Source of the DNA: Candidatus Falkowbacteria bacterium
GTDB taxonomy: Bacteria; Patescibacteriota; Patescibacteriia; UBA11705; JABHMO01
Assembly (NCBI GenBank): GCA_018674305.1
Contig: JABHAL010000002.1
Span: 1,286-65,285, forward strand
Direction of reading: 5' to 3'
DNA: 64,000 nt
Part shown: piece by piece, positions 1 to 64,000 of the stretch
Numbering within the stretch: position 1 is the stretch's first letter
Layout of the letters: the number at the start of each line of letters is the position of its first letter
Notes under the pieces: model-generated
Databases searched by the model: none
Told to the model about the DNA's origin: nothing
The model's input: the letters and a program-made list of their open reading frames with translations, nothing else
Made by a program: the position numbers and the translations under genes

Positions 1-208
1 CGCTTGTTGTTTTTCACTTTCCTGCATTTGTGGAATTTGTTTACTAACCTGATTCTTGCGAGTGCGTAATTCCTCAAGTTGTTGCGTTAGCTTTCTACGT
101 TTTTCATCTAATTGTAAAAGCTTATCAATATCAACCTGAATATTTTTATGTCGAGCAATTTGTTTCAACTGCTCCTTGTTTTCACGAATGTATTTTATGT
201 CTAGCATA
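1..208 (-). CDS. serS: seryl-tRNA synthetase, N-terminal part. The gene continues beyond the left window edge.
   Basis: Minus-strand translation from the ATG at 206-208 reads MLDIKYIRENKEQLKQIARHKNIQVDIDKLLQLDEKRRKLTQQLEELRT, the characteristic SerRS N-terminal coiled-coil arm. The reading frame runs off the window. Confidence 0.55.
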
Positions 209-487
209 TTATTTAGTTAAAAGTTAAAAAGTTTATAAAGTTAAGAGTTGAGATATTTATAAAATATCAAAAATATTATACCCCCAAGGGGAAAAATAGG
301 AAAATATACAATATGAAATGTCCAGTCGATAATTTTCAGTAAGAATTGGGTATTTAGTATTGTTTATTAGGTGTTTTCATATGAACTATTATACTAAATA
401 TCACAAAATTTAGCAAAATAACCTTGGCCTTTCGGTCAACTCAAGGTCAACCTGCCATGCGATACTGCATGGCTGTAGAACAACAGG

Positions 488-516
488 TTGACAAAACCAA
501 AAATGTATGCTATATT
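488..516 (+). promoter_or_regulatory. consensus sigma70-type promoter with extended -10: TTGACA, 17 nt, atGcTATATT
   Basis: -35 TTGACA at 488-493, a 17-nt spacer, TGn-TATATT at 508-516. No ORF lies downstream on the plus strand. Confidence 0.5.
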
Positions 517-522
517 GCTCAG

Positions 523-753
523 TCCTCCTTAAGGGCTTGTTACAGAAAACAGGTTCGTCACGAAACTCTAAAATCCTGTGATAGAATCTTCAAAAATTCA
601 TGAGGCAATGTATTAATATTGTTGAAAGAATTTTAGGAGATAATAGCTAAAATTTGAGAATTGCAGTAGAAGCTGTATTCAGTAACAATCCCTATATGGC
701 TGCACCTAAATCTGGAGGAGCCCCATTTGCACAGTGCATTTGGGGCATTTTTA
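523..753 (+). ncRNA. candidate small noncoding RNA of ~230 nt, possibly 6S-like; not classified
   Basis: The region starts just downstream of the consensus promoter and contains no ORF longer than 16 codons. Long-range complementarity links 552-562 with 683-693 (ttgttacagaa / ttcagtaacaa) and 533-538 with 708-716, which is compatible with an extended rod. It ends in an imperfect hairpin plus T-run at 721-753. Confidence 0.3.
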
Positions 754-768
754 TTCAAAATGTACTAA

Positions 769-797
769 AAAAGGCGCGAAACATTGTTTCGCGCCTT
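769..797 (-). terminator. rho-independent terminator for the Zn-ribbon gene
   Basis: The hairpin ggcgcgaaac-attg-tttcgcgcc is followed by TTTTTT on the minus strand. Confidence 0.55.
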
Positions 798-826
798 CTT
801 GTGTATCATTTCTAGCTAAATACTTA

Positions 827-1036
827 TTAGCGATCAATACTGGCCAAATGAGCAATTCTTTCCTCCCTCTCTCTGTCAGAGCCAAATTTGAACGTGGAGA
901 ATGTCGCTGCATTGCGCGCCTGAGTCCTTCTCTCACCACTCAGCTTCCCATCACAATCCTTGCACACTCCAGTCTCACTGACAATTGCAGAAAAAGACTT
1001 GCTTTTCCCGCAGTCCCGACAAATTACAACACTCAT
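827..1036 (-). CDS. small zinc-ribbon protein, 69 aa, with CxxC-x18-CxxC
   Basis: CRDCGKS...CKDCDG motif. A GGAGGT Shine-Dalgarno sits 6 nt upstream of the ATG. A TTGACA-17-TATACT promoter lies at ~1070-1100 on the minus strand, and a terminator follows downstream. Local GC is elevated. Confidence 0.5.
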   Translation of the reverse strand: MSVVICRDCGKSKSFSAIVSETGVCKDCDGKLSGERRTQARNAATFSTFKFGSDREREERIAHLASIDR

Positions 1037-1149
1037 GATATTACCTCCACTAAATTAACAGCTGTCACTAGAAGAATACAGTATATAACATAAATCTTAA
1101 ATTGTCAAGTACGTCGTAATGGTTCAATACCTTTGCAATATTAATGAGT

Positions 1150-1295
1150 TAAATTTTGCCTACTTAGCCACCTGGGGTTGAAAACCCCAGGCTATTTGTA
1201 TTCTAAACCCCCATAAATGGGGCTAAGTCTCTTCAGGCTACTTTAGTAGCCTTTACAAAACTTAGCCTGGCCCTTTCAGGGCCAGGTGGCTAAAT
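1150..1295. ncRNA. GC-rich multi-stem structured element of ~145 nt; unclassified candidate ncRNA
   Basis: A closing helix tagcca/tggcta encloses four hairpins: cctgggg-ttgaaaa-ccccagg, cccc-ataaat-gggg, ggctac-ttta-gtagcc and cctggccc-tttc-agggccagg. An extra ctaag/cttag pairing is also possible. There is no ORF, and GC is far above the AT-rich surroundings. Confidence 0.35.
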
Positions 1296-1472
1296 ACAAT
1301 AATTATGAACATTTATATCCTAGAATTAATTACATTTAACTCCACTACAAATGTTGCCAAGCTCTTGACCTTATTTCGGTACGTGATCTCACTTTACTTG
1401 TTTCATTACATATATTATAATTGATTTACAATCCTCCTCGCTCTGCCCCGAGCGGAAGGTGTGCTTCGCTAC

Positions 1473-1506
1473 AGCCCTAACCAGACAATCGGTTAGGGCT
1501 TTTTTC
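1473..1506 (+). terminator. rho-independent terminator, plus orientation
   Basis: agccctaacc-agacaatc-ggttagggc followed by TTTTTT. It is preceded by the small hairpins cgctc-tgcccc-gagcg and gaag-gtgtg-cttc. Confidence 0.5.
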
Positions 1507-1512
1507 TAACTA

Positions 1513-1548
1513 AAAACTCCGTGCTCAACATTGAACCGGAGTTTTTTA
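1513..1548. terminator. bidirectional terminator hairpin; terminates lysS on the minus strand
   Basis: aactccg-tgctcaacattgaa-ccggagtt has T-runs on both sides. It lies ~45 nt past the lysS stop. Confidence 0.5.
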
Positions 1549-1591
1549 TTAATAATATTTGTTTAATATTTGTACAATATTTGTGTAATAT

Positions 1592-3061
1592 TTATTCTTT
1601 TGGTTTCATCAACGGAAAGAAAACTACATCACGAAGATTATCTTGCTCAGTCAGGATTGTTAAAATTCGATCAATTCCCATTCCCCAACCAGAAATTGGT
1701 GGCATGCCGTATTTCATTGAATCTACAAATTCTGGATCACCTTCCATGGTTTCGTCATCACCAGATTTTTTAAGTTTCGCCTGATCCTTGAATCGTTTTT
1801 CTTGATCTATTGGGTCAACTAACTCTGAATAAGCTTTGACAATTTCCCAACCACCGACAACCAACTGAAATTGGTCAACGATTTCTGAATCATCATCATT
1901 ACGTCGCGCCAAGGGCTGTAATTCAATTGGATAATGATATAAAAATACTGGATCAATAATTTTTGGTCGAGAAACTTTTTTGTAAAGGTTATCAATCAAA
2001 GTTGCCAGTCCCATATGCTCCATATCATCAACTTGAATCTTCTTCTTTTTCAAATCTTTCACTAAATCTTTTGGGTTCTTATACTTAGCAACGTCTAACC
2101 CACAATCTTTCTTTACCAACTCAATAAAGTCCACTCGCTTCCACGGAGTTTTGAAATTAACTTTCCGTTTTTTGCCATCCTTACCGGTAATTTCAAGTTC
2201 ATGTGGTAAATTTAATTTCTTAAAAATAAATTCAAACATCTTTTCAGTGAATTTTATATTATCTTCAAAATCCCAATAAGCACAATAATGTTCTAAATGA
2301 GTATGCTCTGGTAAATGTGATGGGTCAATACCTTCATTCCTGAATGCTTTGCCAATTTCAAAAATTTTATCATAACCACCAATGATCAATTGCTTCAATG
2401 GAAGTTCATGTGAGATTCGAAGAAACACATCAATATCTAAACCGTTATTATGGGTCTTGTAAGGTTTGGCATGCGCGCCAGTGGCACTATGCAGTAAAGT
2501 CGGAGTCTCAACTTCGAAAAAATCTTCTTGCCAATAAAACTCCCGCAGAGCTCTGATAAATTTACTACGGAGTTGAAAGCGTTGCATGGTTTCCGGATTG
2601 GAGATCAAATCCAAGTAACGCTGACGGTATGTTGCTTCCACATCTTTCAGTCCATGCCATTTTTCAGGTAATGGTTTCAAAGCTTTACCAAGAAAGGTCC
2701 ATTTATTAACAAGGATAGTTAGTTCACCTTTGTGCGTTACAAAAAGCTCACCTTCCACTCCAATAAAATCACCCAGATCAATTATTTTTTGTAATTGTTT
2801 ATAATCATCCTTACCTAAATCATCTTGCTTGAACGCAATTTGCATGCGACCAGAAAAGTCACTTAAGTGAGCAAAGGTTAATTTGCCCATATCACGAAAC
2901 ATTACTAAACGACCGGCAGTCTTTACTTTTTTGCCCTCCTTCATTTCTTTACATTCAGCCAGAGTCTGTTTCTTGTCAAACTTAGCTGGATAAGGCTCTA
3001 CTCCCATTGATTGTAGTTTTTCTAATTTTTGCAGGCGAACTGCTTCTTCGTTTTGTTCCAT
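1592..3061 (-). CDS. lysS: lysyl-tRNA synthetase, class II
   Basis: 489-aa ORF with an N-terminal anticodon-binding OB region and class II motifs. The C-terminus ends in the ...GIDRILTILTEQDNLRDVVFFPLMKP pattern typical of LysRS. Confidence 0.9.
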   Translation of the reverse strand: MEQNEEAVRLQKLEKLQSMGVEPYPAKFDKKQTLAECKEMKEGKKVKTAGRLVMFRDMGKLTFAHLSDFSGRMQIAFKQDDLGKDDYKQLQKIIDLGDFIGVEGELFVTHKGELTILVNKWTFLGKALKPLPEKWHGLKDVEATYRQRYLDLISNPETMQRFQLRSKFIRALREFYWQEDFFEVETPTLLHSATGAHAKPYKTHNNGLDIDVFLRISHELPLKQLIIGGYDKIFEIGKAFRNEGIDPSHLPEHTHLEHYCAYWDFEDNIKFTEKMFEFIFKKLNLPHELEITGKDGKKRKVNFKTPWKRVDFIELVKKDCGLDVAKYKNPKDLVKDLKKKKIQVDDMEHMGLATLIDNLYKKVSRPKIIDPVFLYHYPIELQPLARRNDDDSEIVDQFQLVVGGWEIVKAYSELVDPIDQEKRFKDQAKLKKSGDDETMEGDPEFVDSMKYGMPPISGWGMGIDRILTILTEQDNLRDVVFFPLMKPKE

Positions 3062-3122
3062 ACAATTGATTACTGAATTATACTGATTTACTGAACGTAA
3101 ATATCAGCAAATCTTATTGAAT

Positions 3123-3515
3123 TTATTTTAAATTTACAACACGTCGTATTTTAACACCTTTATTTGAAAATAAAATTAACAAACCAACTTTTTTTCCAGA
3201 AATTCTTAAATAATCATTAATTTGATCGAATTCACTTTTAGCAAGATAACTACCAACCTTCAACTCAACGACAACCCGCCCATCTATAACGAAATCAAAT
3301 ATTCTTCGACCAATTTTTTCTCCTTTATACAAAAGATCTACTCTAACCTGTTCCTTATACCTTATCTTATTAAGTCTAAACTCTTTAGCAAGTGCCAACT
3401 GATAATACTTTTCTCTATGCCCACTGCCTAAGCTATTTTAAACTTCAAATGCTGCACCTATTATTTTATCAGTTAATTCCGATTCTGGATAATTTTTGTT
3501 TACATTAATACTCAT
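3123..3515 (-). pseudogene. GxxExxY-family protein (PD-(D/E)XK-like) interrupted by an in-frame TAA
   Basis: The ATG at 3513-3515 opens MSINVNKNYPESELTDKIIGAAFEV*NSLGSGHREKYYQLALAKEF..., which continues as the 3123..3398 ORF (DFVIDGRVVVELK...). The GxxExxY motif GHREKYY lies downstream of a TAA at 3438-3440 in the same frame. Confidence 0.6.
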
Positions 3516-3628
3516 AAATATTCAGCATATCAGTATTATTCAGTACTCACTTACAGAATTATACCTGAATTAGCAAAATTTTGCAAAAAATAAAAAACGT
3601 CCCAGATTGCCAGAACGCTTATTGACTT

Positions 3629-3868
3629 CTACTCCAATGCTTCTTCACTCAGGTACCACACGTACACATAATAAGAACAACTATTCTCTGAATCCCCAAT
3701 CGCGGTACTTAACTTAAATTTCTTAATGTCAGCTTTATTTCTATTAACAAACTCTTTGGCCAATCTTTGACCAGCATCAAAAGTGTCGTCATAAGTATTA
3801 CCGTGATCTTTACTGTGTGTTCTGAATACACGTATCTGCCACTCTAGAGGTGTGTCTACTTTTGACAT
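3629..3868 (-). CDS. small hypothetical protein, 79 aa; paralog of the next gene
   Basis: ORF with a terminator downstream: an 8-bp stem containing G-U pairs, followed by a U-run at 3587-3620 on the minus strand. It shares end motifs with 3877..4119 (...YLSEEALE versus ...YFAEEELK). Confidence 0.4.
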   Translation of the reverse strand: MSKVDTPLEWQIRVFRTHSKDHGNTYDDTFDAGQRLAKEFVNRNKADIKKFKLSTAIGDSENSCSYYVYVWYLSEEALE

Positions 3869-3876
3869 AACGCCTC

Positions 3877-4119
3877 CTATTTCAACTCTTCTTCAGCAAA
3901 ATAGGCCAACTGAATATTCATAAAATCGTCGCCGTTGCCGTCCCTTCCATAGGTTATTGGCACTATCTTATAATCAGAACTTCCAATTCCGTGTTTATTC
4001 ACAAAATCCAGAACAGCTTGCACGCAGCCGTCATTAACTTCAGCGATTCCATCTTTGCTATCTTTATTCGATCGCCAAAATGATTTACGAAACCATTGCC
4101 TATACTTGCTTTCACTCAT
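3877..4119 (-). CDS. small hypothetical protein, 80 aa; tandem paralog
   Basis: 8-nt spacing to the downstream paralog. Similar size, and both have a D/G-rich middle. Confidence 0.4.
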   Translation of the reverse strand: MSESKYRQWFRKSFWRSNKDSKDGIAEVNDGCVQAVLDFVNKHGIGSSDYKIVPITYGRDGNGDDFMNIQLAYFAEEELK

Positions 4120-4241
4120 TATTCACCTCCATATCACTTCAAAAGAGTTTATAATAAACCTTAATTTTTGTCAACCATTTTTTATCCAAACAAAAAAACA
4201 ACTAAACTGCTGTTATGTGTTATGTGATACGTATTATGTAA

Positions 4242-4706
4242 TTACTTAATTTCAATAATTTTGAAAACAATAGTTCCTCGTGGTGCTTCAAATTCAACGG
4301 TCTCACCTGGCTTCTTATTCATAAAAGCTTGCCCAATTGGCGACTCATTGGAAATTCTACCAACTGCAGGATCAGCCTCGTTAAACCCCACCACGGTGTA
4401 TTCTTTTCGATTGCCAGTGGCGTCCTCGGCTATAAAACATGATCCCATCCCAACCTCATCAGTTGAAGTGTTAGGCTCAGAAATAATTGCTATTTTCAAA
4501 CAACCTTCAATCTCACTGGCACGTGCCATCATTAAACCCTGCTCATCCTTAGCATCATGATACTCGGCATTTTCTGATAAATCCCCCATTTCCTTAGCTT
4601 GTTCGATTTTTTCAATAACTGCTGGTAATCTTACTTTTTTTATTTGTTCTAACTCTTTCTCTAGCTTGACTTTACCTTCTTCTGTTAAAATAATGTGGTC
4701 TGACAT
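4242..4706 (-). CDS. greA: transcription elongation factor GreA
   Basis: MSDHIILTEEGKVKLEKELEQIKKV... coiled-coil N-domain and a C-terminal FKBP-like domain. The likely start is the internal Met at 4706. Confidence 0.8.
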   Translation of the reverse strand: MSDHIILTEEGKVKLEKELEQIKKVRLPAVIEKIEQAKEMGDLSENAEYHDAKDEQGLMMARASEIEGCLKIAIISEPNTSTDEVGMGSCFIAEDATGNRKEYTVVGFNEADPAVGRISNESPIGQAFMNKKPGETVEFEAPRGTIVFKIIEIK

Positions 4707-4933
4707 AATACAAATGGGATAAAGGTGACAAAGGAGATAACTTGAGTTCAAATTATCAGCAAAATCACAACTCCACTTTTTTCAAAATAAACACAGATAC
4801 GTTTATTACCTGATTTAATAAAATTTGATTATATTTAAATTATAGTTCATTTTTGGTTAATATACAACAATATAGTAAATAGTAAAGTGTAAAGAGTAAA
4901 TAGAATTACATTTTACCTTTTACTCGTTACTTT

Positions 4934-6958
4934 TTACTTATAATAGTTAAAATACCAATGCATAAACTCATAAGCAATCGGTGCTGCAATCGCACTTCCT
5001 TCGCCACCTTCTTCAACCAAAATGGTCACCACAATTTCTGCATCATTATACGGAGCAAATGAAGTAAACCAAGAATGGGGAGTTTTGTCAGTAGCCCACT
5101 GAGCAGTTCCAGTTTTAGCAGCGGCGGTGACCGGCAATGAATTTAAAATCTTAGCACTTCCTTGCGTTACGGCCTGCCTTAACCCCTGACGAATTATTTG
5201 CAAAGTTTTATCAGCCACAAACTGTTCATTGAGTATTTCTGTTTCGATTTGAACTTCTTTCTTTGCAACCTGATCATAATAACGGTCAATCAATATTGGT
5301 TTCAGTAATTTTCCACCATTGGCAAAGACTGCCGTAAAATTTGCTACTTGTAATGGTGTAACTAATAAATCACCCTGACCTATAGCCATATGATAGGTGT
5401 CACCAATATACCATTGCTCACTTTTGGCTTTTCTTTTCCACTCTGGATCTGGTAAAAATCCTGGCTTTTCATTGGGCAAACTTATATTTGTTAATTTATT
5501 TAAGCCAAACATTTCAGCAACTTGCTTGATTTGCCGAACGCCCATGCCCTCAAACTCACCATAACCACCACCAATGATATAGAAAAAGGTATTAACCGAA
5601 TCAGCCAGTGCTTTTCGAACATTAGTAATACCATGACCACCAGCCTTCCAATCAGGGAAAAACCACTCGCCTATTCTAATTCCACCGGCACTCAAAAAGG
5701 AAGTATTTTCATTTATGACACCTTCTTCCAATGCACCTGCGGCCACGACCGGTTTAATTGTCGACCCAGATGGGTATTCACCACTAATTACCCTATTAAA
5801 AAGTGGGTTGTCCTTATTGTTAATCAAATAAGCAAACTCTTTGGAACTAATTCCCTCAGCAAATGAATTATTATTAAAACCAGGAAGACTAAGCAAGCTG
5901 TAAATTTTTCCAGTTTGAGGATTCATTACGACAGCAGCGGCTTTATTGGTTTTTAACTTTACTAAATATTTTTCAATTATTTCTTGTAATTTGGCTTGCA
6001 TCGTCAAATCAATAGCTAAAAATAAATTATCACCCTTAACCATTTCTTCTCTAGCAATAATTTTTATAGCTTTTCCGCTGGAATCAACTTCAATCTGTTC
6101 TCGACCATATTGTCCACGAAGTTGGTTTTCAAAAGATCCTTCTATTCCAGTTTTTCCGATGGAATCATTTAACAAATAACCCTGTGAATATAACTTTGAA
6201 AATTCTTCAGGATTAATCTTACCAGGATAACCCAAAATATGTGCTAAACTACTTACTGATTGATTGTTTTTTTTGTCCAAATATTGACGTCGAGCTGCAA
6301 CTTCAATGTCCACTCCGGGATGATTAGTACTCTGTATACGCATGGTAACAGCTTTTTCATAGGTCAAGCCATCAATTAACATCACTGGCTCAAAGTATTC
6401 TTTAACAGTTGCTTTTGTCTTCAAAACTTTTTCTAACTTTTCCTGATAATCAGGGTCTTCAATATTTTGTTTCAACCACGTCAACGTTTCCTCCTGATTC
6501 TTATCCGTTTCCAATTTTAAATCATACATGATTATGTAGACTGCAAAGTTAGGCACATTTTTTACCAGCTCTTGACCATTCAAATCATAAATTATTCCAC
6601 GTGGAGCTGGCAAATTAATAACTCTAAGGCGATTTTGCTCAGCTAGGCCGTGATAATACTCACCACGTACTACCTGCAAAAAGAATGACTGCAAAAACAA
6701 AATAAAAAAACAGGCAAGAACAAACATCAAAAACCAAACCAGTTTTTTATTACTCAAACTTAAGCCCAAGTAATTCTTGCCTGTACGCGCTAATTCATCT
6801 TCTGAAAAATCGATATAAGCCTCTTCAACCCAAGCTGTCCTTTTTCTTTTTTTGGAATTTTCATCATTTATATTTAAACCTCCACCCAAAAACAAAAAAC
6901 CGTCTTCAGGCAGGTTACTTTTATTGTGCTTTTTTCTGAAAAATAAACGCCAACGCAT
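4934..6958 (-). CDS. mrdA: penicillin-binding protein 2 (class B transpeptidase)
   Basis: N-terminal TM segment, SGSTIKP (SxxK), SxN-like and KTGTA motifs. It sits directly downstream of mreBCD. Confidence 0.85.
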   Translation of the reverse strand: MRWRLFFRKKHNKSNLPEDGFLFLGGGLNINDENSKKRKRTAWVEEAYIDFSEDELARTGKNYLGLSLSNKKLVWFLMFVLACFFILFLQSFFLQVVRGEYYHGLAEQNRLRVINLPAPRGIIYDLNGQELVKNVPNFAVYIIMYDLKLETDKNQEETLTWLKQNIEDPDYQEKLEKVLKTKATVKEYFEPVMLIDGLTYEKAVTMRIQSTNHPGVDIEVAARRQYLDKKNNQSVSSLAHILGYPGKINPEEFSKLYSQGYLLNDSIGKTGIEGSFENQLRGQYGREQIEVDSSGKAIKIIAREEMVKGDNLFLAIDLTMQAKLQEIIEKYLVKLKTNKAAAVVMNPQTGKIYSLLSLPGFNNNSFAEGISSKEFAYLINNKDNPLFNRVISGEYPSGSTIKPVVAAGALEEGVINENTSFLSAGGIRIGEWFFPDWKAGGHGITNVRKALADSVNTFFYIIGGGYGEFEGMGVRQIKQVAEMFGLNKLTNISLPNEKPGFLPDPEWKRKAKSEQWYIGDTYHMAIGQGDLLVTPLQVANFTAVFANGGKLLKPILIDRYYDQVAKKEVQIETEILNEQFVADKTLQIIRQGLRQAVTQGSAKILNSLPVTAAAKTGTAQWATDKTPHSWFTSFAPYNDAEIVVTILVEEGGEGSAIAAPIAYEFMHWYFNYYK

Positions 6959-6960
6959 AT

Positions 6961-7500
6961 TTATTGTTTGGTAGTATCTATAAAGACAGCCTTAAACCTT
7001 CGGCTAAATAAGTTAAACACTGCAAATAACAAAACAGAAAGAACTAAATTAAACAAAATTTGCCAGAGTAAATCATTTATAGAATTTACAGTTAAATGAT
7101 TAATCAAAGAATAGTCCTTGACCTTTATCAGGTAATTGACAGCCGTGTACATGTAGAGAAAAGCATTATAAACAATCGTGGAAATTACAGTCAGCCCAAC
7201 TAGCGTATAAAGAGATTTATTAGTAAGAAAATGTACAAATATCTTGTAGGCGACATACATTGTTAATAATAAACTAACCAGTAAAGCCCCAAAAGGCAAA
7301 GCAGAATATAAATCCAAAATTACACCTAGTATAAATGCGTAGGTAGTCCCAATTGAAAACCGACCCACCATTGAAATAAAAATCAATACTACTATCAAAA
7401 CATTAATCTTGCCTAAGTTTGCAGGAAAGAGCGCTACCATTCCTAGCTGTAGACCCGCCAATAATAAAATAAAAAAAGTGTGTTTGATTAGCTTAATCAT
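6961..7500 (-). CDS. mreD: rod shape-determining protein MreD (polytopic membrane protein)
   Basis: 179 aa with 5-6 predicted TM helices. Its position between mreC and mrdA matches the canonical operon. Confidence 0.6.
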   Translation of the reverse strand: MIKLIKHTFFILLLAGLQLGMVALFPANLGKINVLIVVLIFISMVGRFSIGTTYAFILGVILDLYSALPFGALLVSLLLTMYVAYKIFVHFLTNKSLYTLVGLTVISTIVYNAFLYMYTAVNYLIKVKDYSLINHLTVNSINDLLWQILFNLVLSVLLFAVFNLFSRRFKAVFIDTTKQ

Positions 7501-8338
7501 CGTCTTGATTATATTTCAAAATATTTACTATATTGATTTTATTGAAATCAACCATGGAGGCCAAAGCGGCCTCCTGAAACAACTCTTCTGGCTCATTAAC
7601 AATACTCTTGATCTGACCAATTACAATATTTCCCGGCACTTTTTGTTCTAAACCTGAAGTTACTATTATATCGCCCTCTTTTATCATCTCAGTCTGTGGG
7701 ATTAAACGCATTTTTATTCCCAAGCCAAACTCACCCTCTACCACCCCTATTGTTCGTGATTTATTCTGGATCCTCGCAGCTACCTTTGACAAATCATCAT
7801 TAATTAACAAAACAATAGAACTATTTTTATTGACTTTGATAATTTTGCCAATCAACATATTTTGTTCTGCTAAAACAGGCTGCCCTACCTCAATTCCGAC
7901 CTTACTTCCAACATCAAGGATCAAGGCATTTTGTGAACCGTCGGCACTTTGACCAATCACTCTAGCGATTTCAAACAAATATTGATTTTTGTCTACAAAC
8001 TGCATTTGTTCACGCAAAAATTGATTTTCTTCTTGTTCAGACACACATCTACTTTTTTCGTTAATCAGCATTGCTAATTGATCCTTCAAATCCTTATTCT
8101 CTTGGACCAAAGCTTGTTTAGACCTAAAATTCAAATAATTATCCCCCACCCAATAAGAGATTTGGTAAACTGATCTTAATACTGGTTTAGTAGCTGACAC
8201 AGCCAAATTTTCAATTGGTCTTAGAACTTTTATGTAATGTAAAAAAAACAGCAGTAGAACAATTACCACTGAAACAATAATTAATTTTGTTGATTTTCTA
8301 TTTAACATTACCATGAAAACACCAGAACACGAGAACAC
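7493..8338 (-). CDS. mreC: rod shape-determining protein MreC
   Basis: N-terminal TM segment, a coiled coil (KDLKDQLAMLINEK) and C-terminal beta domains. Located downstream of mreB. Confidence 0.75.
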   Translation of the reverse strand: MFSCSGVFMVMLNRKSTKLIIVSVVIVLLLFFLHYIKVLRPIENLAVSATKPVLRSVYQISYWVGDNYLNFRSKQALVQENKDLKDQLAMLINEKSRCVSEQEENQFLREQMQFVDKNQYLFEIARVIGQSADGSQNALILDVGSKVGIEVGQPVLAEQNMLIGKIIKVNKNSSIVLLINDDLSKVAARIQNKSRTIGVVEGEFGLGIKMRLIPQTEMIKEGDIIVTSGLEQKVPGNIVIGQIKSIVNEPEELFQEAALASMVDFNKINIVNILKYNQDDD

Positions 8339-8401
8339 TAGAACACCTATAGCAATTGCTTTAATGCTTTAATATTTTAATGCTTTAATGTTTTTATCAA
8401 A

Positions 8402-9457
8402 TTACCTCACCATTTTCTCCTCATTCGCTGAAGGTAATAAAACTTGTTCCAATAATTTTTCATCATCCAAAAGTAAATTAATACCTCGAATTGTGCAGGT
8501 TGTTGGATCATCGGCTATTCTCACTGGAATTTCAGTTTCTTTACTAATAGTTTTTTCAATTCCGCGGAGCAACGATCCACCGCCACAAAGAATAATTCCT
8601 CTTTCATAAATATCAGCGACTAATTCTGGTGGAGTTATTTCCAAAACACTTTTAATTGAATCCACCACCTGGTTAACCGTTGAGGCCAATGCCTCCCTCA
8701 CCTGATAATCGTTGATCATAATCTCCCTTGGCAAACCTGTGATTAAATCCCGCCCTCTCATTTCGATAGAAATTGATTCTCCTTGTTCATGAGAAGATCC
8801 AACTTTTATTTTTATTTGCTCAGCAATCTTTTCACCAATTAACAAATTAAAGTGATCTCGAGCATATTGAATAATATTTTTACTTAAATCTTCACCAGCT
8901 ATTTTTAATGATTTCCAAATAACTACGCCGTGTAATGAGATAACTGCAATCTCAGTTTTACCACCACCCATATTTATCAACATACTACCCGAAGCATCCT
9001 GAACCGGCAGACGTGCACCAATAGCGGCGGCCATTATTTCTTCAACCAAGAAAACTTTTCCCGCTCCTGCACCCAGAGCTGCATCTTCGACAGCCTTTTT
9101 TTCTACCTCGGTAACGTCCAGAGGGATGCCAATAATCACACTAGGCCTAGCTGTAAAATTAAGATTCTCTTGGAAAATTTTGTCAAAAAAATACTTTAGC
9201 ATTTTTTCAGTTACTTCAAAATCAGAAATAACCCCTCGAACCAAGGGATATGCCAAAGTAATATATGCTGGGTTTTTGCCAACCATCTTGCGAGCATCTT
9301 CGCCCACTGCGATAATCTGATCCAAACGATTATTCACAGCTACAATTGATGGTTCACGAATAATTATTCCTTTATCCTGCAAACACAAAATTGTATTAGC
9401 TGTGCCTAAATCAATCCCAATCTTTTTTGAAAACCTATTTAAGAATTTTCTAAACAT
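8402..9457 (-). CDS. mreB: actin-like rod-shape protein MreB
   Basis: IGIDLGTANT phosphate-1 motif. 351-aa actin/Hsp70-fold ATPase. Confidence 0.9.
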   Translation of the reverse strand: MFRKFLNRFSKKIGIDLGTANTILCLQDKGIIIREPSIVAVNNRLDQIIAVGEDARKMVGKNPAYITLAYPLVRGVISDFEVTEKMLKYFFDKIFQENLNFTARPSVIIGIPLDVTEVEKKAVEDAALGAGAGKVFLVEEIMAAAIGARLPVQDASGSMLINMGGGKTEIAVISLHGVVIWKSLKIAGEDLSKNIIQYARDHFNLLIGEKIAEQIKIKVGSSHEQGESISIEMRGRDLITGLPREIMINDYQVREALASTVNQVVDSIKSVLEITPPELVADIYERGIILCGGGSLLRGIEKTISKETEIPVRIADDPTTCTIRGINLLLDDEKLLEQVLLPSANEEKMVR

Positions 9458-9476
9458 AAACTAACTCCCTGCCCTC

Positions 9477-10718
9477 CTATGTCAACTTTTTAACAATTTG
9501 ATTAAGTTTAATCAATTCCATTTTTTCTTGATTTCGTTGCTTGAATTCTATGCTTTCTTGGGCCAAGGTTTTTTCACTAACCACAATTCTATATGGCATA
9601 CCAAGTAAATCGCTATCATTCAATTTCACGCCAGCTGATTCCTCTCTATCATCATATAAAACCTCAATTCCAGCCTGCTGCAACTCATCATAGAGTTTGT
9701 CACTAACAGCCTTAATTTTAGCGTCTTTTCCAAGGAAAAGCAAATGCACCTTGAATGGAGCAATAGACTCAGGCCAAATCATACCTTTGTCGTCATGGTG
9801 AACCTCAATTACAGACCCCATAACCCTAGATGGCCCAATACCATAACAACCCATGATCACTGGTTGTTCCTTGCCATCTTTATCAGTATATTTAAAATTA
9901 AAAGCAGTACTGTATTTGGTTTTTAATGGAAAAATATTTCCAACCTCAATGGCCTTGGCCTCTAAAATTTGACCACCACATTTAGGACATTTATCGCCAA
10001 TTTTAACTTCGCAAATTTCATCATTCTGTGCAAAGTCACATTTATCGCAGTAAAAAACTGTATCTTCTCCGCTATCAGTAAAAACCTGAAACTCATGTGA
10101 GTATTTAGAAAAGTCGCCACCTGAAGCCTCCACTATTTTAGCGTTCAAACCACAACGTTTGAATACATTCAAATATGCTCCTTTGGATTTTTCATAGTAT
10201 TGCCACATGTCCTCCTCATTAAGATGAAAACTGTATAAATCTTTCATGCTAAATTCTAAACCACGCAATATTCCTGATTTAGCTCTAGGTTCATTGCGGA
10301 ACTTATCCTGAATTTGATAAACAGCCACAGGCAAGTCCTTATATGATTTAACAAACTTTTGTACCAATGGAGTAACCACTTCTTCGTGGGTCCAGCCTAA
10401 ACCATAGTCCTTTTCACTACGACCCTTAAGCTGAAACATTACCTCAGGACCTGGACTTTCCCAACGTCCAGTTTTTTGCCAGATTTCCTTTGGTGTTAAT
10501 GCCGGCATTAATATTTCCTGACCATCAATGACCTCCATTTCTTCCCTAACAATCTTTTTCACTTTATCCAAAACCCTCAATCCCAATGGTAAATATGAAT
10601 AAACTCCGGCCATTAATTTATCTACAAAACCAGCTCTAATTAATAAGCTTGCATTGGTACTGACTTCATCTTTTGGTAATTCCTTAATTGTTTTGGTGAA
10701 TAGTTTTGATTGACGCAT
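9477..10718 (-). CDS. proS: prolyl-tRNA synthetase, short form
   Basis: Class II aaRS motifs and a CDKCDF...CPKCGG zinc-binding segment. The N-terminus MRQSKLFTKTIKELPKD is typical of ProRS. Confidence 0.8.
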   Translation of the reverse strand: MRQSKLFTKTIKELPKDEVSTNASLLIRAGFVDKLMAGVYSYLPLGLRVLDKVKKIVREEMEVIDGQEILMPALTPKEIWQKTGRWESPGPEVMFQLKGRSEKDYGLGWTHEEVVTPLVQKFVKSYKDLPVAVYQIQDKFRNEPRAKSGILRGLEFSMKDLYSFHLNEEDMWQYYEKSKGAYLNVFKRCGLNAKIVEASGGDFSKYSHEFQVFTDSGEDTVFYCDKCDFAQNDEICEVKIGDKCPKCGGQILEAKAIEVGNIFPLKTKYSTAFNFKYTDKDGKEQPVIMGCYGIGPSRVMGSVIEVHHDDKGMIWPESIAPFKVHLLFLGKDAKIKAVSDKLYDELQQAGIEVLYDDREESAGVKLNDSDLLGMPYRIVVSEKTLAQESIEFKQRNQEKMELIKLNQIVKKLT

Positions 10719-10795
10719 AATGTTAGTAGATTCAAGTTGATAGATTCAAGTGAACAATTACCAAAATCTTTAATCTTAAATCATTAATCTGTAAT

Positions 10796-11236
10796 CTAAT
10801 TGAGTTTTTTATATGAAATGAAAAATAATTCAATAACCGTAGTGAAAGAAATTACAATCAACATCAACCACCAGGTCAAATATCTTTGACTTTGTAAAAT
10901 CAAAGCCATGATGATTATAAAAGTAAATAATATTGCTTGCCTTGAAGCTAGGCTAATACTCTTTTGCGGGACTTCATCTTTTTTTAGTAATTTAATTCTG
11001 ACCCAAATACCGAACAACGACAGCAAAGATCCCAAGGAAAAAGCTAAACTAATGTAAAATAAAAACAAACCTAATATCCCAGCTTCAAATGGATTTATAA
11101 AAATTAAAACCAAAATCCAGGCTGCCCAACAGATAGCACAGCAAACTGATAAAATGATTGAATACCTAGTTATGGTCATATTGCCTATATCAATTTTAGC
11201 ATTAATATACTGGTCTTTCAATAGAGGTTTGTACAA
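10796..11236 (-). CDS. hypothetical integral membrane protein (4 TM)
   Basis: Hydrophobic 146-aa ORF. Confidence 0.35.
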   Translation of the reverse strand: MYKPLLKDQYINAKIDIGNMTITRYSIILSVCCAICWAAWILVLIFINPFEAGILGLFLFYISLAFSLGSLLSLFGIWVRIKLLKKDEVPQKSISLASRQAILFTFIIIMALILQSQRYLTWWLMLIVISFTTVIELFFISYKKLN

Positions 11237-11528
11237 TTTTCAGCTTTTTTACTATTTGACCACCAAATTTCTTGTTGATAGCCTCAATTATTGAATTTTT
11301 CTTAAAATTTAGTTCCTGAGCAATAATTGAATTAGCAGTCTCAACTTTCAAGATCTGACTCTTCAATGAAATAACTCTAACCAGCTCGTGCCCCTTTTTT
11401 CCCCAAAATTCACGCATTAAACCATTGGCAAACTCAACAACCATACCGGACATTATTTGTTTAGCCAGTGGTTTTTTCTTAAATCTAGAAAGTAATATTT
11501 TTTGTAGTGAATCCGCCATAAATTTCAA
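11202..11528 (-). CDS. DUF721 / DciA-like protein
   Basis: 108 aa. The LVRVISLKSQILKVETANSIIAQELNFKKNSIIEAINKKFG segment resembles the DUF721 core. Confidence 0.4.
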   Translation of the reverse strand: MKFMADSLQKILLSRFKKKPLAKQIMSGMVVEFANGLMREFWGKKGHELVRVISLKSQILKVETANSIIAQELNFKKNSIIEAINKKFGGQIVKKLKIVQTSIERPVY

Positions 11529-11567
11529 TTACGTAGACTAATTTTGTCTAAATTTACTTAACGACTA

Positions 11568-11596
11568 TTGACAAAATATATAATCTATGCTATAAT
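11568..11596 (+). promoter_or_regulatory. consensus promoter TTGACA, 17 nt, atGcTATAAT
   Basis: -35 at 11568-11573 and TGnTATAAT at 11588-11596. An AAGGAGG Shine-Dalgarno lies 7 nt before the ATG at 11644. Confidence 0.55.
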
Positions 11597-11643
11597 ACTA
11601 AGATTTGATGATTGAAAAATAACTTTCCCTTAAGGAGGATACC

Positions 11644-12321
11644 ATGAGAAAGTTCATCAATTTGTTTGTGATTTTAGGAATAATTATGTTTGCCAGCAAC
11701 GTGCAAGCAAAAGATGTGGATATGTCAAACTTTGACATGCGCGTGCGATTCAGCCGTGCAATAGAGTCCTGGGCGTTTCACAACTTCGATGTCCTGTTCG
11801 AGGCCAATGCATTTATCACTGACTACCAGACGATGAATGCCATGTTTGGTCTGTTGTACCACGTCGATCGGAACAGTAAACTGGTTCTGATGATTGGTCA
11901 ACAGTTGGGCGCAGGCGTGAGCAGCAACAATGTAGCTCTGACCGGTCGCTGGCATCAACGTGTAAGTCGGGTTGTAGGTTTCAAGTTGGAGGCGGATCTT
12001 TTCATTCCCATCCAGGCCAACAATGCCGAGAGCCAACCCACGGTCGGCTTCAGAACCTACGAGTCACTTGACTTTATGATCGAGCGCAGGATGTTCATCT
12101 CGCTCGGACTGGAACAGGAAAAGCTGGACAACTTCCGATATCGGTTCGGACCCAGTTTCACCTGGCAGTGGCTTCGAGTTTGGGCCGGATACCTTCATCA
12201 GGAAGAATCCGGTACAAAGCAAAGTTCCACAAATCAGCCAACGCCGGTGAACGCACAACCTCGCTGTACTGACTGCGACTGCGGAGATATGTTCTTCGCC
12301 TCAGTAGCGCTAACCTTCTAA
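11644..12321 (+). CDS. secreted protein with signal peptide; beta-barrel-like; C-terminal ...ASVALTF
   Basis: Signal peptide MRKFINLFVILGIIMFASNVQA|KD, alternating amphipathic strands and a C-terminal aromatic residue. Gene GC is ~50% versus ~33% in the flanks. Confidence 0.55.
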   Translation: MRKFINLFVILGIIMFASNVQAKDVDMSNFDMRVRFSRAIESWAFHNFDVLFEANAFITDYQTMNAMFGLLYHVDRNSKLVLMIGQQLGAGVSSNNVALTGRWHQRVSRVVGFKLEADLFIPIQANNAESQPTVGFRTYESLDFMIERRMFISLGLEQEKLDNFRYRFGPSFTWQWLRVWAGYLHQEESGTKQSSTNQPTPVNAQPRCTDCDCGDMFFASVALTF

Positions 12322-12439
12322 TTTCTGACCGCAACGGTCAAGAAAAACTCTTCAATGCATCTATTGGGGAGTTTTTTTGTCCATTAAAACATAAAAACAT
12401 GAAAGCATTAAAGCAATTACAGTAAATGTTCTGATGTTT

Positions 12440-13531
12440 TTATGTTTCAATGTAATTCAGCTTCTTAAACACTGCCACTAAAATATTCTCCAAAAATTGA
12501 TCTCGGGTATGAATATCAATGTCCTTATCTACACCTTCATCTTTTTCCATATAACGCCACATTTTCTTTTTCTTATCCCACAAATCAGTATTCTTCATCC
12601 GACACCAATCTATTTCACCCTCGTCTGGATCTTCAACTAACCCATGGGCCAAGCTTCCTAGAAGCTGCACCCTTGATACGTAGGAATCAGCCTCATCTGA
12701 CAATTGATCATTCCACATACCCTCCGCTTCTTGGTAACTGACTTTTTTCAAGTCACGATAAACCTGCTCAGCTTTTTCTTGATTACCTAAAAAATATTCA
12801 ACTATAACTTGAAGTAAATAGTTTTCAGTCATTTGACTTGAATCTTCACCAAATTCACCTACTCTATTCATCCAAACTTCTGCCTCAACGTCATATAACT
12901 CGCTTTGCTGTATCTCACTATAAAAATCCTTAGCTCTTGCCATCTGTCCATCAAACACAAATGCCAGGACGCCATAAAGCTGTGAATTACAATAAAAATT
13001 TTCTGGTCCATCAAATCTATGTTTATATAAACCATCACTCTTGCACCTAATATCAATTAAGTGCAGAAAGCTATCCGTAAAACGCTCTTGCGGCTTAATT
13101 AAATTCATATTAATTGCAGATAAAAACTGTGTAGCTGAAGTTACCCGACTGACACCTGATTCAGATTCAACGAAATCATCCCATAATCCGGTATCGCCAT
13201 AAGCCGTTGTTTTAAATAACCTACCTGTATTTTCTTTGACTTCCTCTGATGGCCCGCTTCGTAGCTTTTCTAATAATTCATTTGGCTTCATCAACGGAAA
13301 AAATTCCTTAGTTTCAATAAAATTAACGATTTGTTCTTTTTTTGTTATATAGTCCCGCATTACCTGAAGTGCCTCCTTACTTCCCGCTTCCGCCTTCGCC
13401 TTAAGCTCAGCAAAACCTAAACCGCCTGAAATCACTTCTAACTCAGACATTAATTTATCAAAATGACGTTGCTGAACTTCAGTGAAGCTAGCGTGGAGTG
13501 CTTTTTCTTGTAATTCGGATTCAATTTTCAT
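12440..13531 (-). CDS. hypothetical protein, member 1 of a tandem three-gene family (conserved 76-aa N-domain, variable C-domain)
   Basis: 363 aa. The N-terminus MKIESELQEKALHASFTEVQQRHFDKLMSELEVISGGLGFAELKAKAEAGSKEALQVMRDYITKKE is near-identical to those of 13553..14284 and 14295..15407. Confidence 0.6.
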   Translation of the reverse strand: MKIESELQEKALHASFTEVQQRHFDKLMSELEVISGGLGFAELKAKAEAGSKEALQVMRDYITKKEQIVNFIETKEFFPLMKPNELLEKLRSGPSEEVKENTGRLFKTTAYGDTGLWDDFVESESGVSRVTSATQFLSAINMNLIKPQERFTDSFLHLIDIRCKSDGLYKHRFDGPENFYCNSQLYGVLAFVFDGQMARAKDFYSEIQQSELYDVEAEVWMNRVGEFGEDSSQMTENYLLQVIVEYFLGNQEKAEQVYRDLKKVSYQEAEGMWNDQLSDEADSYVSRVQLLGSLAHGLVEDPDEGEIDWCRMKNTDLWDKKKKMWRYMEKDEGVDKDIDIHTRDQFLENILVAVFKKLNYIET

Positions 13532-13552
13532 AAACCAACTTTATAATTCAAT

Positions 13553-14284
13553 TTATTCAGGAAAATATAGCATATAATTATGTTTTCTTGAAGATAGCTC
13601 CCCAGTCTGTAATTCTGCTTCGACATGTACCCTTACTTGCTCAGGCTCATTATTAATATGCTCGACTGCTGTTATGCTTATTGATGTGACTTCTTCTTTA
13701 TCAAGCAAAGATTGCAATCGACTACCGACAATGTTTTCTGGATTCCTCTTACTCTTATCAAGTTGATAATGTTTATGCAATTCTAATCCAAAAATCGACT
13801 TAACAGCCAACGTAGTGATAAAACCGTTCAAAACTTGTTGAACATGATCAGTCTTAATTAATTGATCTGAAAAAAGCCAAAGCGGAGTATTGTCAAGCAT
13901 TTTTACTTTATAGAGTAATCCACGACTATCCTCTTGGGTAACTTCTTCAACTTCACACATCTTCCCATGGTATGGTTTACCTGGATGCCAAACCATCCCC
14001 TCATCACCAACACCAATAAAATATGACTTCCACTCTAAATTAGTCCCTAAAGGTATTTCTTTAGTTTCAATGAATTCAACAATCTTTTCTTTCTTAGCGA
14101 TATAATCACGCATTACTTGAAGCGCCTCTTTATCCCCTGCTTCTGCCTTTGCCTTAAGCTCAGCAAACCCAAAACCATCTGAGATTACTTCCAACTCAGA
14201 CATTAATTTATCAAAATGACGTTGCTGAACTTCGGTGAAGCTAGCATGAAGTGCGCGTTCTTGTATTTGCTCTAGTGATTTCAT
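13553..14284 (-). CDS. hypothetical protein, member 2 of the family (different C-terminal domain)
   Basis: 243 aa. It shares the N-domain, but its C-domain is unrelated to members 1 and 3. Confidence 0.6.
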   Translation of the reverse strand: MKSLEQIQERALHASFTEVQQRHFDKLMSELEVISDGFGFAELKAKAEAGDKEALQVMRDYIAKKEKIVEFIETKEIPLGTNLEWKSYFIGVGDEGMVWHPGKPYHGKMCEVEEVTQEDSRGLLYKVKMLDNTPLWLFSDQLIKTDHVQQVLNGFITTLAVKSIFGLELHKHYQLDKSKRNPENIVGSRLQSLLDKEEVTSISITAVEHINNEPEQVRVHVEAELQTGELSSRKHNYMLYFPE

Positions 14285-14294
14285 TTTATAATAG

Positions 14295-15407
14295 TTAATT
14301 TTTTATTTTTAATTTCTCGAAAATCGCAGTTAAAATAATATCCATTAACTCATCCGAAGTATTATAACCTTTTACACTGTTCTCTGTAGCTCGCCAACAA
14401 CCAGACTCAGGCTCAACCCAACGTGGGTCTTTTTTTAATTCCTGCCATTTTTCTTTTGCCTCATAGGGACTACCCAAAATGGCTTCAGCCATGATACCCA
14501 TTAGTTGATCAGTTGAAGTTCTCTCTACCTCTTCATCGTGATGATGGTAATTAGACTGTTTCCAACCAAGTTTTGGATCATAATATTCCTGTTTAAGATT
14601 TCCAAATCCCTGTCGAGCTTCTTCTTCCTGACCAAGAAAAAAGTTTACTAATTGATACAAAAGTTGATCTTTAGAATACAAACTTAAATCAGTAAAGTTT
14701 AATGTTTTATTTTGAGTTGTATCTGGGGTCACACTAGTAAACCATGAATCAAACTCTTCCATATAAAACTTAAGTTTCTTTAAATCTGACAAGCGCTGAC
14801 CAGCAGTATCAGCAAGATCATTTTTGGGCTGGATCAAAACCATCAAAATACTCAAAAATTGCCCTTCAGCATCATACTCTTCAACCCCAAGACTCAGATC
14901 GGCACAATTATATAGCCTGTTTTCTCGGTTATACATTTTACTTTCCCACGGCTGTGTTATTGAAGTTTGTATGTCACCTGTCAATTGGCCTGCCAATTCA
15001 AGAAGAACACAATTCCTATGGGTCACTGCATTACCTACCCCACCAAGTTTTTGGGTTAACATTTGCTTTTGCTTATCAAAGGCTGAAGTATATAACAATA
15101 CTTGTAATTTTTCTTTGGCTTTTTCAGCTGTGCCTTCATTTAAAATATTTCGCATAGTTTCAGCGTCTATATATGGCATTCGCTTGGTTTCAATAAACTC
15201 CACAATTTTTTCTTTCTTTGTAATGTAATCCCGCATAATTTGAAGTGCTTCTTTACTACCCAACTCAGCCTTTGCTTTAAGATCAGCAAATCCTAAACCA
15301 CCTGAAATCACTTCTAATTCAGACATTAATTTGTCAAAATGTTGTTGCTGAGCCCTATTAAAGTCAACCTTTAGTGCACTTTCCTGAATTTGTTCTAATG
15401 TTTTCAT
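14295..15407 (-). CDS. hypothetical protein, member 3 of the family
   Basis: 370 aa. The N-domain is shared, and the C-terminal third resembles member 1 (FFLGQEEEARQGF... versus FLGNQEKAEQVY...). It starts 4 nt after the helicase stop. Confidence 0.6.
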   Translation of the reverse strand: MKTLEQIQESALKVDFNRAQQQHFDKLMSELEVISGGLGFADLKAKAELGSKEALQIMRDYITKKEKIVEFIETKRMPYIDAETMRNILNEGTAEKAKEKLQVLLYTSAFDKQKQMLTQKLGGVGNAVTHRNCVLLELAGQLTGDIQTSITQPWESKMYNRENRLYNCADLSLGVEEYDAEGQFLSILMVLIQPKNDLADTAGQRLSDLKKLKFYMEEFDSWFTSVTPDTTQNKTLNFTDLSLYSKDQLLYQLVNFFLGQEEEARQGFGNLKQEYYDPKLGWKQSNYHHHDEEVERTSTDQLMGIMAEAILGSPYEAKEKWQELKKDPRWVEPESGCWRATENSVKGYNTSDELMDIILTAIFEKLKIKN

Positions 15408-15410
15408 GTT

Positions 15411-18389
15411 TTACAATTTTCGAAATTCACAAATATCTTTAAAGTCACAATGCCCACAAATGTGTTGACTGGGTTTAGGATCAAAATTTTGCTTTTTAAT
15501 TTGTTCAATATTATCCAAAAACCTTTGTTTGAGTTTTTCCTTGTCTTTAGAGTTGCCAAGAAAAGAGACTTGGCTGTCATCATCAAGAAAATAATAGGTT
15601 AATTTTTCTAACTTTATATTCAAAACTTCTTCAGCTGCAATCTGATAGAACATTAGCTGGCGTCGGTCCTCTGTGGATAATTTTTCTTTAACTTGCCCAG
15701 TTTTGTAATCAATAATTTCAAACTGCCCTTTTTCTAATTCATCCACTCGGTCAATACGCCCAACAAAGGTGTATTCCCCAATCTTCAATCGGAACGACTG
15801 TTCCAATAATTTAACTTTTGGTTTGTTTTTTTCAAAACCTTGGTGGAAGTTTTTTAATAAATCTTTGCCTTTTTCTAAATACTCCTCTTTTTGTTTTGCA
15901 TTAACATACCAATCATCCTGCCAGTTTTCATTATAAACTTCATATAACCTTTCTAACGACAATAATCTATTTTGGTTTGCTGGTTCGCGAGACATCCCTG
16001 TCTCGCTCCCTCCTACCGCAAATATATCTTGTTGGGTATGCAGTCCAACCGTAAAACATTCTTCCAAAAATTTTTGTAAAGTATTGTGAATAGTTGAACC
16101 AAATGAAAAATAGTGATTACCAAAGGTTGGAATTTTTAAAACATTGGCAAACTTGTACTTCAAAGGACAAGTTTCATAAGTCTGCATTTGTGAATAACTA
16201 AAATTGCGCGGTAGCTGATATTCAAAAGCCTTAGAGTCATCCTTTTGTACTCGCTCAACTGTAGGCTCAGCTTTTCCAGATTCTTCAGGTTTATTATACC
16301 CTAATTCTGTTAAAAAGCGAGACAATTTCTTTTTTCGTGCTCCACCATAGTCATCAGCTGAAGTGAAGAACAATCCCCTTTTTGCTCTGGTCATTGCTAC
16401 ATAAAATAATCTCCGTTCTTCCTCTAAATGAAAATCACCTTCTGAGGAGTCTTCTTTTATCAAAGAATCTGGAATTTCAATTACCTCTTTACGCTGATCG
16501 GTCGGAAATTTTCGATCAACCAAACAAGAAACGAACACATAATCAAATTCTAAACCCTTGGCACTGTGAATTGTCATAATACGCACCATGTCCGGACCAG
16601 TTTCCACGTCAAACGCCAATTTCCCACTTTCGCCCGATTGCATTTCCATATTCAAAAGCTCCATTAAGTCACTAAGCCTCGGATCCTCATACGACATTTC
16701 CACTTCTTGAATTTTCTTGAAAAATTGTTGAACAAAATCTAGCGTTTCTTTTGCTTTTGCTGGTTCCAAATCATTCAAATACTCCAAATAACCTGAGCCG
16801 TACAAAAAACTTAATAAAACTTCAGTCGGTTTTTTATTTTGTGCTAACTGAGTATCTTTTTCAACTTGAACTAAAATATTGTTAATTGACTTCAAAGTTT
16901 GTTCAGTTAAGCCTGGAACTGTTGAAGCCTGCTTTAATGATTCGAATATAGATATTGATTTTCTCTTAGCTAAATGAACCAATTTAACAATTTGTTCAGG
17001 CTCAATATTTAGAAATGGCAAGTTTAGAATTCGATAAACTGCCGCGCTCTCATGATAATTATCCAGCAACTTGAAATAATTAATAATATCAACCACAACT
17101 GATTTATTGTACAACCCTCGCATAGCCAGGAATTGGTACGGAATTTGAGCTTGTTCTAAATAATTAATAAAAATATTGGCGCTATCATTAGCCCTAACTA
17201 AAATTGCTATATCTGACCACTCCGCTTGCTGATCTTGTTTTAATTTTATTATTTTTTGAATTACTGCCTTTGCCTCTTCCTCAACAGACGACAAATGATA
17301 GTGAACAACCTCGCCTTTTTCAGAAACGTTAGATTTTAATTTTTTATCAATACCTAATTTTTCCTCCAATCGATATGGATTGTTTTGTAAAATAAAATTG
17401 TAGGCTAAATCTAGAATTTCCTGTGTAGATCGATAGTTTTCTATTAATACAACTTCTTTAGCCGTTGGGTAATCTTTTTTGAACTGCATTATATTAGAAA
17501 TCGAAGCTCCACGAAACTTGTAAATGCTCTGATCATCATCTCCTACAACTGTGATATTGTTTTTGGGTGTGGCCAAAAGTTTAATTAACTCGTATTGAAC
17601 AAAGTTTGTATCCTGAAACTCGTCAACCAAAATGTGTTTGAACTGTTGACGATATTTAGCCAAAATTAATGGGCGCTTTTTAAATAATTGAATTGTATAA
17701 TTTATTAAATCAGCGAAATCCAAGCTCTCATTATCAATTAAAATTTGCTGATAAGTCTGATAGGCATTGGCAATTTCCTCAATTCGAAGAATTTCTTGTT
17801 TTAATATTTCTTTTTGATTAGCTTCGTCAACCTTACTGAAATCTATTTTGTTTACGAAATCGTGAACATCATCATTTAACTTGATTTCCTGTGCATATTT
17901 TAAATAATTTTCAGGATAAATACCTTCATCCTTGCAACGAGAGAAATGCTTTAACAGTGCGTGGATAAACTTGGTTGGATTACCTAACGGCTGATAATAT
18001 TCTAATTTGAACTTGTCCAAATTTTTCCTCACCAAGAGCCAGGCCTCCGTCCCATCCACGAGTTTGTAATTATTTGGCAAACCAATATCCAGAGCATGCC
18101 GTTTCAAAATTTTGTCACAAAAAGCATGAAAAGTTGAAATCCACAAATCAACATAACCATATGGAAGCATTTGATCCACGCGCTCTTCCATTTCCTGCGC
18201 AGATTTTTCAGTAAAAGTTAAAGCTAATACTTCATCAACATTAGCATTTTTTTCAGTAATCAAATATGCAATTCTGGCAGTTACAACCCGAGTCTTCCCC
18301 GTACCAGCTCCAGCCACAATCAACTGAGGTCCATCTTCGTGAATAATGGCTTGCTTTTGTTGTTCATTTGATTCAGAAATTAGACTCAT
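15411..18389 (-). CDS. UvrD/PcrA-type SF1 helicase fused to a C-terminal PD-(D/E)XK (Cas4/RecB-like) nuclease with a Cys4 cluster
   Basis: AGAGTGKT Walker A near the N-terminus and helicase motifs through ~aa 700. The C-terminus carries YETCPLKYKF...CGHCDFKDIC, a Cas4/AddB-like Fe-S nuclease signature. Confidence 0.8.
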   Translation of the reverse strand: MSLISESNEQQKQAIIHEDGPQLIVAGAGTGKTRVVTARIAYLITEKNANVDEVLALTFTEKSAQEMEERVDQMLPYGYVDLWISTFHAFCDKILKRHALDIGLPNNYKLVDGTEAWLLVRKNLDKFKLEYYQPLGNPTKFIHALLKHFSRCKDEGIYPENYLKYAQEIKLNDDVHDFVNKIDFSKVDEANQKEILKQEILRIEEIANAYQTYQQILIDNESLDFADLINYTIQLFKKRPLILAKYRQQFKHILVDEFQDTNFVQYELIKLLATPKNNITVVGDDDQSIYKFRGASISNIMQFKKDYPTAKEVVLIENYRSTQEILDLAYNFILQNNPYRLEEKLGIDKKLKSNVSEKGEVVHYHLSSVEEEAKAVIQKIIKLKQDQQAEWSDIAILVRANDSANIFINYLEQAQIPYQFLAMRGLYNKSVVVDIINYFKLLDNYHESAAVYRILNLPFLNIEPEQIVKLVHLAKRKSISIFESLKQASTVPGLTEQTLKSINNILVQVEKDTQLAQNKKPTEVLLSFLYGSGYLEYLNDLEPAKAKETLDFVQQFFKKIQEVEMSYEDPRLSDLMELLNMEMQSGESGKLAFDVETGPDMVRIMTIHSAKGLEFDYVFVSCLVDRKFPTDQRKEVIEIPDSLIKEDSSEGDFHLEEERRLFYVAMTRAKRGLFFTSADDYGGARKKKLSRFLTELGYNKPEESGKAEPTVERVQKDDSKAFEYQLPRNFSYSQMQTYETCPLKYKFANVLKIPTFGNHYFSFGSTIHNTLQKFLEECFTVGLHTQQDIFAVGGSETGMSREPANQNRLLSLERLYEVYNENWQDDWYVNAKQKEEYLEKGKDLLKNFHQGFEKNKPKVKLLEQSFRLKIGEYTFVGRIDRVDELEKGQFEIIDYKTGQVKEKLSTEDRRQLMFYQIAAEEVLNIKLEKLTYYFLDDDSQVSFLGNSKDKEKLKQRFLDNIEQIKKQNFDPKPSQHICGHCDFKDICEFRKL

Positions 18390-18616
18390 ATGTGTATATA
18401 TTAGCACAAAAAAGACCCGTCAGACAAGAGACCCAAATCAGGTATCTTTACATGCTCCTGTCTCTCCTAGGCCACCTTGAGACTTGACATTACTTGAAAT
18501 AATTGCTAATCTATTGAAATCAAGATTGTACACATTGACACCAAAAACCATAAATGATATTTTAGAAAAGTATTTGTACAGCTAGTTCATTTAAACTCTT
18601 AGTGTGAGGAGATCAA

Positions 18617-18883
18617 ATGTCGAGATTCTCTGATGGCCGTTTTTGCACTCAGCCCAATGGGCAAGGAGGAACATGCAATGCGTTAATGGAGGAAAAATCA
18701 GTTTTTTGGCGTTGTCCTAAAGGGCATGATATAGTTTTCATGGAAAGTGAAGAGATAAAGGAAAAACTTGCTCGTGAACAAGTACGTTCAGAGCATGGTG
18801 GTAAAATTGCTTTTCGTAGTGCTTTATCAATGGACGGAAAAGAACTCTTTGCTAGACCAAACACACGCGGTGGTGCAAAATAA
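18617..18883 (+). CDS. small zinc-ribbon protein, 88 aa
   Basis: FCTQPNGQGGTCN...RCPKGH motif. Paralogous to the next ORF. GC is elevated (~42%). Confidence 0.45.
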   Translation: MSRFSDGRFCTQPNGQGGTCNALMEEKSVFWRCPKGHDIVFMESEEIKEKLAREQVRSEHGGKIAFRSALSMDGKELFARPNTRGGAK

Positions 18884-18909
18884 GCTCATCAATGGCTCAG
18901 GAGTAAACA

Positions 18910-19218
18910 GTGAGCAAAATATTTGAACAAGGGAACTTTTGTCCAGAGTGTGCTCAACATGGACAGTACAAACTGATGCAGAAAGGCATAGTTGTTCTAC
19001 GTTGTCCTGCTTGCCAACATGCCATGCCACTGCCTAAAGCAGAAATAAAACAACTCTCGGATCAAGCAGAACTTGAACTAGTTAGAGAAGAACGAATGAA
19101 ACGAGCGATTATTAGACCAGACATCGGGGAAATTTCCTCCCGCTTTAATGGCCGAAACCCAAGACCGACCGATTCAATGACTACAGAGATGAAGAAAACA
19201 GGTTGCAAAACAAGATAG
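18910..19218 (+). CDS. small zinc-ribbon protein, 102 aa; paralog
   Basis: FCPECAQHG...RCPACQH motif. A hairpin plus T-run terminator lies at ~19226-19260. Confidence 0.45.
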   Translation: MSKIFEQGNFCPECAQHGQYKLMQKGIVVLRCPACQHAMPLPKAEIKQLSDQAELELVREERMKRAIIRPDIGEISSRFNGRNPRPTDSMTTEMKKTGCKTR

Positions 19219-19293
19219 AAATACAAAACGCGGTTCGCACCTGAACCCCGTTTTTTTTATTTGAACTTTCTAAAGTTATCTAATTTTGCCCTC

Positions 19294-19791
19294 TTATAAT
19301 GCCGATTTAATACTCTTCAAAGCTTCGGGAAACAATGGAACAAATACCGAACCAATTACTAACAACACACTCGCCACGCTAGAAATTGACATTTGCCATA
19401 ATAACCAATCATTAAGCGGATATTTAAGTAAGAAATGTAAAATCACTGACAAAACAAAGATTCCTTCAACTAGACCTAGAATTAATCCCAGTAATTTATC
19501 AAAACTTGACACAAACGGCAGTATAGTAATAATTCTAAAAATCTTTCCAAACACCCAAAACATTAAACTGACTATTTTTATAGAAACGGAAAATATCAAG
19601 ATAAAAGCTATCACTTTAGAAAAATTCGAATCACCAAACCAAGTAGCTACTACAGGAAAATAACGACTAGCAATAATAACTGCTACGATTATTCCAATAA
19701 TAGAACCGAGAGATTCTAGAAATCCTTTTTTGAAGCCCAGCAATCCAATAACTAAGATCAAGCCTAATAAAATGTAATCTAGTGAGACCAT
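19294..19791 (-). CDS. cvpA: CvpA-family membrane protein
   Basis: MVSLDYILLGLILVIGLLGFKKGFLESL..., a four-TM CvpA-like N-terminus. A terminator lies downstream of it. Confidence 0.5.
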   Translation of the reverse strand: MVSLDYILLGLILVIGLLGFKKGFLESLGSIIGIIVAVIIASRYFPVVATWFGDSNFSKVIAFILIFSVSIKIVSLMFWVFGKIFRIITILPFVSSFDKLLGLILGLVEGIFVLSVILHFLLKYPLNDWLLWQMSISSVASVLLVIGSVFVPLFPEALKSIKSAL

Positions 19792-19915
19792 ATATGAATA
19801 ATATCTAATATCCAATACCAAATATCCAATAATTTATTTTCACCTAGAGAAATTATACCATATTTTTTAAAACAAAAAAACGTCCAGATAAATTTTTATC
19901 CAGACGTTATGTTTT

Positions 19916-20767
19916 TTACAAACGGCGTCGTCGCCCACTGGTATTTGACTGCCAGTAAGGATCAACGGTAACTGTTGAGGTCTCATCTTCGACTAATACT
20001 TCAGACTCAAACTCATCTTCTTCGATTGCTACTTCGACCTCGTCCGCATCAACAAGGATCATACTTTCGATTTCATCAATGATAACATCCTCATCATCAA
20101 GAATAATAGGATCTAGCACTTCGACTTCATCCGCATCAACAAGGATAACACCCGCGTCATCATCGTAATCAAGAATAATCTCATCGGGATTTGGTCCGAC
20201 TTCAATTTCACTTGGATGATCGTCAGTTGTGTCAACCATGACACCTTCATCTTCTTCAGGCTCAGGCGTAACTTCAGGCGCCTCAGCTCTGTTAGCCTTG
20301 GCGCCTTGGCTAAAATCCGGCGGTCCACCGTGGGCAGTCACCCCAATTGAAGTGTCTTCAGTAAAGTCAACCACCCTCCAACGTTCGCCATCAAACACGG
20401 CCAGCTTGACCCAGACAGTCAATTTGGGATGCTTGCGCTTGATGTTAGCAACAGCTTTTTCCAGATCAGCTTTGTAAGCTTTACGCTCAGCTGCTCGATC
20501 TCTGAACTTTTGAGTTCCACCATAAGCGCCACAATCATCATGAGCAACCAAGTAAACCTCAGTTACTCCATGTAGATCAACTGACAAGTTTACCATCTTC
20601 ATGGTACTGTCACGAGTTATTACATCGGCCAACATTTTCTGTCCACCAGGAATTGTGACTACATCACAATCGTCCCGTAGTCCATTATCAATCATGAACT
20701 TGTGAACAGCACCTTGGATCCTAAAATCCATACATGTAACCAATAAAGAAGCACAGTTATGCGACAT
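19916..20767 (-). CDS. beta-class carbonic anhydrase (Cab-type) with a long acidic, repetitive C-terminal tail
   Basis: CMDFR (CxDxR) and HDDCGAYGG (HxxCG) zinc-ligand motifs. The C-terminal ~140 aa are D/E-rich with ILVDADEVEV repeated, ending in RRRRL. The gene body is GC-rich (~48%). The start is placed at the MSHNC aligned with the paralog. Confidence 0.55.
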   Translation of the reverse strand: MSHNCASLLVTCMDFRIQGAVHKFMIDNGLRDDCDVVTIPGGQKMLADVITRDSTMKMVNLSVDLHGVTEVYLVAHDDCGAYGGTQKFRDRAAERKAYKADLEKAVANIKRKHPKLTVWVKLAVFDGERWRVVDFTEDTSIGVTAHGGPPDFSQGAKANRAEAPEVTPEPEEDEGVMVDTTDDHPSEIEVGPNPDEIILDYDDDAGVILVDADEVEVLDPIILDDEDVIIDEIESMILVDADEVEVAIEEDEFESEVLVEDETSTVTVDPYWQSNTSGRRRRL

Positions 20768-20851
20768 TTTTTCCCTCCTGTGTAAAGAACTTGACTGATT
20801 GTAAAGTTTAGCACATATTATAATATTGTCAAGTACTATTGCAAAATAACT

Positions 20852-20880
20852 CAAAAAAGCCCCTTTAGGGGCTTTTAACG
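20852..20880 (-). terminator. rho-independent terminator
   Basis: gcccc-taaa-ggggc followed by TTTTTT on the minus strand, after the 20887..21297 stop. Confidence 0.55.
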
Positions 20881-20886
20881 TTTATC

Positions 20887-21297
20887 TTAAAGTTCCTTGA
20901 TCTCAATTTCTTCATCTTCATTAAAAACAACTAGCATTTTACGTACAGCGATATCTGGATATTTTTTCTTTACTATTTCTTCTGCCGTTGTCATATCTTC
21001 GTCATATTTTGCTTTTTCAGATTCATCATCGTCAAAACTATCACTTCCACCATAGGCACCACAATCCTGATGCGCCATAAATATAACTGTATTTATACCG
21101 TGGAGTTTTACTGAAAGTTCAATTTGTTTCAAAACTGTAGCACGAGTATCTTCATCCAATAATGCTTTTTGTGCACCAGCAATAGATACTAAATCATAAT
21201 CTTTTGTTAATCCGTTCTCATTTACCCAACAACAAATAGCTTTATGAAATCGAAAATCCATGCAGGTAATTAAAAGATTGTTGCAATTGTGTGACAT
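20887..21297 (-). CDS. beta-class carbonic anhydrase (Cab-type), short
   Basis: ITCMDFRF...SIAGAQ...MAHQDCGAYGG aligns with archaeal Cab ITCMDSRL...NAGN...GHTDCGM. AT-rich like the host genome. Confidence 0.55.
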   Translation of the reverse strand: MSHNCNNLLITCMDFRFHKAICCWVNENGLTKDYDLVSIAGAQKALLDEDTRATVLKQIELSVKLHGINTVIFMAHQDCGAYGGSDSFDDDESEKAKYDEDMTTAEEIVKKKYPDIAVRKMLVVFNEDEEIEIKEL

Positions 21298-21321
21298 AAT
21301 TTGAATTTAAAATTATTATTA

Positions 21322-21777
21322 TTAACCTTTATGTTCATAATCTTTAATATTTATTCCCCGCTGTTCAATGCGTCGTAAATGCTTACGACCGACTCTAATT
21401 CGAGCCAGCTCTTTTTCTATTTGTGCAGTCAGGGCTGCAAACTCTCGAGAGTCAACTGCTTTTTGTTCTCTCAAATCTGTTGCTCTCTGCATAGCAACTT
21501 TAGCTCTTTCTAAATCAATTTCCTCTGATCGCTCTGCTCTGTCTGCTAAAACTACAACTTTAGTTGACAATACTTCAAGAAAACCTCCAGCAACTGACAC
21601 CGTTGTTTCACCTTCTCCCTTCCTAATAATAATTTCACCAGCTTTTAAAATAGAAATTAGCGGAATATGATTTGGCAAAATTGTAATTTCACCCATTTCT
21701 GTAGGAACAGTAACCGAATCAACGTCGTCTTTGTAAACGACTTTTTCTGGTGTAGCAATTTTAAAATTAATTTTCAT
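21322..21777 (-). CDS. atpC: ATP synthase F1 epsilon subunit
   Basis: 151 aa; last gene of the atp operon. Confidence 0.8.
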   Translation of the reverse strand: MKINFKIATPEKVVYKDDVDSVTVPTEMGEITILPNHIPLISILKAGEIIIRKGEGETTVSVAGGFLEVLSTKVVVLADRAERSEEIDLERAKVAMQRATDLREQKAVDSREFAALTAQIEKELARIRVGRKHLRRIEQRGINIKDYEHKG

Positions 21778-21784
21778 GTGTTTT

Positions 21785-23155
<1,371 letters not shown>

Positions 23156-23207
23156 TTATTAGATTAAAGATTTATAATTATATAATTACACAAAATTAAT
23201 TTTCAAT

Positions 23208-24167
23208 TTAAGACTTTGACGCCGCAGCCCCAGAACTAATCTCGGCGATCTCCTGAGTAATGGCAGCTTGTCTGGCTTGATTAAAAGACAAAGTCAAATC
23301 ACTAATCATATCCTCTGCAGCATCAGAGGCATTTTTCATCGCCATCATTCGAGCACTATGCTCTGAAGCTTCTGACTCCAAAACAGCTTGATAAACCTGT
23401 ACTTCAATTAAACGTGGGAGTAACTGTTCCAATACTTTCTCTGCGCTTGGTTCAAAAAGATATTCATAACTGTACTTGCCTTTAATTAAATATCTTTTTC
23501 TTTTTTCGTCAATAAACTGTTTTCTGGTTCCAACACCAGCACCTTCACTTTTACCTACAACACCTAAATACTCATCTGGTTCTGACTCAATTGGCAAAAG
23601 CTGTTTTACTCGTACTGTTTGTTTCATACTTGACTCAAAATCTGTAAAAGCCACAAACACTTTATCATACTTGCCACTACTAAAATCTTTTATGGCAATT
23701 GAAGCAACCGGCGCCACCTCATCAGCGGTTAAAGTTAAATCTTGCTTTTGGAAATCTGCCACGATATTATATCCAGCGCTTTTAATTATATCCCTTGGTT
23801 TCGAGCCCAAAGTTATAACTTCCGTAGTTTTTATATTTTTTTCATGTTTTTTTATTGAAGCAATTGCTTTTTGTACAACTTGAAGATTAAATCCACCACA
23901 TAAGCCACGATTTGATCCAATCAAAACCAAAGCGACATTTTCAATCTTATGACGGTTAACCAATAGCACATGCTTATCCGAGTCTGTTCGCTCAGCTAAA
24001 TTCAATACTGTTGCCCAGGCTAAATTTGAATAGTCACGTGTTGCCAAAACTGAATCAACCGCTTTGCGCATTTTTGCAGCAGCGACCATTTCCATAGCCT
24101 TGGTAATTTTCCTAGTATTACCGACTGATTTTAATCGACGTTTAATTTCTCTTGTACCTTTTGCCAT
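23208..24167 (-). CDS. atpG: ATP synthase F1 gamma subunit
   Basis: 319 aa with N- and C-terminal coiled-coil helices (…ITQEIAEI…). Confidence 0.85.
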   Translation of the reverse strand: MAKGTREIKRRLKSVGNTRKITKAMEMVAAAKMRKAVDSVLATRDYSNLAWATVLNLAERTDSDKHVLLVNRHKIENVALVLIGSNRGLCGGFNLQVVQKAIASIKKHEKNIKTTEVITLGSKPRDIIKSAGYNIVADFQKQDLTLTADEVAPVASIAIKDFSSGKYDKVFVAFTDFESSMKQTVRVKQLLPIESEPDEYLGVVGKSEGAGVGTRKQFIDEKRKRYLIKGKYSYEYLFEPSAEKVLEQLLPRLIEVQVYQAVLESEASEHSARMMAMKNASDAAEDMISDLTLSFNQARQAAITQEIAEISSGAAASKS

Positions 24168-24172
24168 AGATA

Positions 24173-25705
24173 TTATGCTTTTTCTGTTTTTATTAACATT
24201 TCCTCAACAGTTCCCTTATAATCTTTAACAATTTTAACGATATCTTTTTCTAATTTTTCATCAAGTGCACCCTTCTTTTTTAGATCTAGCAATACATCCT
24301 TAGCATTATTATCAAAGTATTTATATAAACCATTTTCAAATTCGCTAACTTTTGCTACTTGTATATCATCCAAATGACCATTAATTACTGAATAAATAAT
24401 AATAACTTGCTTTTCAACTTCTACTGGTTGATATTGGCCTTGTTTTAGAATTTCTGTAATTCTCTTTCCAGTTTCCAATTGCTTTTGAGTTGATTCATCC
24501 AGATCAGATCCAAATTGAGCAAAAGCTGCTAATTCACGATATTGAGCAACTTCTAATCGTAATTTCCCAGCCACTTTTTTCATGGCTTTGATTTGAGCAC
24601 TTGACCCAACACGAGAAACTGACAAACCAACGTTAACAGCAGGTCTAATACCTTGATTAAATAAATCATTTTCTAAAAATATTTGACCGTCAGTAATAGA
24701 AATAACATTTGTTGGGATGTAAGCTGAAATATCGCCTGCCTGTGTTTCAATTATTGGTAAAGCAGTAATAGAACCACCACCAAAATCTTCATTCAATTTA
24801 GCAGACCGCTCAAGTAGACGTGAATGTAAGTAAAACACATCACCAGGATAAGCTTCACGCCCAGGTGGACGTTTTAGAAGCAAGGAAATCTCACGATAAG
24901 CTACGGCATGCTTGGATAAATCATCATACACAATCAAAACGTCTTTGCCTTGATCCAAAAAGTACTCAGCCATGGCACAGCCCGCCTGTGGCGCGATATA
25001 ACTAATTGAAGCTGGCATAGATGCTCCAGCTAATACAATAATTGTGTGCTCCATTGCACCTTCTTCTTCCAGCTTAGCAACAATCTTTGCAATTTTTGAT
25101 TCTTTCTGACCGATAGCCACGTATACACAAATTAAGTCCTTACCTTTTTGATTAATAATAGTATCAATAGCAATTGCGGTTTTTCCTGTTTGCCTATCAC
25201 CAATAATTAATTCTCGTTGTCCACGTCCAATTGGAATCATTGAATCAATAGCTTTAATTCCTGTTTGAACAGGCTGATGCACTGATTTTCTAGTAATAAC
25301 TCCCGGCGCGATCTTTTCAACAGGATAAAAAGTTTCTGTTTGAATTTTTCCTTTACCGTCTAATGGAGCTCCCAAAGGATCAAGAACACGACCGATAGTT
25401 GCTTCCCCTACTGGAACTTGCAAAATTTTACCTGTACTTTTAACAATTGTCCCTTCCTTAATTTCAAGACAGTCACCCAAAATCATTGCTCCAACTAATT
25501 CTTCCTCTAAATTCAAAGCAACTCCAAATACACCATTGCCAAAATCCAACATTTCAGCAGACATAACCTCAGAAAGACCAGCTATTTTTGCAATTCCATC
25601 ACCAACTTCAACAACTCGTCCTGTTTCTTCAACTGACATGTTCTCATCAAAATCAGCAATCTGTTTTTTTAATGTTTCAACTACAAAGTCTTTATTTTTC
25701 GACAT
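24173..25705 (-). CDS. atpA: ATP synthase F1 alpha subunit
   Basis: GDRQTGKT Walker A; 510 aa. Confidence 0.95.
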
Positions 25706-25741
25706 AATAAATAAAATTATTAAAAATTAATGTTTATATAT

Positions 25742-26281
25742 TTATTCAAAGTTTTCTATTTTTTTCTCAAGACGATTTATTTTTCCGTAAACACTACCAT
25801 CAATAACCATATCACCAATAATTATTTTCAATCCCCCCAACAAGCTTTCATTTATAACATTTCGCAAAACAACACTTGAACCGATCTTCTTTTTTACAAT
25901 TTGGTTTATTGCCTTCTCCATTTCTGGGGTTAATGGGATAACTGACTCCACTACTATTTCTTCAATTTCATTATTTTTCAGGTTAGATTTTTTAGTTTGT
26001 TGTAAAATTTGGGAAAGATATATTAACTTATTATTTTTGATTAAGAGATACAAAAAATTATAAGTTCTTTTACTTAGAAAATCCTGGAAAATATTACTTA
26101 ATGCTTCCTTTTTTTGAGCAAAAGTAACCTGCTTATTCATTAAATATTTTTTAAAATCCAAATTCTCTGCCAGCTTTTCTTCTACATTCTTTAATTCGTC
26201 AATTATTTGATCGTAGCAGTTGTGTTCCACCCCTAGCTCAATCAACGATTTTGCGTAATGTTTTATTTTGGCAATTTTCAT
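25742..26281 (-). CDS. atpH: ATP synthase F1 delta subunit (OSCP)
   Basis: 179 aa; its position matches the operon order. Confidence 0.7.
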   Translation of the reverse strand: MKIAKIKHYAKSLIELGVEHNCYDQIIDELKNVEEKLAENLDFKKYLMNKQVTFAQKKEALSNIFQDFLSKRTYNFLYLLIKNNKLIYLSQILQQTKKSNLKNNEIEEIVVESVIPLTPEMEKAINQIVKKKIGSSVVLRNVINESLLGGLKIIIGDMVIDGSVYGKINRLEKKIENFE

Positions 26282-26283
26282 AG

Positions 26284-26796
26284 TTATTTCAAATCCGCAT
26301 TTTTCAAGTCCGCGATTGTTTGCTCAATTAATTTCTTATGTTTTTTTTCATCAATTGACCCAGATGCAATTTTATCCAACGCCAAGGCTATTAGTCCGCC
26401 AAGTTCATCTTTAACATCCTTCAACATCAATGTTCGCTCAGCACCGATCTGTGAGCGTGCATCAGTAATAATTTTTTCGACTTCCTTTTGTGCTTTAGTT
26501 ACTTTTTCTGCTCGCACCTCTTCTCCCTGTTTTTCTGACTTAGAAATAATGCCCTGAGCTTCCTTTCTTCCCTTTTTTACTTCCACTTCTCTTTCTTCTT
26601 CAATCTCTAACATTTTTCCCTCAATTTTTTCTGCATCAGTAATACCTTTTTTGATTTTTTCCTCACGTTCTTTCATTAACTTAACCAAAGGCTTCAAAGC
26701 AAAGACTCCAAGCACTACAATAACAATTACAAAATTAACACTTTGCGCTATTAATAATCGCCAGTCAATGTGAAATGTTTTTATTAAATCATCCAT
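26284..26796 (-). CDS. atpF: ATP synthase Fo b subunit
   Basis: N-terminal TM helix followed by a long charged helix. Confidence 0.7.
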   Translation of the reverse strand: MDDLIKTFHIDWRLLIAQSVNFVIVIVVLGVFALKPLVKLMKEREEKIKKGITDAEKIEGKMLEIEEEREVEVKKGRKEAQGIISKSEKQGEEVRAEKVTKAQKEVEKIITDARSQIGAERTLMLKDVKDELGGLIALALDKIASGSIDEKKHKKLIEQTIADLKNADLK

Positions 26797-26885
26797 ATAA
26801 AATAGTTAAAAGTTAAAAGTTTATAAAGCTATAAAGATAATACTCTTGGACCTGCTCCGAATAATTTCGAAGCAGAACAAAAATA

Positions 26886-27107
<222 letters not shown>

Positions 27108-27176
27108 TTAACTTTCAAATCGACTGGATTGTTTCTTGTTTAAAGTCGTTATTCAGTTAATTATATTAATAATTAA

Positions 27177-28076
27177 TTAATGTTCGTCACTCATGGCAAT
27201 AGAAAAATATACTAAACTCAACATAGCAAATATCAAGGCTTGAATTACACCAACGATTATCTCCAAGAACATAAACGGAATTGGCAGACCAAATGCAAAA
27301 ATAACGGCAATTGACGACAATAGCACTTCACCTGCAAAAACATTCCCAAATAAACGAAATGACAAAGAAGCAACTTTAGCAATCTCTCCAATTATTTCAA
27401 CCAACCCAACGAAAAACTTAATTGGATTGACCACCACAATAGTTGGGTCTTTTCTAATTTTCATTGGAATATGCGCCAACGCCTTCAAATTAACAAATTT
27501 ATTCAAATGCTTAAATGTGCCAACTGAGATCATACCAAAAATGTTGGCCACAACTACAGATATTAGAGCAAGGGCTAAAGTAGTATTCAAATCAGCTGTT
27601 CCTCCCCGAAAAAGTGGTACAAAAACTTTATGACCAAGGCCCTCTTGAATAAATCCAATAGACCCGATTCCAGGCAGTAAGCCCAACCAATTATTCATCA
27701 AAATAAAAACGAAAAAGGTTAAGACAATTGGGAACACTTTCATGGATTTTTTATGATCACCGGTAACTGAATCACAAAGATTTACACCTCCCTCAACAAT
27801 CATCTCAAAAATATTTTGAATCCCTTTTGGTATTTGTTTAAGTTTTATTCTTATTGCAACGGCCAAAACAACCAAAACCACAACCACAATCCAGGTATTT
27901 AACAATGAATTAGTAATAGTAAAATTTCCAACATTAAGAATTGGCTCAGCACCAAGGGTTATTTCATGCCCTATATGTTCTTTAGTGGCATGTGTCTCCT
28001 GATTTCCAACCTCCTCATTATTAATGATTACCTGGAGATTTTCATTCTCATGATTTTCTTCTAGTTGCAAATTCAT
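27177..28076 (-). CDS. atpB: ATP synthase Fo a subunit
   Basis: Polytopic membrane protein with the conserved Arg-bearing penultimate helix (...SLSFRLFGNVFAGE...). Confidence 0.8.
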   Translation of the reverse strand: MNLQLEENHENENLQVIINNEEVGNQETHATKEHIGHEITLGAEPILNVGNFTITNSLLNTWIVVVVLVVLAVAIRIKLKQIPKGIQNIFEMIVEGGVNLCDSVTGDHKKSMKVFPIVLTFFVFILMNNWLGLLPGIGSIGFIQEGLGHKVFVPLFRGGTADLNTTLALALISVVVANIFGMISVGTFKHLNKFVNLKALAHIPMKIRKDPTIVVVNPIKFFVGLVEIIGEIAKVASLSFRLFGNVFAGEVLLSSIAVIFAFGLPIPFMFLEIIVGVIQALIFAMLSLVYFSIAMSDEH

Positions 28077-28342
28077 ATTTCTTTAGTTTCCTTCGATTTG
28101 TTCGGTTTATCCATCTTCTTCATTTCTCGGATTGTTATTACAATCAAACCAATATTGGTAATTAAAAAAGCCACTGCTAAACAAACGATTAGGTAGAGTG
28201 GCTCGCTTTCAAACTTAGTATCAATCCAGCGCCCTAAATAAAGCCCCGCTATAATTGGGAAAACAATCCATCCTGAAACCTGCGCAAAAAATTCAATTGC
28301 CGGTTTCCACCATAATTTGTCTTGTTTTTTATCTTTAAGCAT
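28073..28342 (-). CDS. AtpI/AtpZ-like small membrane protein (first gene of the atp operon)
   Basis: 89 aa, two TM helices; its stop overlaps the atpB start. Confidence 0.4.
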   Translation of the reverse strand: MLKDKKQDKLWWKPAIEFFAQVSGWIVFPIIAGLYLGRWIDTKFESEPLYLIVCLAVAFLITNIGLIVITIREMKKMDKPNKSKETKEI

Positions 28343-28414
28343 ATGAAAGCAACTTCATTCTATCATTAAATTGAAAAAGGGTCAAGAGTTTTGTACACAT
28401 GCCAGAAATGTAAT

Positions 28415-28447
28415 AAAAAACCTGTTTTTTACATAAACAGGTTTTCT
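28415..28447 (-). terminator. terminator after tatD
   Basis: aacctgttt-atgtaaaaa-aacaggtt followed by TTTTTT on the minus strand. Confidence 0.5.
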
Positions 28448-28456
28448 TATATTTTA

Positions 28457-29287
28457 TTATAACTTGAACAATTTCTTAGCATTTTCATCAGTTTGTTTTT
28501 CAACTTGTTGAACGGACAAACCCTTCAATTCAGCAATCTTGGCAATCACATATTCCACAAAGGCCGGTTCGTTCCTTTTTCCCCTATGTGGAACAGGAGT
28601 TAAATACGGACAATCTGTTTCTGTAACAATTTTTTCTAGTGAGGTTTGTTTAATCACTTCATGATATTTTTCTGCCTTGTTAAATGTGATCACACCATTA
28701 AACCCTAAATAAAAACCTAAATCAACTAATTCAACAGCTTGTTCGGCTGAACCAATAAAACAGTGAATAACTCCCCCCTTTTTAATTCGATTATTTTTCA
28801 AAATCTGAATTAAATCCTCATACGCTTCACGACAATGAAGAATCATAGGTAAATCCAATTCATTCGCCAATTCTATATGTTTGATTAGAACTTGTTTTTG
28901 TTTTGTAATCTGCTCATCTTTATCATCTTCTGTTAAATGGTAATAATCCAACCCCGTTTCACCGATAGCGACTATTTTATCTGAACTTTTTCCAAGTTGT
29001 AAATATTTATCATAATCAAATTCTTCCGCCCGAGAAACAAACTCCACTTTTTCTTTATTATCAACTTGATGAGAGACTTCCCTTTCTTGTAAATGAATTG
29101 GATGCAAGGCAACAGCAACATAAACACCAGATTCATACTTTTCTGCCATTTGAACTGCTCGTTCACTGGTCGAGTACTGCGAACCAACCAAAATCATTCC
29201 AACGCCTTTTTCTTGCGCGCGTTTAATCACTTCGTCTGAGTCTTCTTTGTATGCGCTAAAGTTTACATGCGCATGAGTATCGAACAT
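28457..29287 (-). CDS. tatD: TatD-family metal-dependent hydrolase
   Basis: MFDTHAHVNF... HxH motif; 276 aa TIM-barrel hydrolase. Confidence 0.8.
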   Translation of the reverse strand: MFDTHAHVNFSAYKEDSDEVIKRAQEKGVGMILVGSQYSTSERAVQMAEKYESGVYVAVALHPIHLQEREVSHQVDNKEKVEFVSRAEEFDYDKYLQLGKSSDKIVAIGETGLDYYHLTEDDKDEQITKQKQVLIKHIELANELDLPMILHCREAYEDLIQILKNNRIKKGGVIHCFIGSAEQAVELVDLGFYLGFNGVITFNKAEKYHEVIKQTSLEKIVTETDCPYLTPVPHRGKRNEPAFVEYVIAKIAELKGLSVQQVEKQTDENAKKLFKL

Positions 29288-29340
29288 ACAATTAATAAGG
29301 CTAAATATGGCGAAACAAGGTAATAAGGCACAACATAAAG

Positions 29341-30858
29341 TTATTTACGGATAAATAGTGGTTCACCTTTTTCAACCTTAGTTCCGGGTTTAATTCGGCC
29401 GACTTTTGTAGCTTCTTCATAAGCTAATTCGTCTTCGCCGAGACGCATTAGAATTTCCGCGCTCGTTTCTGGAAGAATTGGCTTAAGTAACCAACCTAAG
29501 TGACGAAGTATTTCTAGAAGATTATATATCACTTGATCAAGTTCGGTTTGCTTATTTTCCTTTCCAAGAACCCACGGCTTTGTTTTATCAATGTATCCAT
29601 CACACCAGCTAATTACATCCCAAACTTCTCTCAGGTTTTCAAAAATCTTATAATCCGTAAAACCTTTATCAATTTTTTGCCAGGTTTTTTTTAAATCCAA
29701 GTTAGTGTCAAACTTTTTGTTCGGAACCTTTGAATCACAATACTTTTCAGCCATACTTAAAACACGACTAGTAAGATTACCGATGCCATTCGCCAAATCA
29801 GCATTAAACTTAACTGGAAACTCATCAACTTTCACATCACCGTCCTGGCCAAATACAAATTGAGAAATTATTAAATAACGAGCCGCATCAGCTCCGTATT
29901 CCTCAACCAGGTCATTGGGGTCAATGACATTACCCAACGTTTTACTCATTTTTTTTCCGTTTAAGGTAAAGAAGCCATGCACAAACAGTTCTTTTGGTTG
30001 TTCAATCTCAGCAGCCAGAAGCATTACCGGCCAAATAATACAATGAAATTTCAAAATGTCCTTTGCTAATAAATGCGTATCAGCCGGCCAAAACTCTTTG
30101 AAGTTTTCTCCCGAAGGAAACCCAAGAGCTGAGATATAATTGATCAAAGCGTCAACCCAAACATAAATTGTTTGCTTTTTATCAAACGGGACCGGAATTC
30201 CCCAATCAACATTTGCGCGACTAACAGCAATATCTTCCAAACCGTGTTCAATAAAACTTAACACCTCTTTCTTTTTGTCAGCCGGTAAAATCTTAATCTC
30301 ATCTGACTCAATCTTTTTCTTTAATACATCTGCATAGTCAGACAACTTTATATACCAATTTTCTTCAGACAATGTTTGAGGTTCTTTGTTATGATCAGGA
30401 CATTTACCTTCTACCAAATCATCTTCTTTTTTATATGCCTCACAACCAACACAATACAATCCTTCATAAGTGTCCTTGAAAATAAAATCGTTACCCTTCG
30501 GCGTTTTTGCGGATTTTAACTTTGTCAGAACCTCACCAACCACTTTTTCATGTCGATCTTCAGTTGTACGAATAAAATCATCAAATGAAATATTTAATTT
30601 TCCCCAAGCCGACTTAAACTCAGCAGAGACCTCATCCACAAAAATCTGTGGCTCCTTGTTTTCTGCTTTTGCTGACTGAGCGACCTTGGCACCATGTTCA
30701 TCAGTCCCAGTCAAAAACCAAACCTTATCGCTTCCAAGTTTGAAACGATTATAGCGAGCCAACACATCTGCAACAATTGTAGTATAGGCATGTCCAATGT
30801 GTGGCTTGTCATTTACATAGTAAATGGGAGTTGTAATGTAAAATTTATTTTTTTCCAT
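29341..30858 (-). CDS. metG: methionyl-tRNA synthetase (short form)
   Basis: HIGH-type motif PHIGHAYT, KMSKT and a CxxC...CPDH zinc knuckle. The start is placed at MEKNKFYITT. Confidence 0.85.
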   Translation of the reverse strand: MEKNKFYITTPIYYVNDKPHIGHAYTTIVADVLARYNRFKLGSDKVWFLTGTDEHGAKVAQSAKAENKEPQIFVDEVSAEFKSAWGKLNISFDDFIRTTEDRHEKVVGEVLTKLKSAKTPKGNDFIFKDTYEGLYCVGCEAYKKEDDLVEGKCPDHNKEPQTLSEENWYIKLSDYADVLKKKIESDEIKILPADKKKEVLSFIEHGLEDIAVSRANVDWGIPVPFDKKQTIYVWVDALINYISALGFPSGENFKEFWPADTHLLAKDILKFHCIIWPVMLLAAEIEQPKELFVHGFFTLNGKKMSKTLGNVIDPNDLVEEYGADAARYLIISQFVFGQDGDVKVDEFPVKFNADLANGIGNLTSRVLSMAEKYCDSKVPNKKFDTNLDLKKTWQKIDKGFTDYKIFENLREVWDVISWCDGYIDKTKPWVLGKENKQTELDQVIYNLLEILRHLGWLLKPILPETSAEILMRLGEDELAYEEATKVGRIKPGTKVEKGEPLFIRK

Positions 30859-30859
30859 A

Positions 30860-31504
30860 TTATTTTTTTGGCGAAATAACAACTGTAAACTCACCTTTTT
30901 CTTTTACTTGTTCTAGAATTTCTTCAGCTGTACCTCTATATATTGTTTCAAATTTTTTAGTTAATTCACGAGCAACTACAATTTGTCGATCTTCTTCAAG
31001 TTCAGTTTTCAACTTTTCTAGTGTTTTAATGATTCTGTGTGGTGATTCATAAAAACAAACTGTATATTTTGAATTTTTCATTAAGTCTAACGTCTTTTGT
31101 TGCCCCTTGCGAGGCATAAATCCTAGAAACAGGAACTTATCGGTTGGATAACCTGAAATTGATAAAGCAGAAGCTACTGCGCTTGGTCCTGGAATTGGAC
31201 AAACTTCATACCCAGCTTCAATTGCTAATTGAACTAATTTACCACCAGGATCAGAAATTCCTGGGGTTCCAGCATCGGACACATAAGCGATGTCTTCATA
31301 TTCAGCAATCAGCCTTTCAATTTTTTCTTCTGATGAATGCTGATGTAAGCTGATTAGCTTTTTCTTCAATTCAAACTTTTCAACCAACTTTCTAGTTTGC
31401 CGGGTATCTTCACAAAGAATAACATCTACATTTTTCAATACTTCAATTGCACGTAATGTCATATCCTGTAAATTTCCAATTGGGGTTCCAACAATGTAAA
31501 TCAT
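30860..31504 (-). CDS. rsmI: 16S rRNA (cytidine1402-2'-O)-methyltransferase RsmI (tetrapyrrole-methylase fold)
   Basis: MIYIVGTPIGNLQDMTLRAIEVLKNVDVILCEDTR is the typical RsmI N-terminus. Confidence 0.8.
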   Translation of the reverse strand: MIYIVGTPIGNLQDMTLRAIEVLKNVDVILCEDTRQTRKLVEKFELKKKLISLHQHSSEEKIERLIAEYEDIAYVSDAGTPGISDPGGKLVQLAIEAGYEVCPIPGPSAVASALSISGYPTDKFLFLGFMPRKGQQKTLDLMKNSKYTVCFYESPHRIIKTLEKLKTELEEDRQIVVARELTKKFETIYRGTAEEILEQVKEKGEFTVVISPKK

Positions 31505-31556
31505 ATTAACTAAATTATAGCAAAATTTAGCAATTTGTCCATGTATCCCACGGCAC

Positions 31557-31585
31557 TTGACAAGATTATAGATTTATGCTATAAT
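31557..31585 (+). promoter_or_regulatory. consensus promoter TTGACA, 17 nt, atGcTATAAT
   Basis: -35 at 31557-31562 and -10 at 31580-31585 with an upstream TGn. It has the same architecture as the promoters at 488 and 11568. Confidence 0.55.
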
Positions 31586-31591
31586 GTGGCT

Positions 31592-31767
31592 ACATGTTTC
31601 ATAGAAAAAACTATTGTCGAAAAAAGGAGGTGAACCATGGGGGCATGGCGGAGAAATACCGCAGTTGGTCAAAGTTAACTCGGTGTAACGAGTCACAGGC
31701 CAATAAGCCCAACAATCTACAGAAACAACACATCGCGCCCCGATCAACGTCGGGGCGCACTATTTTT
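31592..31767 (+). ncRNA. short transcript unit of ~175 nt containing a 13-codon SD-led ORF and ending in a strong terminator; candidate sRNA or leader peptide
   Basis: AAGGAGGTGAACC-ATG opens MGAWRRNTAVGQS* (31637..31678). The terminator is gcgccccga-tcaacg-tcggggcgc plus TTTTT at 31735-31767. GC is elevated. Confidence 0.4.
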
Positions 31768-31785
31768 AAATTATCCACAATCGTA

Positions 31786-31814
31786 TTGACTCTCGTAATT
31801 TGACATGATATTAT
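31786..31814 (+). promoter_or_regulatory. second promoter TTGACT, 17 nt, TATTAT
   Basis: -35 at 31786-31791 and -10 at 31809-31814. It drives the GC-rich ORF-free segment 31820-32110. Confidence 0.45.
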
Positions 31815-31819
31815 ATAAA

Positions 31820-32110
31820 AGCCTTTTGAGGAGAAAGGCAAAGGTAAAACTGATTTTGAAAACTGAAGGAGGGAATCACGCTTAAACCTACAATTAGAGC
31901 GAGTAATTAAGGTCAAATGGCCTTACCACTACGAGTTGACGTCAACGTAACGTCCCGTAGGGAAAAAAACAAAGCACCGCGCTAGGCACACAATCTTTGG
32001 AAAGAGGAATAGACAGCTTGTCTGTCAATCCCGATAAGGCAACCTGTCATCCACAAGATGAAAGGAAAACAAGATTGGTCCAATAAAGCCGGTGCATTTT
32101 TTTACAAAAA
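31820..32110 (+). ncRNA. candidate noncoding RNA of ~290 nt, GC-rich and ORF-free; unclassified
   Basis: No plus-strand ORF. Contains the perfect palindrome gttgacgtcaac plus several hairpins. It lies antisense-downstream of a minus-strand gene terminator. Confidence 0.3.
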
Positions 32111-32116
32111 ATTAAA

Positions 32117-32150
32117 AGGAGACTTTTTGTTGCAAAAAGCCTCCCTTGAT
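32117..32150 (-). terminator. terminator of the 87-aa Cys-rich gene
   Basis: ggaggcttttt-gcaac-aaaaagtctcc followed by a T-run on the minus strand. Confidence 0.45.
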
Positions 32151-32160
32151 AACGTATCAT

Positions 32161-32424
32161 TCACCTAGCACATTCTTCACACTGACCACAATCACATTCG
32201 TTAACATTAATTTCCCTGATTGGCCGAATCATTACAGTTTCTTCAATATTAACTAGCGCACCTGTTTCGACATGAACAGCACAACAAACTTCACCTGTTT
32301 CTCCATCAATCAACTGATGACGTTCCGGAATTTTCAGAAACAAATCCTCCTGAGTGCCAGACTCATTAAGCTTAAACAACGTTGTACCATGCTCCTCCGC
32401 GTCAAGATCAGCAAAACAGATCAT
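32161..32424 (-). CDS. small acidic protein with a C-terminal CDCGQCEEC cysteine cluster
   Basis: 87-aa ORF; a probable metal-binding site at the C-terminus. Confidence 0.4.
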   Translation of the reverse strand: MICFADLDAEEHGTTLFKLNESGTQEDLFLKIPERHQLIDGETGEVCCAVHVETGALVNIEETVMIRPIREINVNECDCGQCEECAR

Positions 32425-32550
32425 TCAATTCCTCCGAAAAAAGGTTAACCTTGCTTTTAAAACATATCTGAGTAATACCTAATACTAACAGGTTTCTAAG
32501 AAAATGTCAACTCTTTTAAAATCAATCAGACTTGCTATAATAAAGACACT

Positions 32551-33429
32551 ATGAAATCCAAGCGTAACAAAACTATAAGCGTCACAAAAGAGGATGAAAA
32601 AAACTTTCCAGTTTTTAAAATACACAATACCCAACCTCCAAGACCAAATTTAATCAACAAACTTTTTTATGGAGACTGCATTAAAGAGATGTCTAAATTA
32701 CCAGACAGTTTTGTTGACTTAATCGTAACTGACCCACCCTACACCATACGCAAAGATTTCGGTAAAGGCACCGTCACCACGAAAGAAAAAGAATTTATAA
32801 CCTGGTGCGAAAACTGGATTGAACAATGTTTTCGAATACTCAAGCCAAACGGTTCAATTTATATTTGCATAAACTGGGAAGCTTCAACTATTATTGAAGC
32901 TATCTTAAAAAACCATTTCATAATTCGCAATCGCATTACATGGAAGAGAGACAAAGGGCGCGGCGCCAAAAAGAATTGGAAAAATAACATGGAAGATATC
33001 TGGTTTGCAACCAAGGGCGATGATTACACTTTTAATTTAGAGGCTGTTAAAGTTAAAAAAGCTGTTATCGCCCCATACGTTGACAAAAAAGGAAAACCAA
33101 AAGATTGGCAGGAAGTTGATGGCAAGAAATTTCGTATGACTCACCCATCCAACATTTGGACTGATTTAACGGTCCCCTTTTGGTCAATGCCGGAAAACAC
33201 TGAACATCCTACCCAAAAACCGGAAAAACTTATTGAAAGAATTATACTAGCAAGTTCGAACAAAGGGGAATTAATTTTTGATCCATTCATGGGCTCTGGA
33301 ACAACCGCTGTAGTTGCTAAACGACTAGAACGAAACTACTTAGGCTTTGAAATTGAAAAACGGTTTTATATTTTGGCTCAGAAACGACTCAAAGCATTGA
33401 ATCAACTCCGCGAAAGCATAGGCATTTAG
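32551..33429 (+). CDS. beta-class amino (N6-A or N4-C) DNA methyltransferase
   Basis: Motif IV DPPY (LIVTDPPYT) precedes motif I FDPFMGSGTT, the beta permutation. No restriction endonuclease gene is adjacent. Confidence 0.75.
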   Translation: MKSKRNKTISVTKEDEKNFPVFKIHNTQPPRPNLINKLFYGDCIKEMSKLPDSFVDLIVTDPPYTIRKDFGKGTVTTKEKEFITWCENWIEQCFRILKPNGSIYICINWEASTIIEAILKNHFIIRNRITWKRDKGRGAKKNWKNNMEDIWFATKGDDYTFNLEAVKVKKAVIAPYVDKKGKPKDWQEVDGKKFRMTHPSNIWTDLTVPFWSMPENTEHPTQKPEKLIERIILASSNKGELIFDPFMGSGTTAVVAKRLERNYLGFEIEKRFYILAQKRLKALNQLRESIGI

Positions 33430-33667
33430 AAGTTCAAAACAATAAACAATTTATTACTTGGGGTCTAGGGCGGAGTTCGCCGAAGCAGACGCTTCAAACA
33501 TGCCAAGACCCACGCGATTTGAGCCCCAGCGCTTTTTGCGCTACTTTTTGGCGCCAAAAAGTAGCAAAATAAAAAACGACTCTGCCTCTTCAAATAAAAA
33601 ACACTTTTTATATCCTGAAACAAGTTCAGGATGACAAAAAGTGTTTTTTTGTTGCTGAAAACTAAAC

Positions 33668-34180
33668 TTACTCTGGTTCAGGACCTACTGGATCTGGACT
33701 TATAAAATCTTCTGCTTTCTCCTTTAATTCCTGTATGTCCTCGTAAGTATCCTTGGCTTTTTCATAGCCCTCTTGTACATCCTCAATTGTCTCTTTGGCC
33801 TGTTCATACTTCTGCTGAAGATCCTCAAAATTTTCTTTAGTCTCGCCAATCAACTGTTCTCCCTGCTCAATCCCCTGTTTAACATCTTCTTTTCCTTGTG
33901 GTAAAATCTTTTCAATCTGTTCCTTTTTATTATAGTAATCATCCACTATGTTAGTTTTTATACTCCGCACAAAATAAAAGATAACAAGAATAGCAAGACA
34001 CAACACAATAAATATCATCCAGCAACACATCTTGTTCGTTGAATGTTTTCTTTTTTCTTTCTTGCTATCATTCGACTCACGTTTCGAATCTTTCAAATGC
34101 TTTCTCTTTTCTTCCAAATACTGATGGTTTTCCACTGCAAAATCTATCTCTCGTTTTATTTTTTCATTTGAATGTTTCAT
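33668..34180 (-). CDS. membrane-anchored coiled-coil protein
   Basis: Charged N-region, one TM helix (CCWMIFIVLCLAILVIFYFV), then E/K/Q-rich heptads. Confidence 0.4.
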   Translation of the reverse strand: MKHSNEKIKREIDFAVENHQYLEEKRKHLKDSKRESNDSKKEKRKHSTNKMCCWMIFIVLCLAILVIFYFVRSIKTNIVDDYYNKKEQIEKILPQGKEDVKQGIEQGEQLIGETKENFEDLQQKYEQAKETIEDVQEGYEKAKDTYEDIQELKEKAEDFISPDPVGPEPE

Positions 34181-34752
34181 TTTTCACGAATACTTAAATC
34201 ATAAAGAATTTGTTGCGCTTTTTGTAATGACCGTTTAGCTTGATCAAACTTAGTTCGCAAGTAACCCCCGTAATTGTACTGCATAAGTTCATGAATAATA
34301 CCATCTATAACTTCAGAGGCCTTTTTCACTTTTTCAATCTCACCTCTAGTCGTCCAAAGAATCATCATTCGAACAATTTCCCCAGTCAAATCTGACAAAC
34401 CCCCAATATATTCATCTGGCAACACAAAAAATTCTTCAACACCATCAATTTTTCTCCCTTCAATAAAGTCACTAAATAATTTAGCTTCTACATATTCTTC
34501 TACTGCCGCCTTCCAAGCACCTTCAATTCGGAGCTTACCATCTTTCCCAAAACGCTCTTCTAAACTAATAAGTCCTTTTTTTGACTCTTTAATTTTTTCT
34601 TCGGCTTCAGCCTTATTATCTCTTTGTAAAGCAAAAATTGCCTGTTTCGCTGATTGTAAGGCACCTGAACTTTCACCGATAATCTTTCGTCTGGAGATGT
34701 CATATTCAGTTTGACCTTGCAACACACCTTGCCAGAATTTTTTATTAAGCAT
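34177..34752 (-). CDS. hypothetical all-helical protein
   Basis: 191-aa ORF whose stop overlaps the start of the downstream gene. Confidence 0.35.
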   Translation of the reverse strand: MLNKKFWQGVLQGQTEYDISRRKIIGESSGALQSAKQAIFALQRDNKAEAEEKIKESKKGLISLEERFGKDGKLRIEGAWKAAVEEYVEAKLFSDFIEGRKIDGVEEFFVLPDEYIGGLSDLTGEIVRMMILWTTRGEIEKVKKASEVIDGIIHELMQYNYGGYLRTKFDQAKRSLQKAQQILYDLSIREK

Positions 34753-34843
34753 AATAATTATGAGTAGTAAGTGATGAGCCCGCCTAATGACAGGCAGGTA
34801 GTGAGTGATATATTTAAACCAGTTACTATTTACACTTTACTCT

Positions 34844-35839
34844 TTACTTTAAATATTTATATTTATTAGTTACATGTTCATCGTGATTTTTACTGTAAAT
34901 TATATCGCCTTCAGGAGTATTCAAAAAATACCAATAATTAGTTTTTTCAGGATACACCACCGCCTTAATTGCTTCAATACTAGGATTACAGATTGGACCT
35001 GGTGGCAATCCTGGATATTTGTATGTGTTATACAAACTATCAACCTGAGTATCCACTAAACTCGGAGCAGCAATCCCCTTGTCAGTTACAAAATTTACAG
35101 TAGCATCGGACTGCAAGGCCATACCAATCTCCAATCGCTTATTAAAAATATCAGCAACCACTTGCCGGTTCTTATAACCAAACATTTCTTTCTCAACTAT
35201 ACTTGCCAAAGTCACAACTTCAAAAACAGTCTTGCCCTGTCTTTTTATTTCTTTTCGTATTTCATCAGTTAATTTTGAGTCAAAGTTACTCAACATTTTT
35301 TCAGCAATCTTACCCACAGAACTATTTTGATACACTCGATAAGTATCAGGATATAAATATCCTTGTAAGTCAGCGGACCTTGGCTTATCAATCAAAAAGA
35401 AAAAACTTTTGTCATTAAATTTATCACTATATTCAATTAACTCACCGGCTTTAATTAAACCTTCACTTGCCAGAGACTCGTCCATTTGTTCCACACTCCA
35501 TCCTTCCAGTAACGTAAATTCAGTTTCTTTTGCGGCACCCATTGTTTCAGTTAAAAAATTCGCAATTTCTTTCAAGCTAAGGTCTGTACGTAGCTCAAAA
35601 GTACCGTCAACAAACTCAGATCTTTTGCCCGAAGAGGCTACATAGACCTTGAACCAAAATGGGCTCTTAATAAAACCTTGGGACTGTAAATTGTCTGCAA
35701 TAGCTTCAACACCCTGCCCTTTTTCAATAATAAACTGCCTTTCTCCAAAAGCATTATCATGTGTAGTATTAACCTGCTGATAAAAATAAATTATAAAAAT
35801 TAAGAATATGACGACAATTACACCAACAACTTTTCTCAT
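34844..35839 (-). CDS. mltG: endolytic murein transglycosylase MltG (YceG family)
   Basis: N-terminal TM helix plus the YNTYKYPGLPPGPICNP signature. Confidence 0.8.
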   Translation of the reverse strand: MRKVVGVIVVIFLIFIIYFYQQVNTTHDNAFGERQFIIEKGQGVEAIADNLQSQGFIKSPFWFKVYVASSGKRSEFVDGTFELRTDLSLKEIANFLTETMGAAKETEFTLLEGWSVEQMDESLASEGLIKAGELIEYSDKFNDKSFFFLIDKPRSADLQGYLYPDTYRVYQNSSVGKIAEKMLSNFDSKLTDEIRKEIKRQGKTVFEVVTLASIVEKEMFGYKNRQVVADIFNKRLEIGMALQSDATVNFVTDKGIAAPSLVDTQVDSLYNTYKYPGLPPGPICNPSIEAIKAVVYPEKTNYWYFLNTPEGDIIYSKNHDEHVTNKYKYLK

Positions 35840-35842
35840 ATA

Positions 35843-36925
35843 TTATAAATATTTATTCATGTTATTTTCTTTAAGTTTTTCCACAACCTTTTTTACCTTT
35901 TGAGCTTTTCCTTTGGGACAGATCATCAGCACATCCTCTGTGTCAACTACAACTAAGTCCTCGATTTCAATGCCCACAATTAGTTTATCACTCTTGCTAT
36001 AAATCAAACAGTTTGCACTATCTTGACTGATATAATTACCATTTATCACATTACCATTTTTGTCACTTTTAGATTTCTGAGATTCATGTAACACATCAAA
36101 AGCACCAACATCACTCCAACCAAAATCACCCTTAATAATCAAAACATCTTTAACATCAATCTTTTCAGTTATAGCATAGTCAAAAGAAGTTTTTTCCATT
36201 TGTGAAAAAGCCAAATTAACTTTACCTAAATCATTTTGCTTAAAAGCTTCTACCATTTGTTCTAAGTATAAATAATGTCCTGGACAATATTTCTCAAAAG
36301 CCTGTAAAATTTTTCTTGGTGTCCACATGTAATAATTAGCATGCCATAAATAATCTCCAGCTGCTAAATATTCTTTTGCCACCTCAAATTCTGGCTTTTC
36401 AACATGTCCTTTGAATTCATAAACCTCAATCCCATTATTAGCCTCAACTTTTTTACCAATTCGGGTATAACCAAGAACTGTGCTAGGGAAAGTTGGCCAA
36501 ACAGCAATGTCCAACATTTTTCCAGTATCACGAATCAACTGATCCGCCCGTTTAATCATCCTAATAAATTTAGTAGTATAACTAATATAATGATCTGAAG
36601 GAATAAAAGCAATTGGTTCATCCGGAAATTCAATTGACAACTTTGCGGCCACAAAGCCCATAGCAGCAGCAGTATCCCTTTTTTCTGGTTCAATAATGTA
36701 GTTTTGTTCTGGAATATCTGGAACCAAACTTTTTGCTTGGCTCAACAGCTTATCATTTAAACAAACATAAATATCATTGACATCAAAATCATTACGAAAC
36801 CGGTCAATGGTTGTTTCATACAAAGTTTTGTCGCCTACAAGACGACTGAACTGCTTGGGTTTATTTTGTCGACTAAGCGGCCAAAGTCGGGTTCCTCCAC
36901 CTCCAGCCAAAATGACTATTTTCAT
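35843..36925 (-). CDS. sugar-phosphate nucleotidyltransferase (mannose-1-phosphate guanylyltransferase-like)
   Basis: MKIVILAGGGGTRLWPLSR GxGxRL motif; C-terminal left-handed beta-helix region. Confidence 0.7.
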   Translation of the reverse strand: MKIVILAGGGGTRLWPLSRQNKPKQFSRLVGDKTLYETTIDRFRNDFDVNDIYVCLNDKLLSQAKSLVPDIPEQNYIIEPEKRDTAAAMGFVAAKLSIEFPDEPIAFIPSDHYISYTTKFIRMIKRADQLIRDTGKMLDIAVWPTFPSTVLGYTRIGKKVEANNGIEVYEFKGHVEKPEFEVAKEYLAAGDYLWHANYYMWTPRKILQAFEKYCPGHYLYLEQMVEAFKQNDLGKVNLAFSQMEKTSFDYAITEKIDVKDVLIIKGDFGWSDVGAFDVLHESQKSKSDKNGNVINGNYISQDSANCLIYSKSDKLIVGIEIEDLVVVDTEDVLMICPKGKAQKVKKVVEKLKENNMNKYL

Positions 36926-36966
36926 ATATATAAAATTTACTGTAAATTTAAGAAAAAATCAAGTTT

Positions 36967-37782
36967 TTATTTAACTAATAGCCAAATTAACAACAATAAT
37001 GCTAACCCTAATCTATACCAAGCAAACACATTTAGCTTGTTCTTCTGCAAGAATTTCATCAAAAACTTTATTACTATATAACCGACAACAAATGAACTCA
37101 AAAAGCCAATAATAAACAAAGCCATTTCAACTGGCGGTAGTTCGCCCCATTCTATATCCAAAAACTTAAATAAACCCGCGCCTAAAACCACAGGCACACT
37201 CAAAAGGAAGGAAAATCGAGCGGCTTCATAACGCTTCATTTTTGTACTCATTCCTGCTACAATAGTTATACCAGAACGAGAAACGCCAGGAATTAGAGCC
37301 AAGGCCTGGGCACAACCGATATAAAATGCCTGCCAAAATCCAATTTCCGAAAAATTCTTTTTCTGTCTAGAAAATCTTTCAGCTGCAAAAAACAGTACTG
37401 AAACTAACACTAACGTAATAACAACTGTCCAGGAATTCCGAAAAACATTTTTAATCTGCTCTTCAAAAAGAAAACCAATTATGGCTGCCGGGATTGTGCC
37501 ATAAATCAAAAGGCCAACTTCGCTTAAATCCTTTTTATTAACCTGGCGATTCGGAATAAATAGCTCCAAAACTGCTACTATATACTTCAGTAATTCAACT
37601 CGAAAGTAAATCACCACTGCCAACAATGTCCCCAAATGCAAAGCCACATCAAACGCCAAACTATCTTGAAGATTAAATTTTAACAAATCGTGAAGAATCA
37701 CCAAATGCCCAGAACTGGAAACTGGAATAAACTCAGTTATCCCTTGAACTATTCCTAAAATTAAAGAGTAAAAATATAACAT
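36967..37782 (-). CDS. uppP: undecaprenyl-diphosphatase
   Basis: BacA/UppP family: eight TM helices and a PGVSRSGITIVAGM motif. Confidence 0.8.
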   Translation of the reverse strand: MLYFYSLILGIVQGITEFIPVSSSGHLVILHDLLKFNLQDSLAFDVALHLGTLLAVVIYFRVELLKYIVAVLELFIPNRQVNKKDLSEVGLLIYGTIPAAIIGFLFEEQIKNVFRNSWTVVITLVLVSVLFFAAERFSRQKKNFSEIGFWQAFYIGCAQALALIPGVSRSGITIVAGMSTKMKRYEAARFSFLLSVPVVLGAGLFKFLDIEWGELPPVEMALFIIGFLSSFVVGYIVIKFLMKFLQKNKLNVFAWYRLGLALLLLIWLLVK

Positions 37783-37876
37783 ATTATACTATCAGCAAGA
37801 CATGTAAGACGAGCAAGACGAGTTTGATCAAAAAACTTGTAACGCTTGTTTCACTTGTCTCGCTTGTCTCGCTCGT

Positions 37877-38305
37877 ATGAACTATCAACTTATTATTGTG
37901 CCGCTAATGGCGGCAATTATTGCTCAACTTATTAAATTAATTATCAACGGAATTCAAGACAAATTTTCCTGGAAAGACTTGAACAGTTATGGTGGGATGC
38001 CCTCATCTCACGCAGCCCTAGTCACAGCATTATTTGCTATCACCGGCCATTTCGAAGGCTGGGATAGTGCTGCTGCCGCATTAGCTTTAATTCTAGCAGT
38101 AATTGTAATTCGCGACGCAGGTGGCTTTAGAATGGTATTAGGTCGACACGCACAAGAACTAAATCTTTTAGTTCATGGCCTTAAGTCAGCCGAAGGCGCC
38201 AAGTTCAACCACTTAAAAGAAAGACTTGGCCACACTCCACTTGAACTATTTTTCGGTGCCTTAACTGGGGTATTGATTGTAGTTTTATATATTCTAATTT
38301 TTTAG
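37877..38305 (+). CDS. divergent PAP2 / DUF212 family membrane protein
   Basis: The GGMPSSHAA motif is typical of DUF212. Confidence 0.6.
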   Translation: MNYQLIIVPLMAAIIAQLIKLIINGIQDKFSWKDLNSYGGMPSSHAALVTALFAITGHFEGWDSAAAALALILAVIVIRDAGGFRMVLGRHAQELNLLVHGLKSAEGAKFNHLKERLGHTPLELFFGALTGVLIVVLYILIF

Positions 38306-38310
38306 CTTCC

Positions 38311-39180
38311 TTATTTCTGACATTCAGGACAATAGCTGGACGTACGTCCGGCTATTTTTATTCTTCTCAACTCAGAGTTCTCACACATCAAACAAGGTTT
38401 TCCAACTCTACCGTAAACTTTCAAAAACTTTTGAAATCCTCCAAGTTGTCCTTCACTATTCAGATAATTGCTAAACGAAGTTCCTTGATATTTTATAGCT
38501 TTTTGTAAAATTTTTGTTGTATTAATAAATATTTTTTTTCTTTCAACCTTGCTCAAGGTTTTTATCCGTCTTTGTGGTTTAACGCCTGCGGCGAAACAAG
38601 TTTCATCAACGTAAATATTACCTAAGCCTGAAATGTCCTTTTGTTCAAGAAGCAGTACTTTAATCATTTGGTTTGGGCGTTTACTCAAGACTTTATTAAA
38701 ATATTCAAAAGTATAATCTTTATCAATTGGTTCAACCCCATACCGTGCTTTTGCTTGTTCCATTTCAAGTTTATCAACTAATTTCAAATAACCAAATTTT
38801 CTTACATCATTAAAATATAGTCGCGAACCATCAATAAAGTCAAACTGTACTCGCGTAAATTTATTTGGCAAAACTTCTTGATTTTGAATAGGATGCCCAC
38901 CTGCCACCAGACTACCCTTACTCGACTGGTAAACTAATTGCCCAGTCATTATCAAATGAACTAGTATAAAATCGTCGCTTGTTATTTTAAAAATCAACAA
39001 CTTTCCCTTTCTTTCGATATCTTTAATTTTCTCATCTTTCAATAATTTAATAAACTTCCCGGCATTTGGGGAAATTTTATTTTTAAAACTGGATTCAATC
39101 CAAACTCTTTTAATTTTTTTATTTAAAACTTTAGAAACTAAACCCAGACGAATTGTTTCAACTTCTGGCAATTCTGGCAT
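38311..39180 (-). CDS. mutM: formamidopyrimidine-DNA glycosylase
   Basis: MPELPEVETIRLGL with the catalytic Pro2; C-terminal zinc finger CLMCENSELRRIKIAGRTSSYCPECQ. Confidence 0.85.
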   Translation of the reverse strand: MPELPEVETIRLGLVSKVLNKKIKRVWIESSFKNKISPNAGKFIKLLKDEKIKDIERKGKLLIFKITSDDFILVHLIMTGQLVYQSSKGSLVAGGHPIQNQEVLPNKFTRVQFDFIDGSRLYFNDVRKFGYLKLVDKLEMEQAKARYGVEPIDKDYTFEYFNKVLSKRPNQMIKVLLLEQKDISGLGNIYVDETCFAAGVKPQRRIKTLSKVERKKIFINTTKILQKAIKYQGTSFSNYLNSEGQLGGFQKFLKVYGRVGKPCLMCENSELRRIKIAGRTSSYCPECQK

Positions 39181-39286
39181 AGAACACAAATATCGCACAA
39201 ATATTGCACCAATATTACGCAAATATTATTACAATATTGGTTAAATATCTGTCTAATCTCTGTTTAATATTTCATAAACTTAAAGC

Positions 39287-40870
39287 CTAAATTAACGACC
39301 GCCCTGACATTTCATCAGGAATATCAATATTCATCATTTTTAAAATCGTTGGTGCAACATCAGACAAAAGACCAATCGGCTGAACTAAACTTAAATCATT
39401 GCCTACCAACTGAACATCCTCGATTGTTTTTCCTTCAAATTGTTTGCCAATCACTAGACACGGCACAGGATTAGTACTATGCTCCTTGTCTTTTTCACCT
39501 GTTTGTAAGTTCACTAACTCTTCAGCATTACCGTGGTCTGCAACTATCATTGCCTGCCCGCCTTTTGATAAAATTAAATTCACAACATCGCCCAACAATT
39601 TATCAGTATACTCAATTGATTGAACTGTTGGCTTAATTTCACCAGTGTGACTAACCATGTCAGGATTGGCATAATTAACCACAATAAAATCATGTTTCTC
39701 ACTCATAATCTCTTTCATCAAATCATCAGTAACTTTCTTGGCTGACATTTCCGGCTTTTCTGAATATGTTGCCACCTTTGGAGAAGGAATTACAATTCTG
39801 TCTTCGCCTTCGTATGGATCCTCCGTTCCACCACTAAAGAAAAAAGTAACATGGGCATACTTTTCAGTTTCCGCAATATGCAACTGTTTGTACCCTTTTT
39901 GACTTAAAATTTTTGGTAGTGACATCTTGATTTCTTCTTTTGGAAAAATAACTTCTACTGGTAGGCCCTCCTCATATTCTGTCATTGTAGCAAAAAACAA
40001 ATTTGCAATTTTTTCACTTCTCTGAAACTTATCAAAATCATCCATAACAAAAGCTTTAGTCAACTGCCTAGCACGATCAGCTCGATAATTGAAATATATC
40101 ACCGCATCGTTTTTTTCAACTACAGAAGTTGGCCTTCCATCTTTACCAATTACAACTGGCTCAAACTCTTCATCATAAACTTTATGCTTATAAGAACCCT
40201 GAACTGCTTTTACTGGATTTTTGTAATACTCTTCACTTTTTCCTTCGACCATTGCTCGATATGTTTTTTCTATCCTTTCCCAACGATTATCACGATCCAT
40301 AGCAAACATACGTCCATGCAGAGAAGCCACTACGCCAACACCAATTTCCTTGAATTTTTCCTCAAGTTCTTGAATGAATCCTTCACCACTATTATATGGT
40401 GAATCACGGCCATCTAAAAATGCATGTACATACACTTCTTTAACTTTATTTTTCTTGGCTAATTCCAAAAGACCATAACAATGACTGTTCATACCATGAA
40501 CCTTACCTTCACTCATCAACCCCACAAGATGCAATTTTGAATTATGTTTTTGTACATGAGCAATTGCCTTCTTGAGAGTTTCATTTTCAAAGATTGTCTC
40601 ATCCTCAATTGCCTTGCTAATCCTAGGTAAGTTTTGATAAAAAATCTTCCCTACACCTAAATTCAAATGACCAACTTCCGAATTCCCCATTTCACCCCAG
40701 GATAACCCCACAGCCTCACCTGAAGCTAACAAAGTCATAGCAGGATAATTTGCTACTAATTTATCAAAATTAGGTGTTTTGGCCAAAGTCACACCATTAC
40801 CTTCTGACGCTGGAGCAATTCCCCAACCATCAAGAATTATAAGTACAACTGGTTTAGGTATTTTTTGCAT
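39287..40870 (-). CDS. gpmI: 2,3-bisphosphoglycerate-independent phosphoglycerate mutase, copy 1
   Basis: ILDGWGIA, GNSEVGH (phospho-Ser) and metal-ligand motifs. Confidence 0.85.
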   Translation of the reverse strand: MQKIPKPVVLIILDGWGIAPASEGNGVTLAKTPNFDKLVANYPAMTLLASGEAVGLSWGEMGNSEVGHLNLGVGKIFYQNLPRISKAIEDETIFENETLKKAIAHVQKHNSKLHLVGLMSEGKVHGMNSHCYGLLELAKKNKVKEVYVHAFLDGRDSPYNSGEGFIQELEEKFKEIGVGVVASLHGRMFAMDRDNRWERIEKTYRAMVEGKSEEYYKNPVKAVQGSYKHKVYDEEFEPVVIGKDGRPTSVVEKNDAVIYFNYRADRARQLTKAFVMDDFDKFQRSEKIANLFFATMTEYEEGLPVEVIFPKEEIKMSLPKILSQKGYKQLHIAETEKYAHVTFFFSGGTEDPYEGEDRIVIPSPKVATYSEKPEMSAKKVTDDLMKEIMSEKHDFIVVNYANPDMVSHTGEIKPTVQSIEYTDKLLGDVVNLILSKGGQAMIVADHGNAEELVNLQTGEKDKEHSTNPVPCLVIGKQFEGKTIEDVQLVGNDLSLVQPIGLLSDVAPTILKMMNIDIPDEMSGRSLI

Positions 40871-40877
40871 ATTTTGT

Positions 40878-42422
40878 TTATTTTATTAGAGATTTTTTTA
40901 TTTTTTTTGAAATATTTTCTTGATTATATAAATCATATACTGTTGGCGCAATATCACCTAGAATACCTTTTCTTAATTTAACCCCCTTGTGTTCATCAGA
41001 AACTAGAACAAACGGGACTGGATTAGTAGTATGCCCAGTCCAAATCTCATTTGTTTTTAAATCAATCATTTTTTCAGCATTACCATGGTCAGCAGTTATA
41101 ATTATAACACCTTTATTTTTTAATACTAGCTTAGTCAATTCACCAATACATTTATCTACATGGTTGACTGCCTCCACGACTGCCTTCAAATTACCCGTAT
41201 GACCTATCATGTCTGGATTAGCAAAATTAATTGCAAAGAAATCGAATTTTTTTCTTTCAATAAATTGTTTTACTTTGTTAGTTATTTTGTAAACACTCAT
41301 TTCAGGTTTAAGTGCATAACTTTTCACTCGAGGTGAATTAATTTTAAGCCTTGCTTCACCGTTTACCGGATCAGCTGAACCTCCATTCATAAAGTAAGTA
41401 ACATGGGCATATTTTTCTGTTTCTGCAATATAAAGCTGTTTTTTGTCATCCAAAATTATTGGCAAAGTTGCATTTAATTCAGCAGCAGGATAGGCAGTTA
41501 AAATATGATCTAAATCTGGGCCAAAATCAGTTAAAGCACAAAACTCCAACCCTTTGTATACTTTAGATCGACGAAAAGCACCTTTATTCATTCTATTAAA
41601 ATCATGTTGAACAAAACATTTGCTCAACTGCCTGGAGCGATCAGAACGCGCATTGAAAAATATCACTCCATCTTTTTCTTTTATTCTAGTCTTTTCTGTC
41701 TGCTTTTTGTCTTTACCAATAACACACGGCTCGATAAACTCATCCGTTTGCTTTTGATTATAAGCATGTACGATCGCATCACGATAATCATTAAAAAATG
41801 CTCCTTTTCCAATAGTCATGCAGTCGTAAGCTTTTTGAGTTCGTTTCCAGTTTTTACCTCGATCCATAGCATAAAACCTACCAATCAAACTAACAATTAC
41901 AGCTTTACCGTAAACATTTTTCAATACTTCATCAACAATTTTCAAAGCATGAAACTGCGGCGCATCACGCCCATCCGTAAACAAGTGTAAATATATTTTC
42001 CGAAGCCCTTTACTGTAAGCTAAATCAACCAAAGAATACAAATGATCCAAAGATGAATGTGGACTTTCTCCATCTGAAACCATTCCCATCAAGTGCAAGG
42101 CTGATTTATTTTTTTTGACTACTTCAATTGTTTGATTTAAAGCTGAATTTTTCTTAAATCGTCCATTCAAAATGTCTTCGGAAATCTCAACTGCGTCGTC
42201 TTTGACAACTCTTCCTGCGCCTATATTAATATGCCCAGCCTCAGAATTCCCAACATAATGTTTTGGTAAACCAACATTAAGACCATGAGCTTTTAATTCT
42301 GTATGCGGATACTTTTTCCAAAGCAAATCAAAGTTTGGCTTTTTCGCCAACTCAATTGCATTGCCTTTGCTTTTTGGTGCAATTCCCCATCCATCTAGAA
42401 TTAATAATACTACAGGTCCCAT
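40878..42422 (-). CDS. 2,3-bisphosphoglycerate-independent phosphoglycerate mutase, copy 2 (divergent tandem paralog)
   Basis: ILDGWGIA and GNSEAGH motifs. Approximately 35-40% identical to copy 1. Confidence 0.75.
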   Translation of the reverse strand: MGPVVLLILDGWGIAPKSKGNAIELAKKPNFDLLWKKYPHTELKAHGLNVGLPKHYVGNSEAGHINIGAGRVVKDDAVEISEDILNGRFKKNSALNQTIEVVKKNKSALHLMGMVSDGESPHSSLDHLYSLVDLAYSKGLRKIYLHLFTDGRDAPQFHALKIVDEVLKNVYGKAVIVSLIGRFYAMDRGKNWKRTQKAYDCMTIGKGAFFNDYRDAIVHAYNQKQTDEFIEPCVIGKDKKQTEKTRIKEKDGVIFFNARSDRSRQLSKCFVQHDFNRMNKGAFRRSKVYKGLEFCALTDFGPDLDHILTAYPAAELNATLPIILDDKKQLYIAETEKYAHVTYFMNGGSADPVNGEARLKINSPRVKSYALKPEMSVYKITNKVKQFIERKKFDFFAINFANPDMIGHTGNLKAVVEAVNHVDKCIGELTKLVLKNKGVIIITADHGNAEKMIDLKTNEIWTGHTTNPVPFVLVSDEHKGVKLRKGILGDIAPTVYDLYNQENISKKIKKSLIK

Positions 42423-42431
42423 AGAATAATC

Positions 42432-42677
42432 TTACATTTGTGAATCAAAACCACTGATGGTATTAATAAAATCTTCTTCAATTTGTTCAGCAGCTTCCGG
42501 ATTCGTCTTTTTTAGTTCATCAATCGCCCTGTGTCTGGCACTTTCTGATGCTCTCAAAGCTTCTTTTAACATCGTCATTTTTTCCATCACCAAGGCTTTA
42601 GCTTTTTCAACTAAAACATCTAAAGTAACTCCCTCTTTTCCTTCAACTGTTCTTGGTATTTCCATCTCTGTATTCAT
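42432..42677 (-). CDS. small hypothetical protein
   Basis: 81-aa ORF between gpmI and eno. Confidence 0.3.
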   Translation of the reverse strand: MNTEMEIPRTVEGKEGVTLDVLVEKAKALVMEKMTMLKEALRASESARHRAIDELKKTNPEAAEQIEEDFINTISGFDSQM

Positions 42678-42698
42678 ATTTTTTTTGGAACTTATTAA

Positions 42699-43958
42699 TT
42701 ATTTTAAGTCTAATTCAATCGACATTAAACGATTATACTTAGCCACTCGCTCACTGCGAGACAAAGATCCGGTTTTGATAAAATCTGCATTAACCGCAAC
42801 TGCCAAATCAGCAATAAAGGTATCACAAGTTTCACCTGATCGATGTGAAATGCTAACTTTATACTTATGTTTTTTTGCTAAGTAAATTGCATTAATGGTC
42901 TCTGTTAAACTACCAATCTGATTTAGCTTGATTAAAATCCCATTACCAACTCCCATATCTATCCCCTTTTGCAGACGTTCAACATTTGTAACAAACAAAT
43001 CATCGCCAATTAAAGTTACTTGAGAACCAATAAAACCAGTTGCTTTCATCCAGTTAATCCAATCATCCTCATCTAATGGATCTTCAAGTGAGATTATTGG
43101 ATATTTTTTCAACCATTTATCAAGAGTTTTTATAACTTCATCTGCTGAAACTTTTTTCTTTCCGGATTTATCATTCAATGAATAATTTCCGGATTTTTTA
43201 TCATAATATTCAGACAAGGCCAAATCAGATGCTAGAAACGCATCCTTTCCAGGTTTATATCCTGCTTTTTTAATTGCTTTTATAATAAATTCAAAAGCCT
43301 CTTCATTTGATTTTAAATTAGGCGCGAACCCACCTTCATCACCAACCAACGTTTGGTAACCTGCGTCTTTTAATAACTTTTTAAGAGAATGGAAAACTTC
43401 TGCACCAATTCGAACTCGCTTTGCAAAAGAAGGCGCCTTTGGCACAACCATAAACTCCTGAACTGTGACTGAATTATCAGCATGTTTTCCGCCGTTGATA
43501 ATATTCATGGTTGGCAATGGCATCTTCCATCCCTTTTCTTTCAGCTTGTAAGTTTCTCGAATATAACGATAAAGTGGTTTTTTCTTTGCTCTAGCGCCTG
43601 CTCGAGCGCACGCTAAAGAGACAGCTAAAATTGCATTAGCACCAAGTTTTGCTTTGTTCGGTGTACCATCAAGATCAAGCATCAACTGATCAATCTTTTT
43701 CTGTAGAGTAACATTGATACCTTTTAACTTAGGTGCGATTTTTCTATTTACATTGTTAACAGCTTTTAATACGCCCTTCCCGTTGTATCTTTTTTTGTCA
43801 CCATCTCTTAATTCTAATGCTTCATGAATTCCAGTAGAAGCTCCGGATGGGACAAAGGCCCTAGCTTTTATCCCGTTAGTTAATTCTACCTGTGCTAACA
43901 CAGTTGGATTACCACGAGAGTCCAAAATTTCACGAGCAAAAACTTTTTTGATTTTCAT
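42699..43958 (-). CDS. eno: enolase
   Basis: 419 aa. Conserved SHRSGETED-like segment ([19 protein letters not shown]). Confidence 0.9.
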
Positions 43959-43962
43959 AATA

Positions 43963-45120
43963 TTATTTTAATAATGATTTAACACCTGGTAAATTTTTTC
44001 CAGCTAAAAACTCTAACATGGCCCCACCGCCAGTAGAAATGAAGTCATAATACCGACCCATTCCTGACATTTCAATTGCCAAGGTTGTTTCGCCACCTCC
44101 AGCAATACCAATATTTTTTCCCGATGACCGTGCACCAATTAATTTAGCTAATGCTATAGTGCCATGACTAAATTTTTTATTTTCCAGCAAGCCCATTGGA
44201 CCGCCCCACACAATAGTTCTGGCTTCACGAATATGTTTTGAAAATAATTTAATTGTTTCAGGTCCAATATCTAAAATCATTTCATTTCTATTGCATAAAT
44301 TCTTATCTTTTCCGATTTTCTTGACAACAATTTTTCGCATTGATTTATCAGAAATAATAACATCTTTTGGTAATAATATTTTTCTTGAATTCAACATTTT
44401 TTTTGCTTTTGATATTTTTGACACTTCAACCAAAGAATCTCCAATTTTGAAACCTTTCGCTAACAAAAATGTATTTGCCACACCTCCGGCCACCATAACT
44501 TTCGAATAAGTTTTTAGAAAGTTTTCTACTACATCAAACTTTGTTTTTACTTTTGCTCCGCCAATCAAAGCAACTGCCGGCTTTTTCGGATTCAATGCCT
44601 TACTTAAATACTTTACTTCATTCTCAAAATTCAATCCCGCGTAACTTGGTAAAAACTTAGTGATTCCAACAGTAGAAGCAGTTTTGCGATGACTAACAGC
44701 AAACGCCTCGTTTACAAAAACATCACCAAGTTTTGCCAATTCCTTCGCAAGCACTAAGTTATTTTCATCTTCTCTTTTATCGTAGCGAACATTTTCAAGT
44801 AACAACACTGTGGCAGTCCCAGACTTGAATTTGACATCAACACCTTTTAACTGCTTTTTCAAAACCTTGTAAACTGGCTCCAAACTTAGACTTTTCACAC
44901 GTCGACCTTCAGGTCTTCCAAAATGAGAGATCAAAACTATTTTACATTTTTGCTTTATTAAATATTTAATAGTAGGTAAAGCTCTCTCAATCTTAAAATC
45001 ATCCTGGACCTTGCCTTTAATTATTGGGACATTAAAATCTACACGAAGGACAATTCGTTTATTTTTCAAATCCTCCTCCGGCATTCGCCGAACTTTGTTT
45101 TTAATTGATTTTAATTTCAT
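43963..45120 (-). CDS. pgk: phosphoglycerate kinase
   Basis: 385 aa with N-domain RVDFNVP and C-domain GGGA motifs. Confidence 0.9.
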
Positions 45121-45129
45121 TTTTTTATT

Positions 45130-45384
45130 TTAATCCCCTGCAATCGAAATCAATTCCCAGGAGCTACCGTCAACTTTGTTAATTTTAACTTTTGCGCCCT
45201 CGGCAACTGTATTTCTACTCAACATCTGTAAATTGAACTCTAAATTTTCAGAACTAATATCTGCACCATGTTCGATCACTGAACCCAAATCAATCAAAAT
45301 CTTCTTAACCTGCTTGAGGTTATTTTTTTTCGCTTGTTCCAGCACAAGCTTGTGGATTTTGTCCGCTACATGAAGATCATGCAT
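45130..45384 (-). CDS. HypA-like nickel metallochaperone N-domain; lacks the C-terminal zinc-binding CxxC module
   Basis: MHDLHVADKIHKLVLEQAKKNNLKQVKKILIDLGSV...VAEGAKVKI aligns with HypA MHE...EEHAKKN...GCKL. It has no Cys and stops at 84 aa. Confidence 0.5.
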   Translation of the reverse strand: MHDLHVADKIHKLVLEQAKKNNLKQVKKILIDLGSVIEHGADISSENLEFNLQMLSRNTVAEGAKVKINKVDGSSWELISIAGD

Positions 45385-45517
45385 AATTTTTTGATATATT
45401 AATTATAGCATAATATTTATTGTAATTAAAATTACTTTATTGACAAAAGAGGTCTTTATTGTTATATTAATAAAAATGAACGTTAACAAGCAGAAATGCT
45501 TTATATAGGAGGAGGTT

Positions 45518-46288
45518 ATGGTCTGGACAAGTGCAGATGAAAGCCGAGCACGCAGAGAGGGGTTCAGTGTTGAGCAAGAAAGAAATCGCCAACGGTATAT
45601 AGATCACATTAAGGCGAATAATGCTCTACAAGAGAAAGAAAAAGAAAGAAAAAAAAGAGAAAAAGAAAAAGATGATGATAAGATGAAAGTCCAGTTAGTA
45701 TTGATGTTCTTTGTTGCTCCAGTTGTGATTATTTTTATGATTGTCCTTTTAATCATTCAAATATCTGGCAACGGTCACATCCTCACCGGTGATTCCAAAA
45801 TTGCTTCTGAGTATAAGCAAAAGAGAAAGGAAGTAGTAGAACTGCAAGAAAAATTGTCCGAAAAAATAACTAAACTGGGAGTTGCTGAAACAGAATTCAA
45901 AGCAACAATCGCTAGCAATGTTGGGACAATTCAGAGTAACATTAGACGTGGGCAAATCAGGAGCTTCAATGATGCAGTAAGGAATCAAGAAAGCAACACC
46001 AAACTCAAGATAATTGCCAAAGCACAAGCTTATCTCGAAATCGTGACTGCTGAGAAAAGAGCAGTTGCCAGAGCGGGTGTTGAGCTTCAAGGAATACGGG
46101 CTAATCTTGACCTTGATCTAACAATGCTAAAAGCGACAGATCAAGAAGAAATGGACGATTTGATTAAAAAGCTTGATAATGTCATCACAAAAATCAAGCC
46201 TGTAGCAGAGGAATACGTAATCAATGATTACAACAGAGGTTCCTCAGATCTCAAAAGCACTTGGAATAAATATTTTATTCAGAAGTAG
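45518..46288 (+). CDS. membrane-anchored (signal-anchor) protein carrying the shared ~150-aa helical domain; cassette member 1
   Basis: Charged N-terminus then TM helix VQLVLMFFVAPVVIIFMIVLLII. The C-terminal domain A.QKAQAY...LDLDLTML...VITKIKP is shared with the next three genes. It has its own TTGACA-17-TATATT promoter and a terminator at 46294-46322. Confidence 0.6.
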   Translation: MVWTSADESRARREGFSVEQERNRQRYIDHIKANNALQEKEKERKKREKEKDDDKMKVQLVLMFFVAPVVIIFMIVLLIIQISGNGHILTGDSKIASEYKQKRKEVVELQEKLSEKITKLGVAETEFKATIASNVGTIQSNIRRGQIRSFNDAVRNQESNTKLKIIAKAQAYLEIVTAEKRAVARAGVELQGIRANLDLDLTMLKATDQEEMDDLIKKLDNVITKIKPVAEEYVINDYNRGSSDLKSTWNKYFIQK

Positions 46289-46402
46289 ACGTGGACTCGA
46301 CAATCTTATTGTCGAGTTTTTAAATTCAGAAAACATTGACAAATAACTAGAAATAAGGGAAAATAACCTAATTGAACTTTAACAACAAAACAAGGGGGAA
46401 AC

Positions 46403-46951
46403 ATGCGACATCATACAATATGTTTTTTTACATTAATATTTCTTCTTTGTTTACCCACCTGCAACAAAAGAGATGCAAAAAAGGAAACTAAGGAAAAATA
46501 TGAAACTGTAATTTCCTTAATGGAAAAACTACATGAGAAGCATGTCAACATTGACAACACAATAAAAAAGTTCAAAGACAAAAAAACTGAATTCAAAAAA
46601 GCCATCAAAGGGATTAAATCCAAACGTGGAATTTCGTCTTATGCTGAGGCAGAAAACAACAAGCCTTTAATGATCCATCTAACAGCCTACCAAAAAGTTG
46701 AAGCATATTTAAAAATACTTAAGGAAGAAGATAAAAAAACTGAACAAGCCGCCATTGAATTATATGGTATTCAGATGCAACTTGAGCTTGACATTGAAAT
46801 GCTTGAAAGCATAGAAAATGCCGACCTGGAAGAAACACTTAAGCAATTGAATTTAGTGATTGACAAAATCCAGCCTACAGCAGATAACCTGGTATTAAAT
46901 GATGAAAACACACCCAAAACGCCACTAGAAAAACTTTTCAATGAACTTTGA
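46403..46951 (+). CDS. lipoprotein carrying the shared domain; cassette member 2
   Basis: MRHHTICFFTLIFLLCLPTCNK lipobox-like signal. Domain ...YQKVEAYLKIL...LELDIEML...VIDKIQPTADNLVLNDENTPKTPLEKLFNE. Terminator at 46964-46993. Confidence 0.6.
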   Translation: MRHHTICFFTLIFLLCLPTCNKRDAKKETKEKYETVISLMEKLHEKHVNIDNTIKKFKDKKTEFKKAIKGIKSKRGISSYAEAENNKPLMIHLTAYQKVEAYLKILKEEDKKTEQAAIELYGIQMQLELDIEMLESIENADLEETLKQLNLVIDKIQPTADNLVLNDENTPKTPLEKLFNEL

Positions 46952-47066
46952 AAACAACTCATCAAAACCAGCACCACACCGTGCTGGTTTTTTCATTGAC
47001 AAATCATAAAAAATAAGGGAAAATAACCTAATTGGACTTTGACAACAACCCATTGAGGAGGCCTTA

Positions 47067-48887
47067 ATGAAACATTACTTGAATACAATAGTTCTCCTAC
47101 TTGTTATTATTTTCTTCTCGGTGACCTGCAGTAAAAATGAACAGCCAAATGAAGTCATAGATTCAAAACCCAACAGCTCCGCTAAACTACTTGCTAAATT
47201 CAAGCACACACAAGCAGTTTATGGAATTGACTGGCATCCTGATGGAAAACTAATTGCATCTAGACACTACCGAGACACAGCTTTCATCTGGAACACTGAA
47301 AACAAAACTCGACAATTTGTTCATGATGGCAAGCAACTCACCGACATAAAATTCAGTACTGATGGTAGTTACTTAGCCTTTATTGATCACGAAATTTCTA
47401 AATATAGCTGTCAGCGCGAATGTCGTTACTCTGACTATGAACGTTGCAATGACTGCAAGAAAAAACACGAGAACGATTACGATGTGAGATTCTTGTCAAA
47501 AGTCTACGACCTTAGACTAAAACATTACTTAAAAGAAATAGCAAGTGGCTCCGCTCAAACAATCTCAGCTGACCTCAAGGTATATGTCACCCACGCTCTC
47601 GATTCAAAAATAATCTACTTTGATGGGACATACTTCTTTTCCTCCAGCAGTCGTGCAGGGATGGAGACTTTCATAGAGTCTAGTTCGAAAAATCACTTTT
47701 TTCATGAAGTAAAAAGTTATTCTGTGCGAAAAACAGAAGAAACAAAAGAAGGAAATACACACCTCGGCGCAATGACAATTTTCTTGTCCACAAAAGGAAA
47801 TCTGTTAAAGATTTTCAATCAAGCCGACGACGGGAAGGGGCCTCATTGTTCCATAAAACAATGCAGTCATGATTACAAAATTATGGCTGCAGAGTGGCAA
47901 CCCGGAACTAAGAAAATAACAGTTTTAAGTTCTGACAACATTCTAAGTCTTTGGGATAGTTGTTTCTCAGGTAAACAGCTTTACACCTACAATCACTCTG
48001 GCAGTGAAGCAGTGACCCTAAAATGGAATGTATCAGGTGATGTTCTGGCAGTTCAATTCATGAACAATATTTTACTGTTCAATGAAAAATTGGAACTCCA
48101 AAAAACACTGGATATTATGAGTAATGATATTGCCTGGAACAAAGATGGCAATATTTTAGCAGTCATTACCAAAAATAAAATTTATTTTTGGGACAACCTG
48201 AATTCGAATCTAACTTTTCATGAAAGTTCAGAAAAAATTAATGATTTTGCCTGGAATCCGGAATTCAATCAATTCGCCCTGGCGACTGAAGTGAATGACG
48301 ACGAAGGCTTTGTAGAAATTTGGGAGATTGACTCTTCTTATAGAATCATCGTCGCCAACAAAAAGAGAACTTCCAATAATACAGAACATCAGCTGACAAT
48401 CAAAGAAGAAACAGTAAAAAAATTAACCACTGTTCGCTCTCTCATAAAACAATTACAAAAAAAGGAAGAATCACTATCAGATGATCTTCGATCCTTCCAA
48501 ACTGACGTAGACAGATACAAATCAACAATCACTGACTTGAAACTACACAACAATATTGCAAGCTATAAAGAAGCGGTCAAGAATGACCGGATAAACAATT
48601 ATCTTGTAGCGATGCAAAAAGCTTTGGCCTACATGGACTTTATTAAACATGAGCTTTTAACTACTAGCAAAAGTTTAGTGGAGTCTGAAGGCACTCAATT
48701 ACAACTGGAGCTTGATGCAAAAATTCTGGACAGCTTAGACGAGAACAAATTGGACCAGATGATTGCTCAATTGGACTTGGTTATCACAAAAATTCAACCA
48801 AACGCCCAGGAACTCGTGATTAAAGAAAATGACACACAAAAAATACCATTAGAAAAACTATACAATGAGTATTTTGAAGATGAGTAG
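47067..48887 (+). CDS. lipoprotein with an N-terminal beta-propeller (WD40/PD40-like) and the C-terminal shared domain; cassette member 3
   Basis: Signal peptide with SVTC|S. Repeated WHPDGKLIAS / FSTDGSYLAF / WNVSGDVLAV / WNKDGNILAV blades. C-terminus ...AMQKALAYMDFI...LELDAKIL...VITKIQPNAQELVIKENDTQKIPLEKLYNEY. Terminator at 48895-48923. Confidence 0.6.
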   Translation: MKHYLNTIVLLLVIIFFSVTCSKNEQPNEVIDSKPNSSAKLLAKFKHTQAVYGIDWHPDGKLIASRHYRDTAFIWNTENKTRQFVHDGKQLTDIKFSTDGSYLAFIDHEISKYSCQRECRYSDYERCNDCKKKHENDYDVRFLSKVYDLRLKHYLKEIASGSAQTISADLKVYVTHALDSKIIYFDGTYFFSSSSRAGMETFIESSSKNHFFHEVKSYSVRKTEETKEGNTHLGAMTIFLSTKGNLLKIFNQADDGKGPHCSIKQCSHDYKIMAAEWQPGTKKITVLSSDNILSLWDSCFSGKQLYTYNHSGSEAVTLKWNVSGDVLAVQFMNNILLFNEKLELQKTLDIMSNDIAWNKDGNILAVITKNKIYFWDNLNSNLTFHESSEKINDFAWNPEFNQFALATEVNDDEGFVEIWEIDSSYRIIVANKKRTSNNTEHQLTIKEETVKKLTTVRSLIKQLQKKEESLSDDLRSFQTDVDRYKSTITDLKLHNNIASYKEAVKNDRINNYLVAMQKALAYMDFIKHELLTTSKSLVESEGTQLQLELDAKILDSLDENKLDQMIAQLDLVITKIQPNAQELVIKENDTQKIPLEKLYNEYFEDE

Positions 48888-48998
48888 ATAACACAAACCA
48901 GCACCACACCGTGCTGGTTTTATTATTGACAATAACGTAAAATATTAGTAAGATACAATGATTATGAACTTTTACAACAAAATGACAAGGAGGCCCAA

Positions 48999-51218
48999 AT
49001 GTCCAGATGGCTAAAGACAATTATTACTGTTATTATTATCATTTTTGCTTGTTCTTGTAACAAAGACAAAAAGGCCAAGAAAAATAAGTCAACTCGTCCT
49101 GAAGTCGCTGAAAAAAACTCCCCTAACTCCAATACTGAACCAGCTCCCCTCTCACAAGAAAAAGAAGCTCCACCAAAGTCAAAAAAAGAAATTTCCGAAG
49201 AAAAGCTTGAACATGTAAAGCATCTTCGCAGAAAACTCGAAAGAAAAGAAAGAACCTTGGCTGGCGCACTTATTACATACAAAGACAAAATTTCTATTTT
49301 TGTTCAAGAAATCAAACAAGAACGTAACCGTAGAAACTTGGTTGAATACAATCAGGCAATTTCAAGTAATTCAATCAAGCATAATCTCGAGGCAATTCAA
49401 AAAGCTGAGGCCTACTGGGGAATTACTAATAGGGAAAAAGTAAAAACAAAACTGGCAATTGTCGACGCAGAAGGAACTGAAAAACTACTTGATCTAGACA
49501 TCACCATGTTTAGCACCATGCCTGAAGATGAAATCGACAAACTACTTGATGAACTTGACCTTGTAATTAATAGAATCCAACCGACAGCCAGAGATCTTGT
49601 TATCACAGACAAGGAAACTGTGCTTACTCCTCTTGATGAGATTTACGAAAAACATATTCGTAAAGAGGAACGTGAGCGAGAAAAAAAGGAAATTGAGCGT
49701 AAAAAAAAAGCTGAAGCTGACCGGTTAGAACGAGAGCGTCAGGTAAAACTAGCAAAAGAAAAAGCGTTAGCAGATACCCAGGCTCGTGCAGCCCTTAATG
49801 CTGAAGCTCGTCGCCAAGCGTTAATTGCTAGGAAACAAGCCGATGAAGAGGCTGCTAGTCAAGAGAGGACTGCCAGACTACAAGCAATCGCCGAGGCTAC
49901 ACGCCAAGCAAAAATTGCCAGACAGCAAATAACAGCCGAAGAAAACCGCATAGCTGATGAAGTAGTAAAACAAATTGAGTATAAGAAACGCGAAGCTGAA
50001 AATCGTGCCCGAGAAAAAGCTGCTGAACTTGCTAGTAAGCAAAAAACAGCAGCAGCGATTGCTAACATCAAAATTATCAAACCCACTATCTGGACTTCTA
50101 TTGCATATTACAGACCTGGGGGTGATGGTGCAGGTTACATCCGTTGGTCAAATGATAGCAAAGCAGTGGCTATCACCACCTCATCAAAAATGACTATTAA
50201 GGGTGTTCCTCAAAGCACAACTTATGAGCTTGAATCTAATTACGATAACAGCGACTATATAACCGACATGATCTGGTCTCAAAGCAAAACCAAAATTGCA
50301 ATCTATTATTCACATTCTTGTGCACTGGAAAGAGGAAACGCCAAGATTGCAATTTACTCGTTAACAAATGATAAAGAGCTCTGGAGGGTGGAAGTCGAAT
50401 GCTCCCAAGCCGCTAGTTTCCTTGGTTGGTTTGGTGATTATATTGTCCTTAAAGCATCCGCTGGGTACAGTAGAAATTTTCACATTTACATTATCAATAC
50501 GAAAACCAAGAAAACTCAATCATTCACAGCTGACGCGATAACCCCAGTAAACAACTCCTCTGTCTTTGCTGCAAGCTCAAAAAGAATAATCCAAGTCAGT
50601 CTTTCTGACAGAACAATTCTAAAAGAGTTTAAGTTTTGTCGAGATGATGACGAGTCTCTTTATTATTCTTTTTGCCCAGGAGAGATTGACATTCATAAAC
50701 TCGCCTACACGAGCGGGCATCTAATTTCATCAGAGTCGCCACAAAACGGAGAAAGTAGCTTCTCCATTTGGGACACAACTTCTGGAAATAAACTCCACTG
50801 GTTTAAAGGTGACGAACCAAGAGATCTTTGGTGGCTAAAAGACGGCAAAACAGCAGTTATTGCTTTGTCGTCTGGCACAATTTTTACAGTAAATGCGAAA
50901 AGTGGATCAATTTACGAGAAAAAGCTCGTAGATGGTGCGATTGGCTTTTATGGCTATAATGTAAACACTTGGTCCACTAAAAAACCTCATCTTGTTATCA
51001 ATAAAAATTCTCCTCAGCACGAAACAGCTCTTAATGAAAAAGCAGGTTCGTACAATACTCTCTTTGTCATGGATATTAGGGACCAACAAACAAAGGCCGT
51101 CTTGGTTATGGAGTCAGATATCTCAGATTCTGTCAGACTTTCATGGAGCCCAAACGGCAAGTACCTCGCAATTGGAGACAAGGGACTCCTTCATGTTTTC
51201 AATGTAAGCAATATTTGA
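48999..51218 (+). CDS. lipoprotein with the shared domain, a long charged coiled-coil and a C-terminal beta-propeller; cassette member 4
   Basis: Signal peptide with FACSC|NK. Central AIQKAEAYWGI...LDLDITMF...VINRIQPTARDLVITDKETVLTPLDEIYEK. A ~150-aa E/K/R/A-rich helix follows, then WSNDSKAVAI / WSQSKTKIAIYY / WLKDGKTAVIAL / WSPNGKYLAIGD blades. Terminator at 51223-51251. Confidence 0.6.
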   Translation: MSRWLKTIITVIIIIFACSCNKDKKAKKNKSTRPEVAEKNSPNSNTEPAPLSQEKEAPPKSKKEISEEKLEHVKHLRRKLERKERTLAGALITYKDKISIFVQEIKQERNRRNLVEYNQAISSNSIKHNLEAIQKAEAYWGITNREKVKTKLAIVDAEGTEKLLDLDITMFSTMPEDEIDKLLDELDLVINRIQPTARDLVITDKETVLTPLDEIYEKHIRKEEREREKKEIERKKKAEADRLERERQVKLAKEKALADTQARAALNAEARRQALIARKQADEEAASQERTARLQAIAEATRQAKIARQQITAEENRIADEVVKQIEYKKREAENRAREKAAELASKQKTAAAIANIKIIKPTIWTSIAYYRPGGDGAGYIRWSNDSKAVAITTSSKMTIKGVPQSTTYELESNYDNSDYITDMIWSQSKTKIAIYYSHSCALERGNAKIAIYSLTNDKELWRVEVECSQAASFLGWFGDYIVLKASAGYSRNFHIYIINTKTKKTQSFTADAITPVNNSSVFAASSKRIIQVSLSDRTILKEFKFCRDDDESLYYSFCPGEIDIHKLAYTSGHLISSESPQNGESSFSIWDTTSGNKLHWFKGDEPRDLWWLKDGKTAVIALSSGTIFTVNAKSGSIYEKKLVDGAIGFYGYNVNTWSTKKPHLVINKNSPQHETALNEKAGSYNTLFVMDIRDQQTKAVLVMESDISDSVRLSWSPNGKYLAIGDKGLLHVFNVSNI

Positions 51219-51315
51219 CAATAAACCCACCTTCGACAAGGTGGGTTTTTACTTGACAAAACCATTAAAATGTATAAAACTAGTATGAAAGGTTGATCTT
51301 TAACAGAAGGAGGTC

Positions 51316-52167
51316 GTGATGACGAAAAGATTAAAATTCTCCAGACTTATCCTAGGTATTATCTGTATCGCACTTGCAATTCTGATTTTCATGGCCTTAA
51401 TTCGTTTTGGCACTGTATTTGCTTTTCTCATGATCTATCCGTGGATTTCCGACGCCTTGCAATCCTCTGCTGGAATGAATCACTGGCTAGCAAGTATAAT
51501 CGCCTTTGTTCCGGCAGTCGTCGGGGTAATCGGCATTGGGATGCTTTTCTCCTGGAATAGGAAAAGACGAACTATCGGCATGGTCATGGCGGGTATCGCC
51601 TATCTCACCACGTGCGCCTTTATGTACTCCATTGAGGCAGATCGCTCATTTGACCCCATTACAGGAAAAGCAAATAAATGCTATGCTGCAGGCTTAAACG
51701 GTTATGAAGAAATTTCTTGTGAATGGAAATTCCATCCCGAGACTGGCAATCCCGTCATCACAGACCTTGGTGAAATTAAAAAAATCATCACCTCAATGAA
51801 TGTTTCAGAAAGTGAACCAAGGATCTCCAATAAGGTCCGTCCAAACAAAAACCTACGTTTCTTCTCTGTTGATGGAACACCTATGTATTGGTACTATGAA
51901 TTTCCAGATGGCGTAATTGACATGTTTGACTCCCCTGGTAGACATCCACACTTCAACACAGTACTGCAGCCCATCACGCCAGAAATTGTAAAAATCGTTC
52001 TTTATCCTCAAGATAATTGGGATATTGAAAGAGTTAATTTGCCAGACTCAAAGCCCATCAGCCAGGGTGACCCAAAAGCGCTTTCATCTGCCAACAGCGG
52101 AAACGATAGCGCTATGGAAGAACTTCGCGATCTCTATATCGAGAGAAAAAAGCAACTAAAACAGTAA
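51316..52167 (+). CDS. membrane protein with 3-4 N-terminal TM helices and an extracytoplasmic C-domain
   Basis: 283-aa ORF with its own promoter-like TTGACA at 51253 and a GGAGG Shine-Dalgarno. Confidence 0.45.
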   Translation: MMTKRLKFSRLILGIICIALAILIFMALIRFGTVFAFLMIYPWISDALQSSAGMNHWLASIIAFVPAVVGVIGIGMLFSWNRKRRTIGMVMAGIAYLTTCAFMYSIEADRSFDPITGKANKCYAAGLNGYEEISCEWKFHPETGNPVITDLGEIKKIITSMNVSESEPRISNKVRPNKNLRFFSVDGTPMYWYYEFPDGVIDMFDSPGRHPHFNTVLQPITPEIVKIVLYPQDNWDIERVNLPDSKPISQGDPKALSSANSGNDSAMEELRDLYIERKKQLKQ

Positions 52168-52227
52168 ATCACAAACACAAGGCCCACCGTAACACGGAGG
52201 GTCTTTTTTATACTTGGTAATTAAAAT

Positions 52228-53505
52228 TTAATGCGTCGCGCAACTGATACATGGATCGTATGCCCGAATCAAAGTTTTTATTAACGAATCTCTCTTCTTA
52301 TCTGACAACTTTTTAATTTGCGGCAAATATTTCTCAAGATCTTTTTCCAAATTAGCCAAAAACATAGCGGTTGGTGTAATTACATTGCAATGAATAATTT
52401 CGCCCACCTTGTTAAATTCATATTCATGATACAAGATCCCACGAGGTGCCTCCATCACAGCATAACCCTTACCAGCCTTAACTATGAAATCAACTTTTAG
52501 GTTTTTCATAAACTTCGGTTTTGCTCGCAGTTTCTCATATTGGACAAAAAGTTTATTTATCTCCTCAATTGAATTAATAATCTCAGTTGTCTGGGCTACT
52601 ATATTATAGAATGAATTATAACACGGCAAGTTCACTTTTAGCTTATTCCAAGAAGCTTTTGCCTCTTTGTTCAGCTGAGCATAATTATTGTTCACTCGAG
52701 CAAGAGCGCCAACCATGAACGTTTCTTTCATATGATGTGAGCGTTTAACTTTTTCATATGGTAAAACAGTTTCTTGCACGTCACTTAGGAAATCCTCGAC
52801 TTTATCATAACTATCATTATCTGAGAAATAAATGCTCCCATCATAAACTGCATATTCATTTTTATTTTTCAAAGAAACATAATTTGTTGGTCTTTGAAAC
52901 TTTGGTAATTTATATTTCAAAACCACATCATGAATTTGCCTAGCTTGTAATAGAACTTGCTTTTGTTTTTGCATTAATTCTTTAAGTTCAACAAAGTCTG
53001 GCTCAACATTAAATCCACCAACTACACTATTAATCGGATGAACGGTTCGACCTCCAACAACTCGCGCTAACTGCACTCCCCAATCACGAACTTGAAGAGC
53101 AATTTTTGACTCTTTGGTATACTTATTTATCAAAGCAAAATTATTACTAACACCTACGATATCAGGAAACGAGAAAAAGAAAGCATGTACTGCATGACTA
53201 TGAATTATTTGCGCATTTTCTAGGATCTTACGAAGCAATATTATTTCCGGAGTTACCCTGACACTAAAAGCTGCCTCAACGGCCTTAATTGAAGTTAAAT
53301 TATGCACAATCGGGCATACACCACAAATCCGCGAAGTTACAATCGGAGCTTCGTAATATTTTCTATTTAATAATATTCCTTCGATCAAACGAGCTCCCTC
53401 TTCTGTGTCCACGCGAGCTTGAGCAAAATCATTACCAAGCAAAGCCCCAACGAAACTCAGGTGGCCTTCAGTTTTGGCGATGTGATTTATTTTAATAGTT
53501 TTCAT
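52228..53505 (-). CDS. [NiFe] hydrogenase large subunit (group 3b-like)
   Basis: N-terminal RICGVCPIVH (L1, RxCGxCxxxH). The C-terminus ends at DPCISCATH (L2), with no C-terminal extension. Confidence 0.8.
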   Translation of the reverse strand: MKTIKINHIAKTEGHLSFVGALLGNDFAQARVDTEEGARLIEGILLNRKYYEAPIVTSRICGVCPIVHNLTSIKAVEAAFSVRVTPEIILLRKILENAQIIHSHAVHAFFFSFPDIVGVSNNFALINKYTKESKIALQVRDWGVQLARVVGGRTVHPINSVVGGFNVEPDFVELKELMQKQKQVLLQARQIHDVVLKYKLPKFQRPTNYVSLKNKNEYAVYDGSIYFSDNDSYDKVEDFLSDVQETVLPYEKVKRSHHMKETFMVGALARVNNNYAQLNKEAKASWNKLKVNLPCYNSFYNIVAQTTEIINSIEEINKLFVQYEKLRAKPKFMKNLKVDFIVKAGKGYAVMEAPRGILYHEYEFNKVGEIIHCNVITPTAMFLANLEKDLEKYLPQIKKLSDKKRDSLIKTLIRAYDPCISCATH

Positions 53506-54524
53506 AAAGGATATTTTATTTTACCTGTATTAACAATTAACATTTTTTTATCTTTCGGTAATTTGTTTTTCAATTGAAGCATCAACGCCAACCCAGCAAT
53601 ACCAGAGGCCTCACAATCTATTTGTTGGCACGCAGCAACTCTCAAGGCCTCATCAATAAATTGTTCTTTAACGTTATAAACATCCGATTTCGAACCACAA
53701 TAACCAGCATAGCGATAAAGTTTAATCCACTGCTCATCATAATTAACAAAGGGCAAATGAGGGGAAAACAATTTATTAGCCTTAGTCTTCGGATTGTTAG
53801 TGGTCGACCCAAAAAAATTACAAGCTCTCAATTTATTCACTCTACCCCTAAACCTTGGGTCATGATGACTTGTCACAACCTCCCGTTTATTAATATTTAA
53901 AATATTTTCAAATAAATGTCCCGACCCAAACGGAACAAAACAATAGTCAGGAGAACTGTTAATAATTTCATAACTTAACCAGTCATAATATCTAGTTGTC
54001 GGATCAAGTGCTTCACTTGACGTAATATCGAAACCATTTTTATTTTTTGTTAATCGCAAAATTTCATTCCAAGAAAACGCTTTTTCACTTAAATCAGTTT
54101 TAAATATCTTGCAACCAGTTTTATACAAAAATTTCAGAATTTCATCATCAATGTGATTATCAACTAGTACTCGCAAATTAGGTAATTTATACTTTTTCAA
54201 TTGCACCTGAATGGCAATCGCTGCTGAACCTGATGAGATTATTGAAACATCGGGTAATTTACTTATTTGTCCCCCTTTTTTTGACAACAAGAAATCACGA
54301 TAAGTCACTACCATTTCCCAAGCCATTCTATCTTTATGCGTCCCCGTTGGATTATGACTTTCATCCTTCAACCAAACATTATTAAATCCAGGTACTTTTA
54401 TTTTGTAAGTTGGAGTAGCGGGAAACTTCGGATCATCAACTGGAAATTCGGGCTTTTCTGGATTATTTTCCGATGCAATTACAATTGACTTTAATATTTT
54501 TTCTTCTTGCTTGGTTAATGCCAT
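53502..54524 (-). CDS. PLP-dependent fold-type-II enzyme (TrpB/ThrC/CysK-like) embedded in the hydrogenase operon
   Basis: LKDESHNPTGTHKDRMAW matches the K-x-E-x-x-NPTGSFKDR PLP-lysine signature. Its stop overlaps the large-subunit start. Confidence 0.5.
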   Translation of the reverse strand: MALTKQEEKILKSIVIASENNPEKPEFPVDDPKFPATPTYKIKVPGFNNVWLKDESHNPTGTHKDRMAWEMVVTYRDFLLSKKGGQISKLPDVSIISSGSAAIAIQVQLKKYKLPNLRVLVDNHIDDEILKFLYKTGCKIFKTDLSEKAFSWNEILRLTKNKNGFDITSSEALDPTTRYYDWLSYEIINSSPDYCFVPFGSGHLFENILNINKREVVTSHHDPRFRGRVNKLRACNFFGSTTNNPKTKANKLFSPHLPFVNYDEQWIKLYRYAGYCGSKSDVYNVKEQFIDEALRVAACQQIDCEASGIAGLALMLQLKNKLPKDKKMLIVNTGKIKYPL

Positions 54525-54537
54525 AAATAATTTCTAA

Positions 54538-55305
54538 TTATTTTCTAAGTTTATTTCTTTTCTTCCAAACTAACTCTTTAACGCCAAAAACTTCAAAAAA
54601 TTTAGAGATTTCTTTATCTGAATATTTTTCTTTTAATTTTTTGATTAAATTATCTACTTCCGCATCTTCAACTAAACCACGACAACCCCAACAGCCTTGC
54701 ATTGATTTTGTACAAATAGCATCACATCCGCCTTGCGTAATTGGCCCCATACAGACCTCACCATATTGCAAAACACACTTTTGTCCCCTCACTTGGCACT
54801 CATAACAAACTGGATTTTGAGTAATAGCTGGTTCTTTGCCAATTAATAGCTGGTATACAAAATCATAAAATTCTTCTCCTGTTATTGGACATCCTGGGAT
54901 AGAAAAATCCACCTTAACGTATGCACTTAGTGGCTTGACATCCAAATTCTCAATTCCCTTTTCACCTTGATAAACATAATCATGAATTTTGTTTTTATCT
55001 TGATACATTTTTAAATGATAAATTCCACCCATATGTGCGCAACTACCAATTGAGATGACATACTTTGAATTTTTCCTAACCAACTTTAACTGTTTGATAT
55101 CTCGCGTGGTCAAAGGGCTACCTTCAACAAAAACAATATCGTACTTTTCATCTGGTGAGTGTTCGTCCTCTTCAAATAAACGAAAATTTACTATTTCAAT
55201 TTTTTCATTCAATTCAAGTAACTTATTTGGTAAATCTAAAATCGCAACACAGCAACCTTCACAGCCGGTCAATGGGAATATTCCTACTTTTATTTTGTTA
55301 TTCAT
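54538..55305 (-). CDS. [NiFe] hydrogenase small (delta) subunit
   Basis: N-terminal GCEGC proximal-cluster motif plus further Cys ligands (CxxC, CWGC). Confidence 0.75.
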   Translation of the reverse strand: MNNKIKVGIFPLTGCEGCCVAILDLPNKLLELNEKIEIVNFRLFEEDEHSPDEKYDIVFVEGSPLTTRDIKQLKLVRKNSKYVISIGSCAHMGGIYHLKMYQDKNKIHDYVYQGEKGIENLDVKPLSAYVKVDFSIPGCPITGEEFYDFVYQLLIGKEPAITQNPVCYECQVRGQKCVLQYGEVCMGPITQGGCDAICTKSMQGCWGCRGLVEDAEVDNLIKKLKEKYSDKEISKFFEVFGVKELVWKKRNKLRK

Positions 55306-55338
55306 AGTAATAAGTAAAATGTAAAAGGTAAAAAGTAA

Positions 55339-55707
55339 TCACAACTGTTTTTGAATTGATTTTATCAAACCATTTATAAGTCTTTTCACCTCATCTGCAT
55401 GATTTACTAACTCTTCACAAAAACTGCTTTCTAATATATTAAGACCTCTTGAAACAAGTAAAAAACTTTGCACTTCTGACAACGAACCCCTCGCTTGATA
55501 ATAAAATCGAATCTTATCTTTGAAATAATAGCGAGAAAATCCTTCAGCAATGTTGGCGGTGATCGATATTGAAGCTCTTCGGATTTGACTTATAAGTCCA
55601 AATTTTTCTTCAGCAGGAAAATCCGATGTCACCTCATAAACTTTTAAAGTAAATTTATATGCACGTTGCCAAGCCTTTAAATCGTAATAATTATTTATTT
55701 TATTCAT
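55339..55707 (-). CDS. four-helix-bundle protein (TIGR02436 family, '23S rRNA intervening-sequence protein')
   Basis: DLKAWQRAYKFTLKVYEVTSDFPAEEKFGLISQIRRASISITANIAEGFSRY is the canonical family signature. Confidence 0.75.
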   Translation of the reverse strand: MNKINNYYDLKAWQRAYKFTLKVYEVTSDFPAEEKFGLISQIRRASISITANIAEGFSRYYFKDKIRFYYQARGSLSEVQSFLLVSRGLNILESSFCEELVNHADEVKRLINGLIKSIQKQL

Positions 55708-55740
55708 AACAGTCCCTTATTACCCTTTACACTTTACTGG

Positions 55741-56214
55741 TTACTTTTTACGTTGTTCCAAAATTGCCTTTAATTCTTCAGGTCGATTGGTTACAAAAAA
55801 GTATGGTCGTCTTTGGCCAGCAACTGTAATAACTAAACCTTTACCTCCCCGAGGCACATAACCAACTGTTTTGTCACGACCAAATCGAATACCGTAACCT
55901 AAATAATTTTGAAACTTATACTCACTAAATTCTATTTTTTTTATTTTACTTATTAAAATACGCTTGCGGAATTTCATAAACCCGAAGATTAAATGCGTAT
56001 CACTTACCTTGATGTTTAACTCTCGAAAAGACGCCAAAATGAAAACATTCAACAATAAAATAATTGCTAATACAGTTTTTGAAGCGTTGTCCAAAGCAAT
56101 TGGTTTATCTGTGTACTGCGACATTAGAATTATAAGAAAAATCAAACAGGTGATTACCAGAATCGCAGTAATTAAATGATAAGTTTGAACCTTGTCTTTG
56201 AAAATTGTTGGCAT
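55741..56214 (-). CDS. bacterial PH-domain (DUF304-like) membrane protein
   Basis: Two TM helices followed by a beta-rich ~90-aa domain. Confidence 0.4.
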   Translation of the reverse strand: MPTIFKDKVQTYHLITAILVITCLIFLIILMSQYTDKPIALDNASKTVLAIILLLNVFILASFRELNIKVSDTHLIFGFMKFRKRILISKIKKIEFSEYKFQNYLGYGIRFGRDKTVGYVPRGGKGLVITVAGQRRPYFFVTNRPEELKAILEQRKK

Positions 56215-56234
56215 ATTTTTTATCTATTCACTCA

Positions 56235-57032
56235 TTAAAAATAATTTACACTTCTTAAAAATTCATAATTAAACACAGGACCATCTTTGCAAATATACTT
56301 GGACCCAATAGCACAATGCTGACACACTCCTACTCCGCAATGCATTCTTTTTTCCAATGAAAAATACATATTAGCTGGCTCAACCTTTTTGGCCAAAAGT
56401 TCTTTCACAACGAACTTGTACATTATCGCTGGCCCACAGACAAACACTAACGAATTCTTCAATAACTTCTTTTTCTTTATTAAGTCCGTAACAAATCCTT
56501 TTTGTTTAGCAAACCCGGGAATAGTTTCATTTTCCAAAATCAATCCAAAATCATGTTTGTTTTTTATTTTTGAATACTCTCTTTTGAATACTAGTGATTC
56601 CTGTGTCGAACAACCAACCAACACTTGAAGCTTAATATCTTTACGATTGCGATTTTCTTCGAACACGCTTCGCAATGGAATAAAACCACAACCACCACCG
56701 ATCAGAATTAAATTTTTAGTAACCTCAGGAAATCCGTTACCAAAAGGTCCACGCACAAAAGCTTTATCGCCAACCTTCAGGTTATTTAATTTAGCAGTTA
56801 ATTCTCCAACACTACGAATTGTTAAACAAAAATGTTTATCTGACAACTTTGGGCTCGAAGAAATTGAAATAGGGCATTCACCAAAACCTGGTAAGCCAAT
56901 TTGCATAAACTGCCCTGCCAAAAATTTTAATTCATTTTGCTTGTCCAAACTAAAATAAAAAGTATTGGTAATTGAATTTTCTTTAACTACTTTAATAACC
57001 TTTGCTGGTTGTAGGGCATATTGATTTTTCAT
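56235..57032 (-). CDS. hydrogenase gamma subunit (FAD/NAD(P)-binding oxidoreductase with a C-terminal 2Fe-2S site)
   Basis: Ferredoxin-reductase-like fold; C-terminal CGVGVCQHC cluster. Confidence 0.7.
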   Translation of the reverse strand: MKNQYALQPAKVIKVVKENSITNTFYFSLDKQNELKFLAGQFMQIGLPGFGECPISISSSPKLSDKHFCLTIRSVGELTAKLNNLKVGDKAFVRGPFGNGFPEVTKNLILIGGGCGFIPLRSVFEENRNRKDIKLQVLVGCSTQESLVFKREYSKIKNKHDFGLILENETIPGFAKQKGFVTDLIKKKKLLKNSLVFVCGPAIMYKFVVKELLAKKVEPANMYFSLEKRMHCGVGVCQHCAIGSKYICKDGPVFNYEFLRSVNYF

Positions 57033-58003
57033 ACTTTTTTCAATTCTTGCAAATTCTCAGCAATATTAATTTCAACTGGGCAAGTTTTGTAACAACGCAT
57101 ACAACTAACACAACCATAGTAATCGAACTCATCAGGAATGCGTACAAATTTATGATAATACCAAAAATATAATTTCTTTTTTACTGAATCCAATTCTTTA
57201 TTACCACCCGTTATTTCAGAAAACTTTGGATAAAAACAGGTTGTCCATTGTCGTGTTTTCACGACTTGATCAAATTCAACCTTATCCTTCTGGTCAAAGC
57301 AAAAACAGGTTGGACAATGGATTGAGCACTTCCCGCAACTAAGACAAATTTTAGCTAATTTATCCCATAGTGGGTGGTCAGGATTGTTCAATATTGCTAG
57401 CTTTTTTTGTTCAATCAAAGGATTGGGACCATGCTCAGGTATAAATCCAGCAAATTCAATATTTTCGTAGTCTTCAATTTTACTTTTTTCCAGAAGCTGT
57501 TGACCTTTTTCCGAGCCGGAAAACAAAATCAAATTACCACTCTTCTGTCTTTCAACAAAAACATCAAAAATAAGATGCTCTAACACATCTTCTTCATATT
57601 TTTTATTAAACACTTTGTATTTACGTAAATCATCCTCAATGCCATTAGTTAAACCAATATAATGTAAGGATTGTCGACGCTTTTGAAAATAATAATCTTT
57701 AGCAAAAACCTGTTCAAATAAAGCCAAGGCTCGTAAATCTAAAATATTTAATCCAAGAATAAAAATAGGCTTTATTTTTTCATTAATAACTTTAGCTACG
57801 TCCTTGGAATATGTCGCCATATCTTGTTTAGCTGGCAAAACAATTGACTTGAATGAATTCAATGGTATGTCACCAGACCAGTCCATATCCCCCGGTTTAA
57901 AAATTTGTTTAACTAAAACCATTTCTCCATCTTTAACTGGAGAATAAACGAAACCCTTTTCTAGCAATTTTGCTACAAATTTATCAAATTCAGACTTTTT
58001 CAT
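57029..58003 (-). CDS. hydrogenase beta subunit (iron-sulfur protein)
   Basis: CLSCGKCSIHCPTC and CVSCMRCYKTCP ferredoxin-type motifs. Overlaps the start of the gamma subunit. Confidence 0.7.
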   Translation of the reverse strand: MKKSEFDKFVAKLLEKGFVYSPVKDGEMVLVKQIFKPGDMDWSGDIPLNSFKSIVLPAKQDMATYSKDVAKVINEKIKPIFILGLNILDLRALALFEQVFAKDYYFQKRRQSLHYIGLTNGIEDDLRKYKVFNKKYEEDVLEHLIFDVFVERQKSGNLILFSGSEKGQQLLEKSKIEDYENIEFAGFIPEHGPNPLIEQKKLAILNNPDHPLWDKLAKICLSCGKCSIHCPTCFCFDQKDKVEFDQVVKTRQWTTCFYPKFSEITGGNKELDSVKKKLYFWYYHKFVRIPDEFDYYGCVSCMRCYKTCPVEINIAENLQELKKV

Positions 58004-58095
58004 ATAATAGGATTATAACAAAATTTTCACCTAAACAAAAGAACGAGCTGTGATTAACCTGCTTACAGCAGGTAGGCTCGTCCTTTCAACTATGA

Positions 58096-58182
58096 CTATT
58101 TACACTTACAGGTCTTACAACCACAGCTGGTACATTTAGATTTACACTTGCAAGGAGCGCATTTACATTTGTCACATTTCAT
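58096..58182 (-). CDS. 28-aa cysteine/lysine-rich peptide MKCDKCKCAPCKCKSKCTSCGCKTCKCK (metallothionein-like); could also be a cryptic TGTAAA repeat
   Basis: ATG at 58180-58182 to TAG at 58096-58098. Ten Cys codons in 28; weak RBS. Located between the hydrogenase operon and dinB. Confidence 0.3.
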   Translation of the reverse strand: MKCDKCKCAPCKCKSKCTSCGCKTCKCK

Positions 58183-58219
58183 AATAATACTTTATTTTTA
58201 TAGTTAAATTATAACACAA

Positions 58220-59437
58220 CTAATCCTGCAAGCGAAATCCACCAACTTTATTACGCAAGCGATTGAGTTTCAATAAAAATGCAGGTTTAATAGTTAATTC
58301 CCCATAGCGATCATTAATTTCATCAAGATATGGTAAAAGTTTTTTTTGTTGACGATCTTTTGAGAATAACGGCAACTGTTGGTAATCTTTTACTAAATTA
58401 CTAACATGAATTCCAAGTAAACGTACAGCATTGGGAAATTTGAAATTTGAAATCTTCTTTTTTCCAAGTTCATAAAACCGAAAACTATCATTCAAATAAC
58501 CTGGAAAAGTTTTACGTACTCCACCGTGAGTAAAATCAGCATACCTCCAATAAACAACTATTGTCTTACCAGCCAAATTATTACGACGCAGTTCACGGCC
58601 GGTCTTTTCACATAGATGCAGTAATACAGTGAGTATCTCAGTTTTATCAAATGTGTTCTTAGCTAAAGTATATGACCGGCCAACAGATTTTGCTTCTGCT
58701 TGTTGTAAATAAGAGGTGACTGGCTCGTTATCTTCACCCCACGACATGTTCTGAAGTTTCTCACCATAAAAAGGACCGAAAATCCTGCATAGTTCCGCCT
58801 TTGGATATTCTCTAAGCTTGCTAACAGTATCAACACCTAAATCACTCAAATGCTTTTTTATCCGCCTACCAATACCACAAAAATCATCTAATTCAATATT
58901 GCTCAAAACTGCCTCTTTATTTTGATCATTAATAAAAAACAAACCATCTGGCTTGTCTAATCCTGAGGCTAATTTAGCCAATAATTTATTTTTCGCAACA
59001 CCTACTGAACAAGTAACCCACTCCCCTAACTCGGCCTTAATTTGGGCTTTGATTCTCCTAGCTGAACAACTTATTTGTTCAGCATCTTTGCAATAACCAG
59101 TCATATCCAAAAAGGCTTCATCAATACTAAAAACCTCTACTTTTTCAGTATACTGCTTGAATATTTCTATCATTTTCCTAGAAGCGTTTTCGTACTTTAA
59201 TCCATCTGGTTCTACAAAAATAAGAGCCTTACAAAGAGCCTTAGCCTCAAATGGCAACATGCCCGTTTTGATCCCCAACTTCTTAGCCTCCACAGATGAA
59301 GCTACAATTACGCTCCGCGAACCTTCCTTGCCAGAAACAACGATCGGCCTACCGCGAAGGTATGGCCGGGCTTGCTGTTCAATGGTGGCAAAAAACGAAT
59401 CCATGTCTATGTGAAAAATTGTTCTCTCAATTATCAT
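58220..59437 (-). CDS. dinB: DNA polymerase IV (Y-family)
   Basis: MIIERTIFHIDMDSFFATIE... palm motif; 405 aa. Confidence 0.85.
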   Translation of the reverse strand: MIIERTIFHIDMDSFFATIEQQARPYLRGRPIVVSGKEGSRSVIVASSVEAKKLGIKTGMLPFEAKALCKALIFVEPDGLKYENASRKMIEIFKQYTEKVEVFSIDEAFLDMTGYCKDAEQISCSARRIKAQIKAELGEWVTCSVGVAKNKLLAKLASGLDKPDGLFFINDQNKEAVLSNIELDDFCGIGRRIKKHLSDLGVDTVSKLREYPKAELCRIFGPFYGEKLQNMSWGEDNEPVTSYLQQAEAKSVGRSYTLAKNTFDKTEILTVLLHLCEKTGRELRRNNLAGKTIVVYWRYADFTHGGVRKTFPGYLNDSFRFYELGKKKISNFKFPNAVRLLGIHVSNLVKDYQQLPLFSKDRQQKKLLPYLDEINDRYGELTIKPAFLLKLNRLRNKVGGFRLQD

Positions 59438-59675
59438 AGTATGCTTCTGATAATAACCATTTATTACTTTCTGTATTGAAACACAATTTGAAATAATTCC
59501 CGTTCGAACTTACTGAATAATAATAAACCTTGTCCCGGCCGATTCTTTCGCTATTAACCAAATTCACTTTATTTATTGAATGTTTTTTATTATTCCAAGA
59601 AAAAGAAAGCGGCATCACCCGATCCCGCATAAAAGCAACTAAAACTTCGATTTGTTGATTGATTTGTTCTAACAT
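59427..59675 (-). CDS. small protein translationally coupled to dinB, possibly YolD-like
   Basis: 82-aa ORF overlapping the dinB start by 11 nt. YolD-like genes often precede Y-family polymerases. Confidence 0.3.
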   Translation of the reverse strand: MLEQINQQIEVLVAFMRDRVMPLSFSWNNKKHSINKVNLVNSERIGRDKVYYYSVSSNGNYFKLCFNTESNKWLLSEAYYDN

Positions 59676-60172
59676 ATCATCATTCTAAACTACCCGATAA
59701 ACTTCACCAAGTTTTAAAAGGAAAATCAGGTAGTATTTTTTTATTCCGACAATCTCTTTAGAAATTTTAAAATTGATTTCTTGATATCTTCAGTATTCAT
59801 ACAAATAATAAGGCTAAACAAAGCTAGACACGGCAATAAGGCTCCACTGCCAAAGACTAACCAAGTTTAAAGATTAATCTTAATAATTAATTCTGGAGTT
59901 AAAGGGATGTAGGTTGGTGTCATAAAAATAATAGGGCTAAACAAGGCTAGATAGGGCAACAAAATTCAATTACAATTTGTTCTCCAAATTTAAACCTTGA
60001 ATCATTAGTTTATAATAGTACTCGATTAAACATTAATTGTTAAATCCTGCCACAGGGCAACTACTGTACGATAAGCTTTTTTCATTTTTCTTTTATGCAT
60101 ATTTTTGAAAGGTGGAGGAGAGTTAAATATCCCATGCTTATAAAATATCTAACCCTCTCTCCTTATGACTTA

Positions 60173-60637
60173 TTATTTTAAATAAATTACTTTACCAATT
60201 GGCATACGATCATGTCCAGTATATTCCATAAAAACACTGCTTGCCTTAGTTGTCATCATGTACACTCGCGTAATGTTGTGGTGACGAACTTTTATTGCTT
60301 TCAGCCCTTCCGGAGTTTTGAACCATTTTTTCTTTTCATAGCCCATTACACTAGGAACAGTCACCACCTTTGGTGCTAGCCAGTCCCAACGGCCATCTTG
60401 AAGTGATTCTTGCTTAGCCCAACCTGTCTTCGGTAGCTTCAACAGACTATCTCGATTACCCCAATGATATAGCTTCACTCCATCATCTTCTTCTACTGGT
60501 AAAAATGGTTTATCTTGCCAAAAGAATGATTGCACTAACCTGCCCTTGCGCTGTTTTTCAAACTCTTTGCTCGTAAAAAATTGTTCTAGCTCTACAGGGT
60601 TAATCTTATCAATATAAAATGAAATTCCTGCACACAT
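60173..60637 (-). CDS. SRAP (SOS-response-associated peptidase / DUF159)-like protein, short form
   Basis: Starts MCAG (compare canonical MCGR) and carries a C-terminal GHDRMPIG motif (compare HDRRP). Adjacent to lexA. Confidence 0.4.
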   Translation of the reverse strand: MCAGISFYIDKINPVELEQFFTSKEFEKQRKGRLVQSFFWQDKPFLPVEEDDGVKLYHWGNRDSLLKLPKTGWAKQESLQDGRWDWLAPKVVTVPSVMGYEKKKWFKTPEGLKAIKVRHHNITRVYMMTTKASSVFMEYTGHDRMPIGKVIYLK

Positions 60638-60730
60638 AAAATAAGTAATTGGTAATTAGTCCCGATAAATCAGCAAAGCTGATTATCGGGATCCCTCCTT
60701 CCGTCGGGATAATGAGTAACTTGTAATAAC

Positions 60731-61333
60731 CTAGGCGAATTTACGAATAATGGCTCTAACTACTCCACGAATTGCAACATCTTTGCAATAAATAGGTTTC
60801 ATGGTAGCATTTGCTGGTTGTAGTCGAATCCGATTAGTTTCTCGATAAAATTTCTTTAGAGTAGCAAAAGCATTATTCAAAAGAGCTACTACCACGTCTC
60901 CATTTCTTGGAGAATGATTTCTTTCAACAACTACGAAATCACCGTCCAAAATTCCTTCTTCAATCATCGACTCCCCGCTGACTTTTAAGACAAATGCATT
61001 CTCATCTGGAACTAAATCTGCTGGGACTGCCATAGTTTCATGATCTTCGACAGCTTCAATTGGTTGACCAGCGGTAATTAGTCCAACTAGTGGTAATTCA
61101 ATTGACTTACTGAGTTGCATAACTTTTGATGTCAATCCAATCCCCCTTGGTGTATCAGAACTTAAATCTAGATATCCCTTACTTTTCAATGTCTGTAAAT
61201 GTTGATGTACAGTCGCTGGAGAGGATAACCCCATACCTTCGGCAATCTCTCTATAACTTGGTGAATAATCATAGTCTTGCATGAAACTTTTCACGAAGTT
61301 AAGTATTTCTGATTGTCTCTTAGTTAAAGTCAT
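60731..61333 (-). CDS. lexA: LexA repressor (S24 peptidase)
   Basis: N-terminal winged HTH (SYREIAEGMGLSSPATVHQHLQTLKSKGYL), an AG cleavage region, the catalytic Ser in VSGESMIE and Lys in ATLKKF. Confidence 0.85.
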   Translation of the reverse strand: MTLTKRQSEILNFVKSFMQDYDYSPSYREIAEGMGLSSPATVHQHLQTLKSKGYLDLSSDTPRGIGLTSKVMQLSKSIELPLVGLITAGQPIEAVEDHETMAVPADLVPDENAFVLKVSGESMIEEGILDGDFVVVERNHSPRNGDVVVALLNNAFATLKKFYRETNRIRLQPANATMKPIYCKDVAIRGVVRAIIRKFA

Positions 61334-61399
61334 ACGAGTTGATGTTTAATTTATAATTTCCAATTTTTCAATTTTCATTAAATTTGTAATTTTCAATTT

Positions 61400-61798
61400 T
61401 CAAACCTTTTTACCATCCAAAGAACTAGTTATCTTTTGAAAAATAAATACTAATTCTTGGACTTCATTTGCTAAATACTCTATTTTTTGTTTTCTACTAG
61501 AAACAGCCTTCTTCATCATACGTAACCAATGCTTTGTTTCCTGCGCTTCCTTTTTACAAATATAAATTTTATTACGAAAATCTTTTTTTGAACTAGCACC
61601 ATTTGCTTCCATATAATTCGCCCCAATAGAAGTTCCTGAACGAAGCAGCTGGTTCAATATTGGACGATTCATAAAACATTGTTGTATATTCTGGCACAAA
61701 TCAATAATATCCTCGCCGAACTTGGCAGTTCTTTCTTCTAAATCATATTTATTATTTTTTTTGTTATTATCAGTAATCATATTTGAAAATTTTATCAT
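61400..61798 (-). CDS. four-helix-bundle protein (TIGR02436 family), second copy
   Basis: YDLEERTAKFGEDIIDLC...LLRSGTSIGANYMEANGASSKKDFRNKIYICKKEAQETKHWLRM is the family signature. Confidence 0.7.
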   Translation of the reverse strand: MIKFSNMITDNNKKNNKYDLEERTAKFGEDIIDLCQNIQQCFMNRPILNQLLRSGTSIGANYMEANGASSKKDFRNKIYICKKEAQETKHWLRMMKKAVSSRKQKIEYLANEVQELVFIFQKITSSLDGKKV

Positions 61799-61929
61799 TG
61801 AAAATTTACTGTAAATTAGAAATTGTAAATTGAAAATTTTATTTTATAGTTCGGTTTCTGTTCGCATCTACTACCATTATACCGAACAGAAACCGAACGT
61901 CAATGATTAGCTGTGGATAACTTTTAAAA

Positions 61930-61992
61930 ACAAAAAAAGCCCCAGAAGTACATACTCATAACACTCGTATGACTTCAGGGCAAGCCTTTTAT
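61930..61992 (-). terminator. rho-independent terminator after the 61996..62274 gene
   Basis: gccctgaagtcatacgagtgttatgagtatgtacttctggggc followed by TTTTTTT on the minus strand. Confidence 0.5.
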
Positions 61993-61995
61993 ATC

Positions 61996-62274
61996 TTAAT
62001 CGTCTAATTTATCAAATACATCTTTTTCAGTAGAAATAAACTTGTTCCATTCAGCCTCCGTTTTTCCTTGTTGAAGAAAATCTTTTTTGATCTGAAAGCA
62101 TTTACAAAAATTTTCAAACAAACCAGGAAATCGCTCCAGCAAATCCATAATCTTAGAAAACTGTGGTTGCTCAGCAATAGAATTAAAAAATTGTCGCATT
62201 AATTCCTGCGAACGATTATCAAGTTCGGATTTTGTTAACAAAGATTCAACTTTGTTTACTTGATCATCATTCAT
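61996..62274 (-). CDS. hypothetical helical protein
   Basis: 92-aa ORF. It is preceded by a possible 55-aa ORF (62277..62444) with a 2-nt gap. Confidence 0.35.
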   Translation of the reverse strand: MNDDQVNKVESLLTKSELDNRSQELMRQFFNSIAEQPQFSKIMDLLERFPGLFENFCKCFQIKKDFLQQGKTEAEWNKFISTEKDVFDKLDD

Positions 62275-62679
62275 AATTATTCAATATTATCCATTAAAAA
62301 ATTTGAACTTCCTGTGAATAAAGCTTTGGCCAACTCTTGTTCTTCTGCCGTTAAGTTCCCCAAAACACCCGCCAACTCTTTAGCTGGGAATTCTGTTTCA
62401 GTTCTAGGTTGTTCGGCATTAAATTTAAACATATTCTCTTTCATTAATCATTATACATAAAATCCATAAGCATGGCAATCATCTAATATTAACAAAATAA
62501 AACATAGCTGTCAATACTACAAATTAATGACCAATATATCAATTCTCCAAATAACAATCAATGACCAATTTTCAATAACCAAACCCAACAATTAATTTTC
62601 CCTTAATACACCCCGTTATCCCCATGAATTTAGAAATAAAAACCCCTCACTTTCTTTGAAAGTGAGGGGTGTGTTTTAA

Positions 62680-63948
62680 TTACTCAGTCTTATCCAATTC
62701 TGCTGCTGCGTCTGCAGCATCGCCCTTGGGCAAGAACCTAGCCAATGCTGGCAAGACCTTGGCTGCGTCGCCCAGGCCATCAACCAAACGATGCGCAATC
62801 GCCAATCCGGACTGACCTTCCAGAACAGCTAAATCACCAAATTCCTTGGCAACCATCTTGGCAACTTCCACATCACCCAAGCGATTGATAGCTGCAGCAA
62901 CATCGCCCTTCATGACCTCAGCAACCTTGACTGCGGCTTCAACCTTGGCGGCATGAATACGCTCAGCCAGTGCCTGTAGCTCGCCCTGGTACGCTACAGA
63001 TTGCTCCTGGTCTGCCTGCTTAATCAGCAGACGCTCTGCAGAAAGAAGCTTCTCCACTTCCAGATCTGACTGCTGAGCAACCAACTTTGCCTCAGTTAGA
63101 GCCAGCTCAGCTGTCTGACGATCCTTGCTTCGAGTAAGGTCAGCTTCCTGCTGTGTCCTCTTGAGATCAAGATCACGCTGTAACTCAGCCTTTCTCTTGG
63201 CAGCCTCAAACTCGCTACTGGCTTCAATCAGCTTGTGTTTGTGATCCTGCTCAGTTCCTGCCTGCTCACGAGCATGCTCAAGCTCTTCAGTACGCAGATG
63301 ACGCACTGCCTCAGCTTCACCACTGTCCTCAATGGTTTTTTCGTTCAACCTTTCCATCGAGGCGTCATGCTCAGCTTTTTCAGTTTCACGTACGGCAACT
63401 AACTCCTTTCGACTCAGCACCTGTAAGGCTTCAGTTGCCACGACTGTACGCTGCTTGCGTTCCAACTTCAGGTTTTGCTGAACAATGTCAAACCGCGCCT
63501 CATCCAGCATACGCTGGATTTCAGGATCAATAACTGTCACCTTGAGCAGGTCGACATCGTAGATACGCATGTTGTTCTCATCAAAGAACATTCCCTTGCG
63601 ATCTTCACCGTCAACCTTTTTGCCCAGAATGGCGTCACGGATAATCTCCGTGTAACCAGCTTCAAATTCCGAAATGGTAAAGCCCTTGGCTACACCCTTG
63701 ATCACGCTACGTACGTGATCACACAGGAATTTAACATAGTTGTCAACTGCAAACCACTTGATCTGATCCTCAGGGTCTTCAGCTTCGAAATTTACTCGAT
63801 AACTAAGTTTCATGCTGGCTCTCACCAGATCACTGGTCACGACCTCAATGATGTCGCTAACCTTGTTGCCATGAATACATAGATACACAGTTGGCAACAG
63901 CCTATCCGTAGTCTTGGGCTTCCCCATAGACAAAGCCATATGCTCCAA
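62680..63948 (-). CDS. GC-rich coiled-coil protein with an SPFH/band-7 or major-vault-like N-region; the start may lie beyond the window
   Basis: 422-aa ORF at ~50% GC with a long E/A/K/R-rich helical C-terminal half. The codon at 63946-63948 is TTG rather than ATG, so the N-terminus is uncertain and the gene is possibly partial. Confidence 0.35.
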   Translation of the reverse strand: MEHMALSMGKPKTTDRLLPTVYLCIHGNKVSDIIEVVTSDLVRASMKLSYRVNFEAEDPEDQIKWFAVDNYVKFLCDHVRSVIKGVAKGFTISEFEAGYTEIIRDAILGKKVDGEDRKGMFFDENNMRIYDVDLLKVTVIDPEIQRMLDEARFDIVQQNLKLERKQRTVVATEALQVLSRKELVAVRETEKAEHDASMERLNEKTIEDSGEAEAVRHLRTEELEHAREQAGTEQDHKHKLIEASSEFEAAKRKAELQRDLDLKRTQQEADLTRSKDRQTAELALTEAKLVAQQSDLEVEKLLSAERLLIKQADQEQSVAYQGELQALAERIHAAKVEAAVKVAEVMKGDVAAAINRLGDVEVAKMVAKEFGDLAVLEGQSGLAIAHRLVDGLGDAAKVLPALARFLPKGDAADAAAELDKTE

Positions 63949-64000
63949 CTCTTCATCGTATTCCAGAGTAATTGAAGCTGGGCCAACAACAACTCTACTC

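Follow-up and report, generated by a model that had tools for sequence, protein, structure and literature searches.

The window, the whole stretch of DNA analysed here (64 kb), derives from a marine member of the Patescibacteria (CPR) with a tiny genome, annotated as Candidatus Falkowbacteria. Almost every gene of the window lies on the - strand. The gene order at the locus is lysS (1592-3061, - strand), 555 non-coding bases, a 69-aa Zn-ribbon ORF (827-1036) and serS, which starts at 213. Four NCBI MAGs and many metagenome contigs encode exactly this LysS, and the nearest other species reaches 87% LysS identity. The Zn-ribbon ORF is an orphan, its sole database match being near-identical.

The spacer between lysS and serS (214-1591) measures 1378 nt in the window and holds orphan and ncRNA-like content. 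It is 140 nt long in a relative whose LysS is 87% identical (L109, 11474-11613) and about 2.2 kb long at another locus (L008, 5501-7687), where it contains two other ORFs that are unlike the genes of the window. Since one spacer has 140 nt and the other has different genes, the 1.3-kb spacer of the window is a lineage-specific islet, and comparison of these loci points to the lysS-serS spacer as an insertion hotspot. The terminator CCCCTTGGGGG at 281-293 is ancestral and is also kept in L109.

GC content is 36% in the window, a value that replaces the 33% quoted in an earlier, sequence-only reading, and only 44-45% across the element when taken 100 nt at a time. That reading had described positions 1150-1510 as a single GC-rich, multi-helix element, possibly a lineage-specific non-coding RNA (ncRNA). 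The interval consists instead of two unrelated things, a block at 1115-1378, which is the conserved unit, and a small-RNA-like unit at about 1428-1506; positions 1379-1510 are missing from the other copies of the block and have a promoter-like site of their own. A search for tRNA and tmRNA genes found none, and all 64 kb of the window are free of tRNA genes. Rfam 15 covariance models, which the same reading had proposed as a check, recovered no family: at the gathering threshold neither the window nor two further contigs, L083 and L108, had a match, and a permissive search of 200-1700 (E up to 10) gave sub-threshold matches at chance level at best.

The small-RNA-like unit has its own promoter-like site, TTTACT-17-TATAAT (1393-1421, + strand, 10 of 12 matches), which lies outside the repeat and is absent from copies 2 and 3. 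The candidate small RNA (1428-1506, + strand, about 80 nt) has a 5' hairpin with CCUCCUC, an anti-Shine-Dalgarno-like motif, and then an intrinsic terminator at 1473-1506; the latter had been noted before, and our + strand scan marked it as terminator-like (1473-1500, with a T-run after it). The candidate folds at -30.6 kcal/mol (z = -4.0), is absent from the other copies of the block, and its only Rfam match is at chance level. The whole unit (1393-1506) converges on the 3' end of lysS, whose own intrinsic terminator (1511-1548, - strand), a hairpin followed by UUUUU as read from the sequence, lies between lysS and the repeat. Two terminators separate lysS from the 264-nt block. The spacer holds another candidate RNA at 488-756 (+ strand), where a near-consensus promoter, TTGACA-17-TGnTATATT, precedes a strongly folding stretch of 235 nt (-73.1 kcal/mol, z = -5.2) with paired 5' and 3' ends and a terminator at about 720-755. 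It has no Rfam match and converges on the Zn-ribbon ORF.

Several features elsewhere in the window deserve mention in their own right. GC-rich, hairpin-rich intergenic stretches occur at 31917-32100 and 33468-33560, with no Rfam match at E up to 0.1. A repeated terminator fused to a TTGACA -35 box (46965-47002 and 48895-48932, 95% identical) and a 66-nt repeated leader (46334-46399 and 46994-47059) precede paralogous WD40/beta-propeller genes. Three tandem paralogous genes at 13299-15413 (363, 243 and 370 aa) have a common 239-nt segment at 75-77% identity and no Pfam domain in any of them. A 50-nt repeat starting with CATACAAnTAATAAGGCTAAA is found at 29285-29334, 59798-59847 and 59921-59970, the copies being 68-80% identical and two of the three lying within the intergenic region 59438-60172. 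Finally, a 966-aa protein encoded at 62680-64000 and beyond (L104, 3858-6758) has a PF11978 MVP_shoulder domain and a weak PF17795 Vault_3 match; major-vault-protein domains are unusual in a CPR bacterium.

Anatomy and fold of the 264-nt block

The block (1115-1378, 264 nt) is non-coding, has dyad symmetry and is delimited by homology to a second copy. Compared with its own reverse, it matches over 1153-1299 (E = 2.5e-7), and the arms 1161-1194 and 1263-1296, which are 79% complementary, form a nested inverted repeat. The block is built of two inverted modules flanked by imperfect terminal inverted arms. The left terminal inverted repeat (1115-1140, + strand) reads CGTAATGGTTCAATACCTTTGCAAT and the right one (1353-1378, - strand) CGAAATAAGGTCAAGAGCTTGGCAAC, with an outward-facing TTGACC at 1365-1370; an alignment by eye of 1115-1140 and the reverse-complemented 1353-1378 shows agreement at about 17 positions out of 26. 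Both arms contain GAGTTAAAT.

Each module consists of a unit hairpin of about 30 nt, an A/U-rich linker of 11-16 nt and a small GC hairpin, and the units follow the consensus TTAGCC-ACC-TGGnnnT-GAA-AnnnCCA-GGCTA. Unit 1 (1164-1201, + strand) reads TTAGCC-ACC-TGGGGTT-GAA-AACCCCA-GGCTA with a U-rich tail, that is, TTAGCCACCTGGGGTT-GAA-AACCCCAGGCTA on the + strand; its hairpin occupies 1171-1191, and it scores 60.4 bits with the covariance model of the unit. Its partner in module 1 is the hairpin CCCCA-TAAA-TGGGG seen in the fold at 1209-1222 (+ strand). Unit 2 (1256-1293, - strand; TTAGCCACCTGGCCCT-GAA-AGGGCCAGGCTA on that strand) has its hairpin at 1266-1286, the tail CUAAGUUUUGUAA and a score of 59.7 bits. 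The partner of unit 2 in module 2 is the hairpin AGGCTAC-TAAA-GTAGCCT (1235-1252), which the folds of both strands place inside a helix CTAAGT/ACTTAG (1223-1265, assigned to the - strand). The stem tops of the two units differ at three fully compensated pairs. A terminator scan flagged unit 1 on the + strand and unit 2 on the - strand, so that they face each other, with CUAUUUGUAUU or CUAAGUUUUGUAA following the 9-bp GC stems; the U-tracts are interrupted and begin 3-5 nt past the stem. No sigma-70-type promoter-like site with at least 9 of 12 matches was found inside 1115-1378 on either strand, and neither end of the block has a terminator.

The + strand of 1140-1310 folds at -64.6 kcal/mol (z = -5.9), a value equalled by none of 200 shuffles, and the - strand folds better still (-75.7 kcal/mol, z = -7.8). 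The + strand structure is exactly the one drawn in the sequence-only reading: a closing helix of 7 bp (TTAGCCA/TGGCTAA, 1164-1170 with 1287-1293) encloses four hairpins, at 1171-1191 (9 bp), 1209-1222 (5 bp), 1235-1252 (7 bp) and 1266-1286 (9 bp), the third of them within the 6-bp helix 1223-1228/1260-1265. All hairpin loops in the fold of the block are 3-4 nt long. The absence of coding capacity is likewise borne out, with stop codons abundant in all six reading frames of 1080-1400. The closing helix is simply the pairing of the two TTAGCCA feet of the inverted units. The multi-helix fold is a consequence of nested inverted repeats and no evidence for a dedicated ncRNA gene.

GGCTA/TAGCC motifs are concentrated in the block, with seven within 150 nt against about one per kb elsewhere. 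A DNA uptake sequence was considered and dropped, as GGCTA is not enriched genome-wide. The GTTRRRY/RYYYAAC motifs of an integron attC site are unmatched and there is no integrase; an att or dif site was also considered and dropped. A DnaA-box cluster or replication origin was set aside, as the locus shows no switch in gene strand or GC skew.

Other copies, borders and possible strand constraint

Copy 2 of the block was found in L105 (9701-9963) and in five others (L084, L090, L091, L106 and L107). It differs from copy 1 at 13 positions over 264 nt (about 95% identity), and 11 of 12 substitutions are transitions. Homology between the two runs from CGTAAT (1115) to TTATTTCG (1378) with sharp borders, and divergence is uniform, at about 5% in the arms and in the core. 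Alignment of window positions 1102-1378 to L084 gives 93.5% identity over 277 nt and no further similarity, the flanks being unrelated. Copy 2 lies between divergent genes, a 537-aa FAD-oxidoreductase gene, with the block upstream of it, and small orphan ORFs; both flanking genes are transcribed away from the block. The exact LysS of the window and the FAD protein next to copy 2 come from the same MAGs, as their paired NCBI accession blocks show (MBT7348195.1 goes with MBT7348983.1, for instance, and MBT5503514.1 with MBT5503125.1), and copy 2 therefore belongs to the same species.

Copy 3 (L108, 9590-9810) lies 8 kb from copy 2 between convergent genes and is diverged and rearranged. It keeps the order unit, linker, hairpin, and its modules point outwards, in the opposite relative orientation to those of copy 1, with no closing helix. 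Its forward unit carries a compensated change from U-A to C-G. In about 98 kb of sequence from the species, the covariance model of the unit recovers six units in all, spread over three loci. Two independent assemblies break within the copies: the NCBI contig behind L004 ends at about window position 1199, inside copy 1, and that of L108 has its first base 63 nt into copy 2.

The unit covariance model found nothing in roughly 130 kb of relatives' loci, and blastn of 201-1600 found nothing in 78 lysS loci of other species. The search for homologs proposed in the sequence-only reading thus turned up further copies in the same species and no conservation in the loci of relatives that were searched. 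GenBank phages, queried in distant mode, gave no match to the block or to the phage region described below; in viral sequences, a relaxed unit pattern produced nothing beyond chance matches in coding DNA, and scans with three other parts of the block came back empty. A metagenome scan with the unit pattern returned L084, L088 and four high-GC chance matches in coding DNA.

The unit-pattern search also yielded a phage-like contig with tail-fibre, protease and HNH genes (L083, IMGVR_UViG_3300037067_000188; the sequence is also in L088). An intergenic region of this phage (10566-10756) contains one hairpin unit of the host type, adjoining a GCCCCT-ATA-AGGGGC hairpin and five GGCTA/TAGCC motifs, with a gene start about 20 nt downstream. 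The order of its elements, hairpin, linker and unit, is reversed relative to module 1, and the contig shows no similarity to the host loci beyond the hairpin module. The shared module suggests a possible link between phage and host.

Tandem hairpins of variable sequence in CPR bacteria and phages are also a feature of TIGR-Tas arrays, which are recognised by an adjacent Tas gene with a Nop domain and by hairpins that enclose two 8-12-nt spacers with box C/D (Faure et al. 2025, PMC12045711). The variable palindromic hairpins of the block, their relative in a phage and the UG...CCA motifs within the units would all suit a guide-RNA array of this stem-loop type or an element resembling an IS110 bridge RNA. 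Neither a Nop-domain (Tas) nor an IS110 gene is present within 10 kb of copies 1 and 2 or in the 64-kb window, the loops of 3-4 nt are too small for dual spacers, no spacers flanked by box C/D are present, and there is no regular periodic array. IS110 bridge RNAs are likewise known from CPR bacteria and their phages. We regard this explanation as highly improbable.

At copy 1, GTACGT directly adjoins either border of the block (1109-1114 and 1379-1384) as a perfect 6-bp direct repeat and a candidate target-site duplication; the borders of the block had been set independently of this repeat, by homology to copy 2. The hexamers flanking copy 2 (GAGTTA and TCATTA) agree at three of six positions, so the perfect repeat is found at copy 1 only. 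No true empty site was found within the species. A promoter-like site for the Zn-ribbon ORF, TTGACA-17-TATACT (1080-1108, - strand, 11 of 12 matches), lies outside the repeat with its -35 box 6 nt from the left end of the block, and copy 2 has a TTGACA-17-TATAAT site at an equal distance of 6 nt. Removal in silico of copy 1 and one GTACGT would bring this - strand site and the + strand site at 1393-1421 back to back, with their -35 boxes 14 nt apart. In this arrangement, the two sites at the lysS locus would be divergent. The 6-nt spacing to TTGACA at both full copies could reflect a promoter-linked function instead of random insertion.

One such function would be that of a double-stranded DNA platform on which a regulator or nucleoid protein acts at adjacent divergent promoters. 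Both full copies lie in divergent-promoter regions and end 6 nt short of a consensus -35 box, which fits this proposal, as does the density of GGCTA/TAGCC motifs in the block and in the phage region. Yet the genes flanking the copies are unrelated, and the unit is asymmetric: its conserved 3-nt ACC is confined to a single arm, as would fit a hairpin more readily than a duplex site with two-fold symmetry. Compensated variation in the stem tops would not be expected of a sequence-specific duplex site either, and we consider a duplex platform quite improbable.

Alignment of eight units showed 95.8% of stem cells paired and four of nine pairs changed on both sides, a covariation score that none of 500 shuffles reached; with the 3' partners slid out of register, pairing collapsed. 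Compensatory changes between copies thus support hairpins 1 and 4 of the sequence-only reading, the units of about 30 nt. Where a stem is changed on one side only, the result is G.U on the module's own forward strand in five of six independent cases. Three of these are in copy 2 (unit 1, unit 2 and the P3 helix, 1223-1228 with 1260-1265), one is in the reverse unit of copy 3 and one in the unit of the phage contig. The exception is a polymorphism in L107. In the P3 helix, the sole change in copy 2 (at 1262) leaves G.U on the - strand only, and the change in unit 1 gives G.U on the + strand only. This own-strand bias is no more than suggestive (about p = 0.1). If real, it would mean that the hairpins are important when single-stranded, one half of the block on one strand and the other half on the other, and it hints at a function at the level of RNA or single-stranded DNA over purely selfish DNA.

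These data bear on the idea of a multi-copy family of structured ncRNA genes, that is, sibling sRNAs transcribed from the - strand like their neighbours and folding into a multi-helix junction. The very stable fold, stronger on the - strand, and the covarying unit hairpins speak for it, as do the three of four stem changes between copies 1 and 2 that leave G.U on the - strand. Against it, the halves of the block appear to be constrained on opposite strands, the change in unit 1 being G.U on the + strand only; neither strand has a promoter-like site of the strength sought above, the 3' end of the junction has no terminator, and two terminators lie between lysS and the block. Both genes flanking copy 2 are transcribed away from it, copy 3 has its modules in the opposite relative orientation with no closing helix, the arms outside the fold are conserved as much as the core, and an Rfam match is absent. 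We therefore judge such a family unlikely. The discrete ncRNA over 1150-1506 of the sequence-only reading is not supported, for the same want of a promoter, an end terminator and an Rfam family; the halves of the conserved block are inverted copies, each apparently constrained on the opposite strand, and the block recurs with sharp borders and uniform divergence of ~5% at unrelated loci of the same genome. What stands of that proposal is a structured, non-coding and lineage-specific sequence, and the alternative of a structured DNA, for which it had allowed, holds up.

A further possibility is a functional bidirectional terminator or insulator cassette, selected at each site because it stops transcription from either side. 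Like bidirectional intrinsic (Rho-independent) terminators, the block has GC-rich stems and U-rich tails on both strands, and both units are terminator-like on their own forward strands. The small GC hairpins of copy 3 and of the phage region, with U-rich linkers, stand directly after upstream genes, and the strand-specific G.U pattern is also in keeping with termination. On the other hand, the tails are interrupted and offset from the stem, and two good terminators already precede copy 1. Copy 2 lies upstream of promoters and not downstream of genes, and there is nothing obvious for it to terminate because both neighbouring genes point away. Selection for termination would also leave unexplained why about 50-80 nt of arms and an identical sequence are conserved at unrelated loci, the conservation extending to sequence as well as structure. 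In our assessment, a selected cassette is rather unlikely.

Nature of the repeat

The block recurs at unrelated loci of the same species with sharp borders, has dyad symmetry and contains a compensated unit hairpin. We consider it to be, with a probability of about 60%, a lineage-specific dispersed palindromic repeat that resembles a non-autonomous mobile element of the MITE or REP/BIME kind. At the lysS locus, its insertion would have separated two divergent promoters that stood back to back and would have duplicated GTACGT. The hairpins would be important when single-stranded, those of each half on that half's own strand, and for transcription entering from either side the units would be inward-facing intrinsic terminators or insulators. 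Read-through of the repeat may lead to termination or insulation by its hairpins.

REP, BIME and REPIN sequences of proteobacteria, which are mobilised by RAYTs, are likewise extragenic, imperfect palindromes of 30-40 nt in which the foot is conserved and the stem varies with compensation. They too are arranged as inverted pairs with short linkers in a mosaic fashion (head-to-head in copies 1 and 2 and tail-to-tail in copy 3 of our repeat), and they can act as terminators or mRNA stabilisers. Our units differ in that the 5' tetranucleotide is TTAG or TAAG and not GTAG, with one degenerate unit reading GGGA, and REPINs lack the arms of ~50-80 nt (copies 1 and 2) and the possible 6-bp target duplication found here. 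Copy numbers in classic REP or MITE families run to tens or hundreds, whereas three loci with six units were seen in about 98 kb of this species. Gene and Pfam tables for the sampled loci, roughly 100 kb of the species, contain no annotated transposase or RAYT (Y1 transposase) gene.

With MITEs such as the Neisseria Correia elements, ERIC/IRU, and the pneumococcal BOX and RUP, the block has in common its small size (264 nt) and non-coding nature, its imperfect terminal inverted repeats and long-hairpin fold, and its intergenic position beside promoters with a candidate target-site duplication. It is also lineage-specific, breaks assemblies and is dispersed at unrelated sites of one genome. Unlike MITEs, it has no known parent insertion sequence whose ends match, only one of the two full copies shows the target duplication, and the hairpin modules also occur alone, in the phage contig, and rearranged, in copy 3.

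More speculatively, and at low odds, the conserved asymmetric hairpin unit (TTAGCC-ACC-TGG...CCA-GGCTA) may be what a hairpin-specific enzyme or binding protein recognises, a factor that this marine CPR bacterium would have in common with a phage; the element would then be a promoter-targeting palindromic mobile element of a reduced, symbiotic genome, inserting 6 nt from -35 boxes. The factor could be an ssDNA transposase, of the HUH or another type, or else act in RNA processing or termination.

CPR genomes are usually considered streamlined and poor in mobile DNA. To our knowledge, no palindromic repeat family as described here is known in CPR/Patescibacteria, and a literature search for one found none. 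The block is a new lineage-specific palindromic repeat that was previously mis-assigned as a single ncRNA. For annotation, this removes a false lead and shows that a striking multi-helix fold in an AT-rich genome can be a mere nested inverted repeat. The repeat family appears to break metagenome assemblies and marks lineage-specific islets of orphan genes. Its fixed spacing to -35 boxes hints at promoter-targeted insertion or an effect on expression, and the hairpin module common to the phage contig could help to link phages to their CPR hosts.

Follow-up and report, generated by a model that had tools for sequence, protein, structure and literature searches.

On balance, the GC-rich gene described here, called F1, is probably a genuine, vertically inherited gene for an outer-membrane-type beta-barrel, whose GC-rich third codon positions are maintained and whose product would be an abundant surface protein that acts as a pore or an anchor. 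It is found in the window, which is the whole stretch of 64 kb of DNA that was analysed, and the NCBI name on its protein is 'Candidatus Falkowbacteria bacterium', a member of the CPR/Patescibacteria. The features of the gene are collected in Table 1.

Table 1. Positions of the F1 gene features in the 64-kb window
Feature	Position	Strand	Details
Sigma-70-type promoter	11568..11596	+	TTGACA 11568-11573, 17-nt spacer, TGcTATAAT (extended -10) 11588-11596
Predicted transcription start	near 11603	+	from the promoter at 11568..11596
Shine-Dalgarno AAGGAGG	11632-11638	+	5 nt 5' of ATG; read from sequence
CDS, F1 family	11644..12321	+	225 aa; GC 0.494, GC3 0.597; intact orthologous ORFs of 217-235 aa in 4 other lineages
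Sec-type signal peptide	11644..11709	+	residues 1-22, cleavage after VQA; no lipobox cysteine; read from sequence
Predicted beta-barrel domain	11731..12315	+	11 predicted strands; AF2, Foldseek, two-faced strands
C-x-x-C-x-C-G-[DN] motif	12265..12282	+	C208, C211, C213; low-confidence 27-residue linker ahead of the last strand
Intrinsic terminator	12326-12378	+	short hairpin 12326-12340, 17-bp hairpin 12341-12378, U-run at end

The composition of the F1 coding sequence, an ORF with an ATG start, is atypical for the window, in which the other 53 ORFs have a GC of 0.358 +/- 0.035 and a GC3 of 0.296 +/- 0.054 (z = 3.9 for the GC and z = 5.6 for the GC3 of F1). The GC in 300-nt windows is 0.52-0.54 within the ORF and 0.30-0.33 on both flanks, so recomputation did not find uniform GC and the GC-rich single-gene islet of the first-pass annotation stands. 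F1 is one of five stretches of the window that reach 0.46 GC, and it lies on the strand opposite to that of its neighbours, which is the C-rich strand. Two contigs from different samples span the gene and agree with the window at 100% identity, L003 over 12.7 kb and L005 over 8.7 kb, and a protein identical to that of the window is present in 53 blocks of the assembly collection. Chimeric assembly, which was to be checked according to the first-pass annotation, is excluded because these independent assemblies are identical across both junctions. The ORF is a genuine gene, present in assemblies of different samples.

The promoter of F1, which had already been called perfect, matches the consensus at 12 of 12 positions and carries the TG extension. 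A second perfect match lies at 31557..31585, so the F1 promoter is not unique, and the window holds 12 promoter-like sites with at most two mismatches, against 1.3 expected by chance. The consensus promoter is kept by all five F1 homologues, and no variation occurs in the TTGAC and TGnTA..T columns of ten upstream regions from other genomes, five of them before F1 genes and five before genes of F2, a remote paralogue of F1 (hhalign 95%, E = 2.4e-8). The family-wide promoter agrees with the promoter consensus of the window genome. The 5' UTR of the mRNA is predicted to have about 40 nt, the Shine-Dalgarno is as perfect as had been claimed, and GGAGG-type sites align 5' of the F1 homologues. The intrinsic terminator has a minimum free energy of -24.1 kcal/mol (z = -5.35), a stability equalled by none of 200 shuffles, and the orthologues are likewise trailed by hairpin-plus-T-run sequences; this terminator is absent from the first-pass annotation. 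As read from its sequence, the F1 gene appears to be a self-contained unit formed by an extended -10 promoter, a short 5' UTR, a ribosome-binding site, a coding sequence and an intrinsic terminator, and it is apparently very highly expressed.

The protein starts with the cleavable signal peptide that had been noticed before. This peptide, MRKFINLFVILGIIMFASNVQA, would be cleaved before KD according to the sequence rules; it runs from MRK through a hydrophobic core to VQA and has n-, h- and c-regions with V-x-A at -3/-1. Hydrophobic N-terminal leaders are found in all F1 and F2 members, most of them with a small-residue end of the A-x-A type, and the AF2 model places the signal peptide region in a detached helix (residues 2-17). 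F1 would be a Sec-exported protein with a mature part of about 200 residues. AF2 predicts 11 strands of 10-14 residues each, formed by residues 30-41, 48-58, 62-75, 78-90, 96-106, 111-122, 135-147, 150-160, 164-174, 177-186, and 214-224, with a pLDDT of 84.2 and a pTM of 0.75 from an alignment of 21 sequences; the topology is unchanged, again with 11 strands, when the alignment holds five sequences, and F2 has the same strand count by alignment. All 11 strands of F1 are two-faced, hydrophobic on one side and polar on the other, and the family-wide Kyte-Doolittle mean per strand is +1.1 to +3.3 for one face and -0.1 to -2.2 for the opposite face.

The top Foldseek matches of the F1 model in the PDB are NanC, KdgM, PcoB, FadL, and OmpG, with a probability of 1.00 and TM-scores of 0.43-0.49 that, being below 0.5, limit the support to the fold class and to no specific family. 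The best of them, NanC, KdgM, and PcoB, have E-values from 5e-4 to 1e-3, and invasin is a further match. Among the top 50 PDB matches, two are designed transmembrane barrels and the others are barrels of outer membranes or organelles, and the fold search in BFVD gives again OMP-like barrels (best E = 5.5e-3). The earlier call of a beta-barrel-like protein stands because all top Foldseek matches are outer-membrane barrels, and F1 is predicted, at the class level, to have an outer-membrane-type beta-barrel fold.

The C-terminus, previously read as ...ALTF, is ...SVALTF. Four of the five F1 proteins end in Phe and have hydrophobic residues in alternation at -3 and -5, a pattern like that of a beta-signal; P0004, which belongs to F1, and most F2 proteins end in Leu. 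The invariant residues Arg35, Gln62, Gln86, Arg102, Gln105, Glu116, Arg137, Glu157, and Glu159 are charged or polar, as is typical of lined barrel lumens. In the cysteine motif, Cys211 and Cys213 are invariant and a third cysteine is present in all five F1 proteins, while F2 lacks both the motif and its linker.

Searches with sequence profiles gave no family for these proteins. The families proposed in the first-pass annotation (OmpW, DUF2490 and generic OMP models) found no backing in Pfam or NCBIfam, and none of F1, F2, the secreted protein X of related genomes and three downstream paralogues had a match in Pfam, NCBIfam or PHROGs. In Pfam, a threshold as loose as E <= 5 still gave no match for any of the 21 members of the family, the profile search of PDB sequences gave nothing below E = 0.6 (the best, with E = 0.64, is irrelevant), and tblastn against 50,697 phage records gave no match.

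The KdgM/NanC porins (PDB 4fqe, 4pr7, 2wjq, 2wjr) are the best structural matches to F1 (E = 5e-4 to 1e-3) and share with it the length of about 200 residues, the short loops, the single-domain barrel and the polar lumen. They differ from F1 in that the TM-score is only 0.43-0.48, the identity is 9-12% and there is no Pfam match, and in that NanC and KdgM have 12 strands while 11 are predicted in F1. Membership in the KdgM/NanC Pfam family was rejected for the missing profile match and this strand count. The bacteria with these porins are diderm Proteobacteria that have a BAM pathway. An odd strand count, as predicted for F1, is uncommon among outer-membrane proteins of bacteria. F1 would share it with VDAC and Tom40, mitochondrial barrels whose 19 strands imply one parallel seam. 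VDAC and Tom40 are low-TM Foldseek matches to F1 (0.15-0.28); unlike F1, they are eukaryotic proteins of much greater size with an N-terminal helix inside the pore.

The major outer-membrane protein genes of diderm bacteria, of the OmpA/OmpX/porin type, have a well-established architecture, and F1 shares much of it, being monocistronic with a strong promoter, a strong ribosome-binding site and a terminator, with marked codon bias, tandem paralogues, fast evolution, a signal peptide and a C-terminal aromatic residue. F1 is unrelated to them in sequence, lacks any periplasmic or peptidoglycan-binding domain and comes from bacteria that are described as monoderm. The chlamydial outer-membrane complex combines the MOMP barrel with the cysteine-rich proteins OmcA and OmcB. 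F1, with its CxxCxC, and the Cys-rich X of the relatives resemble this pair by analogy and without homology, and by this analogy their cysteines would allow a disulfide- or metal-linked envelope lattice.

In the preferred explanation, F1, F2 and X are likely to rank with the proteins that the cell makes in the greatest amounts. The predicted fold would give the F1 barrel a hydrophobic exterior and an interior lined with conserved charged and polar residues. The barrel may be a major surface protein of the symbiont, embedded beyond the cytoplasmic membrane in a layer of lipid or lipid-like material, where it could act as a small pore or as an envelope anchor, a proposed role that is the same as that of the major outer-membrane proteins in diderm bacteria. 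It counts against this location that Patescibacteria/CPR have been described as monoderm, without outer membrane, and that no outer-membrane biogenesis genes were seen in the 64-kb window or in the flanks scanned (about 20 kb). The first-pass annotation regarded an OMP-like protein in such a lineage as unexpected, a point on which the fold class and the literature agree, and a literature search found no description of beta-barrel proteins in CPR.

It is unlikely, but deserves weight, that the monoderm symbiont secretes the barrel and that this is assembled in the membrane of the attached host, as a nutrient channel or an attachment point; if the host is diderm, the target would be its outer membrane, possibly reached via the BAM machinery of the host. 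To our knowledge, there is no chaperone route for an unfolded barrel released outside a monoderm cell, which counts against this assembly. The very high and constitutive-looking expression signals fit a structural protein at least as well, and no soluble form like that of pore-forming toxins is predicted, the mature F1 chain being modelled by AF2 as one whole barrel. A beta-pore-forming toxin was rejected as an identity for F1, as the aerolysin, haemolysin, and CDC folds are absent from the top 50 Foldseek matches in the PDB. In favour of a barrel directed to the host are the outer-membrane-type fold with the C-terminal beta-signal-like ...x-Phi-x-Phi-x-F in a lineage that, according to the literature, has no outer membrane, and the fast evolution of F1, which is expected of an interface protein. 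CPR bacteria have also been described as episymbionts that penetrate host cells and feed on them. Two reports (PMC12757748, PMC12890168) give precedents for bacterial outer-membrane proteins that insert into a barrel-competent membrane of another organism, namely Neisseria PorB and Chlamydia OmpA, which assemble in host organelle membranes; these proteins reside first in the outer membrane of their own producer and travel in vesicles, whereas the producer of F1 has no known outer membrane. If pores in the host membrane were true, adaptation to a cross-cell role could lie behind the codons unlike those of CPR, the universal consensus promoter, the ribosome-binding site and the beta-signal.

Homologues of F1 are rare: a search of 1.84 billion representative proteins found only five, including that of the window. 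Four of these genes, that of the window again among them, lie between dciA and an AddA-like helicase gene, downstream of mreBCD-proS, in the order MreBCD-ProRS-DciA-[F1]-AddA-like helicase. The other three at this locus are from related low-GC genomes (L006, L009, L012), and three is also the number of the other homologues with enough flanking sequence for a locus comparison; the fifth (L001) adjoins RmuC. The islet of the relatives also holds F2 and X, a secreted protein rich in cysteine and acidic residues that adjoins F1 and is absent from the window, both with the same composition and promoters. A search of GTDB genomes with the F2 alignment found one, L016, which is labelled Gammaproteobacteria yet has the same CPR synteny. 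Between lineages the amino-acid identity is 27-47% for F1, 80-87% for MreB and 63-71% for AddA. F1 appears to be a vertically inherited, lineage-restricted gene, judging from these sequence comparisons.

The GC anomaly is common to all five F1 lineages, in which the gene has a GC of 0.49-0.55 and a GC3 of 0.55-0.70 while the GC of the locus is 0.35-0.41. The four-fold sites of MreB, ProRS, and AddA have an identity of 0.30-0.46 between genomes, compared with 0.28-0.34 for unrelated draws. With synonymous sites saturated in these housekeeping genes on the flanks, the GC3 excess can have lasted only by active maintenance, and because the four-fold sites are near random, a GC excess left by an old transfer would have decayed. 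The excess is limited to the coding sequence and peaks at third positions, the promoters and spacers being AT-rich, and it consists mainly of C-ending codons, with C3 up from 0.11 to 0.33-0.51 and G3 up from 0.18 to only 0.24-0.29. The GC excess of F1 is a codon-level bias retained in every lineage that carries the gene, and not foreign DNA.

The fraction NNC/(NNC+NNT) is 0.60 for F1 of the window; in L006 and L012 it is 0.78-0.88 for F1, F2, and X against 0.13-0.23 for housekeeping genes. In L019 the genes for SOD, AhpC, and RRF have intermediate values (0.55-0.65), between the background of 0.30-0.46 and the 0.84 of F2. The enolase, PGK, and ATP-synthase genes of the window genome have no C-ending bias (0.16-0.22), which implies that ordinary translational selection is weak at best here; there are no ribosomal-protein or EF-Tu genes in the window extended by 10 kb per side. 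The G-ending codons AAG, CAG, and GAG are also raised in F1. These codons are no universal mark of translational selection. Other genes on the + strand of the window have NNC fractions of 0.35-0.47, and part of the C3 excess of F1 is explained by its place on the C-rich strand. The codon bias and the expression signals may be maintained by selection for high output.

An improbable origin is one ancestral acquisition of the islet from a GC-richer source, after which GC3 would have been upheld by a non-adaptive process, for instance GC-biased gene conversion at a surface-protein locus prone to recombination, or by recurrent replacement from a common gene pool. This would suit the islet content, which differs among relatives at the same locus (F1; F2+F1; F2+X+F1; F2+F1+X; F2+X), the presence of F1 or F2 at other loci in some genomes (L001, L014, L019) and the composition common to unrelated islet proteins. 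However, searches of 1.84 billion and 5.8 billion sequences found no homologue in a GC-rich genome, the excess is confined to coding sequence and strongest at third positions, the C3-dominated pattern is unlike the balanced G3/C3 signature of a donor, and the P0001 protein is invariant across many samples.

It is very unlikely that F1 is a soluble, secreted or wall-associated beta-barrel such as a ligand binder, or that the barrel model is wrong, so that the protein is not embedded in a membrane. In its favour, the alignment, with its 21 sequences, is shallow, the number of strands is odd, the TM-scores to solved barrels are below 0.5 and this lineage has no known outer membrane. Against these points, each of the 11 strands pairs a strongly hydrophobic face with a polar one, charged or polar side chains make up the invariant positions as in lined lumens, no soluble barrel is among the top 50 Foldseek matches and no central helix or core is predicted.

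A recent horizontal transfer of the single gene from a diderm donor into the window genome, which was the conclusion of the first-pass annotation, does not hold up and is now hardly credible. It would account for the atypical GC and for the outer-membrane-type fold, but orthologues occur at the same dciA/AddA-helicase locus in diverged relatives (L006, L009, L012) and share the GC anomaly. Their presence there, with no homologue found outside these low-GC genomes, led to the rejection of a recently acquired islet, and synonymous sites are saturated between the genomes that carry F1. No donor homologue was found among the 1.84 billion representatives, and the promoter is family-wide and fits the promoter consensus of the genome itself. 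The window has no tRNA gene, integrase, mobility gene or flanking repeat that would indicate an insertion, the only repeats around F1 being short AT-rich chance matches, and the islet has no phage or PHROG matches.

In AT-rich genomes, a GC-rich island that has a strong promoter and terminator often turns out to be an RNA gene, and the F1 coding sequence is more stable than synonymous shuffles in five of five orthologues (z = -2.8 to -5.0; -2.3 to -4.7 under block shuffles), but the idea that the segment is primarily a structured RNA, or an mRNA with a second structural role, and that the ORF is incidental, can be given practically no credence: this folding is not specific because controls (-2.3 to -3.4) and other GC-rich genes (-2.6 to -5.1) reach similar z-scores and are not separated from F1 by block-wise shuffles, Rfam has no match in the gene (E <= 1) or in the window (gathering scores), and the intact ORF, the signal peptide, the dyad strand pattern and the conserved residues are kept at 27-47% identity. 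The same non-specific folding was considered as a sign that mRNA structure might be a cause of the GC-richness.

Membrane beta-barrels of the F1 type are a hallmark of outer membranes. Current models of outer-membrane gain and loss treat CPR/Patescibacteria as monoderm, and F1 is a conserved gene, at the same locus in most genomes examined, with an apparently abundant product. A wider proposition, which is unlikely at present, is that in a CPR clade the outer-membrane-type barrels F1 and F2 are the surface proteins with the strongest expression, located either in an unseen outer layer of lipid or of protein and lipid, or, as feeding pores, in host membranes. F1, F2, and X offer a handle on the envelope make-up of these uncultured symbionts and on the way in which they make contact with their hosts or draw on them. 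An old resident gene of an AT-rich genome can also be GC-rich, with a composition that is actively maintained, and the case of F1 cautions against calls of horizontal transfer that are based on composition.

The GC-rich gene of the window encodes a protein with a signal peptide, the member P0001 of a family termed F1 here. GC is 0.52-0.54 within the gene and 0.30-0.33 on both flanks (300-nt windows), and the whole gene has GC 0.494 and GC3 0.597, while the 53 other long ORFs of the window have 0.358 +/- 0.035 and 0.296 +/- 0.054 (z = 3.9 and z = 5.6, respectively); GC1 and GC2 are raised only mildly. The gene has its own promoter, ribosome-binding site and terminator, whose hairpins begin directly 3' of the stop codon, and is therefore a monocistronic, self-contained unit. 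The first-pass annotation had described a GC-rich islet with a perfect promoter and a perfect Shine-Dalgarno sequence, and all three are real, but the promoter is not unique, as a second perfect copy is present in the window. Promoter sites with two mismatches or fewer number 12, versus 1.3 expected, and the F1 promoter is a full-strength version of the promoter consensus of this genome.

Coordinates of the F1 gene, its expression signals and related features (window positions unless a locus of a relative is named)
Feature	Position	Strand	Remarks
F1 promoter, -35 TTGACA	11568-11573	+	followed by 17 nt; 12/12 consensus match with the TG extension
F1 promoter, extended -10 TGcTATAAT	11588-11596	+	12/12 consensus match with TG
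Shine-Dalgarno AAGGAGG	5 nt 5' of the F1 ATG	+	read from the sequence
F1 coding sequence	11644..12321	+	225 aa, ATG start
Terminator	12326-12378	+	two hairpins, then U-run; -24.1 kcal/mol, z = -5.35
Three tandem paralogues (363, 243, 370 aa)	12440-15407	-	between F1 and the helicase gene
Second perfect TTGACA-17-TGcTATAAT promoter	31557-31585	+	then AAAGGAGGTGAACC-ATG and a 13-codon micro-ORF
GC hairpin with T-run	about 31736-31770	+	after the micro-ORF
Further promoter-like site	31786-31814	+	ahead of ~300 nt without ORF; T-run end near 32100
F2/X islet genes	L006 5635-7671; L012 7212-7844; L016 5932-7697; L009 about 7170-7900, 8790-9800	+	

An identical protein is public as 'hypothetical protein HN858_00875 [Candidatus Falkowbacteria bacterium]', from a lineage within the Parcubacteria group of Patescibacteria/CPR. 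The assembly collection has it in 53 blocks, and the neighbourhood shown for it is present at 20 further places. Contigs from two other samples (L003 and L005) are 100% identical to the window across 12,678 and 8,754 bases, including both boundaries of the gene, and the mis-assembly considered possible at first, a chimera at F1, is therefore excluded. One contig, L004, diverges at 11370, within dciA and 270 bases 5' of F1, where there is no GC boundary. Its positions 1-3258 have other sequence in place of all the window left of 11370 and encode a BrxB (BREX) protein; the difference reflects either a defence island in a variant strain or, for that sample, a join made during assembly.

F1 has five representatives in total (P0001-P0005) in an exhaustive HMMER search of 1.84 billion representative proteins, its database members being 24-48% identical to the query, and a profile search of 5.8 billion sequences found no further members. 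All five have 217-235 aa and a signal peptide, and they share 24 invariant positions, which include a C-terminal C-x-x-C-x-C-G-[DN] motif; four end in F. The window gene and the three others with sufficient flank occupy one chromosomal place, downstream of mreB-mreC-mreD/PBP2 and proS and between dciA and an AddA-like helicase-nuclease gene (986-998 aa), always on the strand opposite to the neighbours. The fifth, on a short contig (L001), adjoins rmuC. Identity among F1-carrying genomes is 80-87% for MreB and 63-71% for AddA, and only 27-47% for F1, so the protein is a fast-evolving resident in a clade of related genomes.

The compositional excess is found in all five lineages, with F1 at GC 0.49-0.55 and GC3 0.55-0.70 versus 0.35-0.41 for the rest of the locus. 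Four-fold sites at identical residues of MreB, ProRS and AddA have 0.30-0.46 identity between F1-carrying genomes, versus 0.28-0.34 expected from independent draws, which indicates that synonymous sites have turned over essentially completely. Any GC3 that merely remained after a transfer into an ancestor would have been lost by decay; the surplus must therefore be upheld in each lineage, and these comparisons identify the anomaly as inherited and maintained, not imported. The locus has neither a tRNA gene nor a mobility gene, its flanks have no meaningful repeat, and neither search detected an F1 homologue in any GC-rich genome. The horizontal acquisition from a diderm donor proposed at first is rejected on these grounds, a recent transfer being contradicted by the synteny, the conserved GC3 excess and the synonymous saturation. 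Two diderm-labelled records do not alter the absence of GC-rich homologues: L016 (CAZMEQ010000005.1, 'uncultured Gammaproteobacteria') has 40% GC and Falkowbacteria-type mreBCD-proS-dciA...AddA synteny, so its label looks wrong, and that of P0021 on L014 (DATION010000007.1, 'Candidatus Udaeobacter', contig ~40% GC) looks doubtful.

In relatives, the gap between dciA and the AddA-like gene has one or two extra + strand genes (L006, L009/L011, L012/L013 and L016), with GC 0.56-0.62, GC3 0.72-0.88 and a consensus promoter each. F2 (204-211 aa, signal peptide, 16 database members) is a remote F1 paralogue (hhalign probability 95%, E = 2.4e-8, 181 columns). X, a Cys-rich secreted protein of about 350 aa, has a signal peptide, the N-terminus 'GGGPPQKF' and a Cys/acidic cluster CEVCDECNEYECDECDICVCEICDE. 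In the GC-rich stretches of L009, the automatic gene calls have the strand or the reading frame wrong. Neither F2 nor X was found in the window, where tblastn with both matches only the F1 gene; their place is occupied by three tandem paralogues of ordinary base composition. These are without Pfam or PHROG match and are absent at equivalent loci, since the helicase gene directly follows F1 in L006 and L012, and X follows F1 in L009. The three share an N-terminal domain of ~70 aa (…LEQIQE.ALHASFTEVQQRHFDKLMSELEVIS.G.GFAELKAKAE…), and two have a 210-nt stretch 84% identical. An 87-aa ORF at 32161-32424 (-), without signal peptide, has the C-terminus ...NECDCGQCEECAR, a Cys/acidic motif similar to the F1 C-x-x-C-x-C-G-D and the X cluster, a likeness that may be coincidence.

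In aligned upstream regions from different genomes, five of F1 and five of F2 genes, TTGAC and TGnTA..T are invariant at consensus spacing and precede GGAGG-type ribosome-binding sites, while the remaining upstream sequence is not conserved; hairpin-plus-T-run terminators lie 3' of the F1 genes in the window and the orthologues. That a near-perfect promoter persists across a divergence at which synonymous sites are randomised argues that strong transcription has been under sustained selection.

The codon bias is mainly towards C. Third-position C rises from 0.107 in the window background to 0.33 in the window F1, 0.40 in its orthologues and 0.51 in F2, and third-position G only from 0.18 to 0.24-0.29. 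The biggest shifts are in pyrimidine-ending two-fold boxes (TTC, TAC, AAC, ATC, GAC), together with CTG, AAG and CAG. NNC/(NNC+NNT) of the window F1 is 0.60, the top value in the window, and in L006 and L012 F1, F2 and X have 0.78-0.88 versus 0.13-0.23 in housekeeping neighbours. Preference for NNC codons, which form Watson-Crick pairs with G34 tRNAs, is a classical, nearly universal sign of selection in highly expressed genes. L019, a relative with 48% GC, has 0.55-0.65 in SOD, AhpC and RRF, a background of 0.30-0.46 and 0.84 in F2, and these intermediate values are as an expression gradient would predict. Two findings count against a simple translational-selection reading: enolase, PGK and ATP-synthase genes of the window genome, the genes that the comparison covered, are unbiased (0.16-0.22), and the C surplus comes partly from the C-rich strand, other + strand genes having 0.35-0.47. 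A further point against it is that no ribosomal-protein gene turned up for comparison when the window was extended by 10 kb on each side. This third-position strand asymmetry extends over the whole window, with low NNG on the + strand and 0.08-0.34 on the - strand (0.41 in a vault-like gene), and agrees with the strongly negative GC skew of the + strand. Alternatively, the GC of F1 could serve mRNA structure or stability. Each of the five F1 coding sequences is more stably folded than its synonymous shuffles (z = -2.8 to -5.0), but this also holds for some controls and other GC-rich genes, block-wise shuffles included, which makes the idea suggestive but not specific. A structured RNA as the main product is contradicted by the tests on F1. 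The composition is a maintained codon-level trait, and its tie to expression is probable.

AlphaFold2 gave pLDDT 72 with the five F1 sequences and pLDDT 84.2 and pTM 0.75 with 21 F1 and F2 sequences, most strands being above 90. Both models have a signal-peptide helix and 11 strands, each 10-14 residues long and most of them connected by short turns, with a 27-residue low-confidence linker, which contains the Cys motif, ahead of the last strand. Against the PDB, Foldseek matched both models almost only to membrane barrels, the best being NanC and KdgM (E = 5e-4 to 1e-3, probability 1.00, TM 0.43-0.48), along with PcoB, FadL, OmpG, intimin/invasin, autotransporter and BamA barrels, VDAC/Tom40 and two designed transmembrane barrels; no soluble barrel or pore-forming toxin was among these matches. 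Every strand is two-faced across the family (mean hydropathy +1.1 to +3.3 on the hydrophobic face and -0.1 to -2.2 on the polar one), and many invariant charged or polar residues on the polar faces (R35, Q86, R102, E116, R137, E157, E159) fit a lined lumen. The suspected beta-barrel is thus upheld at the level of fold class only, and assignment to a named outer-membrane protein family is not, as profile scans gave no Pfam, NCBIfam or PHROG match and no match was found among PDB sequences; phage records gave none either. The alignment implies an odd strand number for F2 too, and 11 predicted strands would place the termini on opposite sides or need one parallel seam.

Elsewhere in the window, the elements at 31557-32120 have no Rfam match (best E = 0.03, irrelevant) and could represent small RNAs that are unannotated, or a leader peptide. 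A second compositional outlier, a vault-protein-like gene of a CPR genome, lies at 62680-63948 (-) and runs past the window end (GC 0.50, GC3 0.51, Major Vault Protein shoulder domain); its full product on a longer contig (L018 5754-8654) has 966 aa with Vault_3 and MVP_shoulder domains. A Pro_CA_2 (putative carbonic anhydrase) gene at 19916-20854 (-) has a GC peak of 0.51 at 20051-20600 and 0.44 in the rest. The cluster at 46403-51218 (+) encodes proteins with lipoprotein-like leaders (Cys soon after the hydrophobic core), including two large WD40 beta-propeller proteins (606 and 739 aa). Two small 23S_rRNA_IVP family proteins are encoded at 55339-55707 (-) and 61400-61798 (-), and the precomputed record of the former also has a match to bAvd, a family associated with diversity-generating retroelements.

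The F1 family, with F2 and X, is undescribed in the libraries and literature searched, and is unusual in host lineage, strand number and maintained GC3-rich coding. All functional statements on it rest on prediction, and the best-supported reading is that the F1 gene is old, specific to its lineage and strongly expressed, and encodes an exported barrel of the membrane type. Given that Patescibacteria are described as without an outer membrane, the real question raised is where this barrel resides; the roughly 85 kb covered by the analysis showed no gene for outer-membrane biogenesis. The main rival explanation is that the barrel inserts into a host membrane, where it would act as a pore for feeding or attachment: there are reports of CPR cells that penetrate their hosts and use host RNA as food, and bacterial barrels are known to assemble in foreign barrel-competent membranes (PMC12757748, PMC12890168). 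Residence in the symbiont's own envelope is favoured because the gene architecture of F1 is that of a diderm major outer-membrane protein gene, and the barrel would then be an abundant structural or pore protein in the symbiont's own outer lipid or protein-lipid layer.

Follow-up and report, generated by a model that had tools for sequence, protein, structure and literature searches.

A probable pair of tandem small-RNA genes in a lineage-specific island upstream of rsmI in Falkowbacteria

In the microcin C operon, a ribosome on the mccA open reading frame (ORF) relieves upstream anti-termination, induces termination and stabilises the RNA, and ORFs of this type, with 2–8 codons, undergo reiterative translation (PMC4231749, PMC6495379). 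[quoted passage not shown] The leader ORF and terminator of trpL, as in rnTrpL/peTrpL, release a small RNA that is able to act in trans (PMC6614838, PMC7968998), and the dual-function small RNAs SgrS/SgrT, RNAIII/hld and SR1/SR1P encode known peptides of approximately 20–50 aa with conserved sequence (PMC12310071).

The locus described here lies upstream of rsmI in a window of 64,000 nt (the whole stretch of Candidatus Falkowbacteria DNA that was analysed), in an interval for which an earlier note, made from the sequence alone, had suggested one or two small RNA genes. We favour two: at a probability of about 0.6, the interval holds two separate, tandem plus-strand small-RNA genes within a lineage-specific island, each served by its own promoter and its own terminator and each conserved in relatives with compensatory changes. 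The first, RNA1, is like mccA in its strong SD, very short ORF, intrinsic terminator and short RNA, and in a terminator whose 5′ arm is able to base-pair with the beginning of the ORF; unlike mccA, it has 13 codons rather than 7, a C-terminal Ser (Lys in L119 and Gly in L083, two of the relatives compared below) in place of the obligatory Asn, no MccB (ThiF-like) gene within ±10 kb in the Pfam list, and nothing coding downstream on the same strand. With trpL and rnTrpL it shares a leader-sized ORF ahead of a terminator, but it has neither tandem regulatory codons nor a biosynthetic operon downstream, and its ORF varies in length. Like the dual-function RNAs, it appears to be an independent small-RNA gene that combines a conserved fold with a small translatable ORF, but that ORF has 4–13 codons and its peptide is not conserved. 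The second, RNA2, recalls STAB-SD and hbs in carrying AAGGAGGG near its 5′ end without a conserved ORF, a pattern that the SD and AUG of RNA1 may also fit; those elements stabilise long protein-coding mRNAs of Gram-positives, but the molecule protected here, through putative 30S binding, would be a non-coding RNA.

The start of the interval and RNA1 comprise the following features, in which the transcript ends (as for RNA2 below) are predictions and the start sites are inferred from the -10 elements:

31514 to 31541, minus strand: rsmI promoter, TGGACA-16-TG-n-TATAAT, 11/12 with TG, back to back with promoter P1
31557 to 31585, plus strand: promoter P1, consensus sigma-70, TTGACA-17-TG-n-TATAAT, 12/12 plus the TG extension
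31592 to 31767, plus strand: RNA1, predicted transcript of ~175 nt, minimum free energy (MFE) -53.9 kcal/mol, z -3.6 against shuffles
31624 to 31633, plus strand: perfect SD AAGGAGGTGA, 3 nt before the ATG (6 nt from the GGAGG core)
31637 to 31678, plus strand: 13-codon mini-ORF encoding MGAWRRNTAVGQS, ATG at 31637, stop TAA at 31676–31678
31648 to 31703, plus strand: RNA1 core helices within and just past the ORF, Hb (31648–51/31659–62), Hc (31665–70/31698–703) and He (31679–82/31689–92)
31735 to 31767, plus strand: RNA1 intrinsic terminator, a 10-bp stem (31735–31758, 8 G-C) followed by the T-run ACTATTTTTA

All five features that the earlier note had placed in this interval, namely the two promoters, the SD-led ORF, the terminator, the ORF-poor stretch and the palindrome, were recovered at their positions. 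Its description of the interval as GC-rich is overstated, the G+C content being 40.6% against 36.0% for the window; RNA1 reaches 46.6%, and RNA2 42.6% (93rd percentile of same-size windows). Terminator-like sites are enriched in the 2-kb region (7, against 1.8 ± 1.4 in shuffles), and promoter-like sites are not above their chance count (7 against 6.2); the promoters here are distinguished by their quality and by their conservation in relatives. Promoter P1 shares its 12/12 score with just one other promoter in the 64 kb, and is conserved in L119, L083, L086 and L123. That promoter-like sites occur at chance frequency is what one would expect if the region had no function and held only chance promoter and terminator strings in AT-rich intergenic DNA, and two ORFs overlapping the region (69 aa, plus strand; 101 aa, minus strand) might instead point to a missed protein gene. 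We consider both extremely unlikely: conservation and covariation extend across species with 65–82% RsmI identity; neither ORF is conserved; the 69-aa ORF, leaderless from 31594, crosses both the RNA1 terminator and promoter P2, is absent from L119 and lacks a significant Pfam match; and the syntenic gap is free of gene calls in 8 of 9 related species, the exception being L127, with one 130-aa gene call inside.

RNA1 has a homologue in L119 (nhmmer E 2e-4, 72% identity) and a second one in L083 (RNA-B), giving a comparison of three sequences in which the lengths run from 110 to 175 nt and the compensatory pairs number only two. All 14 pairs of Hb, Hc and He are preserved in L119, two of them through compensatory double changes, and Hb is preserved in L083 RNA-B too. 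The SD takes the form AGGAGGT in L119 and AGGGAGG in L083 RNA-B, and SD, AUG and hairpin are kept in 3/3 homologues; the peptide is not. The L119 mini-ORF, MRALRLKIAVGHK, agrees in length and in the position of its stop, with 6/13 residues identical and with 2 synonymous against 7 non-synonymous codon changes, and the mini-ORF of L083 RNA-B has just four codons (MICG, then stop). We infer that the module of SD, AUG and hairpin, rather than the peptide, is probably what counts in RNA1. A type I toxin-antitoxin system was considered and rejected, as MGAWRRNTAVGQS is hydrophilic and 13 aa long, where a toxin would need at least ~20 aa and be hydrophobic, and no convincing antisense promoter was seen.

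The gap between rsmI and the N6_N4 methyltransferase (MTase) or Ham1 gene measures 0.6–2.5 kb in 9 species and is conserved yet fast-evolving, and probably a small-RNA island. Islands of other Falkowbacteria contain SD-led mini-ORFs of 7–15 codons encoding a peptide family, x[R/K][Y/F][P/T/A][S/T/Y]G[F/Y]x followed by a stop, whose motif matches fall within islands in 10/10 cases (892 kb searched; L086, L092, L093 and L127) and whose Ser codons swap between UCN and AGY. Examples of the putative island micro-peptides are:

MRYTSGFP, MPYTSGFL, MRRYPSGFC, MGRYPTGFK, MHWP

These peptides bear directly on a rival account of RNA1, in which it would chiefly be a micro-peptide gene, with MGAWRRNTAVGQS a functional, diverged member of the island family and the structure serving only to stabilise the message. 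The perfect, properly spaced SD, the ATG and stop held at the same positions in L119, the unmistakable peptide-level conservation of SD-led mini-ORFs in related islands, the identity of SD and ORF blocks between L086 and L123 despite diverged spacers, and the precedent of a directly translated 7-aa peptide in mccA (PMC6495379) would all suit this account. However, the codon changes relative to L119 are mostly non-synonymous, compensatory RNA changes are tolerated at the expense of amino-acid changes, the L083 orthologue has only four codons, and MGAWRRNTAVGQS itself falls outside the family, there being no SD-led ORF with the motif in the window. We regard the account as rather unlikely, while acknowledging that the RNA1 peptide may count for more than we assume because peptide-level selection is evident on the mini-ORFs of this island in relatives. 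A broader reading is possible, although we hold it only tentatively: the island could be a dedicated locus of directly translated micro-peptides of 4–15 residues, made without leader or processing. RNA1 would then be a member that has diverged or degenerated, and RNA2 its constant partner under DnaA control. The peptides may sit singly or in arrays inside large G+C-rich structured RNAs.

The second half of the interval and its downstream border comprise:

31771 to 31779, plus strand: perfect DnaA box TTATCCACA, 6 nt before the -35 of promoter P2
31786 to 31814, plus strand: promoter P2, TTGACT-17-TG-n-TATTAT, 10/12 with TG
31821 to 32104, plus strand: RNA2, predicted structured RNA of ~284 nt, MFE z -3.55 against shuffles
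31821 to 31839, plus strand: RNA2 helix P1, 5′-terminal hairpin GCCUUU/AAAGGC; a hairpin of unrelated sequence stands at the same position in L083, L086 and L092
31866 to 31873, plus strand: SD-like AAGGAGGG, within hairpin P2 of RNA2 (loop and 3′ side)
31929 to 31960, plus strand: RNA2 helix P5, two-part, CUACG..GACGU/ACGUC..CGUAG, enclosing the palindrome GTTGACGTCAAC
31974 to 32103, plus strand: RNA2 3′ domain, with helix P6 (31974–83 with 32087–95, 9 bp, one bulged base) and a U-run (32097–32103)
32115 to 32147, minus strand: terminator hairpin of the convergent 87-aa gene, a 15-bp stem and T-run, separate from RNA2
32161 to 32424, minus strand: convergent 87-aa Cys-rich ORF without a Pfam match

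The proximity of the two units invites a single-device explanation, in which the SD-led ORF and terminator would form a ribosome-dependent attenuator gating read-through from promoter P1 into RNA2, much as the earlier note's suggestion of a leader-peptide attenuator feeding a regulatory RNA had it. The short ORF ends 57 nt before the terminator, RNA2 starts just 54 nt past it, and the terminator 5′ arm can pair, weakly (z -1.5), with the GGGGG of codons 2–3 once the 3′ arm is omitted. However, the 10-bp terminator, 8 of whose pairs are G-C, greatly exceeds this alternative in stability; MGAWRRNTAVGQS contains no run of regulatory codons, and ORF lengths of 13, 13 and 4 codons are found across the homologues; and no coding gene lies downstream on the plus strand, RNA2 and then the minus-strand convergent gene coming next. 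Moreover, RNA2 has a promoter and DnaA box of its own, conserved in five species, and the units that precede it differ in L120, L086 and L092. We therefore consider the single device quite unlikely, and an attenuator feeding RNA2 at most a minor component of the two-gene arrangement.

RNA2, the second and ORF-free transcript of the earlier proposal, comes out as a stretch of ~284 nt without a conserved ORF behind its promoter, and is found by nhmmer at the syntenic site in five species (the window, L083, L086, L092 and L120); a single-sequence covariance model (CM) run with filters off gave exactly the five expected sites as its top five matches. A CM of the 5′ half was weak (E 0.05–0.7) and gave no reliable alignment, so this half was compared in a per-helix table, in which helices P1–P4 hold equivalent positions across homologues and differ in sequence. 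An SD-like A(A/G)GGAGG(G) is present in 5/5 homologues, followed 0–3 nt on by AUG or AUC in non-conserved frames, a spacing that is uninformative on 30S binding. The frames past this site differ in all five species, and the idea of a conserved mini-ORF within RNA2 was rejected for that reason.

Covariation is strong in the 3′ half. The two parts of helix P5 are 95–100% paired and include 4 pairs with compensatory changes (CUACG/CGUAG against CUGCG/CGCAG). The palindrome GTTGACGTCAAC is indeed present at 31935–31946, as had been noted, but it is species-specific, relatives keeping only GACG...CGUC, the inner part of P5; it was rejected as a protein-binding site because only this helix is conserved. 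Helix P6 encloses ~100 nt including P7, is 100% paired in five species, with compensatory pairs numbering 3 in P6 and 5 in P7, and together with the U-run forms the RNA2 terminator; the homologues end at AGCCGGUSC and a U-run, upstream of the 32115–32147 hairpin. Over the 3′ half as a whole, 98.1% of cells are paired, a percentage inflated because the alignment was fitted to the model, with double changes in 12/26 pairs and no one-sided changes; 0/500 shuffles were as good, and slid controls were 28–46% paired. The comparative alignment that had been proposed as a check thus gave compensatory changes in both units, in 12 of 26 pairs of the RNA2 3′ half and 2 of 14 in RNA1. A role as a CsrA-type sponge was rejected, with approximately 7 GGA motifs counted by eye in RNA2 against approximately 6 expected from a hand composition estimate.

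Both small RNAs are previously undescribed and match no known RNA family. With Rfam 15 at the gathering threshold there were no matches in the whole window; an Infernal/Rfam search of the locus at E ≤ 10, as had been recommended, yielded only unrelated weak matches below half the gathering score; and across nine related islands at E ≤ 0.1 there was no relevant match, the sole one being a weak match to SurA in L090 (E 0.019), which is unrelated. ARAGORN found no tmRNA or tRNA genes in the window or in 10 related loci, and the remark that hallmarks of tmRNA and RNase P are missing here is borne out by both programs. Since CPR genomes are divergent, and since neither Rfam nor ARAGORN places any housekeeping RNA in the window, one of the two RNAs might conceivably be a tmRNA, RNase P, SRP or 6S RNA that has diverged past detection. 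The 5′/3′ terminal helix common to all four families is absent from both RNAs, however (RNA2 has a hairpin of its own at its 5′ end, and its 3′ end pairs ~100 nt upstream, leaving no RNase P/SRP/6S terminal helix); over the five homologues Rfam yields no consistent match to any family, not even a weak one; RNA2 is missing at this site in four closely related species; and RNA1 ranges from 110 to 175 nt. We give this possibility almost no weight.

An RsmI-alignment scan of genome contigs, in which patterns proved too generic, contained only relatives at ≤56% identity among the matches listed, and RNA2 was absent from the loci of that scan (nhmmer over all; single-sequence CM over 41). A metagenome scan with the pattern ACCGMGCT-N(85-115)-AGCCGGTSCNNTTTTT returned 23 matches, of which two are real and belong to the species of L086; the remainder are chance matches in high-GC contigs. 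A locus identical to the one described here is present in the ENA samples ERZ27250149 and ERZ27237639. An RsmI scan of viral contigs returned no match.

The second promoter, which had been placed at 31786–31814, has counterparts at the equivalent place in L083, L086, L092 and L120. Every RNA2 island (5/5) contains exactly one perfect DnaA box, always 6–7 nt upstream of the -35, and the box occurs in 0/4 islands without RNA2 even with one mismatch allowed; the 64 kb hold 3 boxes against 0.95 expected, a count of at least 3 being reached by 6/100 shuffles. DnaA-box promoters are known from the autoregulation of dnaA and from the DnaA regulon of B. subtilis. The present arrangement is like them in that a consensus 9-mer, TTATCCACA, is fixed beside the -35 and conserved across species, and unlike them in that the putative target is a non-coding RNA, the box is single and its position is away from any origin, as judged by GC skew. 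On this basis we infer that RNA2 is probably under DnaA control. An origin of replication was rejected for this site, with a single DnaA box and a GC skew without inflection.

Downstream, in L083, L086 and L120, the start codon of the N6/N4 DNA MTase gene lies ~25–80 nt past the RNA2 terminator on the same strand. Taken with a structured domain enclosed by a terminator stem, this could make RNA2 a riboswitch-like, cis-acting 5′ leader of the MTase gene, from which it would be separated here by insertion of the 87-aa ORF between RNA2 and that gene in the window species. We judge this very unlikely, as in every species the MTase gene has an extended -10 of its own with leaderless-type spacing right after the U-run, RNA2 stays intact despite the intervening convergent gene in the window and in L092 (whose sister contig carries a 74-aa counterpart of the 87-aa ORF at the equivalent place), L090, L093 and L127 carry the MTase gene but not RNA2, no sign of an alternative antiterminator was seen, and there is no Rfam riboswitch match.

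Returning to two separate small-RNA genes, we propose that both RNAs may be abundant, stable and ribosome-engaging, by analogy with the logic of mccA and STAB-SD. RNA1 would be transcribed from its consensus promoter with a single-stranded leader presenting a perfect SD and AUG, then a short ORF whose codons fold into three conserved helices, then the strong intrinsic terminator. A ribosome on the minigene would release the terminator 5′ arm from codons 2–3 and so promote termination, as in mccA, while a 30S or 70S on the 5′ SD would shield the RNA from 5′-to-3′ decay, as in STAB-SD and hbs. RNA2, made from its own promoter, would begin with the 5′-terminal hairpin, pass through the SD-like AAGGAGGG and several covarying helices with a C/A-rich linker, and end in a ~100-nt domain closed by a long-range stem doubling as terminator, its synthesis possibly tied to DnaA status.

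CPR/Patescibacteria genomes are tiny, at about 1 Mb, and to our knowledge almost no regulatory RNAs have been described from them. In the clade studied here, which is of family level, 0.6–2.5 kb of strongly promoted, non-protein-coding DNA is retained at one fixed chromosomal site. RNA2 would represent a new class of structured RNA with good covariation, and a rare case of a non-coding RNA behind a conserved DnaA box, suggesting a link between replication status and riboregulation. SD-like sequences are rare in the window (approximately 9 of 57 long ORFs), where rsmI and the MTase gene both show TATAAT-9 nt-ATG and the rsmI mRNA is effectively leaderless because its ATG lies only 9 nt past the -10; a question about SD use therefore arises, since RNA1 and the relatives' mini-ORF arrays carry perfect SDs where most genes lack one. 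Such sites may serve to park or load ribosomes on the RNAs, or may be used to make peptides too short for gene finders to see. Should the island be the micro-peptide locus tentatively outlined above, it would be a kind of genetic element without a described bacterial precedent, whose peptides could be nascent-chain ribosome-arrest modules or free intracellular peptides.

The interval lies in the order metG (−), rsmI (−), interval, an 87-aa Cys-rich ORF (−) and an N6/N4 DNA methyltransferase (MTase) gene (+), and the flanking RsmI matches a protein of Candidatus Falkowbacteria at 100% identity. Consensus scans recovered both promoters and the intrinsic terminator that the earlier note had described here, and reading of the sequence recovered its SD-led ORF; the ~284 nt downstream of the second promoter hold no conserved ORF, as it had proposed. 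The features are as follows, with transcript ends predicted.

31557–31585 (+): promoter P1 of RNA1, TTGACA-17-TG-n-TATAAT, 12/12
~31592–31767 (+): RNA1
31624–31633 (+): SD AAGGAGGTGA; ATG at 31637, 13 codons MGAWRRNTAVGQS, stop at 31676–31678
31735–31758 (+): terminator stem, 10 bp including 8 G-C, then a T-run
31786–31814 (+): promoter P2 of RNA2, TTGACT-17-TATTAT, 10/12 with TG
~31821–32104 (+): RNA2
31935–31946 (+): palindrome GTTGACGTCAAC
32115–32147: hairpin terminator of the 87-aa ORF itself
32161–32424 (−): 87-aa Cys-rich ORF, CxC..CxxC at its C-terminus, convergent with RNA2

Two independent small-RNA genes are the best-supported reading of this interval, with a probability near 0.8 in the case of RNA2 and near 0.65 in that of RNA1. 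A chance origin of the signals was considered. P1, back to back with the rsmI promoter, is one of only two 12/12 promoters in 64 kb, and each predicted transcript has a more stable fold than its shuffled versions (both z about −3.6). The earlier description of the interval as GC-rich holds only in relative terms (40.6% G+C vs 36.0% for the window), with RNA2 at the 93rd percentile among same-size windows. By a crude count, only ~9/57 long ORFs of the window carry an SD-like sequence, so the interval's perfect SDs stand out.

Several other sites in the window were recorded. The second 12/12 promoter (11568) precedes an SD-led gene for a secreted-looking 225-aa protein, and the + strand genes at ~45400–51400 (+) and 11568–11644 (+) have perfect SDs (GGAGG) and a GC skew close to zero, the remainder of the window being strongly C-skewed with mostly − strand genes; the ~45400–51400 block may be of foreign origin or under different regulation. 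A further candidate small-RNA gene occupies 488–755 (+), with a promoter at 488–516 (TTGACA-17-TG-n-TATATT, 11/12), ~210 nt lacking an ORF and, at its end (~722–752), a terminator-like hairpin of GCCCCAAATGCACTGTGCAAATGGGGC type with a T-run. The 87-aa ORF has no match in Pfam; its position holds a 74-aa gene call in a sister contig of the L092 locus (L-numbers denote contigs or loci, here from relatives) and none in L083, L086 or L120.

Conservation of RNA2 extends over five species (the window, L083, L086, L092 and L120). RNA2 is recovered by nhmmer in 4/5 of them, and the top hits of a CM built from the window sequence only and searched with its filters disabled are precisely the five syntenic sites. 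Across the five-sequence alignment of the 3' half, itself fitted to the model, 98.1% of cells are paired, with both-sided changes in 12/26 pairs and one-sided changes in none; 0/500 shuffles reach the observed values, and slid partners pair at 28–46%. The elements of RNA2, with helices numbered separately from the promoters, are:

Helix P1: hairpin at the 5' terminus
Helix P2: hairpin presenting the SD-like AAGGAGGG
Helix P3: two-tier hairpin with ACAAU in its loop
Helix P4: simple hairpin
Helix P5: two-part helix, CUACG/CGUAG in the window vs CUGCG/CGCAG in L083 and L086
Linker: C/A-rich, 3' of P5
Helix P6: long-range 9-bp stem with one bulged base, enclosing ~100 nt including P7

Helices P1–P4 occupy equivalent positions in relatives with unrelated sequences, and the palindrome singled out by the earlier note, though present, is species-specific, since relatives keep only the GACG/CGUC core of P5. 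An AUG or AUC follows the SD-like site by 0–3 nt, and because the frames after it are not conserved, RNA2 has no conserved ORF. We considered whether RNA2 might be the leader of the MTase gene, which lies downstream on the same strand. P6 and a U-run form the RNA2 terminator. The rsmI (31502–31541 (−)) and MTase (32520–32553 (+)) mRNAs look leaderless because both genes have TATAAT-9 nt-ATG. A diverged housekeeping RNA was also weighed. The searches ruled out known RNAs: Rfam 15 at the gathering threshold gave 0 matches in the whole 64-kb window, a permissive E-value at the locus gave only unrelated noise, and syntenic regions of nine relatives at E ≤ 0.1 gave no relevant match, the sole one being weak and unrelated (SurA in L090, E 0.019). 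ARAGORN found neither tRNA nor tmRNA in 1–64000, in agreement with the earlier view on tmRNA.

A perfect DnaA box (TTATCCACA) stands 6–7 nt upstream of the −35 element in 5/5 RNA2 loci, and none occurs, even with one mismatch, in the four islands (the gaps upstream of rsmI in relatives) that lack RNA2. Perfect boxes number 3 in 64 kb vs 0.95 expected (6/100 shuffles reach 3), the others lying at 15672–15680 (−) and 61912–61920 (−). So small a number of boxes, together with a GC skew lacking any inflection, led to rejection of an origin of replication at this site.

Among relatives whose sequence is available, the two nearest, L119 and L083, carry homologues of RNA1. That its 13-aa peptide is itself functional would fit L119 (RsmI 73% identical), which retains the promoter, SD, ATG and stop position; only 6/13 residues are identical, however, and codon changes are 2 synonymous and 7 non-synonymous. 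Core helices Hb, Hc and He retain 14/14 pairs there, two of them by compensatory substitutions that also change residues of the peptide. The L083 counterpart, RNA-B, is a shortened RNA1 immediately upstream of L083 RNA2 that retains the SD, AUG, same hairpin with A-rich loop and terminator around an ORF of only 4 codons. By sequence comparison, therefore, the conserved module of RNA1 is SD-AUG-hairpin and not the peptide. The earlier note had also raised an attenuator feeding RNA2; the terminator 5' arm can pair with GGGGG of codons 2–3 in a predicted fold that omits the 3' arm (weak, z −1.5), and RNA2 has its own promoter.

Contigs encoding RsmI relatives at 62–82% identity share a gap of 0.6–2.5 kb that separates rsmI from the MTase or Ham1 gene. 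The earlier note had held that a normal protein here would speak against an RNA locus; 8/9 species' gaps carry no gene call, and that of L127 carries one (130 aa). These islands contain consensus promoters, structured RNA and intrinsic terminators, all on the strand opposite rsmI, with RNA G+C above that of the flanks and content varying strongly between species. Contig ends fall inside the island, 44–594 nt upstream of rsmI, in L118, L119, L121, L122, L123 and L124, which suggests repeats or strain-level hypervariability. L121 departs from L120 immediately past the RNA2 terminator. In L083, a ~42-nt repeat, CTTGAC(A/C)CTTCGACTCCTGCTAGTCGCTCAGGGTCTTGACAA, precedes two successive RNA units (3775–3816 (−) and 3325–3366 (−)), indicating a putative promoter-proximal duplication. 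One contig, L002 (1–7838), has an rsmI-to-MTase segment identical to that of the window, but its far side holds TonB-dependent receptor, YidC and CTP synthase genes, unlike L001 with its Falkowbacteria neighbours, and L002 is probably a chimeric assembly.

Island RNAs of relatives (L086/L123, L092, L093, L127, L125) encode one family of SD-led mini-ORF peptides, of 7–15 codons and motif x[R/K][Y/F][P/T/A][S/T/Y]G[F/Y]x*, in arrays within long G+C-rich RNAs. L083, L086 and L123 have, behind a perfect SD, a separate mini-ORF of 4 codons, MHWP*.

L086 3334–3568 (−): L086/L123 peptides MRYTSGFP, MYTSGFD
L092 3516–3758 (−): MFTSGFL, MPYTSGFL, MHTSGFV
L093 2429–2925 (−): MRRFTSGFL, MRRYPSGFC
L127 3101–3698 (−): MKRRYAYGFQ, MGRYPTGFK, MRKRFPTGYV
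L125 island position 999–1031 of 2726–4000 (−): MCKRYPSWFT
L083 ~3681–3667 (−), L086 3676–3662 (−), L123 125–111 (−): MHWP*

The motif matches 10 of 1,237 SD-led mini-ORFs in 892 kb of non-redundant loci, 10/10 within islands and on the RNA strand, vs a background of 5/37,517 where no SD is required. Third codon positions vary and Ser alternates between UCN and AGY, which indicates peptide-level selection. The sister species L086 and L123 have identical SD and ORF blocks, with substitutions and indels in the spacers; MHWP* varies among species in start (ATG/GTG), Pro codon (CCC/CCG) and stop (TAA/TAG). The window's 13-codon mini-ORF does not match the family motif.

The 5' SD elements of RNA1 and RNA2 resemble those of STAB-SD, hbs and mccA, which recruit 30S/70S (PMC4113751, PMC5737220, PMC4231749); by this analogy we infer that they would recruit 30S or 70S particles, stabilising both RNAs. 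On the mccA minigene a bound ribosome induces termination and stabilises a short RNA (PMC4231749). Likewise, a ribosome on the RNA1 minigene would block pairing of the 5' arm with GGGGG and favour termination, so that RNA1 termination would depend on whether a ribosome is present; the predicted pairing behind this is weak (z −1.5). Transcription of RNA2 would be linked to DnaA. RNA1 and RNA2 are new families of kinds already known: small RNAs of bacteria, in one case with a minigene. The relatives, rather than the window, raise the less usual possibility that the island is devoted to peptides of 4–15 aa that are translated directly and lie within structured RNAs.

Follow-up and report, generated by a model that had tools for sequence, protein, structure and literature searches.

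A conserved chromosomal array of predicted envelope proteins with a shared helical domain in Candidatus Falkowbacteria

Tandem, individually promoted genes for surface lipoproteins are known from the Mycoplasma Vlp/Vsp-type families and from the paralogous lipoprotein families of Borrelia. The products of these families are anchored, with a shared part that is conserved and an exposed part that differs, and their copy number differs between relatives in bacteria with small genomes and a presumed host-associated lifestyle. For proteins that carry a head on a long helical stalk, the coiled-coil stalk-and-head adhesins (trimeric autotransporters and M-protein-like proteins) offer a general comparison. 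Here, we describe a locus from Candidatus Falkowbacteria, a member of the Candidate Phyla Radiation, that resembles the lipoprotein families in all of these respects and whose fourth gene product has a stalk-and-head layout. The locus spans positions 45385-52167 of a 64,000-nucleotide stretch of DNA (hereafter, the window) and contains four adjacent plus-strand genes, M1 to M4, with one ~160-aa domain common to all, together with a fifth gene (51316-52167) that is part of the same system.

Array layout and chromosomal setting

A first-pass annotation of this DNA had proposed four plus-strand genes with a homologous domain in otherwise different architectures, and both parts of that description held. 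All four open reading frames are present, a six-frame HMM scan of the 64 kb recovered exactly four copies of the domain, and these copies align without large gaps at 25-38% identity with 24 invariant columns. Even M1 and M4, which are among the most distant pairs, matched over 137 gapless residues (BLASTP E=3e-16). M1 (45518-46288, plus strand, as are all genes and features described below) encodes 256 aa with a charged N-terminus, one transmembrane (TM) helix at ~aa 59-83, and the shared domain at aa 95-256. M2 (46403-46951; 182 aa) has a lipobox-like signal, LPTC, and the domain alone (aa 22-182). In M3 (47067-48887; 606 aa), a lipobox-like SVTC is followed by a WD40-type propeller region (~aa 41-440) and a C-terminal domain (aa 445-606, nt 48399-48884). 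Finally, M4 (48999-51218; 739 aa) has the lipobox IFAC, the domain (aa 61-223, nt 49179-49667), a charged helical stalk (aa 224-365; 142 aa, 71% E/K/R/A/Q), and a weakly WD40-like propeller head (aa ~366-739). The WD40 repeats of M3 scored 42.4 bits against PF00400 (cut-off 27) and 42.9 bits against PF12894 (cut-off 22.9), and its propeller matched 2ymu among PDB sequences at E=1e-27. The M4 match is marginal (24.6 bits against the PF12894 cut-off of 22.9), and beyond the repeat motif there is no detectable similarity between the M3 and M4 propellers.

All four products had also been read as carrying N-terminal anchors. With a lipobox defined as [LVI][ASTVI][GAS]C ending an N-terminal signal peptide, this reading stood for the TM helix of M1 and for M4, whose IFAC fits the pattern, whereas LPTC in M2 and SVTC in M3 are non-canonical, with an atypical T at position -1. 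The M3 orthologue in a related locus, L005, has SIAC. A regular-expression search placed a lipobox upstream of the domain in 28 of 151 family representatives, and many homologues carry canonical lipoboxes. The proposal that the family is envelope-exposed is supported by the lipobox or signal anchor in its members and by these homologues. Neither Lgt nor LspA was found among the 36 open reading frames scanned in the 64-kb window.

The array genes form a plus-strand island within an almost entirely minus-strand region, with slightly higher GC and a strongly positive AT skew, and are bordered by hypA on one side and a [NiFe]-hydrogenase gene on the other. The wider neighbourhood consists of core genes (tRNA synthetases, MreB, PBP2, ATP synthase, and glycolysis genes). 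Each of the Falkowbacteria loci that we recovered has its array in tandem, on one strand, and between hypA/PGK and hydrogenase genes; occupation of this one insertion site throughout points to long vertical inheritance. The first-pass annotation did not recognise this setting, that of a chromosomal module conserved among core genes. The copy-number differences anticipated from its organisation were found at this same site, where 1-6 copies are present: one in L014, at least three in L005, four in L009 and in the window, and six in L015.

The shared domain and a predicted membrane partner

Searches of the shared domain against Pfam-A, NCBIfam, and PADLOC returned nothing at curated cut-offs and nothing covering the domain below E ~0.01, while the best match among PDB sequences had an E-value of 0.15. 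An exhaustive HMM search, by comparison, collected 305 cluster representatives at E<=1e-3 (125 at E<=1e-10), with matches over essentially its whole length. By profile and sequence search of Pfam, NCBIfam, PADLOC, and PDB, the domain is a previously undescribed putative family and, in keeping with the first-pass interpretation, no common characterised module with single-copy orthologues. AlphaFold2 predicts a three-helix antiparallel bundle. Structural matches of the tektin, TraC, BAR domain, PspA, and IpaB N-terminal region type are what a long helical hairpin of any kind typically yields; these proteins share 2-17% sequence identity with the domain, have no Pfam or PDB sequence relationship to it, and differ in cellular location.

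Among homologues, the domain nearly always comes after a membrane anchor, mostly 20-70 aa past the lipobox, signal anchor, or last TM helix. M3 departs from this spacing, with its domain at the C-terminus and at a distance from the anchor, and "juxtamembrane" therefore does not describe all members. For the Desulfobacterales members the positive-inside rule would permit a cytoplasmic domain. One Desulfobacterales member adjoins a pentapeptide-TIR protein. Across lineages, the domain is combined with WD40, TPR, ankyrin, or LRR-like repeats, or with none, and one Parcubacteria genome (L012) has 10 paralogues.

Gene 5 (51316-52167), which the first-pass annotation had passed over, encodes 283 aa from a GTG start, or 282 aa from the ATG at 51319 used in public records. 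Its product is a polytopic membrane protein with ~3-4 predicted TM helices and a conserved, Cys-containing C-terminal soluble domain; the AlphaFold2 model (pLDDT 60.5) was too poor for use. A gene-5 homologue adjoins the arrays in the window, L002, L009, L010, L014, L015, and L016, with L014 representing a minimal form of one member plus gene 5. Homologues also lie beside the Parcubacteria array of L012 and beside that of L070, which comprises three TPR-headed paralogues. The L011 contig has an array and no gene-5 homologue, distant gene-5 homologues occur in L017 and L018, where the domain is absent, and one protein (P0016) appears, on weak evidence, to be a gene-5-like TM region fused to the domain. 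By gene neighbourhood, gene 5 is a predicted conserved partner of the arrays, and the recurrence of array and membrane-partner gene in relatives, at 1-10 copies, indicates that this is a real cell-envelope system.

Regulatory junctions and divergence

The suggestion that each gene has its own promoter and terminator was supported at the sequence level. Promoters of the form TTGACA-17 nt lie upstream of M1 to M4, and all five plus-strand genes end in a stable hairpin followed by a U tract of 4-6 T. The hairpins (dG -13.7 to -15.9 kcal/mol, z -3.9 to -7.5) have the GC-rich stem-loop and directly adjoining U tract of intrinsic (rho-independent) terminators and are predicted as such. The M1 promoter (45440..45468) has TTGACA, a 17-nt spacer, and TATATT with a TG extension, followed at ~45477-45490 by a degenerate leader motif, TGAACGTTAACAAG. 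Over its full length, the spacer between hypA and M1 shares 74% identity with its L005 counterpart. The M1 terminator (46293..46324; dG -13.7, z -3.9) is a 12-bp stem followed by the U tract, and in L005 the stem is kept and the loop changed. A promoter/leader module then precedes M2 (46334..46399; -35 at 46336-46341, -10-like GAAAAT at 46359-46364, leader motif TGAACTTTAACAACAA at 46373-46388), and a second copy precedes M3 (46994..47059; -35 at 46996-47001, -10-like hexamer at 47019-47024, leader motif at 47033-47048). These 66-nt modules are 83% identical and contain an identical 23-nt core that is absent elsewhere in the window. The leader had been described as duplicated before M2 and M3, which is correct, but the motif is not confined there: M4 is preceded by it as well, and M1 and gene 5 have degenerate versions upstream. 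The M4 promoter and leader (48926..48980) comprise TTGACA, 17 nt, TAAGAT, and the motif TGAACTTTTACAACAA at 48965-48980, and the L002 orthologue of M4 has the same promoter type. Upstream of gene 5 (51254..51315) are a TTGACA -35, a poor -10-like hexamer, and the degenerate motif TGATCTTTAACAGAA. Near-identity of promoter and leader motif in all genes suggests that the array genes are probably co-regulated, though transcribed separately.

The remaining predicted terminators follow M2 (46964..46994; dG -15.9, z -7.5), M3 (48895..48924; dG -15.0), M4 (51223..51250; dG -15.7, z -4.8), and gene 5 (52179..52210; dG -14.8), the last being convergent with the hydrogenase large-subunit gene. The M2 and M3 hairpins had been reported as identical, and we found that this hairpin, AACCAGCACCACACCGTGCTGGTT, has exactly two copies in the window, after these two genes, where none is expected by chance. 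A search for REP-like dispersal within the 64 kb found two hairpins and two leader cores, all inside the array, a distribution unlike that of window-wide REP elements. A metagenome scan for the hairpin with a degenerate loop returned unrelated sequences only.

Comparison of spacers across genomes gave evidence that, at the promoter/terminator junctions, cassettes were probably gained or lost and promoters replaced. The window M1-M2 spacer is orthologous to the L005 M1-M3 spacer (82% identity), and M2 has no L005 counterpart between M1 and M3. The L005 M4 gene has an M3-type promoter, and the M4 genes of the window and L002 have a different one. At a single diagnostic site, the two promoter copies of each genome carry the same base (C in the window and A in L005), which may point to concerted evolution of the promoters. 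The coding regions are only 24-39% identical between paralogues and each has its own orthologues (the M1 orthologue in L005, P0003, is 69% identical in amino acid sequence), which marks the paralogues as ancient and led us to reject recently shuffled cassettes. A "split" architecture in L002 that might have indicated domain shuffling is an M4 orthologue frameshifted in an A-rich stalk-coding tract.

Within the proteins, divergence is uneven. M4 and its L002 orthologue are 66% identical in the domain (the base) and 22% in the head, several M4-type homologues combine a similar base with unrelated heads, and the stalk is hypervariable in length and sequence (dN 0.88). With saturated dS, whole-gene dN/dS of the array genes is 0.13-0.32, all below 1, compared with 0.02-0.06 in neighbouring housekeeping genes; for the base of M3 and M4 it is 0.08-0.09. 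These alignments show a slow-evolving base, with predicted stalks and heads that diverge much faster. Positive selection was not detected, as dN/dS never exceeded 1 at these saturated dS values, and the label "diversifying" given to the family does not hold in that sense.

A proposed envelope module and its closest counterparts

We somewhat favour the reading that the locus is a lineage-restricted envelope module of Falkowbacteria, with a docking base, variable binding heads, and gene 5 as partner. Gene neighbourhood and the one weak fusion suggest that the base may act as a docking or oligomerisation module. On the membrane's outer face, it would bring the paralogues together, join them to the gene-5 protein, or do both. 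Heads built on repeat scaffolds could then offer surfaces to which outside partners bind, for instance cell-surface or envelope components of a host or neighbouring cell. The reiterated terminator-promoter junctions may be the places where recombination adds or removes cassettes and exchanges promoters. A less probable but serious alternative is a housekeeping envelope machine in which the paralogues are fixed, specialised subunits and base and gene 5 form a structural or biogenesis complex, one that might organise the wall or S-layer or serve as a Tol-like tether with propeller subunits. Such a machine would account for the conserved position among core genes, the ancient paralogues with an orthologue each, purifying selection on the domain (dN/dS 0.08-0.09), and the one-member-plus-gene-5 version in L014. 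It sits poorly with 1-6 copies among related genomes and 10 in a Parcubacteria genome, heads swapped between lineages (WD40, TPR, ankyrin, LRR-like, or none), a stalk with dN 0.88, the dispensability of M2 in L005, and the frameshift in one M4 orthologue.

Programmed antigenic or phase variation, in which a dedicated recombination system, slipped-strand mispairing, or a diversity-generating retroelement (DGR) would shuffle or switch the cassettes, is improbable. The reiterated junctions, the hints that promoters were replaced and cassettes gained or lost, and the A-rich-tract frameshift in the L002 M4 orthologue would fit it, as would a bAvd-like gene 3 kb from the array (55339-55707). That bAvd match reaches 30.6 bits against a Pfam cut-off of 40, whereas the same gene scores 121.9 bits as a 23S_rRNA_IVP member conserved inside the hydrogenase operon of relatives. 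Further, no reverse transcriptase, invertase, or integrase/recombinase was found among the 36 window open reading frames scanned, the repeat search found no long repeat pair or coding repeat touching the array genes and no silent cassette, and all copies are complete genes with their own promoter and terminator, 24-39% identical in coding sequence. On these results from the window, we rejected the array as a DGR target, and as an antigenic- or phase-variation cassette locus, for which the L002 frameshift was the sole hint. The first-pass description of a variable, recombining surface family survives in its copy number, its fast-evolving heads, and the gain, loss, and promoter replacement at its junctions, but not as positive selection or programmed recombination among what are ancient paralogues. 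Least probable is that the block separating hypA from the hydrogenase genes is inserted cargo of mobile-element, phage, or defence origin. The strand, GC, and AT-skew anomalies of the block and the TIR-associated Desulfobacterales member lean towards such an island; against it are the same occupied site in all Falkowbacteria loci recovered, the lack of integrase, transposase, or tRNA flanks in the 64-kb window, searches of IMG/VR and GenBank phages that gave no relatives, and the absence of a PADLOC match.

The envelope module that we favour differs from the Mycoplasma and Borrelia families in several ways. The sequences are unrelated, and the array paralogues are ancient and syntenic rather than recently expanded. 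The array lacks simple-sequence switches, and the 36 open reading frames scanned include no site-specific invertase. The conserved part is a predicted folded 160-aa helical bundle rather than just a signal peptide, and a polytopic membrane partner gene is co-conserved. M4-type proteins resemble stalk-and-head adhesins in their order of anchor, helical base, long charged stalk of variable length, and globular repeat head, and in a stalk and head that evolve faster than the base. There is no homology between the two, the M4-type head being a WD40-type propeller and its anchor a lipobox or TM helix, in contrast to the beta-barrel or LPXTG motif of the adhesins. Finally, the M3 propeller has a profile-level likeness to bacterial WD40 proteins (PDB 2ymu from Nostoc and the PkwA WD40 domain), from which it differs in being predicted to be lipid-anchored and in its fusion to the new domain.

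The plus-strand island and its shared domain

The window is a stretch of Candidatus Falkowbacteria (Candidate Phyla Radiation, CPR) chromosome. Almost every gene in it is a minus-strand housekeeping gene; these encode tRNA synthetases, MreB, PBP2, F-type ATP synthase, glycolytic enzymes and a group-3b-like [NiFe]-hydrogenase. Between a short hypA gene (45130-45384, minus strand) and the hydrogenase large-subunit gene (52228-53505, minus strand) sits an island of five plus-strand genes: the adjacent, membrane-anchored array members M1 (45518-46288; 256 aa, one TM anchor), M2 (46403-46951; 182 aa), M3 (47067-48887; 606 aa) and M4 (48999-51218; 739 aa), followed by gene 5 (51316-52167), which encodes a polytopic membrane protein. 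A first-pass annotation by a model had proposed that four of these genes carry a homologous domain; the ORFs are present as claimed and contain the motifs it quoted. We found that the four proteins have a common segment of ~160 aa (hereafter, the base) that aligns almost without gaps and holds 24 invariant columns. M1 and M4, among the least similar pairs, still match over 137 gapless residues (BLASTP E=3e-16), and an HMM search of all six frames revealed exactly four copies of the domain in the window. M3 also contains WD40 repeats above Pfam cut-offs, with a match to PDB 2ymu at E=1e-27. In M4, the domain is followed by a 142-residue segment that is 71% E/K/R/A/Q with zero glycine (i.e., a charged helical stalk) and then by a weakly WD40-like region. 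The same genes are present in the public contig JABJGG010000001.1 (GCA_018662385.1), and NCBI records enter the proteins as Falkowbacteria hypothetical proteins.

Several features of the surroundings were also recorded. Across the island (46001-50000), AT skew is strongly positive (0.21-0.27), consistent with purine-rich (A-rich) coding opposite to the strand of nearly all other genes; GC skew is ~0 there and -0.1 to -0.3 elsewhere in the window. The neighbouring HypA homologue is 84 aa long, matches profile positions 1-70 of 112 and has zero cysteines, so the usual zinc-binding CxxC motifs are missing; a short HypA (84-90 aa) occupies the same site in the related loci L005, L014 and L015. The hydrogenase operon (52228-58003, minus strand; large subunit, Oxidored_q6 small subunit, FAD/NAD subunit and Fer4_22 subunit) is split by genes for a PLP-dependent enzyme (53502-54524) and a 23S-rRNA-IVP/bAvd-like four-helix protein (55339-55707). 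The IVP gene lies inside the operon in L014 and L015 too, and the PALP gene is missing from L015 and L016. Further away, cofactor-independent phosphoglycerate mutase is encoded by a tandem pair of paralogous genes (products of 527 and 514 aa; 39287-42422, minus strand), a duplication that the related locus L010 has as well. A gene for a 422-aa protein (62680-63948, minus strand) that matches the major-vault-protein 'shoulder' domain PF11978 (E=8.5e-29) sits in the sole stretch of the window with GC up to 0.435.

The shared domain had no match in Pfam-A, NCBIfam, PADLOC or the PDB sequence set. A word-indexed protein search returned five relatives, but the near-orphan status that this implied was overturned by an exhaustive HMM search, which recovered 305 cluster representatives at E<=1e-3 (125 at E<=1e-10) with essentially end-to-end matches. 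Named members are 'hypothetical protein' throughout and come from Falkowbacteria, Parcubacteria/Patescibacteria and Desulfobacterales MAGs. A 26-sequence alignment (A4) was too diverse for a pattern scan; a narrower one (A5) worked via a single peptide pattern, and the four genome-contig loci that it yielded thus understate the distribution. The AlphaFold2 model of the domain, built from a six-sequence alignment, is confident (mean pLDDT 87.7). It starts with a pair of antiparallel helices, each ~50 residues long; a third helix, an extended stretch bearing the conserved IQPxAxELV motif and a short terminal helix make up the rest.

Among 151 retrieved sequences, the domain mostly comes 20-70 residues past a membrane attachment (a lipobox, a signal anchor at the N-terminus or, where there are several TM helices, the last one), which, together with the lack of a curated-family match, upholds the first-pass view of surface-anchored proteins built on an uncharacterised domain. 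The domain may stand with nothing attached or carry a charged stalk and propeller (the form of M4, and the commonest long form), Cys-rich tails, LRR-like repeats, ankyrin or TPR; the LRR-like repeats occur in Desulfobacterales members, behind an acidic N-terminus and a TM helix. Every recognisable partner of the domain is a protein-binding repeat scaffold. One Desulfobacterales contig (L069, 1582-5167) encodes a member of 598 aa, in which LRR-like repeats follow the acidic N-terminus, TM helix and domain, and one of 192 aa, both after a gene for a pentapeptide-repeat/TIR protein, a neighbour that hints at a conflict or signalling context for these distant members.

Promoter, leader and terminator modules

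All five plus-strand genes have a perfect TTGACA -35 box upstream, followed by a 17-nt spacer and a -10-like hexamer (weakest for gene 5), and downstream each has a stable hairpin with a U tract behind it (dG -13.7 to -15.9, z -3.9 to -7.5). The hairpin AACCAGCACCACACCGTGCTGGTT is the same after M2 and M3. The 66-nt promoter/leader copies before these two genes are 83% identical and have a 23-nt core in common. The general promoter/leader motif reads TTGACA, 17 nt, -10, 8-12 nt, GAACTTTAACAAC. The 16-nt leader motif TGRACTTTNACAACAA lies upstream of M2, M3 and M4, with one more copy spanning the M2 stop codon, against a chance expectation of 0.08 matches; degenerate forms precede M1 and gene 5. 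These results confirm that both the domain and the non-coding modules are reiterated far beyond chance. Within the 64-kb window, the hairpin and the 23-nt core occur solely at the array locus, in agreement with the initial proposal that the repeats are not generic. When a metagenome was scanned for the terminator stem, with any 6 nt allowed in the loop, the 50 loci returned were unrelated, and none of them had the CACACC loop or encoded the domain; the scan is uninformative on the REP question.

Other Falkowbacteria are organised alike: each has terminators of its own that resemble one another, the -35 box is TTGACA (usually as ATTGACAA), and 8-12 nt past the -10 box comes GnACnTT(G/A)ACAAC, a relative of the leader motif. 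Promoter cores and terminator stems are near-identical across species although synonymous divergence is saturated, which indicates functional constraint. From these modules, we infer that the array genes would be transcribed separately but co-regulated. The leader motif CTTT[A/G/T]ACAAC itself looks like the -35 box region ATTGACAA and lies ~37-40 nt downstream of the -35 box (46336-46388, 46996-47048 and 48926-48980), giving two similar boxes in direct orientation per promoter region; these may form a tandem regulator site. A LexA/Cheo-box identity for the motif, prompted by nearby lexA and dinB, was dropped because the motif is non-palindromic.

Comparison with L005, a related locus, revealed how the junctions have changed. 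The M1-M2 spacer of the window is the orthologue of the M1-M3 spacer of L005 (82% identity), and the best match of the M2-M3 spacer is the L005 M3-M4 spacer (75%). These matches indicate that a unit of M2 ORF, terminator and promoter is present in one lineage and missing from the other, exactly between repeated copies of the promoter module. The M4 promoter is TAAGAT-type in the window and in L002 (another related locus) and an M3-type module in L005, indicating that one promoter was swapped for that of a paralogue. In each genome, both promoter copies carry a lineage-specific base (AACCTAATTG in the window, AACATAATTG in L005), a single diagnostic site that hints at concerted evolution of the promoter copies.

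Gene 5 and the evolution of the array

The gene-5 product has a strongly conserved C-terminal soluble domain with two invariant cysteines and the motifs CYAAG..GYEEISC.WKFHP and RFFS.DG.P..WYY..P.G; neither Pfam nor NCBIfam has a matching family. Its AF2 model (pLDDT 60.5, <50 in the soluble domain) was unusable for a fold search. A gene-5 homologue adjoins domain arrays in the window, L002, L010, L014, L015 and L016; L014 is a minimal module, with one M4-type gene and gene 5 at the same hypA/hydrogenase site. Homologues also accompany ten tandem multi-TM-plus-domain paralogues on a Parcubacteria contig (L012) and three TPR-headed paralogues on a contig of unknown taxon (L070). A protein on a short contig (P0016) appears to fuse a gene-5-like TM region to the domain, a weak match (BLAST E=1e-5; HMM E=4e-6, 20 bits). 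The contig bearing the L011 array has no gene-5 homologue, and the distant homologues in L017 and L018 have no domain nearby. Its recurrent neighbourhood marks gene 5 as part of the array system.

In L009, gene 5 is present twice. The second copy (4896-5686), which comes after the first array member, is split into overlapping ORFs of 101 and 191 aa and is likely a pseudogene. Membrane proteins with a transglutaminase core (PF01841) adjoin the gene-5 homologue in L012 (6494-8216) and L070 (17402-18196); the two arrays are unrelated, and the window's array has no PF01841 gene.

A neighbour-joining tree built from the domain sequences groups M1, M3 and M4 with their respective L005 orthologues (M4 also with that of L002) and makes M2 a distant sister of M3, while the paralogues stand apart on long branches at 24-39% identity. 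The long branches and orthologue pairing indicate that the array is old, with no recent burst. The earlier description of diversifying, recombining cassettes overstates the case for the coding sequence of these old paralogues, while its claim of variation between genomes held for the heads and for copy number, which ranges from 1 to 6 at one conserved Falkowbacteria site.

Relative to L005, dN/dS was 0.32 for M1, 0.13 for M3, 0.19 for partial M4, 0.017 for enolase, 0.064 for PGK and 0.040 for hypA, ratios that are rough because dS (~0.6-2.2) is saturated. None of the three array comparisons gave a sign of positive selection. The shared domain is the most constrained part of M3 and M4 (dN/dS 0.08-0.09), and the signal/linker regions and the stalk (dN 0.88) are the least. 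The M4 proteins of the window and L002 are 66% identical in the base but just 22% in the propeller; in every M4-type homologue the base is better conserved than the head, and several heads lack full-length similarity. The pattern is one of a conserved base with a fast or replaceable head.

Gene calling divides the M4 orthologue in L002 (~1740-1990) into a base of 240 aa and a separate WD40 protein of 340 aa. We rejected domain shuffling as the origin of this arrangement: the +2 frame reads through an A-rich, lysine/glutamate-coding tract, so this is one frameshifted gene whose stalk is much shorter. Either a true, possibly slippage-prone frameshift or an error in assembly could account for the break; the 240-aa product is present in three assemblies, possibly from the same reads. 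The contig with this locus (also L008) is publicly labelled 'uncultured Gammaproteobacteria bacterium' despite a clear Falkowbacteria-type locus (hydrogenase, array and gene 5), probably a binning or labelling error.

A probable conserved envelope module and its alternatives

The best-supported reading is a conserved envelope module, in which membrane-anchored array proteins share a new helical base, vary in their stalks and repeat-scaffold heads, and are accompanied by a co-conserved polytopic membrane protein. Judged from architecture, gene neighbourhood and rate patterns, the base would be the docking site through which paralogues join one another and/or the gene-5 protein on the outward side of the membrane, and the heads would bind external partners. 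The first-pass annotation was sound on the observation itself, anchoring, the domain, the repeats within the window and between-genome variation, but its interpretation is supported in part: the adhesin or host-interaction role that it suggested is putative, and it overlooked both the partner gene and how deeply the module is conserved.

A housekeeping envelope complex of fixed subunits is the main rival. It is favoured by the conserved site of the array, the age of the paralogues and the constraint on the base; it sits poorly with the copy-number range, head replacement, a dispensable M2 and a hypervariable stalk. We consider it unlikely that the envelope module amounts to a modular surface-display system of CPR and a few other phyla, in which gene 5 would be a 'socket' for three-helix-base 'plug-in' proteins with swappable WD40/TPR/ankyrin/LRR-like heads, cassettes would be gained, lost and re-promoted through recombination at standardised terminator-promoter-leader junctions, and the whole would serve as a platform for partner or host recognition in episymbionts. 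Programmed antigenic variation was examined and is unsupported, as is a phage or defence island: relatives were absent from IMG/VR and GenBank phages, and PADLOC gave zero matches to defence systems. A DGR target, prompted by the bAvd-like gene, was rejected, with no reverse transcriptase among the 36 window ORFs scanned.

Much of bacterial diversity belongs to the CPR/Patescibacteria, which probably live attached to other cells, and to our knowledge their surface proteins are almost entirely uncharacterised. The locus offers a bounded candidate set: a domain family of ~300 clusters with a confident fold prediction, a conserved membrane partner, variable heads predicted to bind, and a recognisable promoter/leader element in common. 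It can seed a family definition and guide complex prediction and cryo-ET interpretation, and its conserved cis-regulatory modules are a rare example from a CPR genome. Should the docking model hold, it would describe a general route by which CPR bacteria display modules for surface recognition and swap them; should it fail, a conserved envelope complex still merits annotation. As far as the libraries and searchable literature show, neither the domain family nor its link with gene 5 has been described before. The array is nonetheless of a familiar general kind, in which a bacterium with a small genome encodes, in tandem, related surface-anchored proteins that combine a conserved part with a variable one.
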